A stretch of DNA of 63,968 bases, counting the filler, from Craspedostauros australis (lineage: Eukaryota), in the NCBI GenBank assembly GCA_030167865.1. It is 5 parts of 5 records of this genome, joined end to end, with 100 filler letters (N's around TTAATTAATTAA, not from the genome) between each part and the next. Parts side by side here need not be neighbours in the genome. Positions count along the whole stretch, not along the records: positions 22,598 to 31,949 come from JALAGF010005590.1; 4 more parts are not named here. The stretch is one strand, 5' to 3'. A program made the position numbers and the translations under genes. Below are positions 1-63,968 of this stretch, in pieces; the first letter of the stretch is position 1, and every line of letters starts with the position of its first letter. A model generated the notes under the pieces. It ran no database searches and had not been told where the DNA came from. It was given only the letters and a program-made list of their open reading frames with translations.

Positions 1-1
1 A

Positions 2-1030
2 CTGGATGTCAATGTTCGAAACAACGACGGCGACACTCCTATCCATCTTGCCTTACAGCACGCCTCCTGCCGTCTCTTGCTGTCAACATACGCAGACGCG
101 ATTGACTTCAACATCCAAAACAACAAGGGTGATACTCCTGTTCATATCGCATGCAGACGTAAGTGTGAAGATACCTTCCGTAAGTTGGTGGAAGCGTCCA
201 AGGGCAACATCGACTGGAACATCCGAAACAACGAAGGGAACGCCCCGCTCCATGTTGCTTGCGAACATTCGGGTTCTTACGCAGATATCGCTAGCGATAT
301 CGTTTATCTCAAGGAGTCACATGTCGACGTGAACATCCAAAACAACGATGGCGACACTCCGCTTCATATTGCGGTTCGGGGATATGGCGCCGGGATCGGG
401 CTTGTGCTCAGAGGAGGTCGAGACAGATTCGACTTCAACTTGCGGAACCACCAAGGTAAGACCCCGTTTCACATTGCCGTGAAGAAAATCGACCGGGAAG
501 ACTTCAGAGACTTTTTATCAGAGTCCTGTGGTGGGAACATCGACCCAAGCATACCATTCACCGACGATGATGCGCCGTTCCACAGAAAGAAATTTTGGAA
601 CAAGATCGATAACAGAGGACTCGAATCTCTGATGTACCAGAATCGGGCAAGCATTAACTTCAACGTGCAAAACAAGAAGGGAGACACGGCGCTTCATGTT
701 CTCTTGCGCATTTGCTACGAGACAAAAGTTGACGGAGTCATGGAACTGTTCCCAAGGACTGTCAGGGTGGACATTCAAAACGCCAACGGGGACACTGCCC
801 TTCATGCTGCTTGTGCGCGTGGAGACATTGGCATTGTCAGGGCTCTATCGAAATACAAACAAGATCACTGGGACTTCAACATCCAAAACAATGACGGCAA
901 CACGCCGCTGCACATTGCTTGCGCAAAGGGCTACGCCAACATTTCTGAATATTTGTTAGAACTGGACGGAGCTGACATCAAGATTGATCTGAAAAACAAC
1001 GATGGGGTCACTGCGCTTCACATGCCATGA
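2..1030 (+). CDS. Ankyrin repeat protein (5' partial; ends inside the last repeat)
   Basis: Open frame from position 2 (LDVNVRNNDGDTPIHLA). Repeated D(F/V)NIQNNDGxTPLHIAC ankyrin motifs. Stops at GVTALHMP*. Confidence 0.88.
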   Translation: MDVNVRNNDGDTPIHLALQHASCRLLLSTYADAIDFNIQNNKGDTPVHIACRRKCEDTFRKLVEASKGNIDWNIRNNEGNAPLHVACEHSGSYADIASDIVYLKESHVDVNIQNNDGDTPLHIAVRGYGAGIGLVLRGGRDRFDFNLRNHQGKTPFHIAVKKIDREDFRDFLSESCGGNIDPSIPFTDDDAPFHRKKFWNKIDNRGLESLMYQNRASINFNVQNKKGDTALHVLLRICYETKVDGVMELFPRTVRVDIQNANGDTALHAACARGDIGIVRALSKYKQDHWDFNIQNNDGNTPLHIACAKGYANISEYLLELDGADIKIDLKNNDGVTALHMP

Positions 1031-1108
1031 TGCCATGTTGAACTCAAGTCGTCCAAGTGCAGATAGACTACCACATTCTCCCAATACTCTTACTCGTACA
1101 AGCGTTTC

Positions 1109-3231
1109 TCACTTGCACGACCGGCTCGCACTCCGTTCATCTTCATCTTGCTGCTGCTTCTGTTCTTGGGAGAATACCTTCTCCATGGTGTCTGGCCAGT
1201 ATCAACCCCACCTGCTCTTGCGCGCGGACGCGTAGATGCCTGGCGCGTAGTCGTTCATGCTCTTCGTGACCCGACCACAGATGATGCGTCCCGGAGCAGC
1301 GCAGTAGTCAATGTACACATGACCGCGCTTCTTCAATGGCGCATGGACGATGCGGCCGAATGCCCCGCGGTTGTCGTCGCCGTGTAGCAGCTCCAATCCC
1401 AACTCGTCATCGTCCACCTCCACAAATTCCTCTTCCAAATCGATCGCCTGCTGATAGTACTTCTCCAACGTCGGGATGTGCTGATCTTTCGCGCCCCGGT
1501 GCAAGTTGGCAAGGATCTTGGTGGCATTCTCCATCTTGCTTTCGTGATGCTGGGCAGCATCATCATCATCATCATCATCATTGCCATGGCGCGCATTCGT
1601 TGCAGTCTTCGCGCCCTTGTTCGCCAGCCGCTTTTGGACCACCAAATAGGAAAACTTCTCGCCTTTTCGTTTGCGTCCCTTGCCAGGCATGGTTTGCACG
1701 AAGCTGCAAAATGAAGAATCGTACAATTCCGTTTCCGACATCAGTCCAGCAGAATTGGCCATCAGGTCAATGTAGTCGGCATCTTCGATTGCGCCTTGTT
1801 CCCTGTCATCATCGTCACTCTTGTCCGTACCATCGAAGAAATCATCATCCTTGTCATCATGGTCATAATCATCATCATCATAATCGTTGTCGTCACTTTC
1901 GAATCCATCCATACCATCGACGTCGTTGTCATCTTCGATCTCTTCGAAATCGTCACCGTCAAAAAAGTCTTGCTCGATATCTTTGCCACCCGNCAGCTGG
2001 ACGGACGATGGTCGCGAGGAATTCTTCTTGTGACGTTCCATGGGGCATTGTCCATTGTGCGTGCAGGGCGCGATGACGTTCCTCCCATTCGAAATCCGGA
2101 TCCTCCGGCGGACAGCAATCCAGAAGCATGTTGCGCGTGGCACGCAGAGTGTTGAATCCATCCGGCGTGCCAGGTTCGATGAAGACGACGATGCCGCCTG
2201 GATTGCATCGCTGGAACAGGATGGCGGCGGCGGTCAAATTGGCCGTGACGTGAGGTATCTCCGATGCCGTGTACGAGGCGAGGATGAGATCGAATCCGCC
2301 CGTGCTGGTGGACTCGGCAGAGAGGCTGCTNNNNNNNNNNNNNNNNNNNNNNNNNNNNNNNNNNNNNNNNNNNNNNNNNNNNNNNNNNNNNNNNNNNNNN
2401 NNNNNNNNNNNNNNNNNNNNNNNNNNNTCCGAGCATTCTCTCATGCTGTGCGATGGTTCTATGCCATGGATCCAATCGATAGAACCGCCAAAGACCTCCA
2501 GGGCCGCCGCCGATGCCGCGCCGCATCCAATTCCGAAATCCAGCACCCGCTGCGGTTTGCACTGCGTGAGGCTCTTGGCCTCTTGGAGCACCCTCTTGGC
2601 GATGGCGTAGTTGGAATCGAAGCGGAAGGTGAGGTCCGCGAGGGTTTGGTCCGGCCCATAATACACCGGCGGGAACTTGGCAGGATCAAGCTGGTGGTTG
2701 CTGGCACTGCTTTTGTCACCAGGATTGACCATGGCACGCCGGTCGCGTTCGCGGAAGACCGACAATCTGCGCTGCGTCTTGAGCACACGCTCGTAGTTGC
2801 GTCGCAGCTGGCGCTTTGTGCGCTGTCCATCCTTGAGAATGCCCAGCAATGGTGGATTCCAGATGTTCGGGCAGCTTGGGATCGGAGACCCTCCACGATG
2901 CTCTGGCCGACGGTCCGAGCAAGTTCCTCCACGTCTACGGAGCGGCAACGCCGGCGGAATTTGTGCGCGTGGCGGAAGCCTCTTCATCGGAAACCAAGGC
3001 ATCACCTCCACCTGCATCCGTCTTGTGCGGTGCCATCGTGCTCATGGAGTTGAGCGTGGATGTGTTCGACGGCAGCAACTGTGGTGTCATGCGCATGGTC
3101 GTAGTCCGACGGCAATGATGGCCCATTGAGAAGGAGCGTCGGCAGCATCGATGATGATGATGGACTCTCAGCCCCTCCCTTGCCACCGCTGCTTGCGCAG
3201 ATCTCGCCGCGCATCGTCGCATCCATGGCAT
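1109..3231 (-). pseudogene. RSM22: Mitoribosome small-subunit assembly factor Rsm22/METTL17-like, disrupted
   Basis: Motifs VLDFGIGCG, IEPGTPDGF, IAPCTHNGQCPM, CSF, EKFSYLV, PLKKRGHVYIDYC and ARKSRWG-x-YWP, plus an Arg-rich mitochondrial-type leader. Lesions: TAG 2935-2937, frameshift ~2843, frameshift ~2078, TGA 1202-1204. N gap at 2331-2427. Confidence 0.82.
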
Positions 3232-3805
3232 CGATCGTATCGTCCTGTCGACAGAATGAGCACTGAACGCGTTGCTGCCACTTCGAATCATCACCATTGG
3301 GTTATTTGTCGTGGTTGGAGTTGTTGGCGACGATCTTTTCTTGCCACTGGGGTGTGGGAAATTGGAACAGAATTCCAACAAATGCCTCCAAACCTTCACC
3401 ACAAATCTTGAGTCTGGTGAGTCCAGTACGAATTTCTGTGTGAAAGCTACAACCAGTGACGTCACCAAACACGCATTGGTTCTAGAAACTCTAGTGTGAA
3501 GAGCATTACCGATACTCCCGGGATCATCCAAACACGAGTCAATCTGACCAGGAAAACAGCAACAGGTCTACAACTGGTGCTATCGGTTTCCAGCATGAGT
3601 GTGGTGAATGGTATGGCATCATGCACAACATTTGGTATATTATCTATTCATACATTCGCAACACCCCCACGTCCTTCGAGTTGTATTACAATCGTATCTC
3701 ATCTGCTCCAGCAGGCTCCGTTTCATTCTCAATTCCGTCCTCTCCTCACGTTTCCTCTGCACGTGCCTCACGCTTTGGGACCTGTCTCATTCATTCGACG
3801 CACCT

Positions 3806-5656
3806 CTACTCCACCTTGGTGGTTTTGCCATCAGCGGTATTTGGCGCGGCATCCAAGACGTTGTTGGACCAAAAGTCGGATCCAGCACGGAACAAGTCGG
3901 GGCACGATTTCATGGAACGACGTTGTGGATGATGGGGCGCTCCTTTTGCGGCTGACGCATCACATAGCTTCATGGACGTTCCCTTTGCCAAGGCTCCCGC
4001 CAACGCGCTCGCCAAGAATTGGGCCTGCAACGACTCTTGCAACGATCGTGCCTCGGAAGAGTTCAATGTGGATTCGGGAGAGCTGTCGGGGGAGATGGAG
4101 GCAAGGCCAGGCACATCGTCTCCTTCGTCGTTAGTGATCTTGTTGACAGGGATATGCTTGATTGCATCCGTTTCGGCTACAGACGACGTCACCACAGGCG
4201 CTGTTGTATTCGTCTCCGCCGCGACGACTGCGGACGAGGTCTTGTCGATCGGATGGCTCCAGGCGACCACCACCTTGCGTCCCTTGTCGTAGGTTGGTTG
4301 CCGTCCATGGCTGGTGGAGAAGTTGTCGATGCACAAGATATCGCCCTTCCTCCAGCGTGAGAAGACCATGTTCTTGTGAATCGCCGCGCGGACCTCGTTC
4401 ATCTCGGCAAATGAGATCGGTTCGTCGTCACCGAACGTGGTGTTCAGCGCCATGGTGTATCCCAAGAGTCCGTACTTGATGACGCAGTAGATGGAGAGGA
4501 AGATGAAGTGCACCAGCAAATGCCAGTCGCCGACTCGAACGAAGGCGTACCATAGCTCGCAAGGGAAGGTGGTCCAATGGAAGACCTGGGAATGGTTGAA
4601 CCAGACGTCTTCTCCTGTGTCTGGGTGGACTTGGAAGGGTTCGTCAACCCATTCTTGCAGGAAGGTGTCCTCGTTGGGACCGATCCATTTCACTGGTGCG
4701 GCTTCTTCTTCCTTCACAATGGTCTCAACGTCTTGCTTGGAGGTGGTGCCGAACAACTGTGGCCAGCTGAGCATGGCACCGACGTCGTAGGTGAAAGACT
4801 CGCCTTCAACGTAGTGCTTGCGGGTGTACTTGATCTTCTTTGTCCGAAGCTGCGGATGTCAGTAGGATTTGGGCGGTCGACACGGGACCAGTCCATCGAT
4901 GTTTCGATACAGTGCGGGGCAAAAAGAAGGTGCACAAAACGAAGGGCTCGAAAGGTGAGTATCGCAAATGAATCGAGAGGGGCTGTTCATGCGCATCGTG
5001 TCGGGTCGCCGTGCTTGCCAGCAACGCGTGAATGGTCACCTGGATGAGATGTGACATACCTTCTCTCTCAATTGCGGCGACAGGGCCTGGAACACCTTCC
5101 GGAAGTCGCAGAGGGACGTCTCCCCGCCTGGTTTGGAGGATGCCTTCATGCATCCAAAGTACAGGTTGCGCGGAGGTGACTTGAGGAAGCTCATCTCGAG
5201 ATGCTGTGCGATAGGGTAGGTGACGGGTACATCCGCGGCCGAAAAGGCGTACTTCGTGCCCGGCATCACAGACCGGGGCGACGTCCCACGGTAGGCATCA
5301 CAGAGGTTGGGCTGGACGGCCAGAACTGCGTTCTCAAATGCCACGGCGTCGTCGATGTCGAATCCGCGGATGAGGACGGCCCCGTACTTGATGATTTGTT
5401 CGTTGACCCAGGCGTTGTTGGTTTCCAAGAAGCGGTGCAGAAAGTCGATGGAGCTATCCCAACGCGGGGAGATCACAAGGGGGAGGGTCTTTGAGGAGTG
5501 CTGCTGAGGTGGGTGATCTCCCGTGCTTGGATTGTTCAGCGTTGATGCTGGTGCTGGCGCTGGCGACGCAACTGCGCTGCAGGTGTCGTTGAGGAAGGAC
5601 ACGTTGACTTGGTCAAGTCCGCATGGACGCTGGTTCTCGATGGTTGAAGTGGTCAT
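3806..5656 (-). CDS. TauD/TfdA-family Fe(II)/2-oxoglutarate dioxygenase (SyrP-like), 2 exons (5656-5060, 4849-3806), 546 aa
   Basis: YGAVLIRGF, GTSPR, IAQHLEMSF (HxE), GGETSLCD, HPDTGEDVWFN and WRKGDILCIDN..SHGR. GTATGT...CTGAC...CAG intron at 5059-4850 restores the frame. Confidence 0.88.
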
Positions 5657-7639
5657 GGTGGTGATCTGGTTATGGCAGATAGATGAGTTGATGCAAGGAT
5701 CGATGGTGGATGGGTAAGCGGGGCGGTTGTGCCTGTTGAGGCTTGGAGAGGGGGTTTGGGAGTTTATGAGACAGGAGAGAAACGGAACGCTGGAGGTTGA
5801 TCGTCGTTCGTCCAGCAGCGGTTGGGGTTGTTCGGGATAGAGGTCGAGGTGGGGCACGCTGGATGTTATAGCTACGTATGGTGCTAATGCGACTATGCTG
5901 ATGCGTTTGTTGATGGGCGAGCAAAGGTTATGGTTATGGACGAGTATTGGTGTTGTGTGGGGTCGCACGAGAGCGTGGGATCGTATCCGCCTGTAAGTAC
6001 TGTAGTTCTGAATTCCTCTGAGAAGTTCTGTTGACACGACAGTGTTGAGGAATTAACTGCGTTTGTGGAAGGAATCGTGGGTAAGAGAAGAACGCGCTGC
6101 TGGAGACGCAGAAGAATGCATTTTATGAGAAACAAATGTCCACATCACCATCTCTTCGCCTTTCAACGAGGTGGTGTCACCTCACTTTTGCTCTCGTTGT
6201 CATTGTTGATGGCCACCATCAGAAGGAGCACATCAGCGCAATCGTGCCCTCCGAGTTTGCTGTGTGAGTAGCAGGTCGCATGGTGGAGGGCGAACGGGCA
6301 ATACATACAATTGTTCGAGGAACAGAGTTGAGGAACGTGGGTGGAGACAAAGACTCATAGTACTTGCGGAGCTGAGGAACAGAACCAGCTAGGATGTGTC
6401 GCAAGAACACGACAAGAAGAGGAAGACCAACAAACAGTTCTTCGTTCTCGAATGAGAAAAGGTATCTTTTCCATCATGGCACATCACTGCGCGTTAATTG
6501 CATTGCTTGAGGTTCGCCCACACTGACGAGTTCATCGTGGTTCATGCTGATTGAGTGGTGTGATCTGTGTCAACGACAATGCCCTCCCACATCGATGAGG
6601 TTGATGGACGTGTTCGATTTCAATTCCTTCATCTTTTGATGTTCAGGGCTCTCTTTGCTCCCTTGCTGTTGGTGCTCGTGTTGCGGATGTCGATGTCGAT
6701 GTCGACGTTGTTGATGTGATGTGATGGCGATGTTGATGCGAGTCACATCTACGGTACGAGCGCGATACACTCACACACTTCTTGGTGTTGTCCATCTCTC
6801 TTGCATCCTCTTCACCGACTTCTTGACACCACGCTGCGTCACCTCACAAGTTCGCAAGGTATCAACACAAGCACGAACACAAGGAAGAACACCACCACAT
6901 TCAAGACCACGATTAGAATACAGGTCATCCGTGAACTGACACCGCGCCTGTTGACACGATACAACAAAACCCGTGTGATGCCGTGTCTCTTTTTCCACTT
7001 TGTTGATGCCGCAACTCACACGTCTCACACATCTCGCACAGCTCACCACCACATCAACACATCAACGACACATCAACAACGACACGAACGATGACGCACA
7101 GCGTTGAGAGCAACCTTCGCGTGTGCACAACGACAAGTTCTTTCGACGTTCCCGCAACAACGAAAGCAGTTTGCATTTGTGCAAAGAAGAACTCCATCTT
7201 GTGACGTCTGGTGTGACATCATCGTTCTCTTGCTCAATTGACATTCAAAAGTGCTCGTTTAGTTCCTTTCAATAGTTTTGATCGAAGTGGTCGCAAAATC
7301 CGAAATAAAGTTTGACCGTTACGGTTCAAAATTGGAAAACGGACTGCCGTTTGTTTCTACCCTTGTCTCAAGGATGGCCGAGAAATTTGTGCCTCTGTGG
7401 TGTTCCTGATGGTTGTGTTGATGTTGCTGGTGATGCTCGTGGATGTCGTAGAATAGTCGTTGCATTCATGATAGAGACAACCAAGACAGAAAGGCAATAC
7501 CTACTACTGATGCGAAGTGGGAGATCGAGGAACGACGGATTCAACAACCACCCGAGCAACCAGACAACAGGCAAGCAACAAGCAACATCAACGGAAGCGT
7601 GAACTCCATGGCCAATGCTCACGAACTCAGTGCCTGACC

Positions 7640-9916
7640 ATGACGAGCCCAAGCCCATACCGCCGTCCAACGCATCAACGAGGCACCCCGACAACATCAA
7701 CGGCGTACTCATCAACGGGCTACAGATCGCCGTCGCCCGACATCATGGCGAAACGCCCCAAGAAGCCTGCCTCGCCAGCAGAAGAATGGAGAGAAGTTGC
7801 CAGGCAATGTCACGACCGAGGCATCGACGAATGCTACATCCATGAGGACCACACAGAAGCCGTGACGAATCTGCGACGGGCCATCATGATCCGCGAATCG
7901 GTCGTCGACAAGTATCACAACGACACAGCGATATCATACTTTCGGTTGGCGTGCGTGCTGCGCGAGTATGCCGATACGATCCATCGTCGGCGATCGGAAG
8001 AAGACGACCAGCAGCAGCAGCAGCAGCGCAAACCGTTCGATAGATTGCAATCCAAGACGGTGCTGAAGGCGGCTCTGGTTGCAGCACGTCGCGAGATGCG
8101 CATATCGTCTCATATCTTCTTCGTCGGGTACGTCGCGGCGCGTTCGTCTGAATCGTCATCCTCCAACGACGAAGAGGACACGATATTCTCCATGATGTCG
8201 AGCAGAGCGCCGTCGCCGAATCGATACGGTGATGCGAAGGGGAATCGCAACAACGACTACGGTCTCGATGACATCAATGATGACGACGAGAATGATGACT
8301 ACTTTAACGACCGCGACGGCGTCGACGAGGACAATGACAATGATGATGGTGACGAGGTTGATGGGCGTCATCTCGTCCCACGAAGACAGGACAAGGGCGA
8401 CGAACCGTTGGACGCGGAGTTGATGCAACGGTTTCACAAGAGGGAGGTGGATGACGACTGGTTGATCGGGAGGATACAATGGATGCACCGTGTGCTGGAG
8501 GATCTGGAGGTGGTGGACCCTATGTTGCTGACGCATTACAAGAAACATCTGCGCATCCAACGGTTCGGCACTGCACACGAACGTGAGCAGGATTGGTACT
8601 GCGAAAAGCTGCTGCAATCCATCGAGTACGAACGGCTGGGGGACAAGCACTTTTCGTACAACGAGGCTGCACTGGCGCTTTCGCAGTACAACTGCGCATT
8701 GACTATTGAAACCACGGCGTATGCGCGCAACGTGTTGGATCAGGCCGATCTGCACTACAAGATGGGCGAGTGCTTGACGTTGCTGCAGGATTACGAAAGT
8801 GCAATTGAAGAGTACGGCAAGGTGGTGGACATGTACCAATTCGAATACAGCATTCACAGGGAGGGCAACCCGTACGACGAATACAAGGAAGATGTGACGG
8901 CATTGGCGTTCCGAGGCAAGGAGCAGCGACACAGCCCGACGAAGGGCTGGCCGCCTCCACAGATACGTCAAGCTCACGCGTCCAAGTGCTGGCCACCGAT
9001 CCTGGTGCATCATGGCGTCGTGGCAAAGTGTCTGAGCAAGATGGGCAGCCTGCATCTGAAGCTGGAGCAGTTCGATTCGGCGTTGGAGACCTTCTCGAAG
9101 TCCTGCACGTTGTGGCAGACGTTGGTGGGAACGGATCACGAGCACTACAAGGAATCCTTGCAGGATATTCGGTTGGTGACAGTGAAGGAGATGGAGTACC
9201 TGCGCCGACGCGAGGCACAGCGCAAGAAGAAACTGAGGAAGAGCCATGGCCAAGTTAAGGCAACCCCGAATCGACCATCGATGGCATCGCCGCCTACGAA
9301 ATCGGTGATGATCCGTTCGCCACCATCGCGTCGTGAAACGTCGCTGTCGTCAAGGTCAAGGGAATCGACATTCGACAGCGCCATGGACTTCTCACTGGGA
9401 TCGAAGACCGGGAATCAGGCTGCGGCAAGTCCAGCACGCACGAAGCAGTCGCCATCCTCAGCGATACCGTCACCATCCACGCAGCGGCGCCCGAACAATC
9501 GATCGCAACATTCGTACCGTTCGCCACCACCGCCGCAGCCACAGTACAGCAGGAGCACGCCGCAACAACAAGAGAGGAATAGCAGCTACGAGCCGCTGCA
9601 ATTCCCCAAGAGCATGACGCGACCACCGCCGCCGAAGATTCCGCCCGAGAAGGAATCCATCCGTTTCGGTTCGAAGCTGACGCACGTGCTGAAATCGGAC
9701 AGCAGCTCGGACGGGTACCTGAAGTGGATGGAATCGAGGAATCCGCCAGATACGGGGAGGGGGATGGCATCGCGTCGTGAAGGCAGCCGGTTGCCGCGCG
9801 TCGCCATGTTGGGGCAAAGAAAGGGTAGCGCTTACGCTGCGCCGAAGACGATCCACAGCACGGGCGGACAACGGTCCATCATTTCGTCGTCGTCGGCATC
9901 ATCCTCGCGGTGGTGA
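7640..9916 (+). CDS. TPR-containing protein with an acidic insert and Ser/Pro/Arg-rich tail
   Basis: Long ORF with kinesin-light-chain-like TPR helices (e.g. ADLHYKMGECLTLLQDYESAIEEY, AKCLSKMGSLHLKLEQFDSALETF). Start could be 7640 or 7745. Confidence 0.75.
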   Translation: MTSPSPYRRPTHQRGTPTTSTAYSSTGYRSPSPDIMAKRPKKPASPAEEWREVARQCHDRGIDECYIHEDHTEAVTNLRRAIMIRESVVDKYHNDTAISYFRLACVLREYADTIHRRRSEEDDQQQQQQRKPFDRLQSKTVLKAALVAARREMRISSHIFFVGYVAARSSESSSSNDEEDTIFSMMSSRAPSPNRYGDAKGNRNNDYGLDDINDDDENDDYFNDRDGVDEDNDNDDGDEVDGRHLVPRRQDKGDEPLDAELMQRFHKREVDDDWLIGRIQWMHRVLEDLEVVDPMLLTHYKKHLRIQRFGTAHEREQDWYCEKLLQSIEYERLGDKHFSYNEAALALSQYNCALTIETTAYARNVLDQADLHYKMGECLTLLQDYESAIEEYGKVVDMYQFEYSIHREGNPYDEYKEDVTALAFRGKEQRHSPTKGWPPPQIRQAHASKCWPPILVHHGVVAKCLSKMGSLHLKLEQFDSALETFSKSCTLWQTLVGTDHEHYKESLQDIRLVTVKEMEYLRRREAQRKKKLRKSHGQVKATPNRPSMASPPTKSVMIRSPPSRRETSLSSRSRESTFDSAMDFSLGSKTGNQAAASPARTKQSPSSAIPSPSTQRRPNNRSQHSYRSPPPPQPQYSRSTPQQQERNSSYEPLQFPKSMTRPPPPKIPPEKESIRFGSKLTHVLKSDSSSDGYLKWMESRNPPDTGRGMASRREGSRLPRVAMLGQRKGSAYAAPKTIHSTGGQRSIISSSSASSSRW

Positions 9917-10128
9917 GAAGAGTGCGCTGTCCGATCCAATGCGATGTATAGTAGTTTTATGTAATGTATTCCTCTACAAAAATTATTCAATATTCCACCA
10001 CGCTGTGGACAGTTGTGTGTTGTGCAAGTATTCGTGCATCACATCCATGATTATGCATACAATCAAATAGTCAGTCAGTCAGTCATTTATTCCCCTAGGT
10101 TGCAGTACAAGTACCAGCAAGCAATGCT

Positions 10129-11614
10129 CTACTCGATTGGTTTCTTCAAGGCCATGCTGGGAACGAATTTGTACAGCGGCGGTGGAGTTGGAATTTTGGA
10201 TCGCACGTAACTGATGGACCCCGCAACAGCGGCCCATCGGCTCGAGATGGCATTGCTGACGCCGTCAATGACGGTATGGTACTGCTGCGGGATGATGGAA
10301 TCGCGGTAGAGGACGAAGTAGATAGTGGCGCTCACGAGCAGCGCGGTGAAGACGGCGAGCATGATCTTCTGCAGGTTGGAGGGCGGCATCTTTTTGGTGA
10401 CGGGCGCCGTGGTGTTGTCATTCTCCAGCGTGGCGTCGCTGTGATCGCCGTCGGTGACTTCGATGCTGAGATCGCGGCTGGTCTTGGAGGATCGTTTGGT
10501 GCGGCCCGCCACCCATCCTTCGATCTCGATGTTGTTGGCGGTGAGCTGTTGTGAAATTCGCGGAGAATAATCCATTGTGTGGTCGCGTCGAGTGCAATAG
10601 AGAAAAGGTGAGTTGGTCAATTGAGGTTGGTTCATGGAGTTGGTCAATTGAGGTTGACAGAAGAGGGTAGAGCAAATAGAACAACCAGAGCAACTCGGCA
10701 GGCAGCAATTTCTGGACTGTGCATAATCCACGATCAATGTGCAAAGCAAGCATCGAACCGCACGACGAGTATTGCATATGTTGTGCGCGTCTGTGCAATA
10801 TTGTACGTACCATGTTGCAGACCTTGGAATCATTGATGATGGGCCTCGCCAGACGCACGGCGTCAGTCCCATGAACATTCTGCGGCACGCCAACCAGGAT
10901 GGTCTTGATACCGGTCTCCACGATGGTCGCGAGACGAGTCTTGGCATCAAAGACCTTTCCGGAGGCATCGACGACGCCGTGGTAGTTGGTGATCTGTATG
11001 GACTTCTCCGTGACCGACTTGGGGATCTGCGCGAGCGTGTCGCTGACCTTGGCCTTGTCCGAGTCGTACTCGAGCTGCAGCAGTTCGAAGCGTCGCGTCT
11101 TGGGGTCGATGAGCAGCAGGACGATGTGCAGGAGGGCGTTGCCGCTGCCGGTCGCCTTCTTCTTGGGCTTGCGCTTGGCAGCGGCGGCAGCGGCCACGCC
11201 GTTGTTGTAGATCTCCTCCTCCTCCTCGTCCACCTCCTGCAGGTCCTCGAGCACCTCCTCCGGGATCTTGAGCATGTCCCTGCGCTTCATCTCGTTGGAG
11301 GGGTACTGCTCCTTGGCGCCCTGCGGACTGGGCTTGCCGTTGGCGCCATTGGCCGTGCCGTCCGCGGCGGCCTTGTTCTTCTTCTTGCGCGAGAACCTCC
11401 TCTTCTTGGTGGATTCGGAGGCGACGGAGCTGCTGGACGTCTTGCTCCTGCCCTTGAAGAAGCGCTTCACGCGGCCGAACCGCTTCTTGCGGACGCTGCT
11501 GCTGGTGGAGACATCGTCGGAGACGACGCTGCTGTCGATGCTGGTGTCATCGTTGCCGCCCTTCTTCTTTTTGCGTTTGAACAGCCCGCGCTTCTGTGTT
11601 GCTGGGTCTCCCAT
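10129..11614 (-). CDS. Hypothetical membrane-anchored protein, 2 exons (11614-10811, 10545-10129), 406 aa
   Basis: Lys-rich N-terminus, globular LLLIDPKTRRFELLQLEYD domain and a C-terminal TM helix (IMLAVFTALLVSATIYFVLY). GTACGT...AACAG intron at 10810-10546 joins the frames. Confidence 0.78.
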
Positions 11615-12701
11615 CGTTGTTGTTTTTGTTGTGTGGTTGTTTGAATGTGTGGTTGTTTGAATGTGTGGTTGTGGTTGTGTTGTCTCAATGGAGTGGTTGC
11701 GTTGTCTGAATGTGGTGGCTGAGGGGATGATGTTCTCAATTGTGACCGTGGCAGCCGCTGATCGGATTTTGGGGGCGCAGAGGCAAGTGTTGTTCGGCTC
11801 TCTCGCTTTTTGACGCTCGTTGTTCTTTCCTCGTCCGTCTTTCACCACGACTCGATACGGTGTTGAACAAGCACACAACCAACGCGAAGACTGTCAGCGA
11901 TGACTTCTTCGGACGAGATGTTTACGCTGATGCTGCACTTGTGATGCGGATCTCTGTCTCGTCTTCTGGTTGTGTGGGCGGGCGTGTGTTTGTCTGAACT
12001 TTGTGCGCCTGCATCCAGATACGGGTTCGAGCACGAGTACGTGGTAGCTACAGGCCGTAACAAAGGGAGAAACGCGAAGACAAAGCACGAGCAGCGAAGG
12101 GCATCGAGAACAAAGAAATGAATCCGAGCGAAACAAGAACACAACCTGGATCAGTCCTCGTTCCTTGTGATGGCAATTTCGGAGGCAGGCAGAAGAGAAT
12201 CTTCGCAAGTGTCGTGTCTTCCTCGTTTTGACCCTATTCGTGTTCGCAATAGTTGGATGCATGTATTTGCGTCTCCGCGCCCACAACCTTCGCCGAGTGG
12301 ATACGGAATCTGTCACTGCCACCATCATAATCATAATCATCGACGTCGACCATCATCATCATCATCATCATCAGCGACAGCACGCACACTTGCACGAACC
12401 TGTGTCTCCTCCTCCTTCGCTCTTTGTATTTCAATCTCCCATTCCCTTTGCACATCCAACGAACCAAAACGGCGGCGGGCTCCTTTCCGCAACTCTCCCA
12501 ACACAGCCAACGACAAGAAAGCAGCAACGATGGCGCTCACATCGCAACGCAACGCACCACACCACCAATCACGTAGCCACTCTGCCACGCACCAACAAAG
12601 CCGCTGACGGATTGTTTTGCCCCTATTCATTGGTCTTGCTTCCTTTGTGGTGTCGCGTTGTTCCGCTCCTTTTGTTCAGCAAACACAAATGCCGATTTTA
12701 T

Positions 12702-12855
12702 GACCCACTTGAGTGACGGGACCTGCAGTCGGTCCTGAGGGGGTGGGAAGATACGGGGCTTTCGACCAAGCCACCCACATATTCATAAACTACAACAAAA
12801 TATAAGAATCATAGTGGACGCGGATTTTGGTTTAATGTCTTATTTTAATTTTTAT
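12702..12855 (+). repeat. Left TIR of the DNA transposon
   Basis: Reverse complement of 18252-18400, with few mismatches and short indels. Confidence 0.92.
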
Positions 12856-13230
12856 GGACACCTCGATTTTGCCCTCATCTAGACACGACTAGCGCACTAC
12901 GGCCAGATTCGGTGTCTTGGTGCCTTGATTCGTGTCGCCAAAAGACAAGTTATCGATGTCAATTGCAGGACTAATTTATTTTTTTAGTCCCTCCATTGCG
13001 GCTCTGACACGTTCCAACAATTGTGTCCTCACATTTTGTTCCACCAAGTCAGGANNNNNNNNNNNNNNNNNNNNNNNNNNNNNNNNNNNNNNNNNNNNNN
13101 NNNNTTTTATGGACACCTCGATTTTGCGCTCATCTAGACACGACTAGCGCACTACGGCCAGATTCGGTGTCTTGGTGCCTTGATTCGTATCGCCAAAAGA
13201 AAAATCATCGATGTCAATTGCAGGGCTATT

Positions 13231-16200
13231 TTAGTTTTTTAGTCCCTCCATTGCGGCTCTGACACGTTCCAACAATTGTGTCCTCACATTTTGTTCCACC
13301 AAGTCAGGAGATTCCGTATTTTCCTTCATTGTGTGTGTCTCGCACGCAATTCGCTCCGAGGCTTCGTTTTCTTCTTGTCGCAGCACGATTTCCTCCTCTT
13401 CTGATCTTGTTTGTTGTGCAGGCACGATTCCTGCATCAGCATTGTTTGCGTTCGTTGGGAGTGGGGGAATTTTTGTGTTCGATGTGTTCGTTGCGCTCGT
13501 TGCGTTTCGTTTGATCGTACTTTCCGGGGTACGGATGTTCGCGGGCTTCGGTTTCGTGCGCTGATACGAAGCGGACATGTACTGGTTCACTCGCATTGGG
13601 TTCACGTGTACCCGCGCATACCAGCCAGTCTTCATTTCCATGGTCTCCATGCACCACCGGCATCCCTTGTACTCCGTTGGCCTGTTCTTCGGATCCGCGC
13701 GTGCCACTCTGCAAACCTCTTCCAGCACGTTTACAAGGTAGGGGCGAATGGGCTCGTTTCGTCGTACAGCTTTTGCAGCCCAGCCAGGTTCAGCCAATCG
13801 CGGGTGTTCTGTTGTTGCTGTGGTGTCCTGTAGCACAGTACTTACGTCAGGGGTCTCCAAGGCTGCCATGTTGATTGCTTCGAGGTACGTTAGTGCCTTG
13901 CTTTCGGTGGCACTCTTCGCGAACCTGAGGGTCTTTTTCTGCTTCCACGGCGATGTTGCTGTGAGTGGTTGATACATTGATTGGTGTTCTATCATGATAG
14001 GAACATCAGAATTCATGATGTCGTAATCTTCCCATTCGGCTTCCTCCACACGTACTGAAGCAGTGACATTTGAAGCTGCAAGCAAGTCTGCGTAGCCGTT
14101 TCCGTGCCGGACCTCGTGGGTTGATCGCACATTCATGCCTTTTGCGCGGAACCTCATGTGTGCATTCGTCTTGTGCATCACACAGCGACTTCCAAATCCG
14201 ACGTGTCAACCAAGACAGTTGTAGTACCTCTGATATTTCCCATTTGCAATGCGTCGAAGATCTCGTGTTCGGTTTGAATTTTACCGCCGTTTTGCATGTA
14301 GGATCGTAGTACGATAGTGATGTAGGCAAAGTGAGTGTCGATTCGCCCTTTGCCGGTTTGGGCTTCTGTGTAGATCCAAATGATGAATTGGGGAAGCCCT
14401 TTGGCTGCCGCGTCCTTGTTAATCCGTGATGAGACGAGCGCGATGTGCTCGTGGCTGGCGAAGCAGCCCGCGTTGTCCGACTGCAGGATAATTTCTGTCA
14501 CTGATGGCAGGAGATCGCGTNNNNNNNNNNNNNNNNNNNNNNNNNNNNNNNNNNNNNNNNNNNNNNNNNNTTGCAATGCGTCGAAGATCTCGTGTTCGGT
14601 TTGAATTTTACCGCCGTTTTGCATGTAGGATCGTAGTACGATAGTGATGTAGGCAAAGTGAGTGTCGATTCGCCCTTTGCCGGTTTGGGCTTCTGTGTAG
14701 ATCCAAATGATGAATTGGGGAAGCCCTTTGGCTGCCGCGTCCTTGTTAATCCGTGATGAGACNAGCGCNATGTGCTCNTGGCTGGCGAAGCAGCCCGCGT
14801 TGTCCGACTGCAGGATAATTTCTGTCACTGATGGCAGGAGATCGCGTACCTTCTTCTGGATGATTTTGAGTAGTCCTCCAACTTGAAGCGTGTCTTGGGT
14901 GGGACGGCCATGAACAATTATGTCCACAAAGCGATAGGTGGATTCGTCATTTTTGCAAGTGACAATCATGACACCAAGCAGCGACATGCCCTTCTTGCCC
15001 CAGTACTCTGTCTGCGATTCTTCTTGTGCCGTCGGCAGAATCTTCTGCTTTTGGTCGATGACGACGTAGGCACACTTATCATTGTTGTTGATCTTGGCCT
15101 TGTACTTGTTCATCTGATCAAATTGAACCTTTGCTCGAACTTGGTGTGCCATGTACGCAGTGATCTCATTGTTGAAGCCCGGTACCGCTTCCAGCATCGT
15201 GTGTAGTTCATCTGCGTGGTCGCTTAGATGATTGGCCTTGAGCGTCTCGATGAATGGTGCGACGCGATCATCCATGAAGCGCATCACTTGTCCACATCTG
15301 TCGCATACTTTGCCTTGTTGATCGTGAGCAATGAGAGGAAGGGCGTTGGCATCACGCTCTGTGGTTGCTGTAGGAGGATCAATGACCGCGCATGTCATGT
15401 TGGTGCTGGCAGGCGCTGTTGTGTTTTCGGTGCCGAGTGTAGACTTAGCCTGCTTCATTTTTGAATCCTTGCAAAGGGCGAAATGAGCGCAGTGCATCGG
15501 GTCTTCTTCGCACTTGATCTGCATGTGCGACGCGGTATACTCCCACTTGAAGAATGTGATCATAAGGTCCAGATCGCGCAACAATGTCTCACAGGTTTGA
15601 ATATACTCCACAGTTAGGTCGTCGTGTCCGTCATCACCGTTGAATGAATCCTCGAGTAGGGTGTTCAAGCGCACGAGCATCTCCTTCAGCGTCTTTGTTG
15701 CCATCCAGAAGTAGTTTTAAAAGAGGAGAGACCAGTAATAACTTTGCCTCTGCGTGTGAGCAGGCCCGTCATTGCTCGGAATGCTGGCTCGCTGACTGGA
15801 TTGTTCATCATAGTCTTGTACATGTGGAACAGCTCGTCTACGCTCGTTCTGCCACATTCGAATACTGGCACGTTTTCAAATATCACCCCTCCCAATTTGA
15901 TATTGTGACAAAGGCCCACCTTGTATGTGGTTGTGTTGCTGATGAAGGACACCACGCCAGCCAAGCTGTATGCGCTGACACGATAGTTGTGAACAGCAGC
16001 ACCAAGCACGTTGCCCTCGCGCAAGAGCTTGTAGTAGTTGCGCAGAGTGAGGAGCTGGCCCCACGTGATGGTGTATTGCTCTGGCAAGAGGCCGAGACGC
16101 TGAACGTCAGGAAGTTCGCTCTTGTGTCGCGAGAGGAGGTTAGTACATTGGCGTGGCGAGGCAGACACGGCAAGAATGCACTTTGCTGTGTGTGCAATGT

Positions 16201-16621
16201 TCTTCTTGCCGACGAGGCAAATCATGTAGAGGTTGGGAGCCAGCTTGATAGGCGGCAAGTCTACCCCCACGCACACGAACGCCACCACCTGGTCCATCTG
16301 AGGAACTGGCAAGTTCATTGCCAGAATCAGCACCTTCCACAGCGCATTGGAGGCCACCGTGAAGATCTTCTTCGCTTTGCTCCACACTTGCTTGTCGGAT
16401 TTGTGCCCCAATACAAATCCGCAACGAGGAAAATCGGCCAGCACAGTTGCAAGGCGTTTCACTCCGAGCTCCTGCAAGACCTCGCGCATGATTTGAAACG
16501 CATCTGTCTTGTTCATGTTGTGCTTGGGTTGGAATCTTCCGGAGTTAGATTTCCCGCTCTTGGCTTTCTTGCGTCCGTTGGGGCGGAAGGCTTTGTCGTC
16601 GTCAGCCTTGTGGCGTTGCAT
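13231..16621 (-). pseudogene. Frameshifted Sola3-type transposase (ORFs 16621-15686, 15704-14178, 14181-13231)
   Basis: Motifs VVIDQKQKILP..EESQTEYWGKKGMS, ILQSDNAGCF and YTEAQTGKGRIDTHFA resemble the Sola3 catalytic core. Consecutive ORFs overlap at 1-nt frame offsets. Confidence 0.78.
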
Positions 16622-17019
16622 ACGCTTGCCTTTCGTTGCTGGTTGGATAGTCGGTGCGGGAAGGAGTGGGGGTAAGCTGGAGGAGTCGGGACGCAGACTT
16701 TGACCTGCATTTTTGTCTCGGTGTTGGAGCCCTGTCCAAAGGCCTGCACTGTGACCTTGGAGGTGTCAAGAATCATGCCGTTGTCGGTGGTGATGTGCAC
16801 GCGAACGAAAAGTTTCTCGTTGGTTGCATGGAGTGTGCGATTCTGGTCGTTGTTGGTTTGGATCTGAACGTCACACTCGTAGTCGAAGGTCGCGCCTTTC
16901 AGCACAGGAGGCAAGAGCTTGTCTGTTGTAGATGTCGTAATGTGCTGCTTACCATCTACATCCAGTGGAGGCAACAGCTTCTCAGCAGCAGATGGCGCAG
17001 AACAGTTCTTTGCGATCAA
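16513..17019 (-). CDS. Transposon-internal upstream ORF or N-terminal transposase segment of unknown function
   Basis: 168-aa ORF overlapping the first transposase ORF. It aligns by eye with ORF 18450-18956. Confidence 0.5.
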   Translation of the reverse strand: MIAKNCSAPSAAEKLLPPLDVDGKQHITTSTTDKLLPPVLKGATFDYECDVQIQTNNDQNRTLHATNEKLFVRVHITTDNGMILDTSKVTVQAFGQGSNTETKMQVKVCVPTPPAYPHSFPHRLSNQQRKASVCNATRLTTTKPSAPTDARKPRAGNLTPEDSNPSTT

Positions 17020-18251
17020 TCGGATCGGATGGGAAGGGGCGCACGGATGGAGAGGATGGAAAACGCTGCTTCTTGGAGGGAGAAGGATTGGCGTCCTTCG
17101 ACGCAGCTTTCGAGGTAGAGACGAGCATGATGCTGATTGGTACTGATGGGTAGATGGAGAAGACTACTAGTGATGGAAGTGAACTGAGCAGGAGGGATGC
17201 AAGAAGGTGAAGATACAAACACTACATGAACATGCAACAAGCACCGCACACCACCACGAAAAGCAAAACTCGATTTGGTGGCAAAATGTGAGGAGATTTG
17301 TGGCATGTGACGAGAGTCAAGTTTTGAATTTGAATGATAACGCCAGTTGAGATTCAATGAGGGACAGACTATTACCGGACACGGTATCAACCCGATGGGA
17401 GAAATTCTTGTTTTGGCGCGAAATCTTNCGACTTGATTGACCACCAANTCTTTTTCTCCTCCTTTCTNTCCTCCATTCACGAATCCATCATGACTCAANC
17501 ATGACCGACCTGACTCACACCTCACCTTGGGAACTATATGCTCCTCAGATCCTTTTACTACAACATACCTCGATTCCCTCCATGCTGATGACTACTGCAC
17601 CACTGCCGTAGTCTTGACGCGTGCATCCAACCTGCTTCAACTCAAGCAATGGAATCCGAGGGTCAGCTCCAGCCATAGCCACTGCTTCATGACCGTCACT
17701 ATCAGGTGTCATGACCTACACTGCAGTGTATCTACATGTATGGAGAGCAAGGCACTGTAATGATCGTCTACCCTCAAGCACTGAACCAAGTACATCAGTG
17801 CAGGGTCTCGCCAAGTTGTGTGGCATCGTTTCTTCACCCTACGAACACTACAAGCTAACTCATAATAAACAGACAAGGATTAGCTACAAAGCACTCTTCT
17901 ACTCATCATTACAATAACAACTCTTCAATTAGTACACCTCCCTTGAACTGCATCACACGGCTATCTCGAAGCCGGCAGATTCACGAGGCATCCTCCACCG
18001 ATTCGTGTCAACTACACTCGAATCTTAACTACGCCTAATAACGGTTAGTTGTTTCAAAAACGTGTTTGGACAGGCCGAACAATGACGTCGCTGAAATGTC
18101 ACATTCCGTCCGCAACCCGTCAAAAAAGTTCTTTCCCGAACGTGTCTGCGCACATTGCATTGTTTGCATCGGAAAAGCTAATCAATGCCTTGCGATCATC
18201 ACGGAGCAGTGTTTATATTCGACCAAGAGGACCGTAAATCTACAAAGGTGG

Positions 18252-18400
18252 ATAAAAATTGAAATAGGACATTAAACCAAAATCGGCATCCACTATGATT
18301 CTTACATTTTTTGTTTATGAATATGTGGGTGGCTGGGTCGAAAGCCCCGTATCTTCCCACCCCCCAGGACCGACTGCAGGTCCCGTCACTCAAGTGGGTC
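18252..18400 (-). repeat. Right TIR of the DNA transposon
   Basis: Ends ...CCCGTCACTCAAGTGGGTC and is followed by TTAA. Confidence 0.92.
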
Positions 18401-18449
18401 TTAACGATGCTCATGTCAAAGTGATCTGTGAGCTGGTCCATGACACGAA

Positions 18450-18956
18450 TCACTGCAGGATGCCTCCAATTTCCCCCCTCTTCTGGGTCGTACCCAAACT
18501 GACCTCCTCTCCTGTTCCTGCTGGCGCGCGTTCGTTCCCCCTGTCGTTGTCGTCGTAGGTGGTGTCGCTGTCATTGGAGGTGTCCGCATAGCCACCAGCA
18601 ACAACAGCATTGTAGCGGCAAGGGAGCCTCGCTGGTGGGGCAGGCTTGGCAGGTGGTGCAATGTCAGGCACAGCAGGGGGTGGCGCGTTCACGATAACGC
18701 TCACCAGAGTCCCATCGCCAACACCTCGTCCCACGGATCGCACCTCAACGTTGGAGTCATCGAAGACCCCTCCGTTGTCATCGAGGATGTGTATGAACAC
18801 GTGCAGCTCGCGAGCGTGTGCATGCATGCCGTTCGGGACGAGGCCACCATCTGCTGCAAGCATTGGCTTCACATCGATCACTCGTGTGATGGTGGTTGGC
18901 TTCTGGACTGCAGGGGATGGCTTGTCAGGCAACAGTTGCTCCATGGTCGGGAGCAA
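18450..18956 (-). CDS. Hypothetical protein (possibly a last exon or relic), paralogous to 16513-17019
   Basis: HARELHVFIHILDDNGGVFDDSNVEVRSVGRG aligns with TNEKLFVRVHITTDNGMILDTSKVTVQAFGQG. A possible AACAG acceptor lies near 18971. Confidence 0.5.
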   Translation of the reverse strand: MLPTMEQLLPDKPSPAVQKPTTITRVIDVKPMLAADGGLVPNGMHAHARELHVFIHILDDNGGVFDDSNVEVRSVGRGVGDGTLVSVIVNAPPPAVPDIAPPAKPAPPARLPCRYNAVVAGGYADTSNDSDTTYDDNDRGNERAPAGTGEEVSLGTTQKRGEIGGILQ

Positions 18957-19812
18957 GTTTCCCTTGGAGTCTGTTGGAAATCCGGGGTTATAGTTAGTAC
19001 TGTAATCTAATCTGCTGTTAGAAGATGTACCATTTTAGAACTGTGAGCACAATCTCACTTTCTTTTCCGATTTCATTTTTCACGGTAGGCATCTATCGCA
19101 GTGGCGACTCGGGGTGTCCTGTTGTTCTTAGGTGCTTTTCTCTTCATTCATCATGCTCTGTTCTTGCTTCCTTGTCTTGGCCTCGTTGTTGCTTGCCTCT
19201 GCATCGTCGTAGCTGTCTACGCTTGCATGGTAGGGATCTGCAATCCTGAGCACTTGCCTATCACATGTTTCCGTTGTTGATCTCATGACACCATCGTTCC
19301 ATGATGGATGTCAACCTTGGTGATGTTCCAAACCTGCGGATGTTCTTGTCTGCAGGAGGGGCGCGTGCTGTCCTCTGAAGGGGGTGCGTCACTTGCCCAT
19401 TGACCTGCTGTTCTGATCGACGTCGTCTGCATGGTTGCCATGGTTGGTTTGGTATCGGGACCTCCTGATCCGCCATAGGTGTTGTTCTTACATTACCAGA
19501 GGACAGACTACCCTCCTCGCAGTAGTACAGGTATCAATCATGTCCGTATCCTTAGTCATAGTCATAATGACATGGTATACAAAGGTGTGACGAATAGTCT
19601 CCGAACATGTGACGAATAATATTCAATGATGTGACGAATAATGTTGGGAGGTGCGGCAATCATGGATATTCCGACAAAGTCGTACCCTCGATTCCTAACA
19701 GGAGTCAACAGGAGGAGCAGATACAGGGTAAGCAGAACGCGGTTTCTTACAGGGGGAGGGGTTGGCATCCTTGGAGAGGGCCTTGGTGGTGGTGGAGAGA
19801 GGCACGGTGGAG

Positions 19813-19975
19813 TTGTTGCTGTTGCTGTTGCTGCTGAGTATAGTTGTTAGCAGGTCGGATGTGATGATCTGCACAGGTCGGAGACGAAGTGAGGAAGGAG
19901 AGCATGCGATGAAAGGTCAAGAAGCTGGCAACAACTACAACTACAACTACAACTACAACAACTACTACTACTACC
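19813..19975. repeat. Microsatellites (TGTTGC)n and (AACTAC)n/(TAC)n
   Basis: Directly visible at ~19813-19834 and ~19929-19974. Confidence 0.85.
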
Positions 19976-20930
19976 AGAACGAGCACTAACATTGAACACA
20001 AGAGCGAGCGCGCATGGTATTGGCGAGGAAAGTTGTGAAATGGAGCGAAAGTGTGGCGATCCTGTTTGAATTTGTGAGAGGATGTCGATGATGTGTGATG
20101 TGTTTTGTGTTTTGTGTCGTGTGTGTTGTGACGAGCAAAATGTGAGATCATGCACCACATGCTAACGTGTATTTAACGCGTACCAAACGAACGACATCTT
20201 CTGCACACAAACCGAATCGCTGCTGCAAGATCATCACATTTTCACCACAGAAAACAACTTTTCATCAATCGCCAGCCGTGACATGACGACCGCAGAGCGA
20301 TGACGCCCCTGACGGATCATGAGCGCAGATGTCCCACAAGGGTCAACGTGATAGCATTACCAAAAGCAGGTGTCAACTGTCTCCGGTGCCGCCAGCAAAA
20401 CCAGCCTCGCCTTCAGCGCTTCTCTGTTTGGACTCCCCTCTCTGTCGGGAAATGAATCGAACAGCTTCACTCCCTGTCTCAAACTTCCGTCAGCATGGAA
20501 AAGAAATTGGTATCAAGAGCAAGAGCGTCAGGGTGCGAGCAAGGGTGCGAGCAAGGGTGCGAGCAAGGGTGTGTGAAAGTCTGCGAGAGTGTGTGAGAAC
20601 CAGAGAGTGCGAAACCTCTTCCTCCTTGACGTGCGATCCATCCGTTTGGGCAATCAAGAAACAGCCAGCAATCGCGCGATCGGGCGAGTAATCATCTATC
20701 ACTGCAATCGATTGTGGCTGTCGATGACGGTGATCGATTACGGTAATCGATCGCACAGATGGCTGAGCGATCGTAGAGGCGATCATAGTATCGCACTGCG
20801 ATCATTGAAGCGATCAAGCCAAGCTGCAGACAGAACATCGCATTTCGAGGTTTGGTGTCAGATCAAAAGCTCATAAAATCAACCAACGGTGAATCGAAAC
20901 ACCACATCGTCAACCAAGGCAAGCAGCATC

Positions 20931-22497
20931 ATGGCAGAAGAACAAACCAAACAAAACGACAACACTATGGCCGACACTGTCGTCAAGACAGATCCAGATG
21001 CAAGCCCGGCCCTCCGCCCCGCACCAGTCCAGGCATCGCTGGATGACATTGGGAGCATCGCAGAGATGCCGCCTGCCGGATGCGGCATCATGGCCCGATA
21101 TCCAGTCCTCTCCGTCCTTATCTTTGCCAGCGTGGGCATCGGAACTGGGGTCGGTCTGAGCTACTGGGAGCCAGACGATCCATGTGACAAGGAGGTCACC
21201 CTCAAGTGGCTTGGCCTGATCGGTGACATGTTCATCAGAGCCCTCAAGGCCATCGTCTTGCCGCTGGTCTTCATCAACGTCGTCATCTCCGTCGTCGACA
21301 TGATGAGCCTCGGCCGCGCAAGTTCCATCGGATGGACGACGATCGGTCTCTACCTTGTCACCACCATCGTCGCCTCCATCGTCGGCATCGTCTCCATCGT
21401 TTCCTTCGATGGTCTCTTCAACGAAGACAGCTTCGACGACGACGACGATGCCCGCATGTCCTTCGGATGCAACAAGGAAGGCTTCTTCATCACAGAACAG
21501 AGCGATGGTTCACTCATGTGCATGGAAGGATCTGGCGACAACATCGACTTCCTCGTCGATGACATCTCCGCCACCTTCGTGACCAAGAGCAGCGGTGCCC
21601 GTGACGACATCAGTCTGTCGGATACCATCTACGACGGTATCTTCACCAAGCTCATCACCTCCAACATCTTCACTTCCTTCAACTCGGCGAACTTCGCAGC
21701 CGTCGTGGTTTTCGCCATCGCCTTTGGCTCTGCCTTGGGCCAGGTCCTCAACGATCGTGTTGATGGCAACACCGCTCTCAGCCACATCATCAAGCTCTTC
21801 AAGGAGCTAGATGGTGTCTTCCTCAAGCTCATCAACTGGGTCATCATGCTGACGCCATTCGCTGTCTTCTCGCTCATCGTGCGTGCCATCGGCAATCAAG
21901 ATGACCTCGCCAAGGCATTCGAGAACGTGGGGTACCTCGTGGTCGCCACCATGGTCGCAATGCTCTTCCATTTCTGCATCGTCCATGTCGGTCTCCTTGC
22001 CCTCATCCGCAAGAAGAATCCGTTCACCTACCTCCAGAAGCTCGTCCCCGCGCAGACCATGGCCTTCGCGTGCGCAAGCTCCGCCGCCACCATCCCCATG
22101 ACGCTCCGCTGCGTCCAAAGCACAGGAGAAGTCCCAGATTCCATCGGCCGCTTCGTCGTTCCGCTGGGCGCCACCATCAACATGGATGGTGGCGCTATCT
22201 ACTTCTCATGCGCGTGCATCTGGCTGGCTGTCCTCAACGGAGTCGACATCGATGAATCTGCCTACGTCCTGCTTGTCATCATCGCTACTATCGGTTCGGC
22301 CGGAACGGCACCGGTGCCATCCGCATCGCTGGTTCTCATCATCACCGCATACAACACCGTGTTCAACGCATCCGGCACCCCGGACGGCTTCGAGTACATC
22401 CTGGCCATCGACTGGTTCATGGACCGCCTCCGTACTGTCCTCAATGTCACCGGTGACGGTGTGGTGACAGGCTTGGTTTCTGCCTTGGCCCCCTTGG
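20931..22497 (+). CDS. Dicarboxylate/amino acid:cation symporter (DAACS/SLC1/GltP family), 3' truncated by a gap
   Basis: GDMFIRALKAIVLPLV, AFACASSAATIP, VPLGATINMDG, SAGTAPVP and IDWFMDRLRTVLNVTGD signatures. Confidence 0.95.
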
Positions 22498-22541
22498 NNN
22501 NNNNNNNNNNNNNNNNNNNNNNNNNNNNNNNNNNNNNNNNN

Positions 22542-22553
22542 TTAATTAATTAA
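22542..22553. other. Artificial contig linker TTAATTAATTAA within N runs
   Basis: The same 12-mer (stops in all six frames) is centred in N blocks at four places in the window. Confidence 0.95.
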
Positions 22554-22597
22554 NNNNNNNNNNNNNNNNNNNNNNNNNNNNNNNNNNNNNNNNNNNN

Positions 22598-23756
22598 ACG
22601 ATGTACTTCATCAAGATCAAGGGAAACCAGAACATCGCCGACATCCTCACGAAATTCCTTCCACGGTCGGTTTTCTGGGACTTCATCCAACCACTGTTGT
22701 TCTGGAAGGGCAACACCGATCCCAACCACAACAAGTGACTGCAAAAAGATACGTTTCGGGGAGTATTAGCACAACGCTTTATTCACCTGATTCGTTTTCT
22801 GATTAGTCTGTCCTTGTATGTGCTGAAACNNNNNNNNNNNNNNNNNNNNNNNNNNNNNNNNNNNNNNNNNNNNNNNNNNNNNNNNNNNNNNNNNNNNNNN
22901 NNNNNNNNNNNNNNNNNNNNNNNNNNNNNNNNNNNNNNNNNNACTTCCCAACTAAACCTGAAATGACAACACACTCGACGACCTCAAGCATCATCAATGG
23001 AATGTGGAATCGACAGAGCCATGGAACAGTGATGAGTGATGTCGACACAGAAGACATCATCACCACATCATGGGTCATCTCCACATCAGAACAAGATTGC
23101 AGNNNNNNNNNNNNNNNNNNNNNNNNNNNNNNNNNNNNNNNNNNNNNNNNNNTATTAGCACAACGCTTTATTCACCTGATTCGTTTTCTGATTAGTCTGT
23201 CCTTGTATGTGCTGAAACGATGCTTTCCCCAGGCACATGAATTTCAACATAAGGGACTCACTAGAGATAACATCAGAGATTCGGTCTGGCCACCACCCGG
23301 CAAACATGTGATGTCCAATTCGACCTGATAAACTTCCCAACTAAACCTGAAATGACAACACACTCGACGACCTCAAGCATCATCAATGGAATGTGGAATC
23401 GACAGANCCATGGAACAGTGATGAGTGATGTCGACACAGAAGACATCATCACCACATCATGGGTCATCTCCACATCAGAACAAGATTGCAGAGGTGCAAT
23501 GACCGAGAGCTGACCTTGAAGACAGCAACACAAGATACAACTCAATGAAGATAACATAGAAACAGAAGCCACTCAACCCAATCAGTGTCTTCACTCACCA
23601 GCTCATCACCATCGTCCTGAAAGACTTGATCTCTCTTGAAGGACTCGTGTGATTTCGCTGTGTACAGTAACGAGATAACAACACCTCAGAACGAATTCAC
23701 TGCAGAGTGAGAGTCTTGCTCAGTGCTCCAGCTTGATGACTTGGGGATTGGCATCA
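22598..23756 (+). mobile_element. Ty1/copia (CoDi-like) LTR retrotransposon 3' end: RNase H tail, polypurine tract and 3' LTR (right end uncertain)
   Basis: 22598-22738 encodes MYFIKIKGNQNIADILTKFLP...LLFWKG*. A purine run GGGGAG at 22758-22763 is followed by a putative LTR starting TATTAGC at 22764. Confidence 0.75.
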
Positions 23757-25059
23757 TCTGTCGAAAGATACGCGGAACCGAAGTTGAAGCCAAGAGATCG
23801 TGCACATCGCCCACATGGTGCATGGTCCGACCTCAGCTCTCTCGTCCATCACCTGAACTTCTCTGCGTAACGCATGTGTCTGACTAGTTCGGGTGGCAGA
23901 ATTGAAGCAGCAAAGACCACACTCATCATCTTGGAGGTGTTTGTACCAACAGTTGTACGAGTAGAGGGAAGTGTGCTTGAACAAGTATAGTAGTGATCGG
24001 AGACCATGGTGTGCGTGGTGTGCTGTGTTGTGGTGAGCGAGTCTGTCGGAATGATTTTGTGACATGTGTCGATCCCAAATTGTGAGCGGATGCAACCATG
24101 ACTTACTCCCCATGGGACTCAGTCCTGAACAACAAAAACAACAATCGGCCAGTTCACGCCATTTGATTTGTTCAGACCACATCATCATCATCAGTGCGCG
24201 GAGAATGTGCACATCCCTCAACGCATGGTCCATCTTGGGACCATGTCCCATGTGCCAAGACATTGCATTGGCAACGCTTCAGCAAAGGCATCGCTCATTC
24301 AGCTAATTCGATCATGGAGCGTTATTCTTATCAGACTCAATTCCAATTTGATCCAACGCATCTGTTTGACTATCACTTCCATCTTGCTGAGTACACACAC
24401 TCTCTCCTCGCAATTACACAGTGCATCGCACTGATCAGACCATCGGCTCTCACACCTCAGTCAACTAATGATAAAACCAAAGTTATTGCATACTCAGAGT
24501 GTCTCTTGGTTGTTGTTGGCAATGTCTCCTTCTTCCACGATCCTCTATTTCTTGGATTTCTGTTGTTGGTTGTTGATGTGGAGGTGGTACGTACCATACA
24601 AGCGAAAAAGCACAGCTCATGGCGCACGTGATCGCGGGGTCAGATCTCTTTCCCACTATCTCTCTTCAGAAACCTTCATGTTGTGGTCTTTGGATGGATG
24701 CTTTGCAGGGTGGTGTTGGTTGTGCCTGATGTCGCCAGGACCTGCGAGTCATTGCTTTCCTGAATGGTCGTACTAGTCGAAGACGAGAATTTTCGGCGAG
24801 GTCGCAGAAGAGAACCCTGTTGCCATTCTTCCTTTGTGTTGTTCGCGCACATTTTCGTGATGGATGAGAACGGAAGGATCCAAGCCAGAACCAGGGGCGC
24901 GACCAGCAGAAGAGGCAAACACAAGCAAACACACACCACACAACCCCATACTCGAGCACATCAACAACAGACATCGAATTGCCACTCATATTCATCACAC
25001 AGTGCATGGTACTCATAATAATACAAGCCATTGAAGACACCACCATCGATATCTCTGCC

Positions 25060-26820
25060 ATGGGTAACTCGAGCTACACTCTTCCTCGACGGCCAATCCA
25101 ACGCCAATCGTCCAACGTCAATCGTCCAGCAACTATCGACCATCCTCTCAAAATGCCGAATGTCACGGACCGACAACTCCTTGATGCTGCCATAGCAGGT
25201 GACTTGTTGGTGTTGAAAGAATGGAAGAAGCAGAACAAGACGCAGCATGAAGAAGTTGATGTCAACAAGGCTACAGACAGGATTGGTTGGACTCCCCTGC
25301 ATTGCGCATGCATGAACGGCCACCTGGAGTGTGTGAAGTATCTCATCAAATCATGCGAGGCAAACATCAACTGTGATGACAACGATGGAAACACTCCCCT
25401 TCATTACGCATGCTTCAACGGCTACCTGGAGTGTGCGAAGCACCTCATCGAATCATGTGAGGCAAACTACAACTGCAAAGGCAACGATGGTTCCACTCCC
25501 CTTCATGTGGCATGTCGCAATGGCAAGCTGGAGTGTGTGAAGTACCTCATCGAATCATGTGAGGCAAACATCAACAGCAAAAACAACAATGGTGACACTC
25601 CCCTCCATGATGCATGCCACAGCAGCAAGCTGGAATGTGTGAAGTATCTCATTTTATCATGCGAGGCGGACATCAACAGCAAAAACAACTATGGCATTAC
25701 TCCCCTTCATGTGGCATGCATGAATGGCCACCTGGAGTGTGTGAAGTACCTCATCGAATCATGTGAGGCGGACATCAACTTCAAAAACAACGATGGAAAC
25801 ACTCCCCTTCATTACGCATGCCACAACAGCCACCTGGAGTGTGTGAAGTACCTCATTGAATCAGGTGGGGCGAGCATCAACTGCAACAACAACAATGGTT
25901 CCACTCTCCTTCATGTGGCATGCATGAACGGCCACCTGGAGTGTGTGAAGTACCTCACCGAATCATGTGAGGTAAACATCAACTGCGAAGACAACGATGG
26001 CGACACTCCCCTTCATCTCGCATGCATGAACGGCCGCCTGGGGTGTGTGAAGTACCTCATCGAATCATGTGAGGCGAATGCCAACTGCAAAAGCAACTAT
26101 GGTGACACTCCCCTTCATCGGGCATGCATCAACGGCCACCTGGAGTGTATCAAGTACCTCATCGAATCATGTGAGGCGAACATTAACTGCAAAAACAACG
26201 ATGGTGACACTCCCCTTCATGATGCATGCATGAACGGCGGGCTGGAATGTGTGCAGTATCTCGTTACATCATGTGAGGCCGACTGCAACTGCAAAGGCTT
26301 CAATGGTTCCACTCCCCTTCATGTGGCATGCATGAATGGCCACCTGGAGTGTGTGAAGTACCTCATTGAATCAGGTGCGGCGAACATCAACTGCAACAAC
26401 AACAATGATTCCTCTCCCCTTCATGATGCATGCATGAACGGCAAGCTGGGATGTGTGAAGTACCTCATCGAATCATGTGAGGTAAACATCAACTGCGAAG
26501 ACAACAATGGTGGCACTCCCCTTCACGATGCATGCCACAACGGCCACCTGGAGTGTGTGAAGTATCTCATCGAATCATGCGAGGCGAGCATCAACTGCGA
26601 CGACAACGATGGAAACACTCCCCTTCATGTGACATGCTTCCGTGGCAACCTGGAGTGTGTGAAGTACCTCATCGAATCATGTGGAGCGAACATCAACTGC
26701 AACAATAACAATGGTGAAACTCCCCTGTGGAAGGCATGCCACAACGGCCAACGGGAGTGCATCGAGTCCCTCATTAGAGGACTTTCGCCTTCAGTCCACT
26801 CACAACTGCAACAACGCTGA
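25060..26820 (+). CDS. Ankyrin repeat protein with 15 near-identical 34-aa repeats
   Basis: xGxTPLHxACxxGxLECVKYLIESCEANINCxxN repeated with an exact 102-bp period. Probable ATG at 25060 (MGNSS) or 25153. Confidence 0.92.
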   Translation: MGNSSYTLPRRPIQRQSSNVNRPATIDHPLKMPNVTDRQLLDAAIAGDLLVLKEWKKQNKTQHEEVDVNKATDRIGWTPLHCACMNGHLECVKYLIKSCEANINCDDNDGNTPLHYACFNGYLECAKHLIESCEANYNCKGNDGSTPLHVACRNGKLECVKYLIESCEANINSKNNNGDTPLHDACHSSKLECVKYLILSCEADINSKNNYGITPLHVACMNGHLECVKYLIESCEADINFKNNDGNTPLHYACHNSHLECVKYLIESGGASINCNNNNGSTLLHVACMNGHLECVKYLTESCEVNINCEDNDGDTPLHLACMNGRLGCVKYLIESCEANANCKSNYGDTPLHRACINGHLECIKYLIESCEANINCKNNDGDTPLHDACMNGGLECVQYLVTSCEADCNCKGFNGSTPLHVACMNGHLECVKYLIESGAANINCNNNNDSSPLHDACMNGKLGCVKYLIESCEVNINCEDNNGGTPLHDACHNGHLECVKYLIESCEASINCDDNDGNTPLHVTCFRGNLECVKYLIESCGANINCNNNNGETPLWKACHNGQRECIESLIRGLSPSVHSQLQQR

Positions 26821-27341
26821 CAACAAAACGAGCAAGAGAATGAACAGCCACAAGAACAGTTGGGACAGCAGTCGAAGCGGAAGAAGCAAGAATGAGCACA
26901 AGCACAATCGCCATAAGAGAACCAACATCAGCACTGGAGAAGACCGGCTGAGATCTTTCTAAACCGAGAACAAGGCCGACACCATCTTTTTGTGGACAGG
27001 GTGATGAACAGCAACCAATCAAGGCAAACGCTGAAGCCCTCAAGATCACCATCCAATCCATTGAGACGGTAATCGACAAAGGAATCCAACATCAGAACTC
27101 GAAGGATGGCACCCAAGACGGCATGGCCCTCATGTAAGTAACTGTCCCTCTTCCCAACCTTCAACCAAAGCACGTCCGACATGTCCTCCAATGTATCTAC
27201 ACAGGCAAGATATCCTTCAACAACAACACTCATGACGGCACTGATGATGATGGCGCAAACCAGCATCTCTTCATGCAACACAACTCTGTTCGATGATGGT
27301 GATGGCAATGGTGACCACTCCAAAAGCGCTACATCCCTTCA

Positions 27342-29596
27342 TTGGTACCACCGACACAAACACCAACCATCGGACAAGATAATGAGTCATCGACATCCAA
27401 GAGGAACTGTGGGAAGGCTCGCCAGTTGCTCCGCACCTTTACCCACTCGTCGTACGATTATGAGTATTACTATGGAACCTTCCATGAGTACGATCGACTC
27501 TGGGAGTTGTCACAGCAAAGCGTCCAGCCTGATAGGTACTCTGTTCAAACCTTTGTGCGGTCATGCGGTCATGACGATCGAAGTTGCTGGAAGAGGACGG
27601 TGTCAGACGGATAGCGGAGAAGCAAACGGAGACCAAGCAACCGCAACCGCAGCAGGCCGATACAAAATCGAAGGCGAGCAAGCCCACTGGCGTCGCCAAA
27701 GAAGCCAGAGCAGCCGCAAAATCAGGTGGTTGTGCGAGCGTCAGCACAGATACACCAAGCAGGGCCAATAGAAGTACCGCAAAAGATGCGAAAGCTTCAG
27801 CTGTGAAACGATCACGTGCGAAGAGTCTGGACATGCTCAACATGCAAACTCATGAGATGTCATTCAGCTCCCTTGATCCCAGCCAGTTCAACGACAACGA
27901 ATCGATACAGGCGCCAAACACCCCAGGTGGACTCAGCTTCGCCACAGCCCCAGCACTCGGCGCAACCTGCGAACGGAGCAGCCAAGACAAGACGAAGCTT
28001 GCCCAGAGTCGGAGATACAGGCCAAGGCCAAGAACGAATTCCAACGGAACGACCAGCAGCGACAAATGGAGGAGCAAGAGTTTGGAATTCTCGAAGGATG
28101 GACACAACATGCCAGGCACATCAGACACATCAGACACATCAGACACACCAGGCGCGATGAGTGCGGCCAGCACCCCTGCTCTATCTCGCATTGCGACAAC
28201 GGAGACGTCACGCAGTGAGAGCCTGGAGCCACTGTCCAATCTGCCAAGTCTCCACGACAGCGTCGACGTTGCGACAAGTGCTGCTGCAACGAATGGTGGG
28301 AGAAGCTTGGCGGTCCCTGTCACGCCTGGAGGTTGGAGCGCGGCATCTACACCAGTCCCCTTCAGCTGCACACATGAAGAGAGACAACAGTCTTCGTCGT
28401 TGAACAAGCGCAGGTCAACGTTGGAAAGTATCCTCAAGGCCAAACGATCATCATTACGTGAAGTGTCGTCGACCAATCCTGCCAAATCGAAGCAGCGGCC
28501 ATCTCTCGAATCCCGATCATCGCAATTGGCCGATCTTGCCTTGACCAAAGCATCCGCAAAGGCACCATCATCGTCGCCATCATCAACACAGTCCAAATCC
28601 AAACTCAATCTTCAACAGTTCGAACGCGAACACGAACACAGAGGTGTCTCGGCCGCACCCCAAGCCTCATCCAGTCCTGGAGCCTTGAGTTTGGGAATCG
28701 AGTTGCAATCGAGCAAGAAGGACCGGGTGGCTCCCTCTTGCAACAGATCCGCACGCAGTTCGTTGCACCCAAGCGAAGACTCAAAGCAACGATGTTCACG
28801 CGGACGAAGCGCGGGTGTTCTGCGTGATGAGAAGCGATCAAGGAAAGGATCTCCAGGGTGCTTGGCAATGGGCCCCGACGTCACCACTCCAGCAAAACAA
28901 GAGACGTGTCATCACCATTGGTATTACCTTCGATATCACCGTCGCCACGGCATCGGCGGAGAAGCGCACAGCACACCAGTGGCAAGCCGCACGCGACATC
29001 GCCAAGATCAAAGAGTGCGGAGCGTTCGCCATCATTGTGTCATCGTCGCGACAGAGAAATCCACACGTCTTTCTCTGGAAGAAGCCGCCGCTCGCCATCG
29101 GCGCGGAGTCATCGAAGCCCGTCCGATCACGGCCATAGAAGAACTGCGCAAGTATCGATGGACTCATCGCCATCATCGCGGAGACAAGGAACATCTGGCA
29201 GTGCGGATGATGTGAACGCAGCCTCGAGTTCACGCGAAACCAACTCAAATGTGCACTCCACTGGTACTGGTTTGCAATGGCGCAACGGCTCACCTTCGTG
29301 AAAGCATGACTGAGGAAGTTCGCGAAGACCAAATCAACGTGACCGTCGCCAATCGACACCACGTGGCAAAGATCAGCGAAGGAAGTCCTCCGATGAACGA
29401 TCACCATCGGCGCGACAACGAAACAGATCAAGAGGATATCGAAATTACAGCGTCGAACGGCACAGTAATGAGTGAGATGACAATGGACGACATGGCAAAC
29501 AACAGCATGGCAACAAACGTTCGTCATCACGCGGGCCCTTCAATCAAATCGCCGTGGACGAAGCAGATCGTCGACACGCGATGCTGTCTACCATGA
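27342..29596 (+). pseudogene. Ser/Arg-rich low-complexity protein split over several frames
   Basis: Overlapping same-strand ORFs 27342-27614, 27584-29215, 28858-29301 and 29249-29596 have continuous composition, with no intron signals noticed at the junctions. Confidence 0.5.
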
Positions 29597-31993
29597 GAAG
29601 CTGTCCGGCACAAAACCACTGCAACTCATATCAAAGAAAGCAGTCAGGAACAAGAGCGCGTCTCAGTGCCGCCATCCCTTGATGAATGGTACCAAAACTC
29701 CCACCTTGTGATGCATCACGACATGATGGGATGGAATGAGATGGATGGGCCGCTCCGTACTCGTATCATACTCATAGAGGTGTGGTAGACTCACGTCGCT
29801 GTAATTTAATACACCTACGAATAGACTGCAAATATCTATGTATGGTTGGAACAGTACCGCATGCACTATATCTGCTTGTGCAATAGAACGCTGTGATGAA
29901 GTCACCGGATGTTTCAAGAGATTGAAGGGCTGGATACTGCTGCCACGCTGCCTCCACCTTGTGTACGACGAGTCTGGTCCGCTCTCTGCGGTACATACGC
30001 ACACAGGGATGTTGCTGATGTCATTTATGAGCATATTGGACGTCCGTGGTTCCATCCACGCTCCGCCATCAACATCATTGTTGGTTCATTGCGCAGACAA
30101 TGGACGCAAGGCAGCAGCATGTTCACAAGCTGTGCGGTCGTTGCAGTGCGGTCGTCACCGTGCCACCGAATTCACACATAAAGCACTCTCCACTCCAAGT
30201 CGCACACTGCCAAGCCGATTCAAAGCTACAGTGCCGATGCCAGCCGATCCAAGTTTGTGGAAGAGACGATCTACGAAGAGCACATGGCGAACAAGGCAGA
30301 GGGAAATGATGGGAAGCCGCGAGGGGCATGGTTGTTGCACGGTTCCATCGACCGTCCCGTATCGCCCTATTGTCCTCATCTCACCAGGAGTTGCACTCTC
30401 GTCATTGTGCCAAAACTGCAGCTGAGACCCTCACCAAGTCCCAGGAGGAGTGATCACTCGCCGTTGAAGCAACAAATGCCAGGGTCACCATCCATTCCAA
30501 TCTTCGAAGCAAGCAATGCCAGCGTGGCGGAAGGGCAAGAATTGACGAGCCAGCGCAGTCCAAGCATCCAGAGAGCTTGACGAGCACAAGAAAAAAACAA
30601 CCAACCAACCAACAAGCAACCCCATGCAGAGTGCGAGTGCCGTATTGCTGATCATGGTTGACACAGAGATCCATTTTGGTACAAGAAGCACACGGTCAGC
30701 GATCCATGGCCCATGGATACCGTATCCCCACATGTCCTCCTTCGTGGTGCTCCCAACTTCGTTCGTGAGGTGGATGTTCCTGTCGATCACGGTTGAGCAT
30801 CGATGCTCTGGAAGTCACGAGCCAAGATGGCGGCGCTCGTGCCTCAGGATAGAACGAGCATGGTATTGTATGTTCGTAGTCCATGCAGCAGGGACAGTGG
30901 AGGCGGCACGGTATCGATCTGCCTGTTGATTGCTGAAGGTGCCAACCCATCCCAATACGCAATGGGGTGTTGGTTGGATGTTGAGGACTCTTGTTGCCTG
31001 TGCGGATGGTGATGGTTGCAATGCGGTGGGATGGCAACCAGCCAAATCCAAATGGGATGGGTCGCAACCAACAAACACAACCAACCAACGCAGTCACATC
31101 GGTGGCTTCATGGTTGTTCGAGGCATTGGTTCGCGCCTCAAGTTGGTGCTTGCAATGGCAGGTGGACGAGGGACAGTGGTCTTGCAGATGCCACGATAAC
31201 ACAAGCAAGCGTGGGTCATGGTGTACATGGTGGTGGTGGCGATGACAGCTCCCTCTCTCTCTCTGTCTCACTGTCTCTCTGTGTTTCTGTCTCCAGAGAC
31301 TTCCACGTCATTTGCTTCGGATTGAAGTGGTGTTGATTGTGACTGAAGTTGGGTTGTTGGAGGCAGCCCCAAACCACAACACTGTTCAGACCGATGGAAA
31401 CACTCAACGACCATTTCGAACCATTGGCGTGTCACCATCAATGATCTTTCGCATTCGTTGTGCTTCGACAGATGTCCAAACAATCGTTGATCTTCGATGA
31501 TCTTACTCATAGTCGAATCAGTCGAAGATTCTCGTTTTCCACAATGCCACACAACAGAACCCTGTTGTTGTCAGAATCCTCTGTTGTCTTCCTTCTTGGT
31601 GTTGTTCATGTACTAGCTGCACTCAATGTAAAACGGTGTCGCGATAGCACTAGTTGTAGAGTTTTGGCCCCTTGTTGCCACTGGTTTGCTTGCTTTTGGG
31701 AGAAACGGCGATTGTATATTTAGAGCTATTTCGTGTTTACTCTCGCTGATCCGTCGTCTACGTCACAGGGAACGGATTCCACGTCATGAAAAACGAGTCA
31801 CAACAGAGGAAGAGACATCGTGTGACTCTTCCTCTGCAAGACAACGTGATGACCGTGTGCAGCAACAACAGAATGTGCCATGCCAGGACAGCCAACATGA
31901 GTCCGCGTCAACCAATCTCACAATGGAAACCAGCAACATCCAATCGTCTNNNNNNNNNNNNNNNNNNNNNNNNNNNNNNNNNNNNNNNNNNNN

Positions 31994-32005
31994 TTAATTA
32001 ATTAA
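31994..32005. other. Artificial contig linker TTAATTAATTAA
   Basis: Same linker flanked by N runs. Confidence 0.95.
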
Positions 32006-33006
32006 NNNNNNNNNNNNNNNNNNNNNNNNNNNNNNNNNNNNNNNNNNNNTGTGCAACTTTTGATTGTTGTAACTAGATGAATCCTGCTGATGGAATGCAA
32101 CAAGCCAACTGGCAAGAGAGTTGGAACAACATCCGCAACCCCCCTTCGAAGAGAGGGGAACATGCTGGCTCTGCGGCTGTCGAATGTGTGGAATCGCATG
32201 GAGAGGCGAAGGATCCGTGGACCAGAATGAAAAAAGCCAAAAAACAACAAGATGCGGTCCGTGCACAACACGATAATGAGCAAAAAAGCCACAAGTTGTT
32301 TTGGAAAATACGCAAGAATTTTTCGCCATTTGGTGGCCCGCATCCCTTTTCGACTTTCGTTTTGCTTCGTCGCAATTTGAAAAAAACGCCGTTTTCCCTT
32401 GCTCTCCCCAGCAGAGAGAGAGAGGGAACATCAAAGAGTTCTCTCTGAACCCGTCTGAGAGTGGTTCCAGTGACACCAGTTGCATGGCTCTGGAGGAACA
32501 ACAGAACTCACGAACCACCCACGAGCACGAGCACGAGCACGAGCACGGGCTACCGCACACACTCTGCCATACTCGCGTGGGGACTCTGTTCGGCTCCGCA
32601 GTGACGCTCCGCTGTACATGCACGCTGATACTCGTGGCCACCGGAACAGGTATCAGCGCGACAGTGAGCAGTTCCCTTCCTCCCCAAGGTCTGCTCCTCG
32701 GGCTCTGGGTGCAGCTCGTCCATCTTCGACGCTTCAGCCTGCATCCCTGCAGTTCGGTCAGTCGAGCCATTGAGCCATTGTGCCATTGATCGACCAAGGC
32801 TCTCCATCGTCCAGTCGCTCTTCCGCTTTCTCAAGATCGTAATCTCCACCACCGTCGTCGTTGCCACTCTCGGTGGGATCCAAGCACCATTCGGAGGCTG
32901 GTAGAGGCGCCACACGTCAACCGCAAGGCCAAGCGTGCAAACAGGAAAGGAAGACAACGAGAACAGGAAGACCAGCAGCAGCAGCAACAACAGCAGCAGT
33001 GCCATC

Positions 33007-34707
33007 ATGACACGTCCGGGGGGTATCGAACGAGTTCTGTACAATCTCCACCGTCGCGTGTGCAACTTCAGCTTGCGCCACACCTCCAACCACACGAGAA
33101 GATGGCTGGAGCACCTTTGGCTGGTGCTGGCGATCTGCGGCTTCGGGGGTCTCATCCTGCTGCACCTATGCTTCGTGTACAGACCCAACGTCAACAACGT
33201 ATCGACCCAGTGTCTCAGGTCCATTCCAGGCTTCATTGAGGATGCGGACGTCACGCACATCGTCCTGCTGCATCAAAGCGCCCTCACGGCCCCAGCCACA
33301 AGCGACAACACCAGCAACACGGCTGGTACCATGTGTGCCACGAGTCGTGTCATTGTCCATGAACCCATGGATGCCTCCAGCTCCATCCACTTCCAGAGCA
33401 TCAAGCAATGGCAATCGAAGGAACGATACCTTGTCGTGGACGAATCGACCGCGACTACATCAGATGGTCCAAGGCAGGGTGATGACGCCCATGACGAATC
33501 TATCGGATCCGACGGCAGCAGCGACAGCGACACGTCAGACAGCAACAGTAGCAATGGCGACATCGATGGCGCGTGCGGCATCACCAACGAGGCTGGTGTG
33601 ATACAGGTTGCGGGCAGTATCCAGTACTCATTCTCGGACAACCGCGCGTACCTGCAGCTGTCTCACGATGACAACATGCAGCAGTATCTCAAGAGACAGT
33701 ACGCCATCATATCGCCAAGGGACATGAACTGCTTTGGCGAACCCTTCTTGCAGACCATTCTGTGGAACGTCGTGGGAACGGACACTGTCATCATCAACTG
33801 GTTGCTTGCCGTCGTCAACAGACCACCGCAGTTACACAGACGTCTCCCTACCAATACCGAAGGGGAACGCACCACAATTCCGGCTGCTGCTGGTCCACAA
33901 GCGCCAACATTGGAGGCGGCGACAAACGGGGAAGAAGGAAAGGAGGAAGTGCAAGAGGTGGAAGCGACGAAGCAGACAACGCCGACATGGCAGAGCCACG
34001 TGAACAAAGATGGGCCGTTTGTCTACCACTCGCGCAGCCACAAAATATACAACGCGTTCATCTGGGAAAGGGATTACTTGAACGTCATGCAACGGGTTCT
34101 GCTGCTCATCCAGACGGCATTTCTCTTCGTCACAACGACGACGATGGTCTCGTTCACCCTCCGGGAAACGCAAGAGCGCATGCTCGAGTTCACCCAGGAG
34201 CTCAACCGCCGCGTCCAAGGGCGCGAACCTGTCCGGAAGCTGGTGTCATCGCACCTCATGCAGAACCTCATCTTCTGCCCCATCATGGTGGGCATGCTGT
34301 TCTTCCTCATCGAGTTCTACGACGGCGACAAGTTCCTGGCCTTCCTGGTCATGACCATGATCTGGATAGCAGAGGTCTTCTCCGTCATCAGCCTGCGCAG
34401 CATCCAGGGCATCACGTTCTTCCCCCGCATCTTCTTCCTCCTCTTCTGCCTCTTCCACGTCTACTACTTCGCCTACCCGCTGGGATTCGGGTACACCGCT
34501 ATGGGCACGGTCAGCTGCTTCATCCTGCACTCCATGCTCTTCTTCTGGCACAGGTACGAGCTGCCCGCGGTCGCGCTCGGTTGGGTGGACGCGCAACGGC
34601 CAAGGATGATGACATCGTCGTCCGACAATTCGCAACTGGTGGAAAGCAATCGCATCCATGTTCACGCCCACGCACCCACCCTCTCCAACGTCCAGGAGCA
34701 GAGATGA
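33007..34707 (+). CDS. Membralin (TMEM259-like) ER membrane protein
   Basis: LILLHLCFV TM, YSFS..RAYLQL, CFGEPF, GTDTVIIN, VSFTLRETQERM, FFPRIFFL and HSMLFFWHRYELPA, all typical of membralin. Confidence 0.88.
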   Translation: MTRPGGIERVLYNLHRRVCNFSLRHTSNHTRRWLEHLWLVLAICGFGGLILLHLCFVYRPNVNNVSTQCLRSIPGFIEDADVTHIVLLHQSALTAPATSDNTSNTAGTMCATSRVIVHEPMDASSSIHFQSIKQWQSKERYLVVDESTATTSDGPRQGDDAHDESIGSDGSSDSDTSDSNSSNGDIDGACGITNEAGVIQVAGSIQYSFSDNRAYLQLSHDDNMQQYLKRQYAIISPRDMNCFGEPFLQTILWNVVGTDTVIINWLLAVVNRPPQLHRRLPTNTEGERTTIPAAAGPQAPTLEAATNGEEGKEEVQEVEATKQTTPTWQSHVNKDGPFVYHSRSHKIYNAFIWERDYLNVMQRVLLLIQTAFLFVTTTTMVSFTLRETQERMLEFTQELNRRVQGREPVRKLVSSHLMQNLIFCPIMVGMLFFLIEFYDGDKFLAFLVMTMIWIAEVFSVISLRSIQGITFFPRIFFLLFCLFHVYYFAYPLGFGYTAMGTVSCFILHSMLFFWHRYELPAVALGWVDAQRPRMMTSSSDNSQLVESNRIHVHAHAPTLSNVQEQR

Positions 34708-35425
34708 CATCCTGCATAGAGTAGAGGACGCTGGAGCGAAATGAACGGATCTGGTGGATGGACGATAGGCTGCTCGATCGATTGAGCGGCTGGTCGGAGT
34801 GGACGAACGAGTTCGCGGCTGCGTGAATGACCGCAGGACCGCCAGAACAATTACATGTATTGGGGTCATGACCCGTTGGTAAGACAAGTGCAGAGCGGAG
34901 TACAGGCTACTCTGCTCTAATACATATGCAAATCATGAATCTAGATAAACGCATAGTGCCACTGAGCATACTATTACACTCTATTGCAACGTGGAGTACT
35001 CCATCCCTGCTGCGACGTCTTGCATCTTCTGTCGGGAAGGGAGGTGACGATGGAAGTGGAGCCGTTGTCCCATGGTTCTCCTCGTTTCTGGGCAATCCCG
35101 TATTCACGACTGACAATCAATGTCCATATTAGAACTATATAAGTACATTGGAAACAACAAAGACCAAAACACAGACGCAAACGAAGCCAAAATCGTGGAG
35201 CGAAATCACGCAAAGAAGAAGCAGGCAACCAGGTGTTGGAGGTAACCGAACAAGGGGGTCAGAGACAGAGAGACTGCTCCTTCGGATGATCCATCCGGCT
35301 TCCTCCTTGTCGTGTCCTGTGGCATCTCATCAAGAGGATTGCACCACACTACTACGAATACTCGTAAGACTATTGCAGTGCAGTGCATTGCATCTCTATA
35401 CATCCCTCGTGCGACGACAGCGATC

Positions 35426-38400
35426 ATGGCATTCCCAAGCTCCAAGGACAAGAAGGCTGCGTTCGATGGATTTGGCGGCGGCGATCAATGGGGTGCCTTC
35501 GGATCGAACGCGGCCGAAACCCCAACGACCAGCAACTTCAGCGGAGGCGGCGGAGATGGGTTTGGTTCTTTCCCCAGCAGCTTCTCCGCTGCAGACGGTG
35601 GCGGCAGTGGCGACAGCGGAGGCTTCTTCGGAAGCGGCGGTGCCAACGCCTCATCCTTCAAGCTCCCGTCCCCGCCTAAGCCCAAGAAGGTCTATGACAA
35701 AACCCCGCTCAAGGATCCGCCTCAGCATCATCTCTCCACTGGCGCATCGTTCCTTCAGGAGCCGAGGAAGCTGCTTGGATACCCCTGCCTTCCGGCACCA
35801 TCCGTCAACCCGCTCAACGGCAACATCATCGGCTGCAGGAGGCTCCCGAACGGCGAATTCGTCGTGATGGAAACCGACCCGCGCAGGGGCACGCAGGTCA
35901 TGAGCTCGCCGGTGCTCACGGCCGAACTGCAACGCAAGATAGCAGCCAGCTACAACGTCACGGCCACCTCCGTCAGCGCCGTTCTCAAATGCACCGTCGG
36001 CACGCACAGATCGAGCGGTCACGTGCGTCCGCGCGTGGCGGCGCTGATCGATCTCATGGTGCTAGAGAACAACGAGGTCGTGCGGGTCATCGCGATATGG
36101 CAATGGGGGTACGGTGCCTCGCAACCCATCATCTTGCAATCCATCTTGAGCCCACCATCGGGCATAGACTTCGTGTACAACCCGGAGAGCCTGCTGCTGG
36201 CCGACAGTTGCGTCTTTGTGTCGGGCGCATCCGAGAAGGGCCCCTACATCTTCATCTGCAAACCCACCGTCAGGGAGAAGTGGTCCGCCAACTTGGTCGG
36301 CAAGGAATCGGTTCGCATTGCGGACATGGCAGTCACATCCTCTTTCAAGCAATCGCGACCCTATCTGGCCATTGCCTTGACGGACGGATCGATGAGCGTC
36401 TGGTCGTACCAGGCAGCCATGAGCCTCACCTCCAAGTCCAAGGAGGCGTTGCGGCGTTTGCTGTACCCATTGTGCCGTCTGGACACAGTCAAGTCCTTGT
36501 CCCGCGCGAAGGTCACGCAGTTGTCCCTTTCCGACAGTCAGCATGAAGCGGGTAAGTACGATACGAGCACAGCCGATTACTGCAAGAGTTGCCCACTCCA
36601 GCTGATCCATGCATCGCCGCTTGTGTTGGGGGTGCTCAATGTGGCATCTGTCTATTTCTGCACAAGGCTTGTGTCGAACATGCAGAATCCGCATTCTCAC
36701 TCACGTACCAAACGGCCTCTTTTCTGTCTTCCCCAACTCCATCCCACATCGAAAATCAACAAACCATGGTGTGCTTCCGTATGGCACTTCCAATTACTCA
36801 TCCATCGCCTCATCCATTGCTACATCGTCATCCATCTCGCTTCCCTGTCATAAAGCAGACCAATCAAAGGAGCTCGGCCATTGCACATCAGTGATGTGGA
36901 TGCCATGTAAAACATCCCAGATGTCCATGCAGGTCTTGGCGGCAAGCTTCCAGTGCGGGGTTATGCTGTATCATATTGCCTTGCCATCGACGTTGGATTC
37001 CAAGGGCAACCCGGTGCCACCAACCCCTCCAACATCGAGCACGCAGCTGTCGTCAACCACTTCCCTCAAACCATTCGGAGTTGCTCGTTGGCCACGAATG
37101 TATCATTCCGCATCGTCGGCTTGGCTCAATCTTGGGCCCCACGAAAGCATCTGCGTTGGCATTCTGCTCAAGGGAGTTGACTCAAAGGTGGACTACGCTC
37201 GCATCCTTGCGGTCAAGTGCCAAATCCCAATTTACAACTCAAGCTCCGGCAAGGACCGCAAATCGTCCACCGACAAAAAAACATCGATCCGCATCCTCTC
37301 CAGCAACTTCCAATGGCAATCGCGCTCGGCAACGACACCATGGGGCATCCTGTCGAACCACAACCTCCCAGGCATCGTGTACTACTCCGAAAAGGCAATC
37401 CATGTGATGAAGGTCGACGACAAGCTCCATGGCAGGTACGGTCACATCATCACCTCTCAACCACCAGGCCTCGCATCCGATGGCACGGTTCACTTGACCG
37501 ACGCAAAGGCAGACAGGCAGGGGATCTTGCACGTGTACTCCACGATGCAATGCGACCGACGCAAGTTGTCAGATTCCAAGCTTGTTTCTTGGTCCACACC
37601 GACCTTGCGACATTGGCTGGTTCGGACGCTGGCAAGCGATTGCAAAGCGGCGGTCAAACAATCATCGGCGACGTCAGCATCGGACAAGTCCAGCAACCAA
37701 GACTCGAATGACGATGGCATTGTGTACGGAGGAACGTCGTCCGAAATCGTTTGCGAAATTGCCAGCGCCAGCGACATGGATGGCCTGATGCCTTCTCGGA
37801 TCATTCGAAGCAGCGATGGTTCCAACCTTGCCGTGGCAATGAGGAGCACCGGTCTTGGCGCGTCGGATTGCATCAAGATCGCATTCTTCCAACAAGAAGA
37901 CAATGGCGGCATGAAACTGTCAGATGTTGTGGATGGGCGTGATGTGTCCTTCCTTCCCACCGACAAGGCCGCTGGCGCAATCGCGTTGATATTGGGCGTG
38001 AATGGTGGGACCGTCCGAGAATTCAAAAAGGAAACCGTGGAGTCCAAAGAAGTCTGGAAGGAAGCGGCGGCATTCCGCCCCATCGTCGGTGCCATGAAGG
38101 ATGACCACATTGACTGCCGCCGTTTGCAGCTCGTCACGCGCCAATCGGACGAGATCAGGCTCCTCGCGGCAGGAACCAGAACTTCTGATGATCGAGGTTG
38201 TTTGATCGTGGGTAGTGCGACGGCTCCGACCGGCAAGGGAGATAGCAAATGGTCCAACACCCTCCCTAGCTTCGAAGAGGATCCAATCTTTTGGTTCGAG
38301 GATGGCGAAGAGATCTTCAACATCTTACCGCTCCCGAACGAAGGATCAATTCAGGGCGGATACGCTGTCGCTACCAACACAAGAGTGCTGGTCCTCGATC

Positions 38401-41400
38401 CCAACATGAACCTTGTCGGAAGCTCGGCTTGTGGAGCACCTGCCAGATCGGTCGCCCCGGTGGGATCCTTTGCGGTTGCATTCTGTGGCGCAGATTTCAA
38501 GATTCGTTACGTGTGCGGCCTCAAGGCAAGCTTCGGGACGGGAGTTCTGGCGACGCTCCCAGGCCCGTTGTCAGGGTACTGCCCGTACGTGTTGCTCGCC
38601 GTCCGTCCTGATCGTTTCATCTACGGTCGCGTCCACGTGGCATCTCACCTTCGCGAGAAGGATCAATCCAAACCCAGTTCACTGCCAGAGGCCATCACGA
38701 GACCAGCGTTGCTCCTGGAACCGCTGTTGGCCAACGTCATCAGCACAGGCGGCCCGCAGACCAGTACCATGCCGCTTCTCAGGACCGTAGTTGAGAGGTT
38801 CGGACGCAAGATCACATCGCTCTCTCACAGCGACGGTGGCGGTATCGGCGATCATGGCACGGGCATCACTCCACGCGTGTTCGAACTCCTGTCATTCTAC
38901 AACCTCGACGAAGCATCATCGTGGCTGTTGACGGGCACGGTGTCATTCCATCGAGCAGCCAATAGCCGGATCCTGCCACCGTGGATCCCAATGTCTTCCA
39001 AATCCATAGCAGCGAAGACCGCAGACACGAAACTGCACCTCCTCGCTCACGGTGATCAGTACTTCACGGAGTACGTCAAATCACCTGATCAGAACATGTC
39101 CTCCACACTGCCCCGGCACAGCGATCCGTCAGCATTTATGTGCAACGAGCTGGCCAACAAATCGTTGTTTGCTGGCAATGTGAGCGATGCCTTGAAGCTT
39201 TTGGACATGGTGGGAACAGAATCCGCCGACTCCAGGCTTCTGCAGCTGGCGCTAACGCTTCAGATGGACCCATCCAAGGATCCCACCCAACTCTTGGAGG
39301 CGCTATGCCACACGGATAGCCAACTTGGAAAAGCGGTGTCGTCGTCGGCGACTGGGGCGCTGGCCGCGCTGTCCTTGCAGCTCAAGTCCAACACCATCAA
39401 AGCGGGAAAACCGGCATCGGCAGACTTTACGGATCGATGGATGAAGCAGATGGCACCATCACTTCAGAGAGGACGCAAGATACGTCGCATGCGACCCAAG
39501 ATCATTGGGGAGTCCGCATTCCTGAAGATCCACGGTGGTTCGAGCAGCAGAACCAACTCGAAACTGTTCGTATCGGAAGCGATCGATGCGAAGCACATCT
39601 GGTACGTCCACTGGCATTGCAAGTCATTTTCATGTACGAACACTTGTGCTTATGGCGGCTTGGTTGGTTTCGCGCATTGCACTCGCAGCTTCAGAGCGAA
39701 TCATGATCCTTTGAAGTCATGATGGCACATCACGATGTACTACGCTGACACTTTGTCTGCTTGCTGTATGTATGCCACACGTGGTCCTCGACGTCATCTG
39801 TTAATGTGTTTATGCTTACATATGCAGGAACGAAGGACCCAACAAGGAAAAGGAGCACATCCTGACTTTGGACAGCATCCAAGAGTGGTTTGGACGGACC
39901 AGACCGGTCATTTTAGGCAAGGAGGGCGCGGAGAACGCGGTAGGAACCGGCGCCACGACGCTCGCAGACATCCTCAACAAGGCCGATGATGATTCATTCG
40001 GAGGAGATGACGATGATTACTCCAAGGATGGCTGGGTCGAAGGTGTGGGGCAAGGTCACGAAGATAAGGACAAGCTGTGCGCGTATTACAGAATCTCCGA
40101 AGGTGATGACGACGAAACACCATGGAAGGAGGAAGGTTTTGCGGATTTGACCAAGTTCGAGAACAAGGCGGTCCTTGTTGGCGTGTCCGATTCTGTGGAG
40201 CTCGAGCAGTCCACATCCAGCGTGGACGAAGGAGAGAGCGGCAAGGTGAAGGCTCTGTACGACATTGTCTTCAAGGAGAGTGGCGTTGGCCGTGCTGCTG
40301 GTTTTGCCATACCAGCGAGCCGAGGAAAGAGTTTGGACATTGGTATCATGCACGGGCCCGACCATGATTCCCGTCAAAAGTGCACCGTAGAATTCTGGTT
40401 CTGGATTCCCCAGGAATTGAAGCATGACATAGTACTCGCTCGGAGGACGTTTGGGTCATCGGCTGGGGATCTTGACAAGGTGTGTCTCGCCAACGAGAAG
40501 GATTCCACTTTGTGGGAGCTCATCTTGTCAAAATCTGGAGAGCTCGAGTTCCGCACAATTTCTGGTGACAAAGCAAAGACAAAGCCGAAGATCAGCGAAG
40601 ATGATAGTGACAACCATGACGACGACGACGACGACGATGATGGTCCCAGCAACAAGAGCAAGAGCACTGCCTTGTTCGGCCGTTGGAATCATGCATGTAT
40701 CATCATCAAGCAACTCACCGCCACAACAGCCACCACTGGTCTGCTGATGAAGGGCGAAAGCTGCTTCTCCAAGGAACTCAGCTTTGCTCCACCCGACATG
40801 GAAGCCGACGAATTCGCAGGTGCCTCAGCTTTCGATGGGCCATTGACGAAGTCGTACCTCGTGTTCGGGCTGAACCACCCCCCAGCGTTCAGAATGACAG
40901 AAATTCGCGCATGGGCGATGGAGCGTGTAGCGGACGACATCCGGACGTTCATGACAGAGTATTTGGAAAGCGCCGAGATCAAGCGCAAGTTCCGCGTGAA
41001 GATCAAGAAGAAGGGCGGTGGCTTGGGAAAGCTGGCAGCACCATCTTCCGGTGGTTTGGCACCTCCTGGTCAACCCCGTGGAACCCTCATGCCACCAGGC
41101 GGTCTCAAACCACCATCCGATACAACGAGCAAGGTCAGCCGTAAGAATCTGCTTGCGCCACCAGGCAAGGGCAAACTCGAAGCTCCCAAAGAACCAAGCT
41201 TCGACCTTCCAGCCGTGCGTGATTCCTCTGAGACGAAGGAGACCGATCCCGCAAGCGGATTCGCGAGCGACGTGTTTGAATCCTTTGGGGCAAACGCAGC
41301 AGAGGATGCTGCGCCGATTTCATTTGGGTCAGACTTTGGCGCCACTCCGACGGCAGCGGTTGCTGGCTCGGATGGCTTTGGGACGCCGGATGTGGCATCA

Positions 41401-43265
41401 CCCACCACCGCAGAAGAGGTTGAGCAGTTCGATTCGGCTGAGCCCGAAGATATGGAGGTTGAAATCTCGCCGCTTTGGGACAGTGCGATCCCATTGTCGG
41501 AGCAAGTTCGTTCATCAGCAGCGGCCGCGCTCATTCGAGGTCCGCCGGCCACGAGGCATTTTGGAGGCAATCGTGGAGGCCTTCCGGATTATCGAGAATT
41601 GGAAAGGTATGTTTGGTCTTGGCTGCCTTGCATCTATCTATGTGCCCGATTTCAATAAGATGCTGTGCAATGTGATTTTGTGCGGTTTTATGCTCTGCGA
41701 TGTGATACCATGTGATGGTATGCGATGTGATGCATGACCTCTCTATTTCCACACACGGTAGACTTGCTCTTGTAATGGTTTGGATTTGGTGGCTTGGAGC
41801 GCTCGTTCATGGCACACCAAAGAGGTCGATGCAAGCGATTTGTTTGTGCACAAATCATCTACTCTGCTGCATTCACCGCGATTGACTTGTCGACTCACAA
41901 AGTGTTTCTCCACTCATATGTGCAACACCTTCGTAACGCTACACACCTTGGTATCTTTCGCTCTCCACGGCCAACAGATTTGGAGTCGGCGCTATTTCCA
42001 TCTGCGGGTCTGAGAAGACCATCGTTTGGAGAGACGACCAAGTTCCACCAGGACTCACATACCCGATCGGTGCAAGCGGTGCCGTTGTGAGTGATCAGAT
42101 GGACGAGGACGGCAGCGAGTTCCTTTGCTGCTTCCAGGCGAAAGAGAAGAGAATGGTCGTCTTTGAGCTGTCAACGAGGACGGCGGTGGTTGAGCTGCAG
42201 ATGACGACGAAGCTGAACTACTGGCGTTTCCTCCCACCCGAGGCTGGCGAAGACACCTTGTGTTTCATGTTGATTACGCCAGTCGGTGGCTTCCATTGGA
42301 TGCCGTTGGATGATTCGCCCCGCCCAAGGCAGGTGTGGAAGCGTGGCGGGGAGTTGCAGGGCAAGAAGATCGTCTGCTATGAGGAGGGTGGGACGAATGG
42401 TCAGGACGGACCCGATATGCTTTCGAAGGTTGGAATGCTGCTGATGACGAACGCGGCAGCTGGCGGACGTTTGGAGTCATGGTTGGTTCCAGTGTGCGGT
42501 GATTCCCAGGCCATCTGTGCCTCCGAGTAAGTCCAATTTGGTTGGTGGTCAAACTCGCGAAGCTGTGCCAACGTTTGTGCCTTGCTCTACGAATGAATGG
42601 TGTGTGGAAATGTCCTTGATCGTTTTGATTCTTCGCGTTGTCTTCTCACACTGTGTGGACCCGCCTGTGGACACGTTGATGTACTCTTGGTCACCGTCTT
42701 CGGTCGTTGCCACACTTCGACTCTGACTTCATTTCGTTTTATTCGTTCCATTTGATTTTGATTGCACCCGTTCAGTGATGTGATGGGAGCATGCCTGTGC
42801 TGCCCGCCTGGCGTTGGATACGAGGCGTGGATGCCGCTATTGCTGTTCGTTGTTGAATCGGAGAGCGATCTGGTGGTGTGCGTGTCAGCGGTCACAGAGG
42901 GCGCAGACATCTCCATCGCACTCACGGAGGTGATGACGGACGCATTGATCGAGCTTGCGCCGTACAAGGACTTCGACTTCACCCCGCCGACGTTGTCGAT
43001 GGGAACATGGCCGGAGGTTCTGTGTTGCTCGTTGGGCAGCACGATCGTCATCATCGTGCGCCGCAAGGGTCTAGTGGTGGCATACGAGCTGGCAGACACG
43101 GGTCTGGAGCTGATCGCAGAAGAAAATGTCGGGCACTACGTGGTGGATGCCGTCATGAGGTATTCTGCCGTGGAGGGTGGTGCAGAGATCGTTCTGCTGA
43201 TGTCTGATTCTGAGAATCCGCGTGACGGCAGAGTGGGTACATTCTGCTTCCGATCCGCAGTCTAA
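35426..43265 (+). CDS. Large unknown protein, 5 exons (35426-36551, 36859-39601, 39828-41606, 41978-42526, 42776-43265), ~2228 aa, with beta-propeller-like regions and a ConA/LamG-like domain
   Basis: Four GT-AG introns give phase-consistent joins (6687 nt total). TVEFWFW...WNHACII...MTEIRAW is LamG-like. Confidence 0.8.
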
Positions 43266-43602
43266 ATCCATTATATGGAACAGTCACATACGAGTACATA
43301 CTTGTGGAGCAGATGAGACCAGACCATGGCAGAGTGGACGGCGCTCTGTTGATTTGGGTATGGCTACATTAATGACTTGCGTACACTCTGTAACAGCTGC
43401 AAAGTCAAAGAACTTCGCATCCGCGGTTCACTGTGCTCGAGATTTTTAACTTGTTGCGACAACATCCGAAATGCATACTCGCAGCGAGATGCGGAAACAC
43501 GAATGCGCTTCTCTCTCTCCCTACTCGTTGACAAGTTGACTCTGTGGAAGACTACCGTAGTACGCAGTGCACACCACACTCGGACCAAACTGTTGATGTG
43601 CT

Positions 43603-44430
43603 CTATCCGCTGATGGAAAAGCTCACGGGCGTCGTGCCTGGCTTCTTGGGATACGGATCGACGTTCAACCACAGCATCTGCGCCACAAGCTCTCCCACAT
43701 CCAACTTTCCGGTCAAGCCCGAGTAAATGGATTCATCCTCCACGATGGCATCATCCTCCCCAGCAAGGTTCTCCAGCATCTGCTGCAAATCCATGACATC
43801 CTTGGCCGATTCCGGCGTCTTGATGTTGTTGCGCTTCAATTCCTTGAGGATGAGCTCATCGGCTTCGTCCATCTGCTTGGCGGTGATGGGTTTGACGAGA
43901 TTGAGGAGGGAGAAGCCAATGTCCACCTCAAAGTCCTCATTCGTTCGCACGCAGGTCTGCGTGATGCGCGATTCGACGTCGCCCGTGACCTGCACTGCCA
44001 TGAGGCCGTTGGTGTAGTAGTGAGAAGAGCCGTCCGAGATTTCCTCCGGCGGTCTTTGGATGGACAGCGTGGCGGAGAGGTTGTGCAGCTTGACGAGGCC
44101 GAATCGTTCGGCCAGGGCATCGCACTCCTCTTGCGTGGCAGTGACATCGAGCTTGTAGGCCTGGTTCATGCGCCTCTTTCCGCCCGATGTCTTGAGGACC
44201 TTGTCGGTGGAGATGGGTCTGGCGAATTCATTAGGTGGAGTCTCAATGTTGCTGTCGTCGCCGGATGTCGATGCCATGGACAGTGGAAAGGAGGCTGAAA
44301 CGGATGGCGACGCAGAGGCCGCGAAGCGTGCTGTTGTCAGCCGAGAATCGACAGCGAATCCATCAACCGCGGAATTGGCAACGGAGTAGATTGCGCCAAT
44401 GATGGCGATGGAGCAGGTCTGGGACTTCAT
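43603..44430 (-). CDS. DUF177/YceD-like protein, probably plastid-targeted
   Basis: ATQEECDALAERFGL, ITQTCVRTNEDF and LDVGELVAQ..L..DPYPKKPG. Signal peptide ends VDG-FAV. Confidence 0.8.
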   Translation of the reverse strand: MKSQTCSIAIIGAIYSVANSAVDGFAVDSRLTTARFAASASPSVSASFPLSMASTSGDDSNIETPPNEFARPISTDKVLKTSGGKRRMNQAYKLDVTATQEECDALAERFGLVKLHNLSATLSIQRPPEEISDGSSHYYTNGLMAVQVTGDVESRITQTCVRTNEDFEVDIGFSLLNLVKPITAKQMDEADELILKELKRNNIKTPESAKDVMDLQQMLENLAGEDDAIVEDESIYSGLTGKLDVGELVAQMLWLNVDPYPKKPGTTPVSFSISG

Positions 44431-45012
44431 GTTGGGATTCAGTGTACAAGGACTTGCGGAAGATCCGTCTGTGATATTTGTCAAGGTTGGTCACGGTTTG
44501 TGTGAGTGTGAATGTGAATGACGGTCTCAATCCATACATCGATCAACGGCTCAGCGGTGCAACATCGTCAGAACAGTTCAGTCCACCATCGTTGCCTTCC
44601 CATCATTCCTGCCACTCTTCCTCCATTCTTCCGTGTGACGACAGTTGTTCTGTGGTGGAGGAAAGTCGTGTTTTTGTGTTCGTCATTTCGGTGAGCTGGT
44701 TGGAGGCTGGTTGATGTGTACCGATAGATGGACAGACGCATTAAATACGACTTAGTGAACCATGACTCAACCGACTCAAAACATCAACGAACACGAAGAT
44801 CGTTGGTGAGAACGACACATCACCAATCAATCCTCTTGTGTTGGTTTGTGGCCTTCTCATCACTGAGCAGAGGAGCACATCCTTCTCTCGAATCTGTCGA
44901 TGTGGACGGTCATTGTTGCTGGCTGCAATCTTGCACTCACATATTATATCTAGAACAAGAGGAGACTCCCATAGCTGGCAGGCATCGACTATTGCAGGCG
45001 GAACGACAAGAG

Positions 45013-46170
45013 ATGGGAAAGAAACGGGGAGACAAGAAGCGCAAGCATGATGCTGCGGACAAGCGCAGCACCGACAATCCGTTGCTGGGTGGGGTCAAGT
45101 CGTTCCTGGATACCGTGCCGCAATCCGACCAGGACAACGTCTTCGCGCCGGACTTTGACGCAGATCGCCGCGGCGAGCTCTGGATGGCGCAGGCCGAGGT
45201 TGGGGAACGGTTGGTCAACGAATGCGCTTGGGCTGTGCCGGACGACCGCGCGATTCGGATCATCAAGCATTTCTCGCCGTTGGTCGAGATCGGTTGTGGC
45301 AGCAATGCGTACTGGTGTCATTTGCTGCGAAAGCACGGCGTGGATATCATCGGCTACGACATGAACCTGCAGGAGGGTGGCAAGATCGTCACGGCGAAAG
45401 CCAAGAAGGAGAAAGGGGATGACGGTGGTGGCGGCGAGTCTGGGAACGGCAACAAACGAAAACGGAACGTGTCGTTCCTGTGCAAGGGCGGGCCCGAGGC
45501 GCTTGCCTCCAAGAAGATACGGTCGTCCAACAGGACGTTATTCCTGTGCTATCCGGACGCGGAGGATATGCCCGATGCGGATGAAATGGACGAGGATGGC
45601 GAGCCGAAGGAACCAGAATCCATGGGCGCGGCGTGTCTGAGGCACTACGAAGGCACCTACGTCATCCATGTCGGCGAGCTCTACCTCGATGCCAACCTGT
45701 CCATGGACCAGGCACCGTGGGGACGATCGTCCTCGTCCGAATTCCAACAGTTGCTCGCGGCCGATTTCCATTGCCTCCTCAAGGCCAAACTGCCAAATTG
45801 GTTTCATGTTCGCGACACTATCAGCGTTTGGAAGCGTTCGCAGACCACCGCCATTGTCTTCGCACCTGATACGGATGATGAGAATGAAGGCAATGATGAT
45901 GACATGGAGGATGCCGACGCCGATGAGGTTCATTACCGTCACATTCCAAAGGAGGAGAAACTGCCTACCGATGTCGCAGCGCCTTGCTTGCAGCATCTGC
46001 TCAAAGGGCCACCCAAGCAATCCGATCAACCCAAGCCCACCGTCAAGAAGAATGCGAAGCACCTTATATCAGGGTTTGCATCCAAGTTGAAATTGGGCAA
46101 CATTGATGCATTCAGCATGGAGGACATGGCATCGCCCAAGCCGAAGACGAAGAAGCGACGAAAGTTATAG
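45013..46170 (+). CDS. Hypothetical protein with a class I SAM-methyltransferase-like fold
   Basis: AWAVPD..AI, PLVEIGCGSNAYW, GVDIIGYD, RTLFLCYPD and VIHVGE. Basic NLS-like termini. Confidence 0.72.
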   Translation: MGKKRGDKKRKHDAADKRSTDNPLLGGVKSFLDTVPQSDQDNVFAPDFDADRRGELWMAQAEVGERLVNECAWAVPDDRAIRIIKHFSPLVEIGCGSNAYWCHLLRKHGVDIIGYDMNLQEGGKIVTAKAKKEKGDDGGGGESGNGNKRKRNVSFLCKGGPEALASKKIRSSNRTLFLCYPDAEDMPDADEMDEDGEPKEPESMGAACLRHYEGTYVIHVGELYLDANLSMDQAPWGRSSSSEFQQLLAADFHCLLKAKLPNWFHVRDTISVWKRSQTTAIVFAPDTDDENEGNDDDMEDADADEVHYRHIPKEEKLPTDVAAPCLQHLLKGPPKQSDQPKPTVKKNAKHLISGFASKLKLGNIDAFSMEDMASPKPKTKKRRKL

Positions 46171-46499
46171 GATGTGAATTTGTTTAAGCATGGTTCACCC
46201 AGACGCACACTTAGAGTAAGTAAAGAATACAGCATGAATGCACATGAAATGGTACGACTACAAGCACGATGCATGAAGTTTGGCAATCATCAATCACCTG
46301 CCGCAGCTAGTCCACCAGTCTGTGCGAAGGCGGAAATGGTTCTGCGATCTTTCACGTGCGTTCAATGTAAATTCATGGTTTAATTTTCTACTCAGATGAA
46401 TGCAACGTCTGCTCGTCCGACTTGTACTTCCTCGTGGACTGGCTGCTCTTGAGAACTTTTCTTGCGTTGCCGAGGTTTTCTTGTCCGTCACCAGTTGTT

Positions 46500-48107
46500 C
46501 TAAAGCTTCGATTGATCTGGCGAGATGCTGACGATGTACGGATAGCAAACCGTCGTGAGGAAATCATCCAACTCGGCAGCATTCAGCATGTCATCCACCA
46601 ACTTACCCGCAAGCATCCATCGTCCCTCGCCCTTGCGTGGAGCGATCTCATCTTGGATGAGGGAGGAGATCCTGTCGGAGCTCACCAGCAGGCCATCGTC
46701 CGCCGTCTTGATCCCGCGCACCCTCCACTGCCAGACCTGAGCGCGGGAAATCTCTGCCGTCGCGGCGTCTTCCATGGCGTTGTTCAATGGGATGCACCCG
46801 ATGCCGCGGATCCATGCCTCTGTGTAGGCCAGCACGATCCGGATGCCCGCCTGCAAGCCCCACGATGTGATGGCCTCTTGTTTGGGGACGGAGGGGAGCC
46901 TCAATAGTTCGGTGGCCGGGACGAACGTTTGGTCACCCTTGATGTGGATCTGATTGGGCGTCGTCATGTGCTCATCAAACACATCACGTGCGACCTTCAC
47001 CAGGGCGGGATGCGCGACCCAGGTTCCGTCGTGTCCAGCCTGGACCTCGCGGATCTTGTCGTTGCGGACCTTCTGGATCGATGCCTCGTTGGCTCGCGGG
47101 TCGTTCTTGACAGGGATCGAGGCCGACATGCCGCCCATGGCGAAAGTGCCACGACGGTGGCAGATCTGGATCAGACGGCGCACGTAGGCCAGCATCAGCG
47201 GTGTCGTCATGGTGAGGTGAGAACGATCGGGGGCGATGCTGTGCATCTTGAATTTCTTGATGTAGCTGAAGAGGTAGTCCCATCGTCCGCAGTTGAGTCC
47301 GATGGAATGTTCGCGCAGCTCGAACAGAATCTCCTCCATCTCGAAGGCGGCCGTGATGGTCTCCAGGAGGACAGTGGCGCGGATGGTGCCCTGTGGGACA
47401 CCCAGATAATGCTGGGCGGTGACGAAGACGTCGTTCCAAAGCCTGGCCTCAACGTGGCTCTCGAGCTTGGGCAGGTAGTAGTATGGGCCGCTGCCGTTGC
47501 GAGACAGGGTGTGGGCGTTGTGGAAGAAGTACAACGCGAAGTCTACGATGCTTCCCGAGGCCGGCTTGCCATTCACGATGATATGGGCCTCATCGAGATG
47601 CCATCCACGAGGCCGAACGAGAAGCACGGCCGTCTGCTTGTTGAGCGTGTACAACTTGCCTGATTTTGGATTGGTGTACGTGATCGTTCCGGCGAGGGCG
47701 TCACGCAAGTTGACCTGCCCTTCCATCATGTTCGTCCATGTTGGGCTGGTGGAATCTTCAAAGTCAGCCATGTACGTCTGGGCGCCGGAGTTCAACCCAT
47801 TGATGACCATCTTGCGATCGACGGGCCCCGTGATCTCCACGCGACGGTCCCGAAGATCCGCGGGGGGAGGCGCGCATTTCCAATCCCCGTGAGATGCTTC
47901 GGAATCCAGAAATGATGGGAAGATGCCGGCATCGATCTCCTTCGCCTTTGCCTTGCGCTGTTGCAGCAAAAGCTGGCGAGTGGATTCGTACTTTGCGCAT
48001 AGCAGGCCGACGAATCGCAATGCGTCATCCGTCAAGATGGAGCGGGTAGATGCGTCGACCGTTCCAAGAACCTGAACGGTGATTTGCTCTGATGTCACTG
48101 TCAACAT
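46500..48107 (-). CDS. aceB: Malate synthase A, peroxisomal (PTS1 -SKL)
   Basis: DRRVEITGP, MADFEDS, VRPRGWHL, YLPKLESH, GLNCGRWDYLFS, GHDGTWVAHP and MEDAATAEISRAQ. C-terminal SKL. Confidence 0.97.
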   Translation of the reverse strand: MLTVTSEQITVQVLGTVDASTRSILTDDALRFVGLLCAKYESTRQLLLQQRKAKAKEIDAGIFPSFLDSEASHGDWKCAPPPADLRDRRVEITGPVDRKMVINGLNSGAQTYMADFEDSTSPTWTNMMEGQVNLRDALAGTITYTNPKSGKLYTLNKQTAVLLVRPRGWHLDEAHIIVNGKPASGSIVDFALYFFHNAHTLSRNGSGPYYYLPKLESHVEARLWNDVFVTAQHYLGVPQGTIRATVLLETITAAFEMEEILFELREHSIGLNCGRWDYLFSYIKKFKMHSIAPDRSHLTMTTPLMLAYVRRLIQICHRRGTFAMGGMSASIPVKNDPRANEASIQKVRNDKIREVQAGHDGTWVAHPALVKVARDVFDEHMTTPNQIHIKGDQTFVPATELLRLPSVPKQEAITSWGLQAGIRIVLAYTEAWIRGIGCIPLNNAMEDAATAEISRAQVWQWRVRGIKTADDGLLVSSDRISSLIQDEIAPRKGEGRWMLAGKLVDDMLNAAELDDFLTTVCYPYIVSISPDQSKL

Positions 48108-49044
48108 GATTGGACGGTGTTGCTTGTGTCTGTGCTCGTAGCTTGGTTGGATTGTTGAGATTGATGAGCGTTGCTACTGCTGTTGCTGCGGATGATGATG
48201 GGTTTCGCTCTTTTTGGTCTTGTCGACGACGAGCCCTTTGATTTTGTGGGAGTGGTCGTCATCATCACACAACAAAGTAAAGATCGCGAAAGGCCACGAC
48301 AACATCGACAGCATTGCTGCTAGTCTTCGCTCGCATGCATGGGGTCTTTTGTTTGGATCGTCAATGCGAATGATGACACCAGAACCTCAGCAATCGCAGC
48401 CTCCCAGGACGTGACATCGATGATGACGGACCAGAGTCGTCCCATCAGTGACGATAACCTTCTGCGACTGGGCAGATGTGCATGGTGCTGTACGAAGATA
48501 CCTTTTGTGGCGCAACCGCGTCATCGATGGCGGTGTCAAAGAGAGGAGAAGAAATCGCCGAGTTGTGGGTGTCAAGGGTTGAGTCACGAATGGGTCACTG
48601 ATGTGAGGTGACATCATTTCCCAACCACGACTGGTGTCACCCGATCCTCCTCTCGTCGATGACGGATGCATTTGCTCAGTAGATTGCTCGAGAGAGGAGG
48701 TTGATTGTCCTCGCTGCCATGATCCAATGATCCAGCGATGCCACCGTCTTGCGAGCACAACATATAAGTCTAGGCGTGGTATGCAGAGAATAGTGTTGGA
48801 ACTGCTGTCGTTTGTTATGTATTGTTAGTAATGTGAGAGGATGGGATTGTGATCTTTGGATGCTGCTTCAGAACCTGTGGATTCAACAATCTGATTCGCA
48901 CTCGTCCGTGGGTTTGCTGCAACTCATTTCGAAGAATCTATTCAATAATCAGAGAGTAGAGCATTCATGCGCGGCTCTTTCCAGTTCATCGCAAGCCTTC
49001 CTCTGCCACGATTGTATCGCATCGTAGCGTCGCGTAGATGCCCT

Positions 49045-50109
49045 TTACTTGAATAGGTTTGGAATGATGAGAGGTACCTCATCGACGTATTGACGGTAGC
49101 CTGGATCGGAGCCGTACTTACTGTTGGCCAGGTCGATGGTCTTGGAAAGGCTCCCGTTGGCTTGTGCCGAGAACAATGACCACAGGAACAGCGGCGTTAG
49201 GAAAGACACGAAGAGACGCTTGCATCCCCACAATCGCTGCATGATGCCGGCGTTGGGCGGCATGGGGTCGATCAGACTGGGACCATTCATCAGCAGGATG
49301 CCACTCCAAAGCACGAGGTTGCCGAAGAAGTTGGGGTGCTGGCTGATGCTCCACAGTCCCACGTTGCAGAACTTGCCAGGGTTGGACTGCTTGAAGAAGT
49401 ACTTCTGCAAGTCGGCGGTCGTTTCGATCAGCAAGCCTGAGCCGAAGAGCAAGGCGCCGGCTTTGATCACCAATGGATTGCCGGATACCGCCGTCGCGGT
49501 TGCCTTGGTGCTCATTCCCATGGTGTAGGGCAACGAGCACAGGACCTGCCAAACAAGGGTAACGAACCAGAAGCCGGCCATGCCACTGACCGTGCTCAAT
49601 GTATCCTCCAAGCGCTTGTCGTGGCCCGTCTGGATAGCACGGAAGAAGAGGAACGACGCCAACTTCGTGCCCCACACTGCGATGGCGCAGGAGGTCCATT
49701 TGACATGCATCAAAGAGGACGAGATTCCTGGCAGAGCTGTCAAAGCGAAGGCTCCCGTGCCGATGAGGTCCAGATGCACGTGCCAACCAGTGACCAGGCT
49801 GATGATGAATCCCACAAAGTCGCAAATGGCGTAAAATGCCGTGGTCTTCCAGAAAGGACTGGTGATGGATGCCACGAACGGTAGCTCTGTCATCATCGAA
49901 AGCCTGCTGCGTGCGGACGTCGGATCAACCGCACCGCCGCGAGGGATGCCAAGAGCATGGAACGTGGGAGCCGGGTTCATCTGTCGTTGGGATCGCCCAC
50001 CCAACGAATGATGGACGAAGGCAGCGTCGGCCACAGTCATTGCCACCGACACAAGAATGAGACATCCCAATGTGGTCGCCGAAAGTCGTTTCGAGGCTGT
50101 GGCTCTCAT
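49045..50109 (-). CDS. DUF1295 / steroid 5-alpha-reductase-like membrane protein with a plastid-type leader
   Basis: W..KLASFLFFR, HDKR, IETTADLQK..FK and GLWSISQHPNFFG. Signal peptide ends ADAA-FV. Confidence 0.87.
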   Translation of the reverse strand: MRATASKRLSATTLGCLILVSVAMTVADAAFVHHSLGGRSQRQMNPAPTFHALGIPRGGAVDPTSARSRLSMMTELPFVASITSPFWKTTAFYAICDFVGFIISLVTGWHVHLDLIGTGAFALTALPGISSSLMHVKWTSCAIAVWGTKLASFLFFRAIQTGHDKRLEDTLSTVSGMAGFWFVTLVWQVLCSLPYTMGMSTKATATAVSGNPLVIKAGALLFGSGLLIETTADLQKYFFKQSNPGKFCNVGLWSISQHPNFFGNLVLWSGILLMNGPSLIDPMPPNAGIMQRLWGCKRLFVSFLTPLFLWSLFSAQANGSLSKTIDLANSKYGSDPGYRQYVDEVPLIIPNLFK

Positions 50110-50756
50110 GATGGTCAGGGATGGGAAATAGATGATGTATGATGAACAGCGGCTGACTTTTGCTCAATGCTCAATTGCCTCAAGAATGAGGATCAGATCT
50201 TGGCACCAGGGCACGAACAAGAAAGTGTGAGGCTGAGCAAAGAAGGGCTCTGATGTGTTTCGTCGTTGGTCCACACCGGTTTCGGTGATGATTGCGTTTC
50301 CGTGTTGGATCCGAAAAATCAGTTTTGGTCACGTGTCACTTCATCAAACAAGACTGGATGTATCCGCATCTCGAAGATGCTCTTCGTCGTTTCCCAATCC
50401 GTCAGCCTGACACCACAAGGACAGCCGCAGCATTGAAGGCAATCACAATGCGATACTGCTGACAGTCTTCTTGACACCTCTTCTCTTGTTGCGTGCGAGG
50501 ACAGCTGTTGTTGACGACTACTTTCCCACCCTCTCCGAATAGTAGCAGTACATTTCCTTCAACGAGGCATAGTCACCAACAACGAATCTTCTGCATCATC
50601 AAGGATGCTTCCTGTGCGCAACACCAGGCGTGGACTATGAGGTGTGAGGTACGAGGGGTGAAGGAGGGAAAGAGGAACCGCATTATTCCTTGTTACGCAG
50701 CATCTCGACCTCATAAAATCAGAACGCAGACCCTCAACAAGTAAGCCGCATTCACC

Positions 50757-51143
50757 ATGAGAATCCTTGCAATCACCATCGTCTCCGCCGCAAGCTTTGC
50801 AAGCGTGAATGCCTTCAGCCCGACCATCCCGCTTCCGTCTTCTCCTCAAGTCGCCAGCACGACCAACACACAACTGAACGGGCTCTTCGACTTCCATTCG
50901 TTCCATGGCGGCGGATCCGCGAAGGAGGATGATCTGGATGAGCAATGGCGTGTGCAGCAAGAGATCCTTGCTGCTCGCCGGGGGCACATGACGAAGGACC
51001 ATCTCTACAACAAGTATGGCCATGCACCAGGAACGTCCCAGTCCACATCGCCACAAGCAGGCAAAGTGGAAAGCCCGCAGACACCTAAGAAGTCGGAACC
51101 AGCGAAGGCCAAGAAAGAATCGAAGTTCTTTTGGGAGAAGTAG
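50757..51143 (+). CDS. Small plastid-targeted hypothetical protein
   Basis: Signal peptide with a VNA-FSP (ASAFAP-like) cleavage site and a Ser/Thr transit peptide ending TQLNG. Short mature part ends KFFWEK. Confidence 0.8.
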   Translation: MRILAITIVSAASFASVNAFSPTIPLPSSPQVASTTNTQLNGLFDFHSFHGGGSAKEDDLDEQWRVQQEILAARRGHMTKDHLYNKYGHAPGTSQSTSPQAGKVESPQTPKKSEPAKAKKESKFFWEK

Positions 51144-51563
51144 AGCAGACGTGGCACTCTCTGGCAAGATGTCACCATCCATCGCAATACTCATGCGCAA
51201 GGACACAAGCAGATCAGCAAAGAGGAGAGAAAACGGAAAGGAACCATGAGAGTAGCACCAGCATCAACGACAAGAGCAAGCTTTTCGCCCTCATTCTGCA
51301 ACTATCATAGTTCGACGATCCATTAGAATACACAAGTGCATGTACGCGTACGAATACAGCATGGTATAACAATACATACAATACTATATATAATAGAATG
51401 GAACTCGTATTAGTTAATGCATTTCTCTAGAGTGTTTAGGTACGCATCAGCAACAACATTTGCCGTCGTAGTGAGCGTTAATTCGCCGTGCTCTGCAGCA
51501 TTGCACTGTCAATACAGCATGGCACAGTCTGTTGGACGGAGATTTACCCAACGCCTGCTCAAT

Positions 51564-53186
51564 TCATTCTCTTGGAGCCAGAGCCTGCATGCGCGCAAAG
51601 ATCTCTGGCTTCTCGCGCAGCAAGCAGAACACCGCCTGCGAGGATTGCATGTTGGCCGCTTCCGCTTTCCTCTGCGCACGTTCCAGTACCTTGGCCCACA
51701 GGTAGTGCGGCAACCGTGCATCCAGCAACATTCTTCTGCCGCATTTGTTCAATTGGAGATAGAACTGGATCTGTCGATCGAGATACTCATCATCGTAGGC
51801 CGGCGACTCCAAATACAGAACCGATAGCTGCAGGTTCAAACGAAGTCCATCGAGCATGGATTGCACGGCGCGGTTGTCAAAGAAGTCACCGAGATTGAGC
51901 TGCTGCAGACCTCGCATTTGTGGGAGACAACGTCCGAAGGCTTCTAAACCAGCGTTGCCGATCCCATTCGCAGGACACCACAGCTTTGCAAGCGTCGTAT
52001 TGACCATGAGCGCGTCCGCGATCGCGGCAGCACCCTCATCTCCGATCTGATTCAGCGAAAGAATGAGCGTTCGCAGCGAACGATTGTGTCGCAGTGCATC
52101 TGCTAGAACGATTGCACCGCGCGCTGTGATGTTGTTGCCGAAGAGCTGCAGTTCGGACAGCTTGGTGTTGCGCGTGAGCAGGTTCGCGATCGATCGCACG
52201 CCTTCCAAACCAAACGCGTTGAAATCGAGGCACAGGTACTCGATGCCTCTATTGTTGGACGTGGCTTCGCAGATCGATGTAATGTCCTTGTCATCGAGAT
52301 GGTTGCCGAGCAAGTCGAGACAGCGCACGGTATCATTCCACTGCAGCGCGTTGGCGATTCGAACGAAGGAATCCGGAGCGAATTGACAGTTCGTGATGCG
52401 CAAGGTGGATAGTTGCGAATTCGCCTTGAGGAGACATGCGATGGCCTCTGCAGTGGAAAGATCCATGCGTGCGTCGCTGATGACAATGGAGTGAATGGAG
52501 GAGTTGGTTGGCATTGTGGTCGATGGTGGGATAGCTCTTGATGTGGACGATGACGATGACGCTGATGATGATGACGGTGATAATGCAGCCGTCAACAACG
52601 ACGCCACATTCGAAAGCGCCGCTGCAACAGCTTGAATCACATGAGAACCGACGCTCTCCAACTCGATGAGCTGAATGGACGTATTCCTTCGCAGCGTCGG
52701 GAGCAAGTACTGCATGCAAGTGGCCTCACCAAAATCGATACTCTTGAAACGTATGTTTCTGAGAACGCCGTTCTTGCTCATGGCGCCTAGCAGGTTGCAT
52801 ACGCAAGAGGCCGTGATGGCCTGCTGCTCGTCGGTATCGATGACCAAGTTGGTGAGCCTTGGATCGTTGGAGGATAGCTGATGGACGGTCTTTTGGATCC
52901 ATGGAGTTTGCGGTCCATGATGTTGGTACGTGTTGGCATGTTCAGCTGCGGCTGTCCGCAATGATGGTGCCGTTGTTGGCGATTGCAGCAGCTGGTGGTG
53001 GTGGTGGTGGTGGTGGTTGTGGTGATGCGATCGTCGGTTGCCTGTCCTGTTGGATGAACTATCGGTTGCGATGACTTCGTCGCAACCCGAGCGGATTGTC
53101 TCTTTTGACACATCATCTCCAACAAACACCAACGCTGTTGGATGCACTCTTTCCTGAAGGTGTCCGCAGAAGAACGAACAGATCAT
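51564..53186 (-). CDS. RNI-like leucine-rich repeat protein
   Basis: 28-aa repeats such as LRHNRSLRTLILSLNQIGDEGAAAIADAL. C-terminal YLQLNKCGRR..L...LW..VLER..VFCLLREKP cap. Confidence 0.9.
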   Translation of the reverse strand: MICSFFCGHLQERVHPTALVFVGDDVSKETIRSGCDEVIATDSSSNRTGNRRSHHHNHHHHHHHQLLQSPTTAPSLRTAAAEHANTYQHHGPQTPWIQKTVHQLSSNDPRLTNLVIDTDEQQAITASCVCNLLGAMSKNGVLRNIRFKSIDFGEATCMQYLLPTLRRNTSIQLIELESVGSHVIQAVAAALSNVASLLTAALSPSSSSASSSSSTSRAIPPSTTMPTNSSIHSIVISDARMDLSTAEAIACLLKANSQLSTLRITNCQFAPDSFVRIANALQWNDTVRCLDLLGNHLDDKDITSICEATSNNRGIEYLCLDFNAFGLEGVRSIANLLTRNTKLSELQLFGNNITARGAIVLADALRHNRSLRTLILSLNQIGDEGAAAIADALMVNTTLAKLWCPANGIGNAGLEAFGRCLPQMRGLQQLNLGDFFDNRAVQSMLDGLRLNLQLSVLYLESPAYDDEYLDRQIQFYLQLNKCGRRMLLDARLPHYLWAKVLERAQRKAEAANMQSSQAVFCLLREKPEIFARMQALAPRE

Positions 53187-54842
53187 GACCGGTTGTACGA
53201 GTATGGAGCGATGCAGGGTACGGGTATTTCGTGGAGACTATCCAGCGTTGACTTGCTGCCGTCTGCTCTCGAATGGATGCTCTGCACTTGCACAATTCCG
53301 AAGATGTGAGCCATGTAATCTATTATAGTATAGAATATTCTAGAATAGGAGATATAGTACACCGACGCAGTTGGCAGTCACAGAAGTTGCCTGGCTCCTC
53401 TGCACGTATCAATGTGACGGTCTGTTGCTCCTCGAGAACGCCATCCAAGCACCAAGCACACAGTATGCACACCGCCGTCCGTGCTCAGTTGATCAGTTGA
53501 TCGGTTGCTGAGTTGCACACGGGAAGGGGAGATCGATAAGTCTTGAGCGATGCTTCCCAGCAACATCCACGATCTACCCTTTAGGAATCCGCAACACAAC
53601 GTGTCGATACATCCACACATCCACACATCCACACACACAGGGCCAAAACCCTATTCGCGGAACCACACATCAGAACATGGATCGGTACATGGAGAGGGGA
53701 TCAGCTACAATTGACACCGGTCATGAGCCGATGACCATGGCCACGACCTCACAGGAACACCGCAAAGCTACGCCGCAAAGCTACGCCGCAACGCCACGCC
53801 ACAACCCACCCCAAGGAATCAGCAGGAGGGAGAATCGGATCCAGACCCAGGCGAAGTGAGAAAGACAAAGATGAAGATGGAAAGTCGAAGAACAAATAGC
53901 AGATGGCCACAAGATAATGAGAAAAAGTGACATGATGTTTTGTGATGCCCGTTGCTTGCTGTTTCTTGGATGTATCGGTTAATAATTGTATTCAGCTTTG
54001 AGTATATATCAAATTGTCTCGGCGACACGTGCAACTATGTGTCCCGCTGAAGTCGGAGCTGAATCAGACATGAGCCATACGGTCATCCGAGCAACACGCT
54101 CACATGAACGACGGTCCACATGTCACACAACTGTTGAGAAGCGATGACGTACTCTAGTCGAACGAATCGGACTCCATCCCATCAAACACATCGAAAATTT
54201 GGATTGGGCCGGCTCGCTGGAGACACAGCAAGAGTTGGACTTGAGCAATGACCTTTGCGCCACACCTGCACACGGTCACTTTGGCGGGCAAGCGGCGAAA
54301 GTCGCCAGAAAGATTTTGTGCGGGTGCGGAAGAGGCACACAGGCACAAGCGACAGCGAAGGAGGGATCACGCGCATTCTCCACTTGCTCGGCAAGAACAA
54401 AGAGAGGACCACGTTGGTGCACTCCAACCCACATCTCCCACGAATAGTATCCGCAAACGCCGCTTCACCATTGGGAGTTGCGCAAAGGGAGTATCGAAGC
54501 TGAGCCAACAGCTGACAGCCAAGCTAAGCTAAGAGTCAAGCCAAGTCAAGCATCATCCATTGCTACTGTTATATATTCTTCCACGCGAGTGTGCATGCAA
54601 GTATAATATAACAATCGTGGAGTATCTGAAGAGAAGCATCAACAAGGTTCTCAATTCTGCATCTGCCCACCAAGATATAATAGGTCATCAATAGACGTGT
54701 AGTAGAGTAAAGTAGTGTTGGTATTCACAGCATCCGCCGCATCAGCATCAGCATTACCTCCGCACACATACTCATACATTCTCACACATTCTCACACAAA
54801 CGAGCACAGCAACAGAGACAGCAACAGACGACAACAGAGACA

Positions 54843-57293
54843 ATGGCAGAACAAGGCGGCAAGAAGGGCCGTTGGTCCCTGTTTCGCAGAGGCAAGAACA
54901 AGAATGGCGATGGAATAATGACCGATTCCAAGCGCAGCCTCGGCAGCAACAAGGACACCTCGTCCCGCGGCAGCCACCGGGGCGCAGCAGGCAGAACCGG
55001 CCGTGACCAGCAGCAGAACAGCGTCTCGTCCCGCAGCAACGGCGACAACCCCAACAACGGCACCGGCAACAACGGCAACACCACCCTCAGCAACGACTGG
55101 GGGTCGTACGGACCCGGAGATCCCAACTTCCCGGACGAGGACTACGCCACGCCCTCCGCCGAGTACAACCGCCACACGCAGAACGCCACCATGAGCGCGG
55201 AGGAGAAGTTCATGGCGTACTACCAGCAGAAGCAGAGCGGCAGCGCCAAACCGCCCGAACCCAGCGTGCCGCAGCCGGCCCCCATCACGACCCCGGCCAA
55301 CAGCATGGTGATGCCCAGCGCCGGCCACTTCGCCACGCCGGACGACGACATGGTCAACAGCGGCGACCACCTCGCGATTGCCGAGCAGGAGTACCAGCGC
55401 CAGCAGCAGCTCAAGCTCGAGCAGGACCAGGCCGACCTGCAGAAGCGCCTGGCGGATCAGATGCGTCAGGAGAGGGCAGCCAGCCACGATCACAACCAAC
55501 CAGCACAGGAAGCGCCCGCTGGAATGACGGCCGAGGAGGACCGCAAGGCCCGGGCACGCCGCGCCGTCGAAGAGCGCAAGCGCAAGGCCAGGGAGGCCGT
55601 CGAAGCACGCAAGAACAGAGGCAGGAAGGGGGGCGCCAACAACAACAACAACAGCAACAGCAACAATAACAAGAAGCCCGACGACGCCGCGCAGAGAAAG
55701 GAGCAGGCGCGTCGTGAGCAGGAGCGCATGGAGATCGAGGAGGAGAAGAGGCGGGCCGAGGCCGAACGCGCCGAGAAGGAACGCATCTTCGAAGAGGCGC
55801 GCGTCGAACGTGAACGCCTAGCGGAGGAGGAGCGCCAGCAGCGCGAGGCCGAGCTCGAGCTGCAGGAGATTGAGCGTCAAGCGGAAATCGAGCGTCAGGA
55901 GGAAGAACGTCACCTCCAATCCCAGGCCCAGCAGCAGGAGACGGACCAACAGCGACAGGCAGAGGTGGAGCTGCAGGAGCTCGAGCGTGAGGCAGAGATG
56001 GAGAGGCAGAACATGGAGCACCAGGCCCAGGCGCAGCGACTCGAGGAGGAACGCCAGCGCCAGGAAGTCGAGGATGCCCGCCTTGCGCTCGAGCAGTACC
56101 AGGAGCAGCAGCGCATGCGAGAGGAGCAGCGAAAGGCCGAGGAGCAGTATTTGCAGGAACAGCAGCGTGCCGCCGACGAACAGCGCAGGCAGCAGCTCGA
56201 GGCGGCGCAGGCGGAGGCCGAGAGGCAACGTCAGCTGCAAGCCGACAAGCAGCGTGAGGCAGAAGACGCCAGGATCGCGGAGATGGATCGCCTCCAGGCC
56301 GAGCAGGATCGTCTCCTGCAGCAACAGCAGCAGCTGGAGGCAGAGCAGGAGCGTAAACGAGTGGAGCTCGCCCAGCACATGAAGGAGACGCGTCAGGCCG
56401 AGGAGCAGCGTCTCGCAGAAAAGCGCCGTCAGGACGAGCTCTTCCTCAAGCAGGAGGAGGAGGCCTTGTTTGCGGAACAGGAACGCTTGAAGGCCGAATA
56501 CGAACAGAGGAGACTGGAAACCGAGGCCAAGATCGAGGAGCAACGTCGCAGACTCGAGGAGGCCCAGTTGGCAGAGGCCGAAGCGTCTGCAGCCGCTCAA
56601 GCCGAGGCCGAAGCTGCCGCCGCGGCTGCTTCCTCTGATGAAGCCGACGATATAGATGATCTCGACGATCTCGACTTCGATCTCGACGCTGCCTTGGCTT
56701 CCCCCGTGGCCAGCACGCCCAAGAAGAAAGTCACGATGGTCAAGGAATTTTCGCCCACGCCCGAACCAGAAGCGCAAGCCGAGACGCCGAAGAAGAAATA
56801 CCACTTCTCCAACGTGCCAAAGGGAGGCAACCGCGGCGGTCGTCGTCCACCGAACGATCGATCCCGCAGGAAATCCAAGGGAGAACAGTCCACGCCGGCC
56901 AAATCGGCCACCTCGGTCTGCTCCAGCGAAATATCCCTGCTGCCCAAGTCACCCCACCGACCGGGATCCGTCGACGGCGGCATGGAACCCGTCTGCGACA
57001 ACCATTACATCGTCAAGCTCCACAAGACCAGCGGCCCCTGCGAGGTCTGCGTCTTCCACCTCTCCGAACGCGACAGGGCCAAGTTCGAAAAGAACGGACG
57101 CCACTTGCTCGTCAGCACCGGATACGGTGGCTGCGAAGGCTGCAGCGTCTTCCCGCGGGCGGAAGGCGAACCACCCGTCCGACTCTGCAAGAAGTGCTTT
57201 TTCGACACACACAAGCTGCATGCCATGGGCAACAACGACGAACCCTTCAGCAGCGGGCTTATCATGGCGGGCGCCTCTCCCAAGACGCATTAA
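54843..57293 (+). CDS. Glu/Gln/Arg-rich coiled-coil protein with a C-terminal Cys/His cluster
   Basis: 816-aa ORF with strong codon bias and a long helical region, ending CxxH...CxxC...CxxC...CxxC. Confidence 0.85.
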   Translation: MAEQGGKKGRWSLFRRGKNKNGDGIMTDSKRSLGSNKDTSSRGSHRGAAGRTGRDQQQNSVSSRSNGDNPNNGTGNNGNTTLSNDWGSYGPGDPNFPDEDYATPSAEYNRHTQNATMSAEEKFMAYYQQKQSGSAKPPEPSVPQPAPITTPANSMVMPSAGHFATPDDDMVNSGDHLAIAEQEYQRQQQLKLEQDQADLQKRLADQMRQERAASHDHNQPAQEAPAGMTAEEDRKARARRAVEERKRKAREAVEARKNRGRKGGANNNNNSNSNNNKKPDDAAQRKEQARREQERMEIEEEKRRAEAERAEKERIFEEARVERERLAEEERQQREAELELQEIERQAEIERQEEERHLQSQAQQQETDQQRQAEVELQELEREAEMERQNMEHQAQAQRLEEERQRQEVEDARLALEQYQEQQRMREEQRKAEEQYLQEQQRAADEQRRQQLEAAQAEAERQRQLQADKQREAEDARIAEMDRLQAEQDRLLQQQQQLEAEQERKRVELAQHMKETRQAEEQRLAEKRRQDELFLKQEEEALFAEQERLKAEYEQRRLETEAKIEEQRRRLEEAQLAEAEASAAAQAEAEAAAAAASSDEADDIDDLDDLDFDLDAALASPVASTPKKKVTMVKEFSPTPEPEAQAETPKKKYHFSNVPKGGNRGGRRPPNDRSRRKSKGEQSTPAKSATSVCSSEISLLPKSPHRPGSVDGGMEPVCDNHYIVKLHKTSGPCEVCVFHLSERDRAKFEKNGRHLLVSTGYGGCEGCSVFPRAEGEPPVRLCKKCFFDTHKLHAMGNNDEPFSSGLIMAGASPKTH

Positions 57294-57534
57294 ACATCGA
57301 AATCGAAAGTCCAGACGCACACGCATGTGCAACAGTCAATACGATTTTTTCATGTCCGCCAACCACCATCTTCGGCCTTGTTTTTCTCCATGTCATCGCT
57401 TGTTCAAATGGCGCGAACGATGGGTGGGTGGAGTGGATGAATGGGTAGATGTGCTGGTCGAACAACAACGCAGCAAGCGATCAGCTCATCGGTTAATCAA
57501 ATATTACACATCATATCGTATTATTATATGTTTT

Positions 57535-60250
57535 AATAATAATAACGCACTGATTATCCCCTCCCACGAGGGTCGCCTCGAAAGCTTTAACGTCGCCGGC
57601 TCACAGCGAGCCCTCACGGGCCGACTGCGCTCGAACGACCTACCTAGATCCCTCACATCTTGGTCTACCATGGTTTGCCAACTCCACGGGCCATCAAACA
57701 TACCGCACTGGGCACCCAGCTGTCACTGTAGCGCACTTCACACTCATTTTTCTGTTGTCACGAAAGTCGTCTTCGCCGGGCCCTGCGACCTGTCGCATCC
57801 TGCCTGGCTCCGCCGCCTTTCCGCTTGTGATGTCGTGGGGTGTGGGCGAGTGCACGTCGCCGCAACCCTGCTTGCCTGGCCGCCCGTACATGCCGCACCC
57901 ACAACATCTGGTTCTCCGCCGATTGCGCCCGTACTGCTGCCTCCGTTGTGTGAGTCAGCAGGCGAACGTCATCGCCACCGATCCCTTGTACTCCTTGTCG
58001 CCACTCTTCTCGAACTGCTNNNNNNNNNNNNNNNNNNNNNNNNNNNNNNNNNNNNNNNNNNNNNNNNNNNNNNNNNNNNNNNNNNNNNNNNNGCTGTCAT
58101 GGAGCACCTTGTTGCGTGCCATCCACGCCTTCCATCGCACTTCCCACAAACCCACCATTGCCCTTGCGATCCAATTTGCCGGGCGTCCCGGTTGGCCACT
58201 GATCTCCATTGTACTTTCCTGGATTCGTTGCCACCTCGCGGACCATCGGCCTCGTACCATCATTCCCCACCCTATTTCTTGCTGTTCTGCCATCGCCTGT
58301 TGCAGCTGATAACCCGACTCCATTTGGACTTCCCGTCCTTCACTCCACGCCCAGACTTGCTTCACCATTGCTCTAACCATCAGGCCGTCTCCTCGTGCTG
58401 CCATCATCTCAGTTTCCCACTCTTTCATCGCCGCTCGTCGCACTGACACCGCCAACGGATGCTGGCACTGCATGACATGCTCCGTGGTCTCCTCCTGGTC
58501 TTTGCATATTGGGCACCTGTCGCCGCTCCAGAACTTCCACTTCCGCATGTTGCGCCCGACTGGCCCAAAACTGCACGCATGTTTCGCCACCCATTTCCGG
58601 CGTGCTGGCTTCAGGCATGCCATCGCAATCGCAGCCGCGGTGACATCCACCTTCTTCGCTTCGCCCTTCCGGATCCGGCCCACCTTGCGCTGCCACTGCA
58701 CTGTCCTTTGTCCTTGGACATACTTGCGAATCATCGCCGTGGCATTCGTGCAGACCTTCCTGTCGCCGAGCCATATCGCCCACTCGGCCTCGTACCCCTC
58801 TTCGTCGGCATACTCTATATCAACCGAATGTGCTGCCCCCGCCGCCTTGTCAACGTCGTCATTCCATTCTGCAAACTTGTCCCTCGCCACTCCTCGGTCT
58901 CGCTCCAGCTGATGGCCGTAAACATGCCGATACTCCAGAGTCACCGTCAGCCGCCATTGAATTCGTCGTATCTCGCGAATGACGTCAAAGTGCTGCACTG
59001 CCGTGCTGACGTCCCGCGTGTACTGCACCGCGTGGATTCCAGCCATCTTATTGTCACAAGCGACCACGATGACCTTCCCCGTCACGGCGTGCTTCATGTC
59101 GTGGCGTTGAATGATGTCTTCCACGTTGCGGAGAGCCTGCAAAATGCCACCAAGTTCTGCGCGATAGGCGCTCTGCACTTCGGTCCGGCCCGGCACTGGC
59201 CCTGCTGCTGACACTCTGCCTTTCCGCCGCCCTCGCACGTTGAGCGAGTACGCCGCAGTACTCCTTCCGTTCTTAAACGACCCGTCGGTGCTCACCACTG
59301 CCTTCCCTTGTACCACTGCCTCCAGCCACACCTTCTCCGCATGCCTTGAACTCGTGCGGCTTTTTGTCCTGTGCTTCCGCACTCTTCCCCCGATTCCTAC
59401 CACTCGTAAGCAACCTCCTCGCTCTCGCACGTGGACCCCTCTCCAATCTGTCGGCGGGTCCTTCGTCACATTCGTCGTACCTGCGTACTCTTCCATGCCC
59501 GGCACCGCTCCTGCTTTAGCAACCCATTGTCTCCATTCTCGCACGTTCTCCCGAAGCCATATCACCTTGCGATTGTCGCTCATCATGGCGCTGACTTGGT
59601 CCACGTCCCATGCCGTACTCGTCCGTGCTGTCTTCGCCACTTTTCGTAACGCCTGCCTCCACAGCGCCCAGTCCTTCTTGGGGACGTTGCCCTGCCTTGG
59701 CCAGCTGACATGTTGCCGTCCTCGCCATGCGCCTTCATCGCAGGTCCTTTGGTGCGCCACGACTCCACCGTGCTTCTCGTCCACCACATCTGCCACGCTG
59801 ACCACTTTCATGATCATTCGGCATCTGTTCAGTCGAGATCGCTGGGCCCGGCTGTATCCTGCTGCTTGGAATGCCACCAATAGCCACTCATCCTTGTCGT
59901 GGACGAGTGCTGCTGTCTCGGTCTTCTCTCGGATCCGGATATTGCATTCATTGGCCTCTCGCCACACCGTTTTCACCCAGCATGCCGTAGCCAGGAATTC
60001 CCATTCGTTGTAGTTGACTTCGAACATGGACGTTCCGGCCCCGACCTCCGTCTTCATCGCTTGTATGCATCCCCGCATCAGTTTGCCTGTCATGGTCGCT
60101 CTGTCGCCGTGCTCGAGCATCATCTTCATATGTTCCACCACTTGTGTGGTGTGAAGCTCGTGAAGATTCGCCCCTAGCCACTCGTCCGTCGCGTAGGCCA
60201 TCTCCCTTGGAAACCCCCGGTTGAGACCAATCTTTGACATCATCGTCTTC
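57535..60250 (-). mobile_element. Non-LTR retrotransposon 3' half (post-RT region, RNase H, CCHC finger), Ambal-like diatom LINE
   Basis: ORF 57955-60243 has STDGSF, VPG..QSAYRAELGG, ACDN, RHVYGHQ, NDDVD and CPICKDQEETTEHVMQC. Short (TTA)n tail at ~57535-57545. Cut by a gap at 60251. Confidence 0.85.
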
Positions 60251-60294
60251 NNNNNNNNNNNNNNNNNNNNNNNNNNNNNNNNNNNNNNNNNNNN

Positions 60295-60306
60295 TTAATT
60301 AATTAA
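60295..60306. other. Artificial contig linker TTAATTAATTAA
   Basis: Same linker flanked by N runs. Confidence 0.95.
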
Positions 60307-60350
60307 NNNNNNNNNNNNNNNNNNNNNNNNNNNNNNNNNNNNNNNNNNNN

Positions 60351-62055
60351 GGTTGGCCACAAACAGGACCTTGACACTTTTGAGGATGATGGAACACTAG
60401 TAACAGCTGCGATGGCTTTCAGGAAGTCTGACATGCAGAAAAACAACATTGTGGCAGCAGGTTGGCTGTTCGGCAGCCACAGCACCATGAATATGGAGGA
60501 TTTGGCAGAAGTAATCAATGAGCATGAGGTTGTGAAGAACCAATGCATAGTTCAACTTCACATCCATAAGATTCAACTGGTGAAGAAGAGAGGACAACAA
60601 TCAGAATTGGATGGCTACCACAACTGGCCAAGGGCCACCCACATCATGTGCAGCAAGTCAAAGCCCAGATCCTGCCATGTCGTGATGAAAGACATGGTCA
60701 ACAACTGTGCAGACACGGTACTCCTTCTCGGAAAACAGATGAGGTTCATGCTGGACGCTCTTGACCAACAGTTCTATCACCCACGCTTGGAACTCGCGAA
60801 CTTGAGTTTGATGGTAGCNCATCAGGTNGCATTCGAAAAGAAAATGGTGACAGAGGGCATGTACTCTATCATGCAGTTGGATGTGGAAGTGCTGATATGA
60901 AGACTCACTCTGCGCGAGGTCATCATGAATCTTTGGCCTTTCGAAGACCCAGACTACACATTGTTCATGTCAGTGGATACAGACAAGTCCGACCGCAATC
61001 GCACCTTTTTCATCTTCCATCCCAAATGACAGGTGGAAGCGCGGGGACTGATTTCCAAACTACCATTTTGTTTGCAGCAAAAAGCTGGACCATGCTCTTT
61101 TTCGAAGAATACAGCAAACACAACATACACAGACACGTGGAGGAATTGTTGGCAACAGCAAAGGCCCAAGGATGGACCATGACACAAGAGCAGCGCCTCC
61201 AGTTCGACAAGCTCCTGGAACAAACGAACCAGATCAGGCAGTTTGCAGAGAAAGGGTGCAGCAAGTTGAAAATGGGGGAAGTCGCATGGTCGCCAGAGAT
61301 ACAACGCTCTCAGGACGTGATTCAACTCTGGTCACTTGAGGTGAAGCATCTCCTGGGTGTGAAAGTGAACTCCTCTCTTCAACAGCAAGCCAGAAAGTGG
61401 GTAGGTCTCTAGGAAGGCATGAACCTCCAACAAGCACAGCAAATGTGCTCTGAAGCATACAAAGCCTACTAGAAGCAAAATATAGAGCACACGCAAGCAA
61501 GGCAAGATCACCTGGTGCAGATGGCAAGACAACGGCATGACTCAAACGAACAGGACTACGAAGCTGCTCTACAAATGCTCCTGAACAGGGAGAAGCAGCG
61601 AGAGCAAGCCGGCGGCCTCAGAGCAGCGTTTGGGCAAGGCAAATTGATGACCACCAAAGTTCTGTTAATGGACAACAAGGACAGCTGCATGAATGTAATG
61701 AGCAGTACAAGATAGTCACAGCATGCATCCAGGAAAACAAGAAGAGGTTCTCCCAGGTCAACAGCGCCCCCTGTATGATCGGCCAGGGCAAGCAACTCAT
61801 GGACCGTATATGGATACCAGAACTTGGACGACAGCTCGTTGAGACGGAGGCACCCATACCAGAGACAATTGACCCCATGATCAGGGTTCTGTTGGAGTCC
61901 CTTGAGTCTATTGTGCAGGACGAGTCGGAACTCACTGTAATGGAGCATTCGAAGGCCTGGAAAAAGCAGATGGAGCTCACCAATTCAGAGCTGAGCTGTC
62001 CCCATTTTGATCATTGCAAGGCTGCTGCAATGGTTCAGGCACTGGCCCACGTGGA
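60351..62055 (+). mobile_element. Degenerate non-LTR retrotransposon relic (ORF1-like and pre-RT ORF2 fragments)
   Basis: Broken ORFs with AEKGCSKLKMGEVAWSPE, ACIQENKKRFSQ and W..Q.E.T.S..S..HF.H.KA, which precede RT in diatom LINEs. Many stops and frameshifts. Confidence 0.68.
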
Positions 62056-62099
62056 NNNNNNNNNNNNNNNNNNNNNNNNNNNNNNNNNNNNNNNNNNNN

Positions 62100-62111
62100 T
62101 TAATTAATTAA
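62100..62111. other. Artificial contig linker TTAATTAATTAA
   Basis: Same linker flanked by N runs. Confidence 0.95.
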
Positions 62112-62155
62112 NNNNNNNNNNNNNNNNNNNNNNNNNNNNNNNNNNNNNNNNNNNN

Positions 62156-63968
62156 TTTAATAACAAATTAACCCTAAAAAATTTTATCGCTGTCATTCCA
62201 ATAATCACATCTATCCTTCATGCATTATTTCAACTACAATCTCATACGAAACTTAATAGTAACAACTTTTTTATCAAAATTCACACAAAATCGAATAAAA
62301 AGACATATCAAAGACCTTTACCTAAAATATAACATTTTTAGTCATATTTGCCCGCGTACGATCTTAAGTTTTAAATCATTCTTAAATAATAAAAAAAGAT
62401 TAAATTTCTATTTCACAAAGAATGAAACAATTCGTCAAGATCATTTTAGAAAAGCTAATACATATTTTAACTTAATAACTATAAACGTCTCTAACTAAAA
62501 CCTACATAATCAATAAAAACACTCACATACAACCTATCAATATAAAATATAACCATACTTATATTAAATATAACATATATTATCACCCAAATCACTTTCA
62601 TTAACATTAAAAAAAACATTAATTCCCTTAAAACAATCGATTGAATAAAATGCTCTCATGTCTAATTTAGATACTTATGTAGATACACTAAAGCAATTTT
62701 ATACTACTATATCCTTTTATGAATTCGTCAAATTTGAGTACTAAGTACATTATTTGAACCTTGAAGACTTTGAATCCGTCGATTTTACTTGTTTGTAACC
62801 TTAGTTCGTAACACAAGTCTTCCGTCTAAAAAATCTTTAAACTTCTTTAAATTTACAGAATGCCATCAACTCAAATTTATTTTAAAATCGGACTAAAATG
62901 ATTAAAATCAACTAACGATTCTTCTAATTTAATAACAAATTAACCCTAAAAAATTTTATCGCTGTCATTCCAATAATCACATCTATCCTTCATGCATTAT
63001 TTCAACTACGATCTCATACGAAACTTAATAGTAACACCTTTTTTATCAAAATTCGCACAAAATCGAATAAAAAGACATATCAAAGACCTTTTACCTAAAA
63101 TATAACATTTTTAGTCATATTTGCCCGCGTACGATCTTAAGTTTTAAATCATTCCTAAAAAATAAAAAAAGATTAAATTTCTATTTCACAAAAAATGAAA
63201 CAATTCGTCAAGATCATTTTAAAAAAACTAATACATACTTTAACTTAATAACTATAAACGTCTCTAACTAAAACCTACATAATCAATAAAAACACTCACA
63301 TACAACNNNNNNNNNNNNNNNNNNNNNNNNNNNNNNNNNNNNNNNNNNNNNNNNNNAAACAATTCGTCAAGATCATTTTAGAAAAACTAATACATACTTT
63401 AACTTAATAACTATAAACGTCTCTAACTAAAACCTACATAGTCAATAAAAGCACTCACATACAACCTATCAATATAAAATATAACTATACTTATATTAAA
63501 TATAACATATATTATCACCCAAATCATCCTCATTAACATTTTCACTAATTCCCTTAAAATAGTCGATTGAATAAAATGCTCCCATGTCTAATTTGTATGT
63601 TTATATANNNNNATTAAAGCGATTTTATACTGCAATATCGTTTTATAAATTCATCAAATTTAAGTGCTAAGTACATTGTTTAAACCTTGAAGACTTTTAA
63701 TCCGCCCATTTTACTTGTTCGTAACCCTCGTCTGCGCCATAAGTCTCTCGTCTAAAAAATCCTTAAACTTTTTTAAACTTGCAAAATGCCATCAACCCGA
63801 ATTTATTCTAAAATCGGACTAAATGATTAAAATCAACTAGCAATTCTTCTAATTTAATAATAAATTAACTCTAGAAAATTTTATCGCCGCCATTCCAATA
63901 ATCACATCTATCCTTCATGCTTGATTTCAACTACAATTTCATACAAAACTTGATAGTGACACCTTTTT
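62156..63968. repeat. AT-rich tandem satellite, ~772-bp monomer
   Basis: TTTAATAACAAATTAACCCTAAAAAATTTTATCGC recurs at 62156 and 62928, and diverged at 63853. Downstream sequence is collinear between copies. Confidence 0.9.

Follow-up and report, generated by a model that had tools for sequence, protein, structure and literature searches.

Repeats that combine a fixed scaffold with a few variable surface positions are already known from other repeat proteins. In the stramenopile Ectocarpus, Zambounis et al. reportedly described in 2012 LRR-ROCO and NB-ARC-TPR candidate receptors in which each repeat is said to be a separate exon and to be subject to exon shuffling. Fungal NLRs carry ANK, TPR, and WD repeats with high internal conservation (Dyrka et al. 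2014, PMC4986451), for which that paper gives the criterion that repeats be at least 85% identical across 100 or more amino acids. Among solved structures, the chains closest to the protein described here are ankyrin-1, NOMPC, and DARPins, the last belonging to the top PDB matches by sequence.

Here, we describe a recently expanded ankyrin array in the draft genome of the diatom Craspedostauros australis. The window that we analyzed, a stretch of 63,968 nucleotides, joins five parts of assembly GCA_030167865.1 end to end. Our literature search on diatom ankyrin expansions returned general mentions and no paper on this ankyrin family.

The gene and its repeat array

In this raphid pennate diatom, the locus is a nuclear gene without introns (Table 1). 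An ORF scan found a single ORF spanning 24979-26820, with no break through all units. The most likely start codon is the ATG at 25153, because all four related transcript fragments begin with MPNVT and align to the Met at this position. An alternative in-frame ATG upstream, at 25060, would add 31 amino acids. One contig of X1, the one sequencing run listed (0.07 of sampled words; short contigs, none spanning the array), has non-triplet indels between 25040 and 25122. We considered the 25060 start (MGNSS) as an N-myristoylation site and dropped it, as the family fragments begin at the second Met. The upstream flank is probably a 5′ untranslated region, over which one X1 record (record 1; 24929-25159) has 15 letters that differ and 19 gap letters. 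On the downstream side, X1 record 8 shows 30 differing letters over 26922-27169, and all depth bins to 27300 are non-zero; given this cover by related contigs, family copies are therefore alike past the stop codon. When the gene flanks were blasted against the window, no second copy was found. The same window also encodes a malate synthase, whose best protein-database match is 77%.

Table 1. Coordinates of the ankyrin gene and its parts, counted along the window
Feature	Position	Strand	Description
Upstream flank	24929..25152	+	Resembled by one or more related X1 contigs
Coding sequence	25153..26820	+	ATG 25153 to stop TGA 26818-26820; 555 aa
N-terminal module	25153..25281	+	43 aa (MPNVTDRQLLDAAIAGDLLVLKEWKKQNKT...); degenerate capping ankyrin repeat
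Conserved ankyrin units	25282..26709	+	Fourteen 102-bp (34-aa) units; consensus DGSTPLHVACMNGHLECVKYLIESCEANINCKNN
Unit 15 and short tail (NGETPLWKACHNGQRECIESLIRGLSPSVHSQLQQR)	26710..26817	+	Degenerate C-terminal capping repeat
Downstream flank	26821..27300	+	Covered by related X1 contigs

The protein consists of an N-cap, 14 ankyrin repeats of 34 amino acids, and a C-cap, which amounts to sixteen repeats when the caps are counted, and 9.9% of its residues are Cys. The Pfam models Ank, Ank_2, Ank_3, Ank_4, and Ank_5 match at E values of 1e-87 to 1e-159 (Ank, 479.7 bits in 15 stretches, with a cut-off of 21.1; Ank_2, 519.5 bits). A single-sequence AF2 model (mean pLDDT, 73.5) predicts 16 helix pairs with a 34-residue period, in the helix-turn-helix and hairpin layout of an ankyrin solenoid. 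Both caps take part in this predicted layout: two helices are placed in the N-terminal module (residues 6-15 and 18-29) and two in unit 15 (524-530 and 534-543). The internal repeat search also found 300-nt copies that start in the N-terminal module, run into units 1-2, and are in register at 62 to 64% nucleotide identity.

Tandem Repeats Finder reported an array at 25291-26759 with a period of 102, 14.4 copies, 79% matches, and 0% indels, and the internal repeat search gave 14 copies at a spacing of exactly 102 nt. Cutting 25282-26811 in steps of 102 bp yields 15 in-frame units of 34 amino acids, and we number the 34 columns in this unit frame, starting at 25282. The 15 in-register units proposed in the first-pass annotation are thus borne out, 14 of them being conserved and the 15th (26710-26811) degenerate, with 51 to 61% nucleotide identity to units 1-14. 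Units 1-14 share 69 to 90% nucleotide identity (mean, 80.5%) and 56 to 82% amino acid identity (mean, 70%). The closest pairs are units 7 and 12, which differ at 10 of 102 nucleotides, and units 5 and 11, which differ at 11 of 102. A five-unit higher-order repeat (units 6-7 resembling units 11-12) was rejected as a global feature, as other pairs at that shift were not elevated. The framework codons had been called nearly invariant, which is apt for ACTCCCCTTCAT (exact in 9 of 15 units and with at most one mismatch in 14) and for GCATGC (exact in 13 of 15) but not for the 30-mer CTGGAG...GAATCA, exact in 3 of 15 units and within two mismatches in 12.

A DARPin-like layout of caps and near-identical internal repeats is present, with the N-terminal module and unit 15 flanking 14 units of mean 80% nucleotide identity. 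In a HMMER alignment, the units show a one-residue gap relative to DARPins at column 24/25, after helix 2, which gives the period of 34; in background ankyrin units, internal deletions are commonest at columns 25/26. The array probably grew by tandem duplication of whole 102-bp units in register, and unequal crossing-over or replication slippage would therefore be the presumable mechanism.

Variable columns and their substitution rates

The top columns by entropy were 3, 8, 14, 11, 32, 1, and 33. The hot codons accordingly comprise columns 3, 8, 11, and 14 (nucleotide offsets 7-9, 22-24, 31-33, and 40-42 of the unit) together with the turn columns 32, 33, and 1. Columns 3, 8, and 11 lie on the inner helix and hairpin, and columns 8 and 14 are the positions after TPLH and before LEx. 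The residues listed for each variable position in the first-pass annotation proved correct on inspection of the units, and its picture of a fixed framework with change focused on a few columns agrees with the uneven spread of non-synonymous change across the 34 columns (chi-square = 110; df = 33; P = 2.8e-10).

It had further been proposed that the variable positions largely coincide with those randomized in DARPins. In the scheme of Binz et al. from 2003, the randomized positions are reportedly 2, 3, 5, 13, 14, and 33. A HMMER alignment to DARPin chains places these at columns 34, 1, 3, 11, 12, and 32, respectively. Four of the six (columns 1, 3, 11, and 32) are within the seven hottest columns, but Asn is nearly fixed at columns 34 and 12. 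Variation is also not limited to the six library positions, as three further hot columns (8, 14, and 33) align with the DARPin framework positions L10, H16, and D1. In a background set of 212 unrelated ankyrin units, column 11 ranked 1st of 34 in variability, column 8 ranked 2nd, column 3 ranked 6th, and column 14 ranked 8th, and column entropies in our array and in the background were correlated (Spearman rho = 0.50). The location of the hot columns is therefore a generic ankyrin pattern and not a special design.

Relative to the global synonymous rate, omega was about 0.4 to 0.6 in framework columns and 2.1 to 2.2 in the hot sets. In a counting test per column, none passed Bonferroni correction (best P = 0.0023 against a threshold of 0.0015). 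We also derived tree-free bounds: synonymous changes numbered 20 to 35 over 20.7 synonymous sites, or 0.97 to 1.69 per site, and the minimum number of non-synonymous changes per non-synonymous site was 3.29 at column 3, 3.90 at column 8, 2.33 at column 14, and 1.81 at column 11. As the column minima exceed the synonymous range, there is a non-synonymous excess at these four columns without recourse to any tree.

Codon models M1a and M2a, in our own implementation, were fitted to the paralogous units of this one gene. On the maximum likelihood tree, M2a was preferred (2ΔlnL = 17.9; P = 1.3e-4), with omega2 = 5.2 in 8% of sites and posteriors of 1.00 for column 8, 0.999 for column 11, 0.49 for column 3, and 0.31 for column 14. 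The comparison was significant on all eight of eight alternative trees, and the likelihood ratio statistic climbed to 28.7 to 53.6 on deliberately wrong trees with shuffled tips, so tree error or recombination inflates it. For the putative concave-face columns (8, 11, 3, and 14), the tree-free bounds agree with the M2a-M1a comparison, a test on paralogous units that is sensitive to tree error. The per-site dN/dS and entropy analysis suggested by the first reading, here on units of one gene, thus gave more non-synonymous than synonymous change in the hot columns by counting, by M1a/M2a, and by tree-free bounds. We infer that the excess at the hot columns may reflect diversifying selection.

The explanation that we favor, with moderate confidence, is that the locus encodes a continuous ankyrin solenoid of a multi-copy family, with repeatedly replaced variable columns, that acts as a binding adaptor or scaffold. 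Scaffold residues (TPLH, AC, G, and LECVKYLIESCEANINC) would be kept by purifying selection, homogenization, or both, while a few side chains of the inner helix and the hairpin (those of columns 3, 8, and 11, with 14 and the turn) would have been replaced time and again. Partner specificity would then be set by the variable columns and would differ from copy to copy among the paralogues. A protein-binding adaptor or scaffold is the most likely function, and the protein would be soluble and probably cytosolic.

An ordinary scaffold under concerted evolution has a modest chance of being the better account. Each repeat would retain old conserved contacts, either to a single large partner or to an unchanging set of them, and gene conversion and recent duplications would keep the framework and the synonymous sites alike. 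Conversion of the framework, together with retained old unit-specific residues, could depress dS and mimic omega > 1, which would make that signal an artefact. The pooled dS among units is 0.32, however, and not near zero, and synonymous variants are distributed over 16 columns. The hot residues do sort into types that agree with the tree of units (units 7 and 11 have S-V-M-H, units 2 and 6 N-Y, and units 4 and 10 D-D), as this reading expects, and no single tree accommodates 59% of the informative site pairs; yet a PHI-like test for recombination inside units was not significant (P = 0.06 to 0.18), giving no significant sub-unit conversion tracts. That the likelihood ratio is lowest on the best tree and inflated by wrong ones, and that variation is sited as in ankyrin repeats generally, also fits concerted evolution, against which stand the paralogue fragments described below, with still other residues at the hot columns.

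A multi-copy family and its possible roles

On sequence evidence, the family is lineage-restricted, multi-copy, and transcribed, and its members have a common N-terminal module and framework and different residues at the hot columns. A search of 1.84 billion representative proteins with the N-terminal module (E ≤ 1e-3) matched eight proteins. Four are fragments at 64 to 77% identity, all from one diatom transcriptome and having the module as well as the repeat framework in common with our gene; the other four are weak matches (29 to 40%), namely P0241, which consists of unrelated repeats in tandem, and three proteins longer than 2000 amino acids. The six units in the fragments depart from the window consensus at 47 places, 22 of them in columns 3, 8, 11, 12, and 14, and the residues that they bring to the hot columns include W, K, E, R, L, N, S, and Q. 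The best 120 protein matches listed in the "shorter" search include two family fragments, above which longer generic ankyrin proteins rank, and the closest matches outside the family have 40 to 51% identity. Four metagenome-contig loci (29 to 34% identity) are not family members and were set aside.

In run X1, 872 contigs aligned to 24700-27300 at 85 to 100% identity: 79 at 99% or more, 212 at 95 to 99%, 338 at 90 to 95%, and 243 below 90%. The possibility, raised at the outset, that the gene is single-copy is countered by these contigs, and the four transcript fragments point to transcription.

The first-pass annotation had proposed a diversifying, immune-like family rebuilt by repeat shuffling. 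Such a family, akin to the repeat domains of fungal NLRs or to brown-algal LRR/TPR receptors, would continually shuffle its units and so gain new specificities against pathogens or non-self, which we regard as distinctly unlikely. A multi-copy family with a common framework, variable surface columns, omega > 1 signals, and a lineage-restricted N-terminal module is consistent with such a role. Several of the best database matches join similar ankyrin arrays to NB-ARC (PF00931), and P0003 carries PF08477, which we take to be the Ras-of-complex GTPase model. The pattern is shared by the ankyrin repeats of fungal NLRs (PMC4986451). The receptor itself nevertheless finds no match in the 555-aa protein: besides the ankyrin models, nothing scored above its cut-off in the Pfam search, there is no nucleotide-binding, NOD, TIR, kinase, death, membrane, or signal segment, only 43 amino acids precede unit 1, with no NACHT or NB-ARC among them (Pfam), and the ORF stops six codons beyond the frame of the last unit. 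Internal identity is also under the 85% criterion. Rebuilding by shuffling fares no better, as the PHI-like test gave no within-unit recombination signal, and the joints of the X1 contigs, in register with net multiples of 102 throughout, are expected of any family of similar units and are explained equally well by similarity among paralogous units. The analogy drawn to brown algae, with one repeat per exon, does not carry over to an array that is one uninterrupted ORF.

We also consider it quite improbable that the array is an assembly artefact, that is, a collapsed or chimeric short-read consensus of several family members with a partly unreal unit order. The assembly is a draft, the window has 27 N runs and four artificial N44-TTAATTAATTAA-N44 linkers, and many near-identical family units exist, but positions 23408 to 31949 are free of N and 79 X1 contigs match at 99% or more. 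Exact internal repeats reach 56 nt and 140 of 1650 31-mers recur in the array, whereas only 12 51-mer positions do so, and the frame is open across 15 units between a proper N-cap and a proper C-cap. Least credible of all is a silica-morphogenesis adaptor of the dAnk type, a cytosolic ankyrin protein that would act on the silica deposition vesicle like those of Thalassiosira pseudonana. The source is a diatom, and the protein is ankyrin-only and cytosol-type, in line with dAnk1-3, which are cytosolic ankyrin proteins according to PMC9894196, but dAnk2 and dAnk3 are reported there to be common and possibly ubiquitous in diatoms, whereas the present family was seen in one lineage, with no relative above 51% identity outside one transcriptome.

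Comparison with known repeat systems

Beyond the adaptor or scaffold that we favor, a bolder view is a family of "natural DARPins," free-standing binders without a signaling domain whose concave-face residues are under diversifying selection and which form an intracellular recognition repertoire. We hold this to be doubtful. Such binders might capture viral, bacterial, or parasite proteins or provide combinatorial specificity in adhesion, gliding, or valve patterning. If the binding face truly diversifies, the family would show stramenopiles using a counterpart to the repeat-receptor principle of fungi, in the form of a stand-alone binder, and it would put DARPin design to a natural test in which two further positions vary, one after TPLH and the other before LEx. 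For now, the finding has no bearing on any long-standing question; its present value is as an annotation aid and as a warning that such arrays assemble poorly.

The Ectocarpus LRR-ROCO and NB-ARC-TPR proteins are also stramenopile families with variable repeat arrays that were reportedly proposed as recognition molecules, whereas the diatom gene lacks introns and encodes neither an NB-ARC nor a ROC domain. Over the full length, the best PDB matches are the membrane-binding domain of ankyrin-1/2 and NOMPC (7tw3_G and 5vkq_A; E = 1e-146 and 1e-110), whose long uninterrupted arrays act as binding platforms. In these proteins, each repeat has diverged on its own and other domains come after the array, whereas the diatom repeats are much more alike, with nothing after them.

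Unlike DARPins, the diatom protein is natural, is rich in Cys, has 34-residue units, and varies at four of the six randomized positions given above and at three columns that are framework in DARPins. It resembles them (6mol_A and 5leb_A; PMC8683736) in having an N-cap, self-compatible near-consensus repeats, and a C-cap, with few diversified surface positions. Fungal NLRs, as described in PMC4986451, differ in having a NACHT or NB-ARC domain and an N-terminal effector domain, neither of which is in the diatom protein, and in their 85% threshold, compared with the mean of 70% and maximum of 82% amino acid identity found here in a diatom host with a unit of 34 amino acids. They are alike in their near-identical unit framework, in having the positions that vary, or that bear a possible signal of positive selection, on the hairpin and inner helices, in their multi-copy families, and in the unit duplication with concerted evolution that is deduced for both.

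Array architecture and predicted protein

Tandem Repeats Finder delimits a single array at positions 25291 to 26759 with a period of 102, 14.4 copies, 79% matches, and 0 indels, and a repeat search placed 14 copies exactly 102 nt apart. Cutting from 25282 gives 15 in-frame units of 34 amino acids each, whose columns we number 1 to 34. Pairwise identity among units 1 to 14 is 69 to 90% at the nucleotide level (mean, 80.5%) and 56 to 82% at the amino acid level (mean, 70%), and unit 15 is degenerate (51 to 61% nucleotide identity). The framework had been described in the first-pass annotation as nearly invariant; its blocks are conserved for the most part, though to differing degrees, with GCATGC exact in 13 of the 15 units, ACTCCCCTTCAT in 9, and a 30-mer block in 3 (12 units have at most two mismatches in the latter).

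The whole array lies within a single open reading frame (ORF) (24979 to 26820) with candidate in-frame start codons (ATG) at 25060 and 25153. The sequence MPNVT opens all four related transcript fragments (see below) and aligns with the second ATG, and one related contig from sequencing run X1 (short contigs aligned onto the locus) carries nontriplet indels between 25040 and 25122. We therefore place the start at 25153. The resulting 555 amino acids open with an N-terminal capping module of 43 residues, followed by the 14 repeats and, last, a degenerate C-cap that ends in a short tail. A Pfam search matched Ank (479.7 bits over 15 stretches) and Ank_2 (E = 1.5 × 10−159) and no models other than ankyrin. 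The AlphaFold2 single-sequence model shows 16 helix pairs with a 34-residue period (mean pLDDT, 73.5; pTM, 0.57). Cysteine makes up 9.9% of the residues, and inspection of the protein sequence revealed no visible hydrophobic leader or membrane segment.

The assembly is a draft, and none of the 27 N runs in the window falls between 23408 and 31949. Some of these runs pair up to form four artificial joins; the contigs have therefore been concatenated, and order or orientation across the joins is no evidence of linkage. The 12-mer within each linker gives a stop in all six frames, and the 3′ end of the symporter gene enters a linker. The window is diatom nuclear DNA, placed among the pennate diatoms by its malate synthase, whose named matches among the 120 listed are nearly all diatoms; neither this protein nor the ankyrin protein has a self match in the protein database. 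The second ankyrin gene, with irregular, diverged repeats 35 to 47% identical to the array units, lies outside the subfamily of the array gene. The ORF directly downstream of the array gene contains a 9-bp tandem repeat, CAGACACAT (4.3 copies at 28113 to 28151), that reads TSDTSDTSD.

Neighboring genes and artificial joins in the window
Feature	Position	Strand	Details
Second ankyrin-repeat gene	2-1030	+	cut by window start
TPR_12/TPR_1 repeat protein	7517-9916	+	
Sodium:dicarboxylate symporter family gene	20889-22553	+	PF00375, E = 5 × 10−86
543-aa Ser/Thr/Ala-rich ORF	27584-29215	+	directly downstream of array gene; no Pfam match
Membralin-like protein	32935-34707	+	
Malate synthase, intron-less	about 46500-48107	-	77% identical to Stauroneis constricta transcript
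DUF1295 protein	49045-50109	-	
LRR_6 (RNI-like) protein	51564-53186	-	
Long ORFs	36609-39722, 39868-41658, 54843-57293, 57955-60243		no Pfam match
Artificial joins (four, identical)	22498-22597, 31950-32049, 60251-60350, 62056-62155		44 N + TTAATTAATTAA + 44 N

Position and origin of the variation

The repeat array is real, and its pattern of variation is statistically solid. Parsimony on the maximum likelihood (ML) tree of the units counted 103.5 nonsynonymous and 33.5 synonymous changes, and the nonsynonymous changes were nonuniform over columns (chi-square = 110; df = 33; P = 2.8 × 10−10), bearing out the proposal that variation is concentrated at a few positions. Entropy was highest at columns 3, 8, 14, 11, 32, 1, and 33, in that order. 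Helix 1 of the model spans columns 5 to 11, which puts columns 8 and 11 on the inner helix, and helix 2 spans columns 15 to 24; column 3 sits at the end of the hairpin, just ahead of the inner helix, and column 14 in the turn preceding helix 2.

As a background control, we drew on the ankyrin units of the 120 top database matches, keeping 212 of 990 domain matches (at most three deleted columns). Columns 11, 8, 3, and 14 ranked 1st, 2nd, 6th, and 8th of 34 in background entropy, and array and background entropies were correlated (Spearman rho = 0.50; P = 0.003). The hot spots therefore lie where ankyrin repeats generally vary. Distinctive in the array are helix-2 and loop columns 12, 15 to 20, and 23 to 26, which are nearly fixed here yet widely variable in ankyrins at large.

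Pooled Nei-Gojobori estimates among the 14 units were 0.32 for dS and 0.20 for dN, with dN reaching 0.47 at the six a priori DARPin (designed ankyrin repeat protein) columns and 0.73 at the seven hottest columns, against 0.10 at the remainder. Relative to the global synonymous rate, tree counts gave an omega of 1.49 at the a priori six (P = 0.012, Poisson) and 2.3 to 2.7 at columns 3, 8, 11, and 14; no single column passed the Bonferroni threshold in this test. Tree-free bounds put synonymous changes at 20 to 35 (0.97 to 1.69 per synonymous site) and minimum nonsynonymous changes per site at 3.29, 3.90, 2.33, and 1.81 for columns 3, 8, 14, and 11, respectively. In our own implementation of the M1a/M2a codon models on the fixed ML tree, M2a was favored (2ΔlnL = 17.9; P = 1.3 × 10−4), with omega2 = 5.2 in 8% of sites and posteriors of 1.00, 0.999, 0.49, and 0.31 for columns 8, 11, 3, and 14. 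All eight alternative trees also gave a significant result. Shuffled-tip trees raised the likelihood ratio statistic to 28.7 to 53.6, which shows that tree error, and hence recombination, inflates it. One tree is incompatible with 59% of informative site pairs, and a PHI-like test on the units of the array found no significant distance dependence (P = 0.06 to 0.18); the repeat shuffling proposed earlier is thus not demonstrated. Together, the data are suggestive of diversification at three or four columns but not conclusive, and a framework homogenized around old unit-specific residues would present the same picture.

A multicopy family

Among 1.84 billion representatives, a query of the 74 residues preceding unit 1 matched eight proteins (E ≤ 1 × 10−3). 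Four are short fragments, 64 to 77% identical, that start at the second Met, share the array framework, and all come from a single transcriptome record, MMETSP1442 (organism name printed as "Craspedostau..."). Their six units show 47 differences relative to the window consensus, and 22 of these are located in columns 3, 8, 11, 12, and 14, where the fragments carry residues absent from the window array. Another match, P0241 (629 amino acids; E = 7.6 × 10−19 over 11 weak stretches), has about eleven near-identical 53-residue tandem repeats; it shows no apparent relation to ankyrin and probably represents translated satellite DNA.

On positions 24700 to 27300, 872 X1 contigs aligned, 79 at ≥99% identity, 212 at 95 to 99%, 338 at 90 to 95%, and 243 below 90%; 341 fit two places. 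The listed joints with intervening letters given are all net multiples of 102 when those letters are taken into account (e.g., 222-18, 830-14, and 725-11), so units of other copies match different array units in register. Coverage by related contigs includes both flanks, from 24929 on the 5′ side and as far as 27300 on the 3′ side. With the four fragments, these contigs show that the gene is not single copy but one member of a family.

The best matches outside the family reach only 40 to 51% identity, some likewise with 34-residue units, and several join ankyrin arrays with NB-ARC. One unnamed protein (P0003; 719 amino acids; 51% identical to the array protein) has about ten 34-residue ankyrin units that closely resemble one another and, after them, a P-loop GTPase region (PF08477, a Ras-of-complex GTPase model). 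P0003 is a nearer analogue of a repeat-plus-signaling receptor than the window gene.

Predicted function and comparison with known systems

Ankyrin domains in general bind other proteins. Given this role and the fold, the product is most likely a soluble ankyrin solenoid, a predicted protein binder acting through its concave face, in which the variable columns would set specificity and paralogues would differ in partners. An immune-like receptor, as first proposed, is unlikely, as its key element, a signaling or oligomerization domain, is missing from the array protein.

The array is not a new system. Diatom dAnk proteins are reported to be widespread (PMC9894196), whereas the array family is not, and the ankyrin repeats of fungal NLRs follow the same evolutionary pattern (PMC4986451). 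The array protein differs from the latter in two features that define them, as it has no NOD domain and a lower internal identity (amino acid mean, 70%; maximum, 82%, against at least 85%).

In DARPins, defined surface positions are randomized (PMC8683736). The first-pass annotation had likened the variable positions of the array to these, and the likeness is partial. The library positions of Binz et al. 2003 are reportedly numbered 2, 3, 5, 13, 14, and 33; with these numbers, a HMMER alignment to DARPin chains places them at array columns 34, 1, 3, 11, 12, and 32. Four of the six are hot in the array, whereas Asn occupies columns 12 and 34 almost invariably, and hot columns 8, 14, and 33 correspond to the DARPin framework positions L10, H16, and D1.
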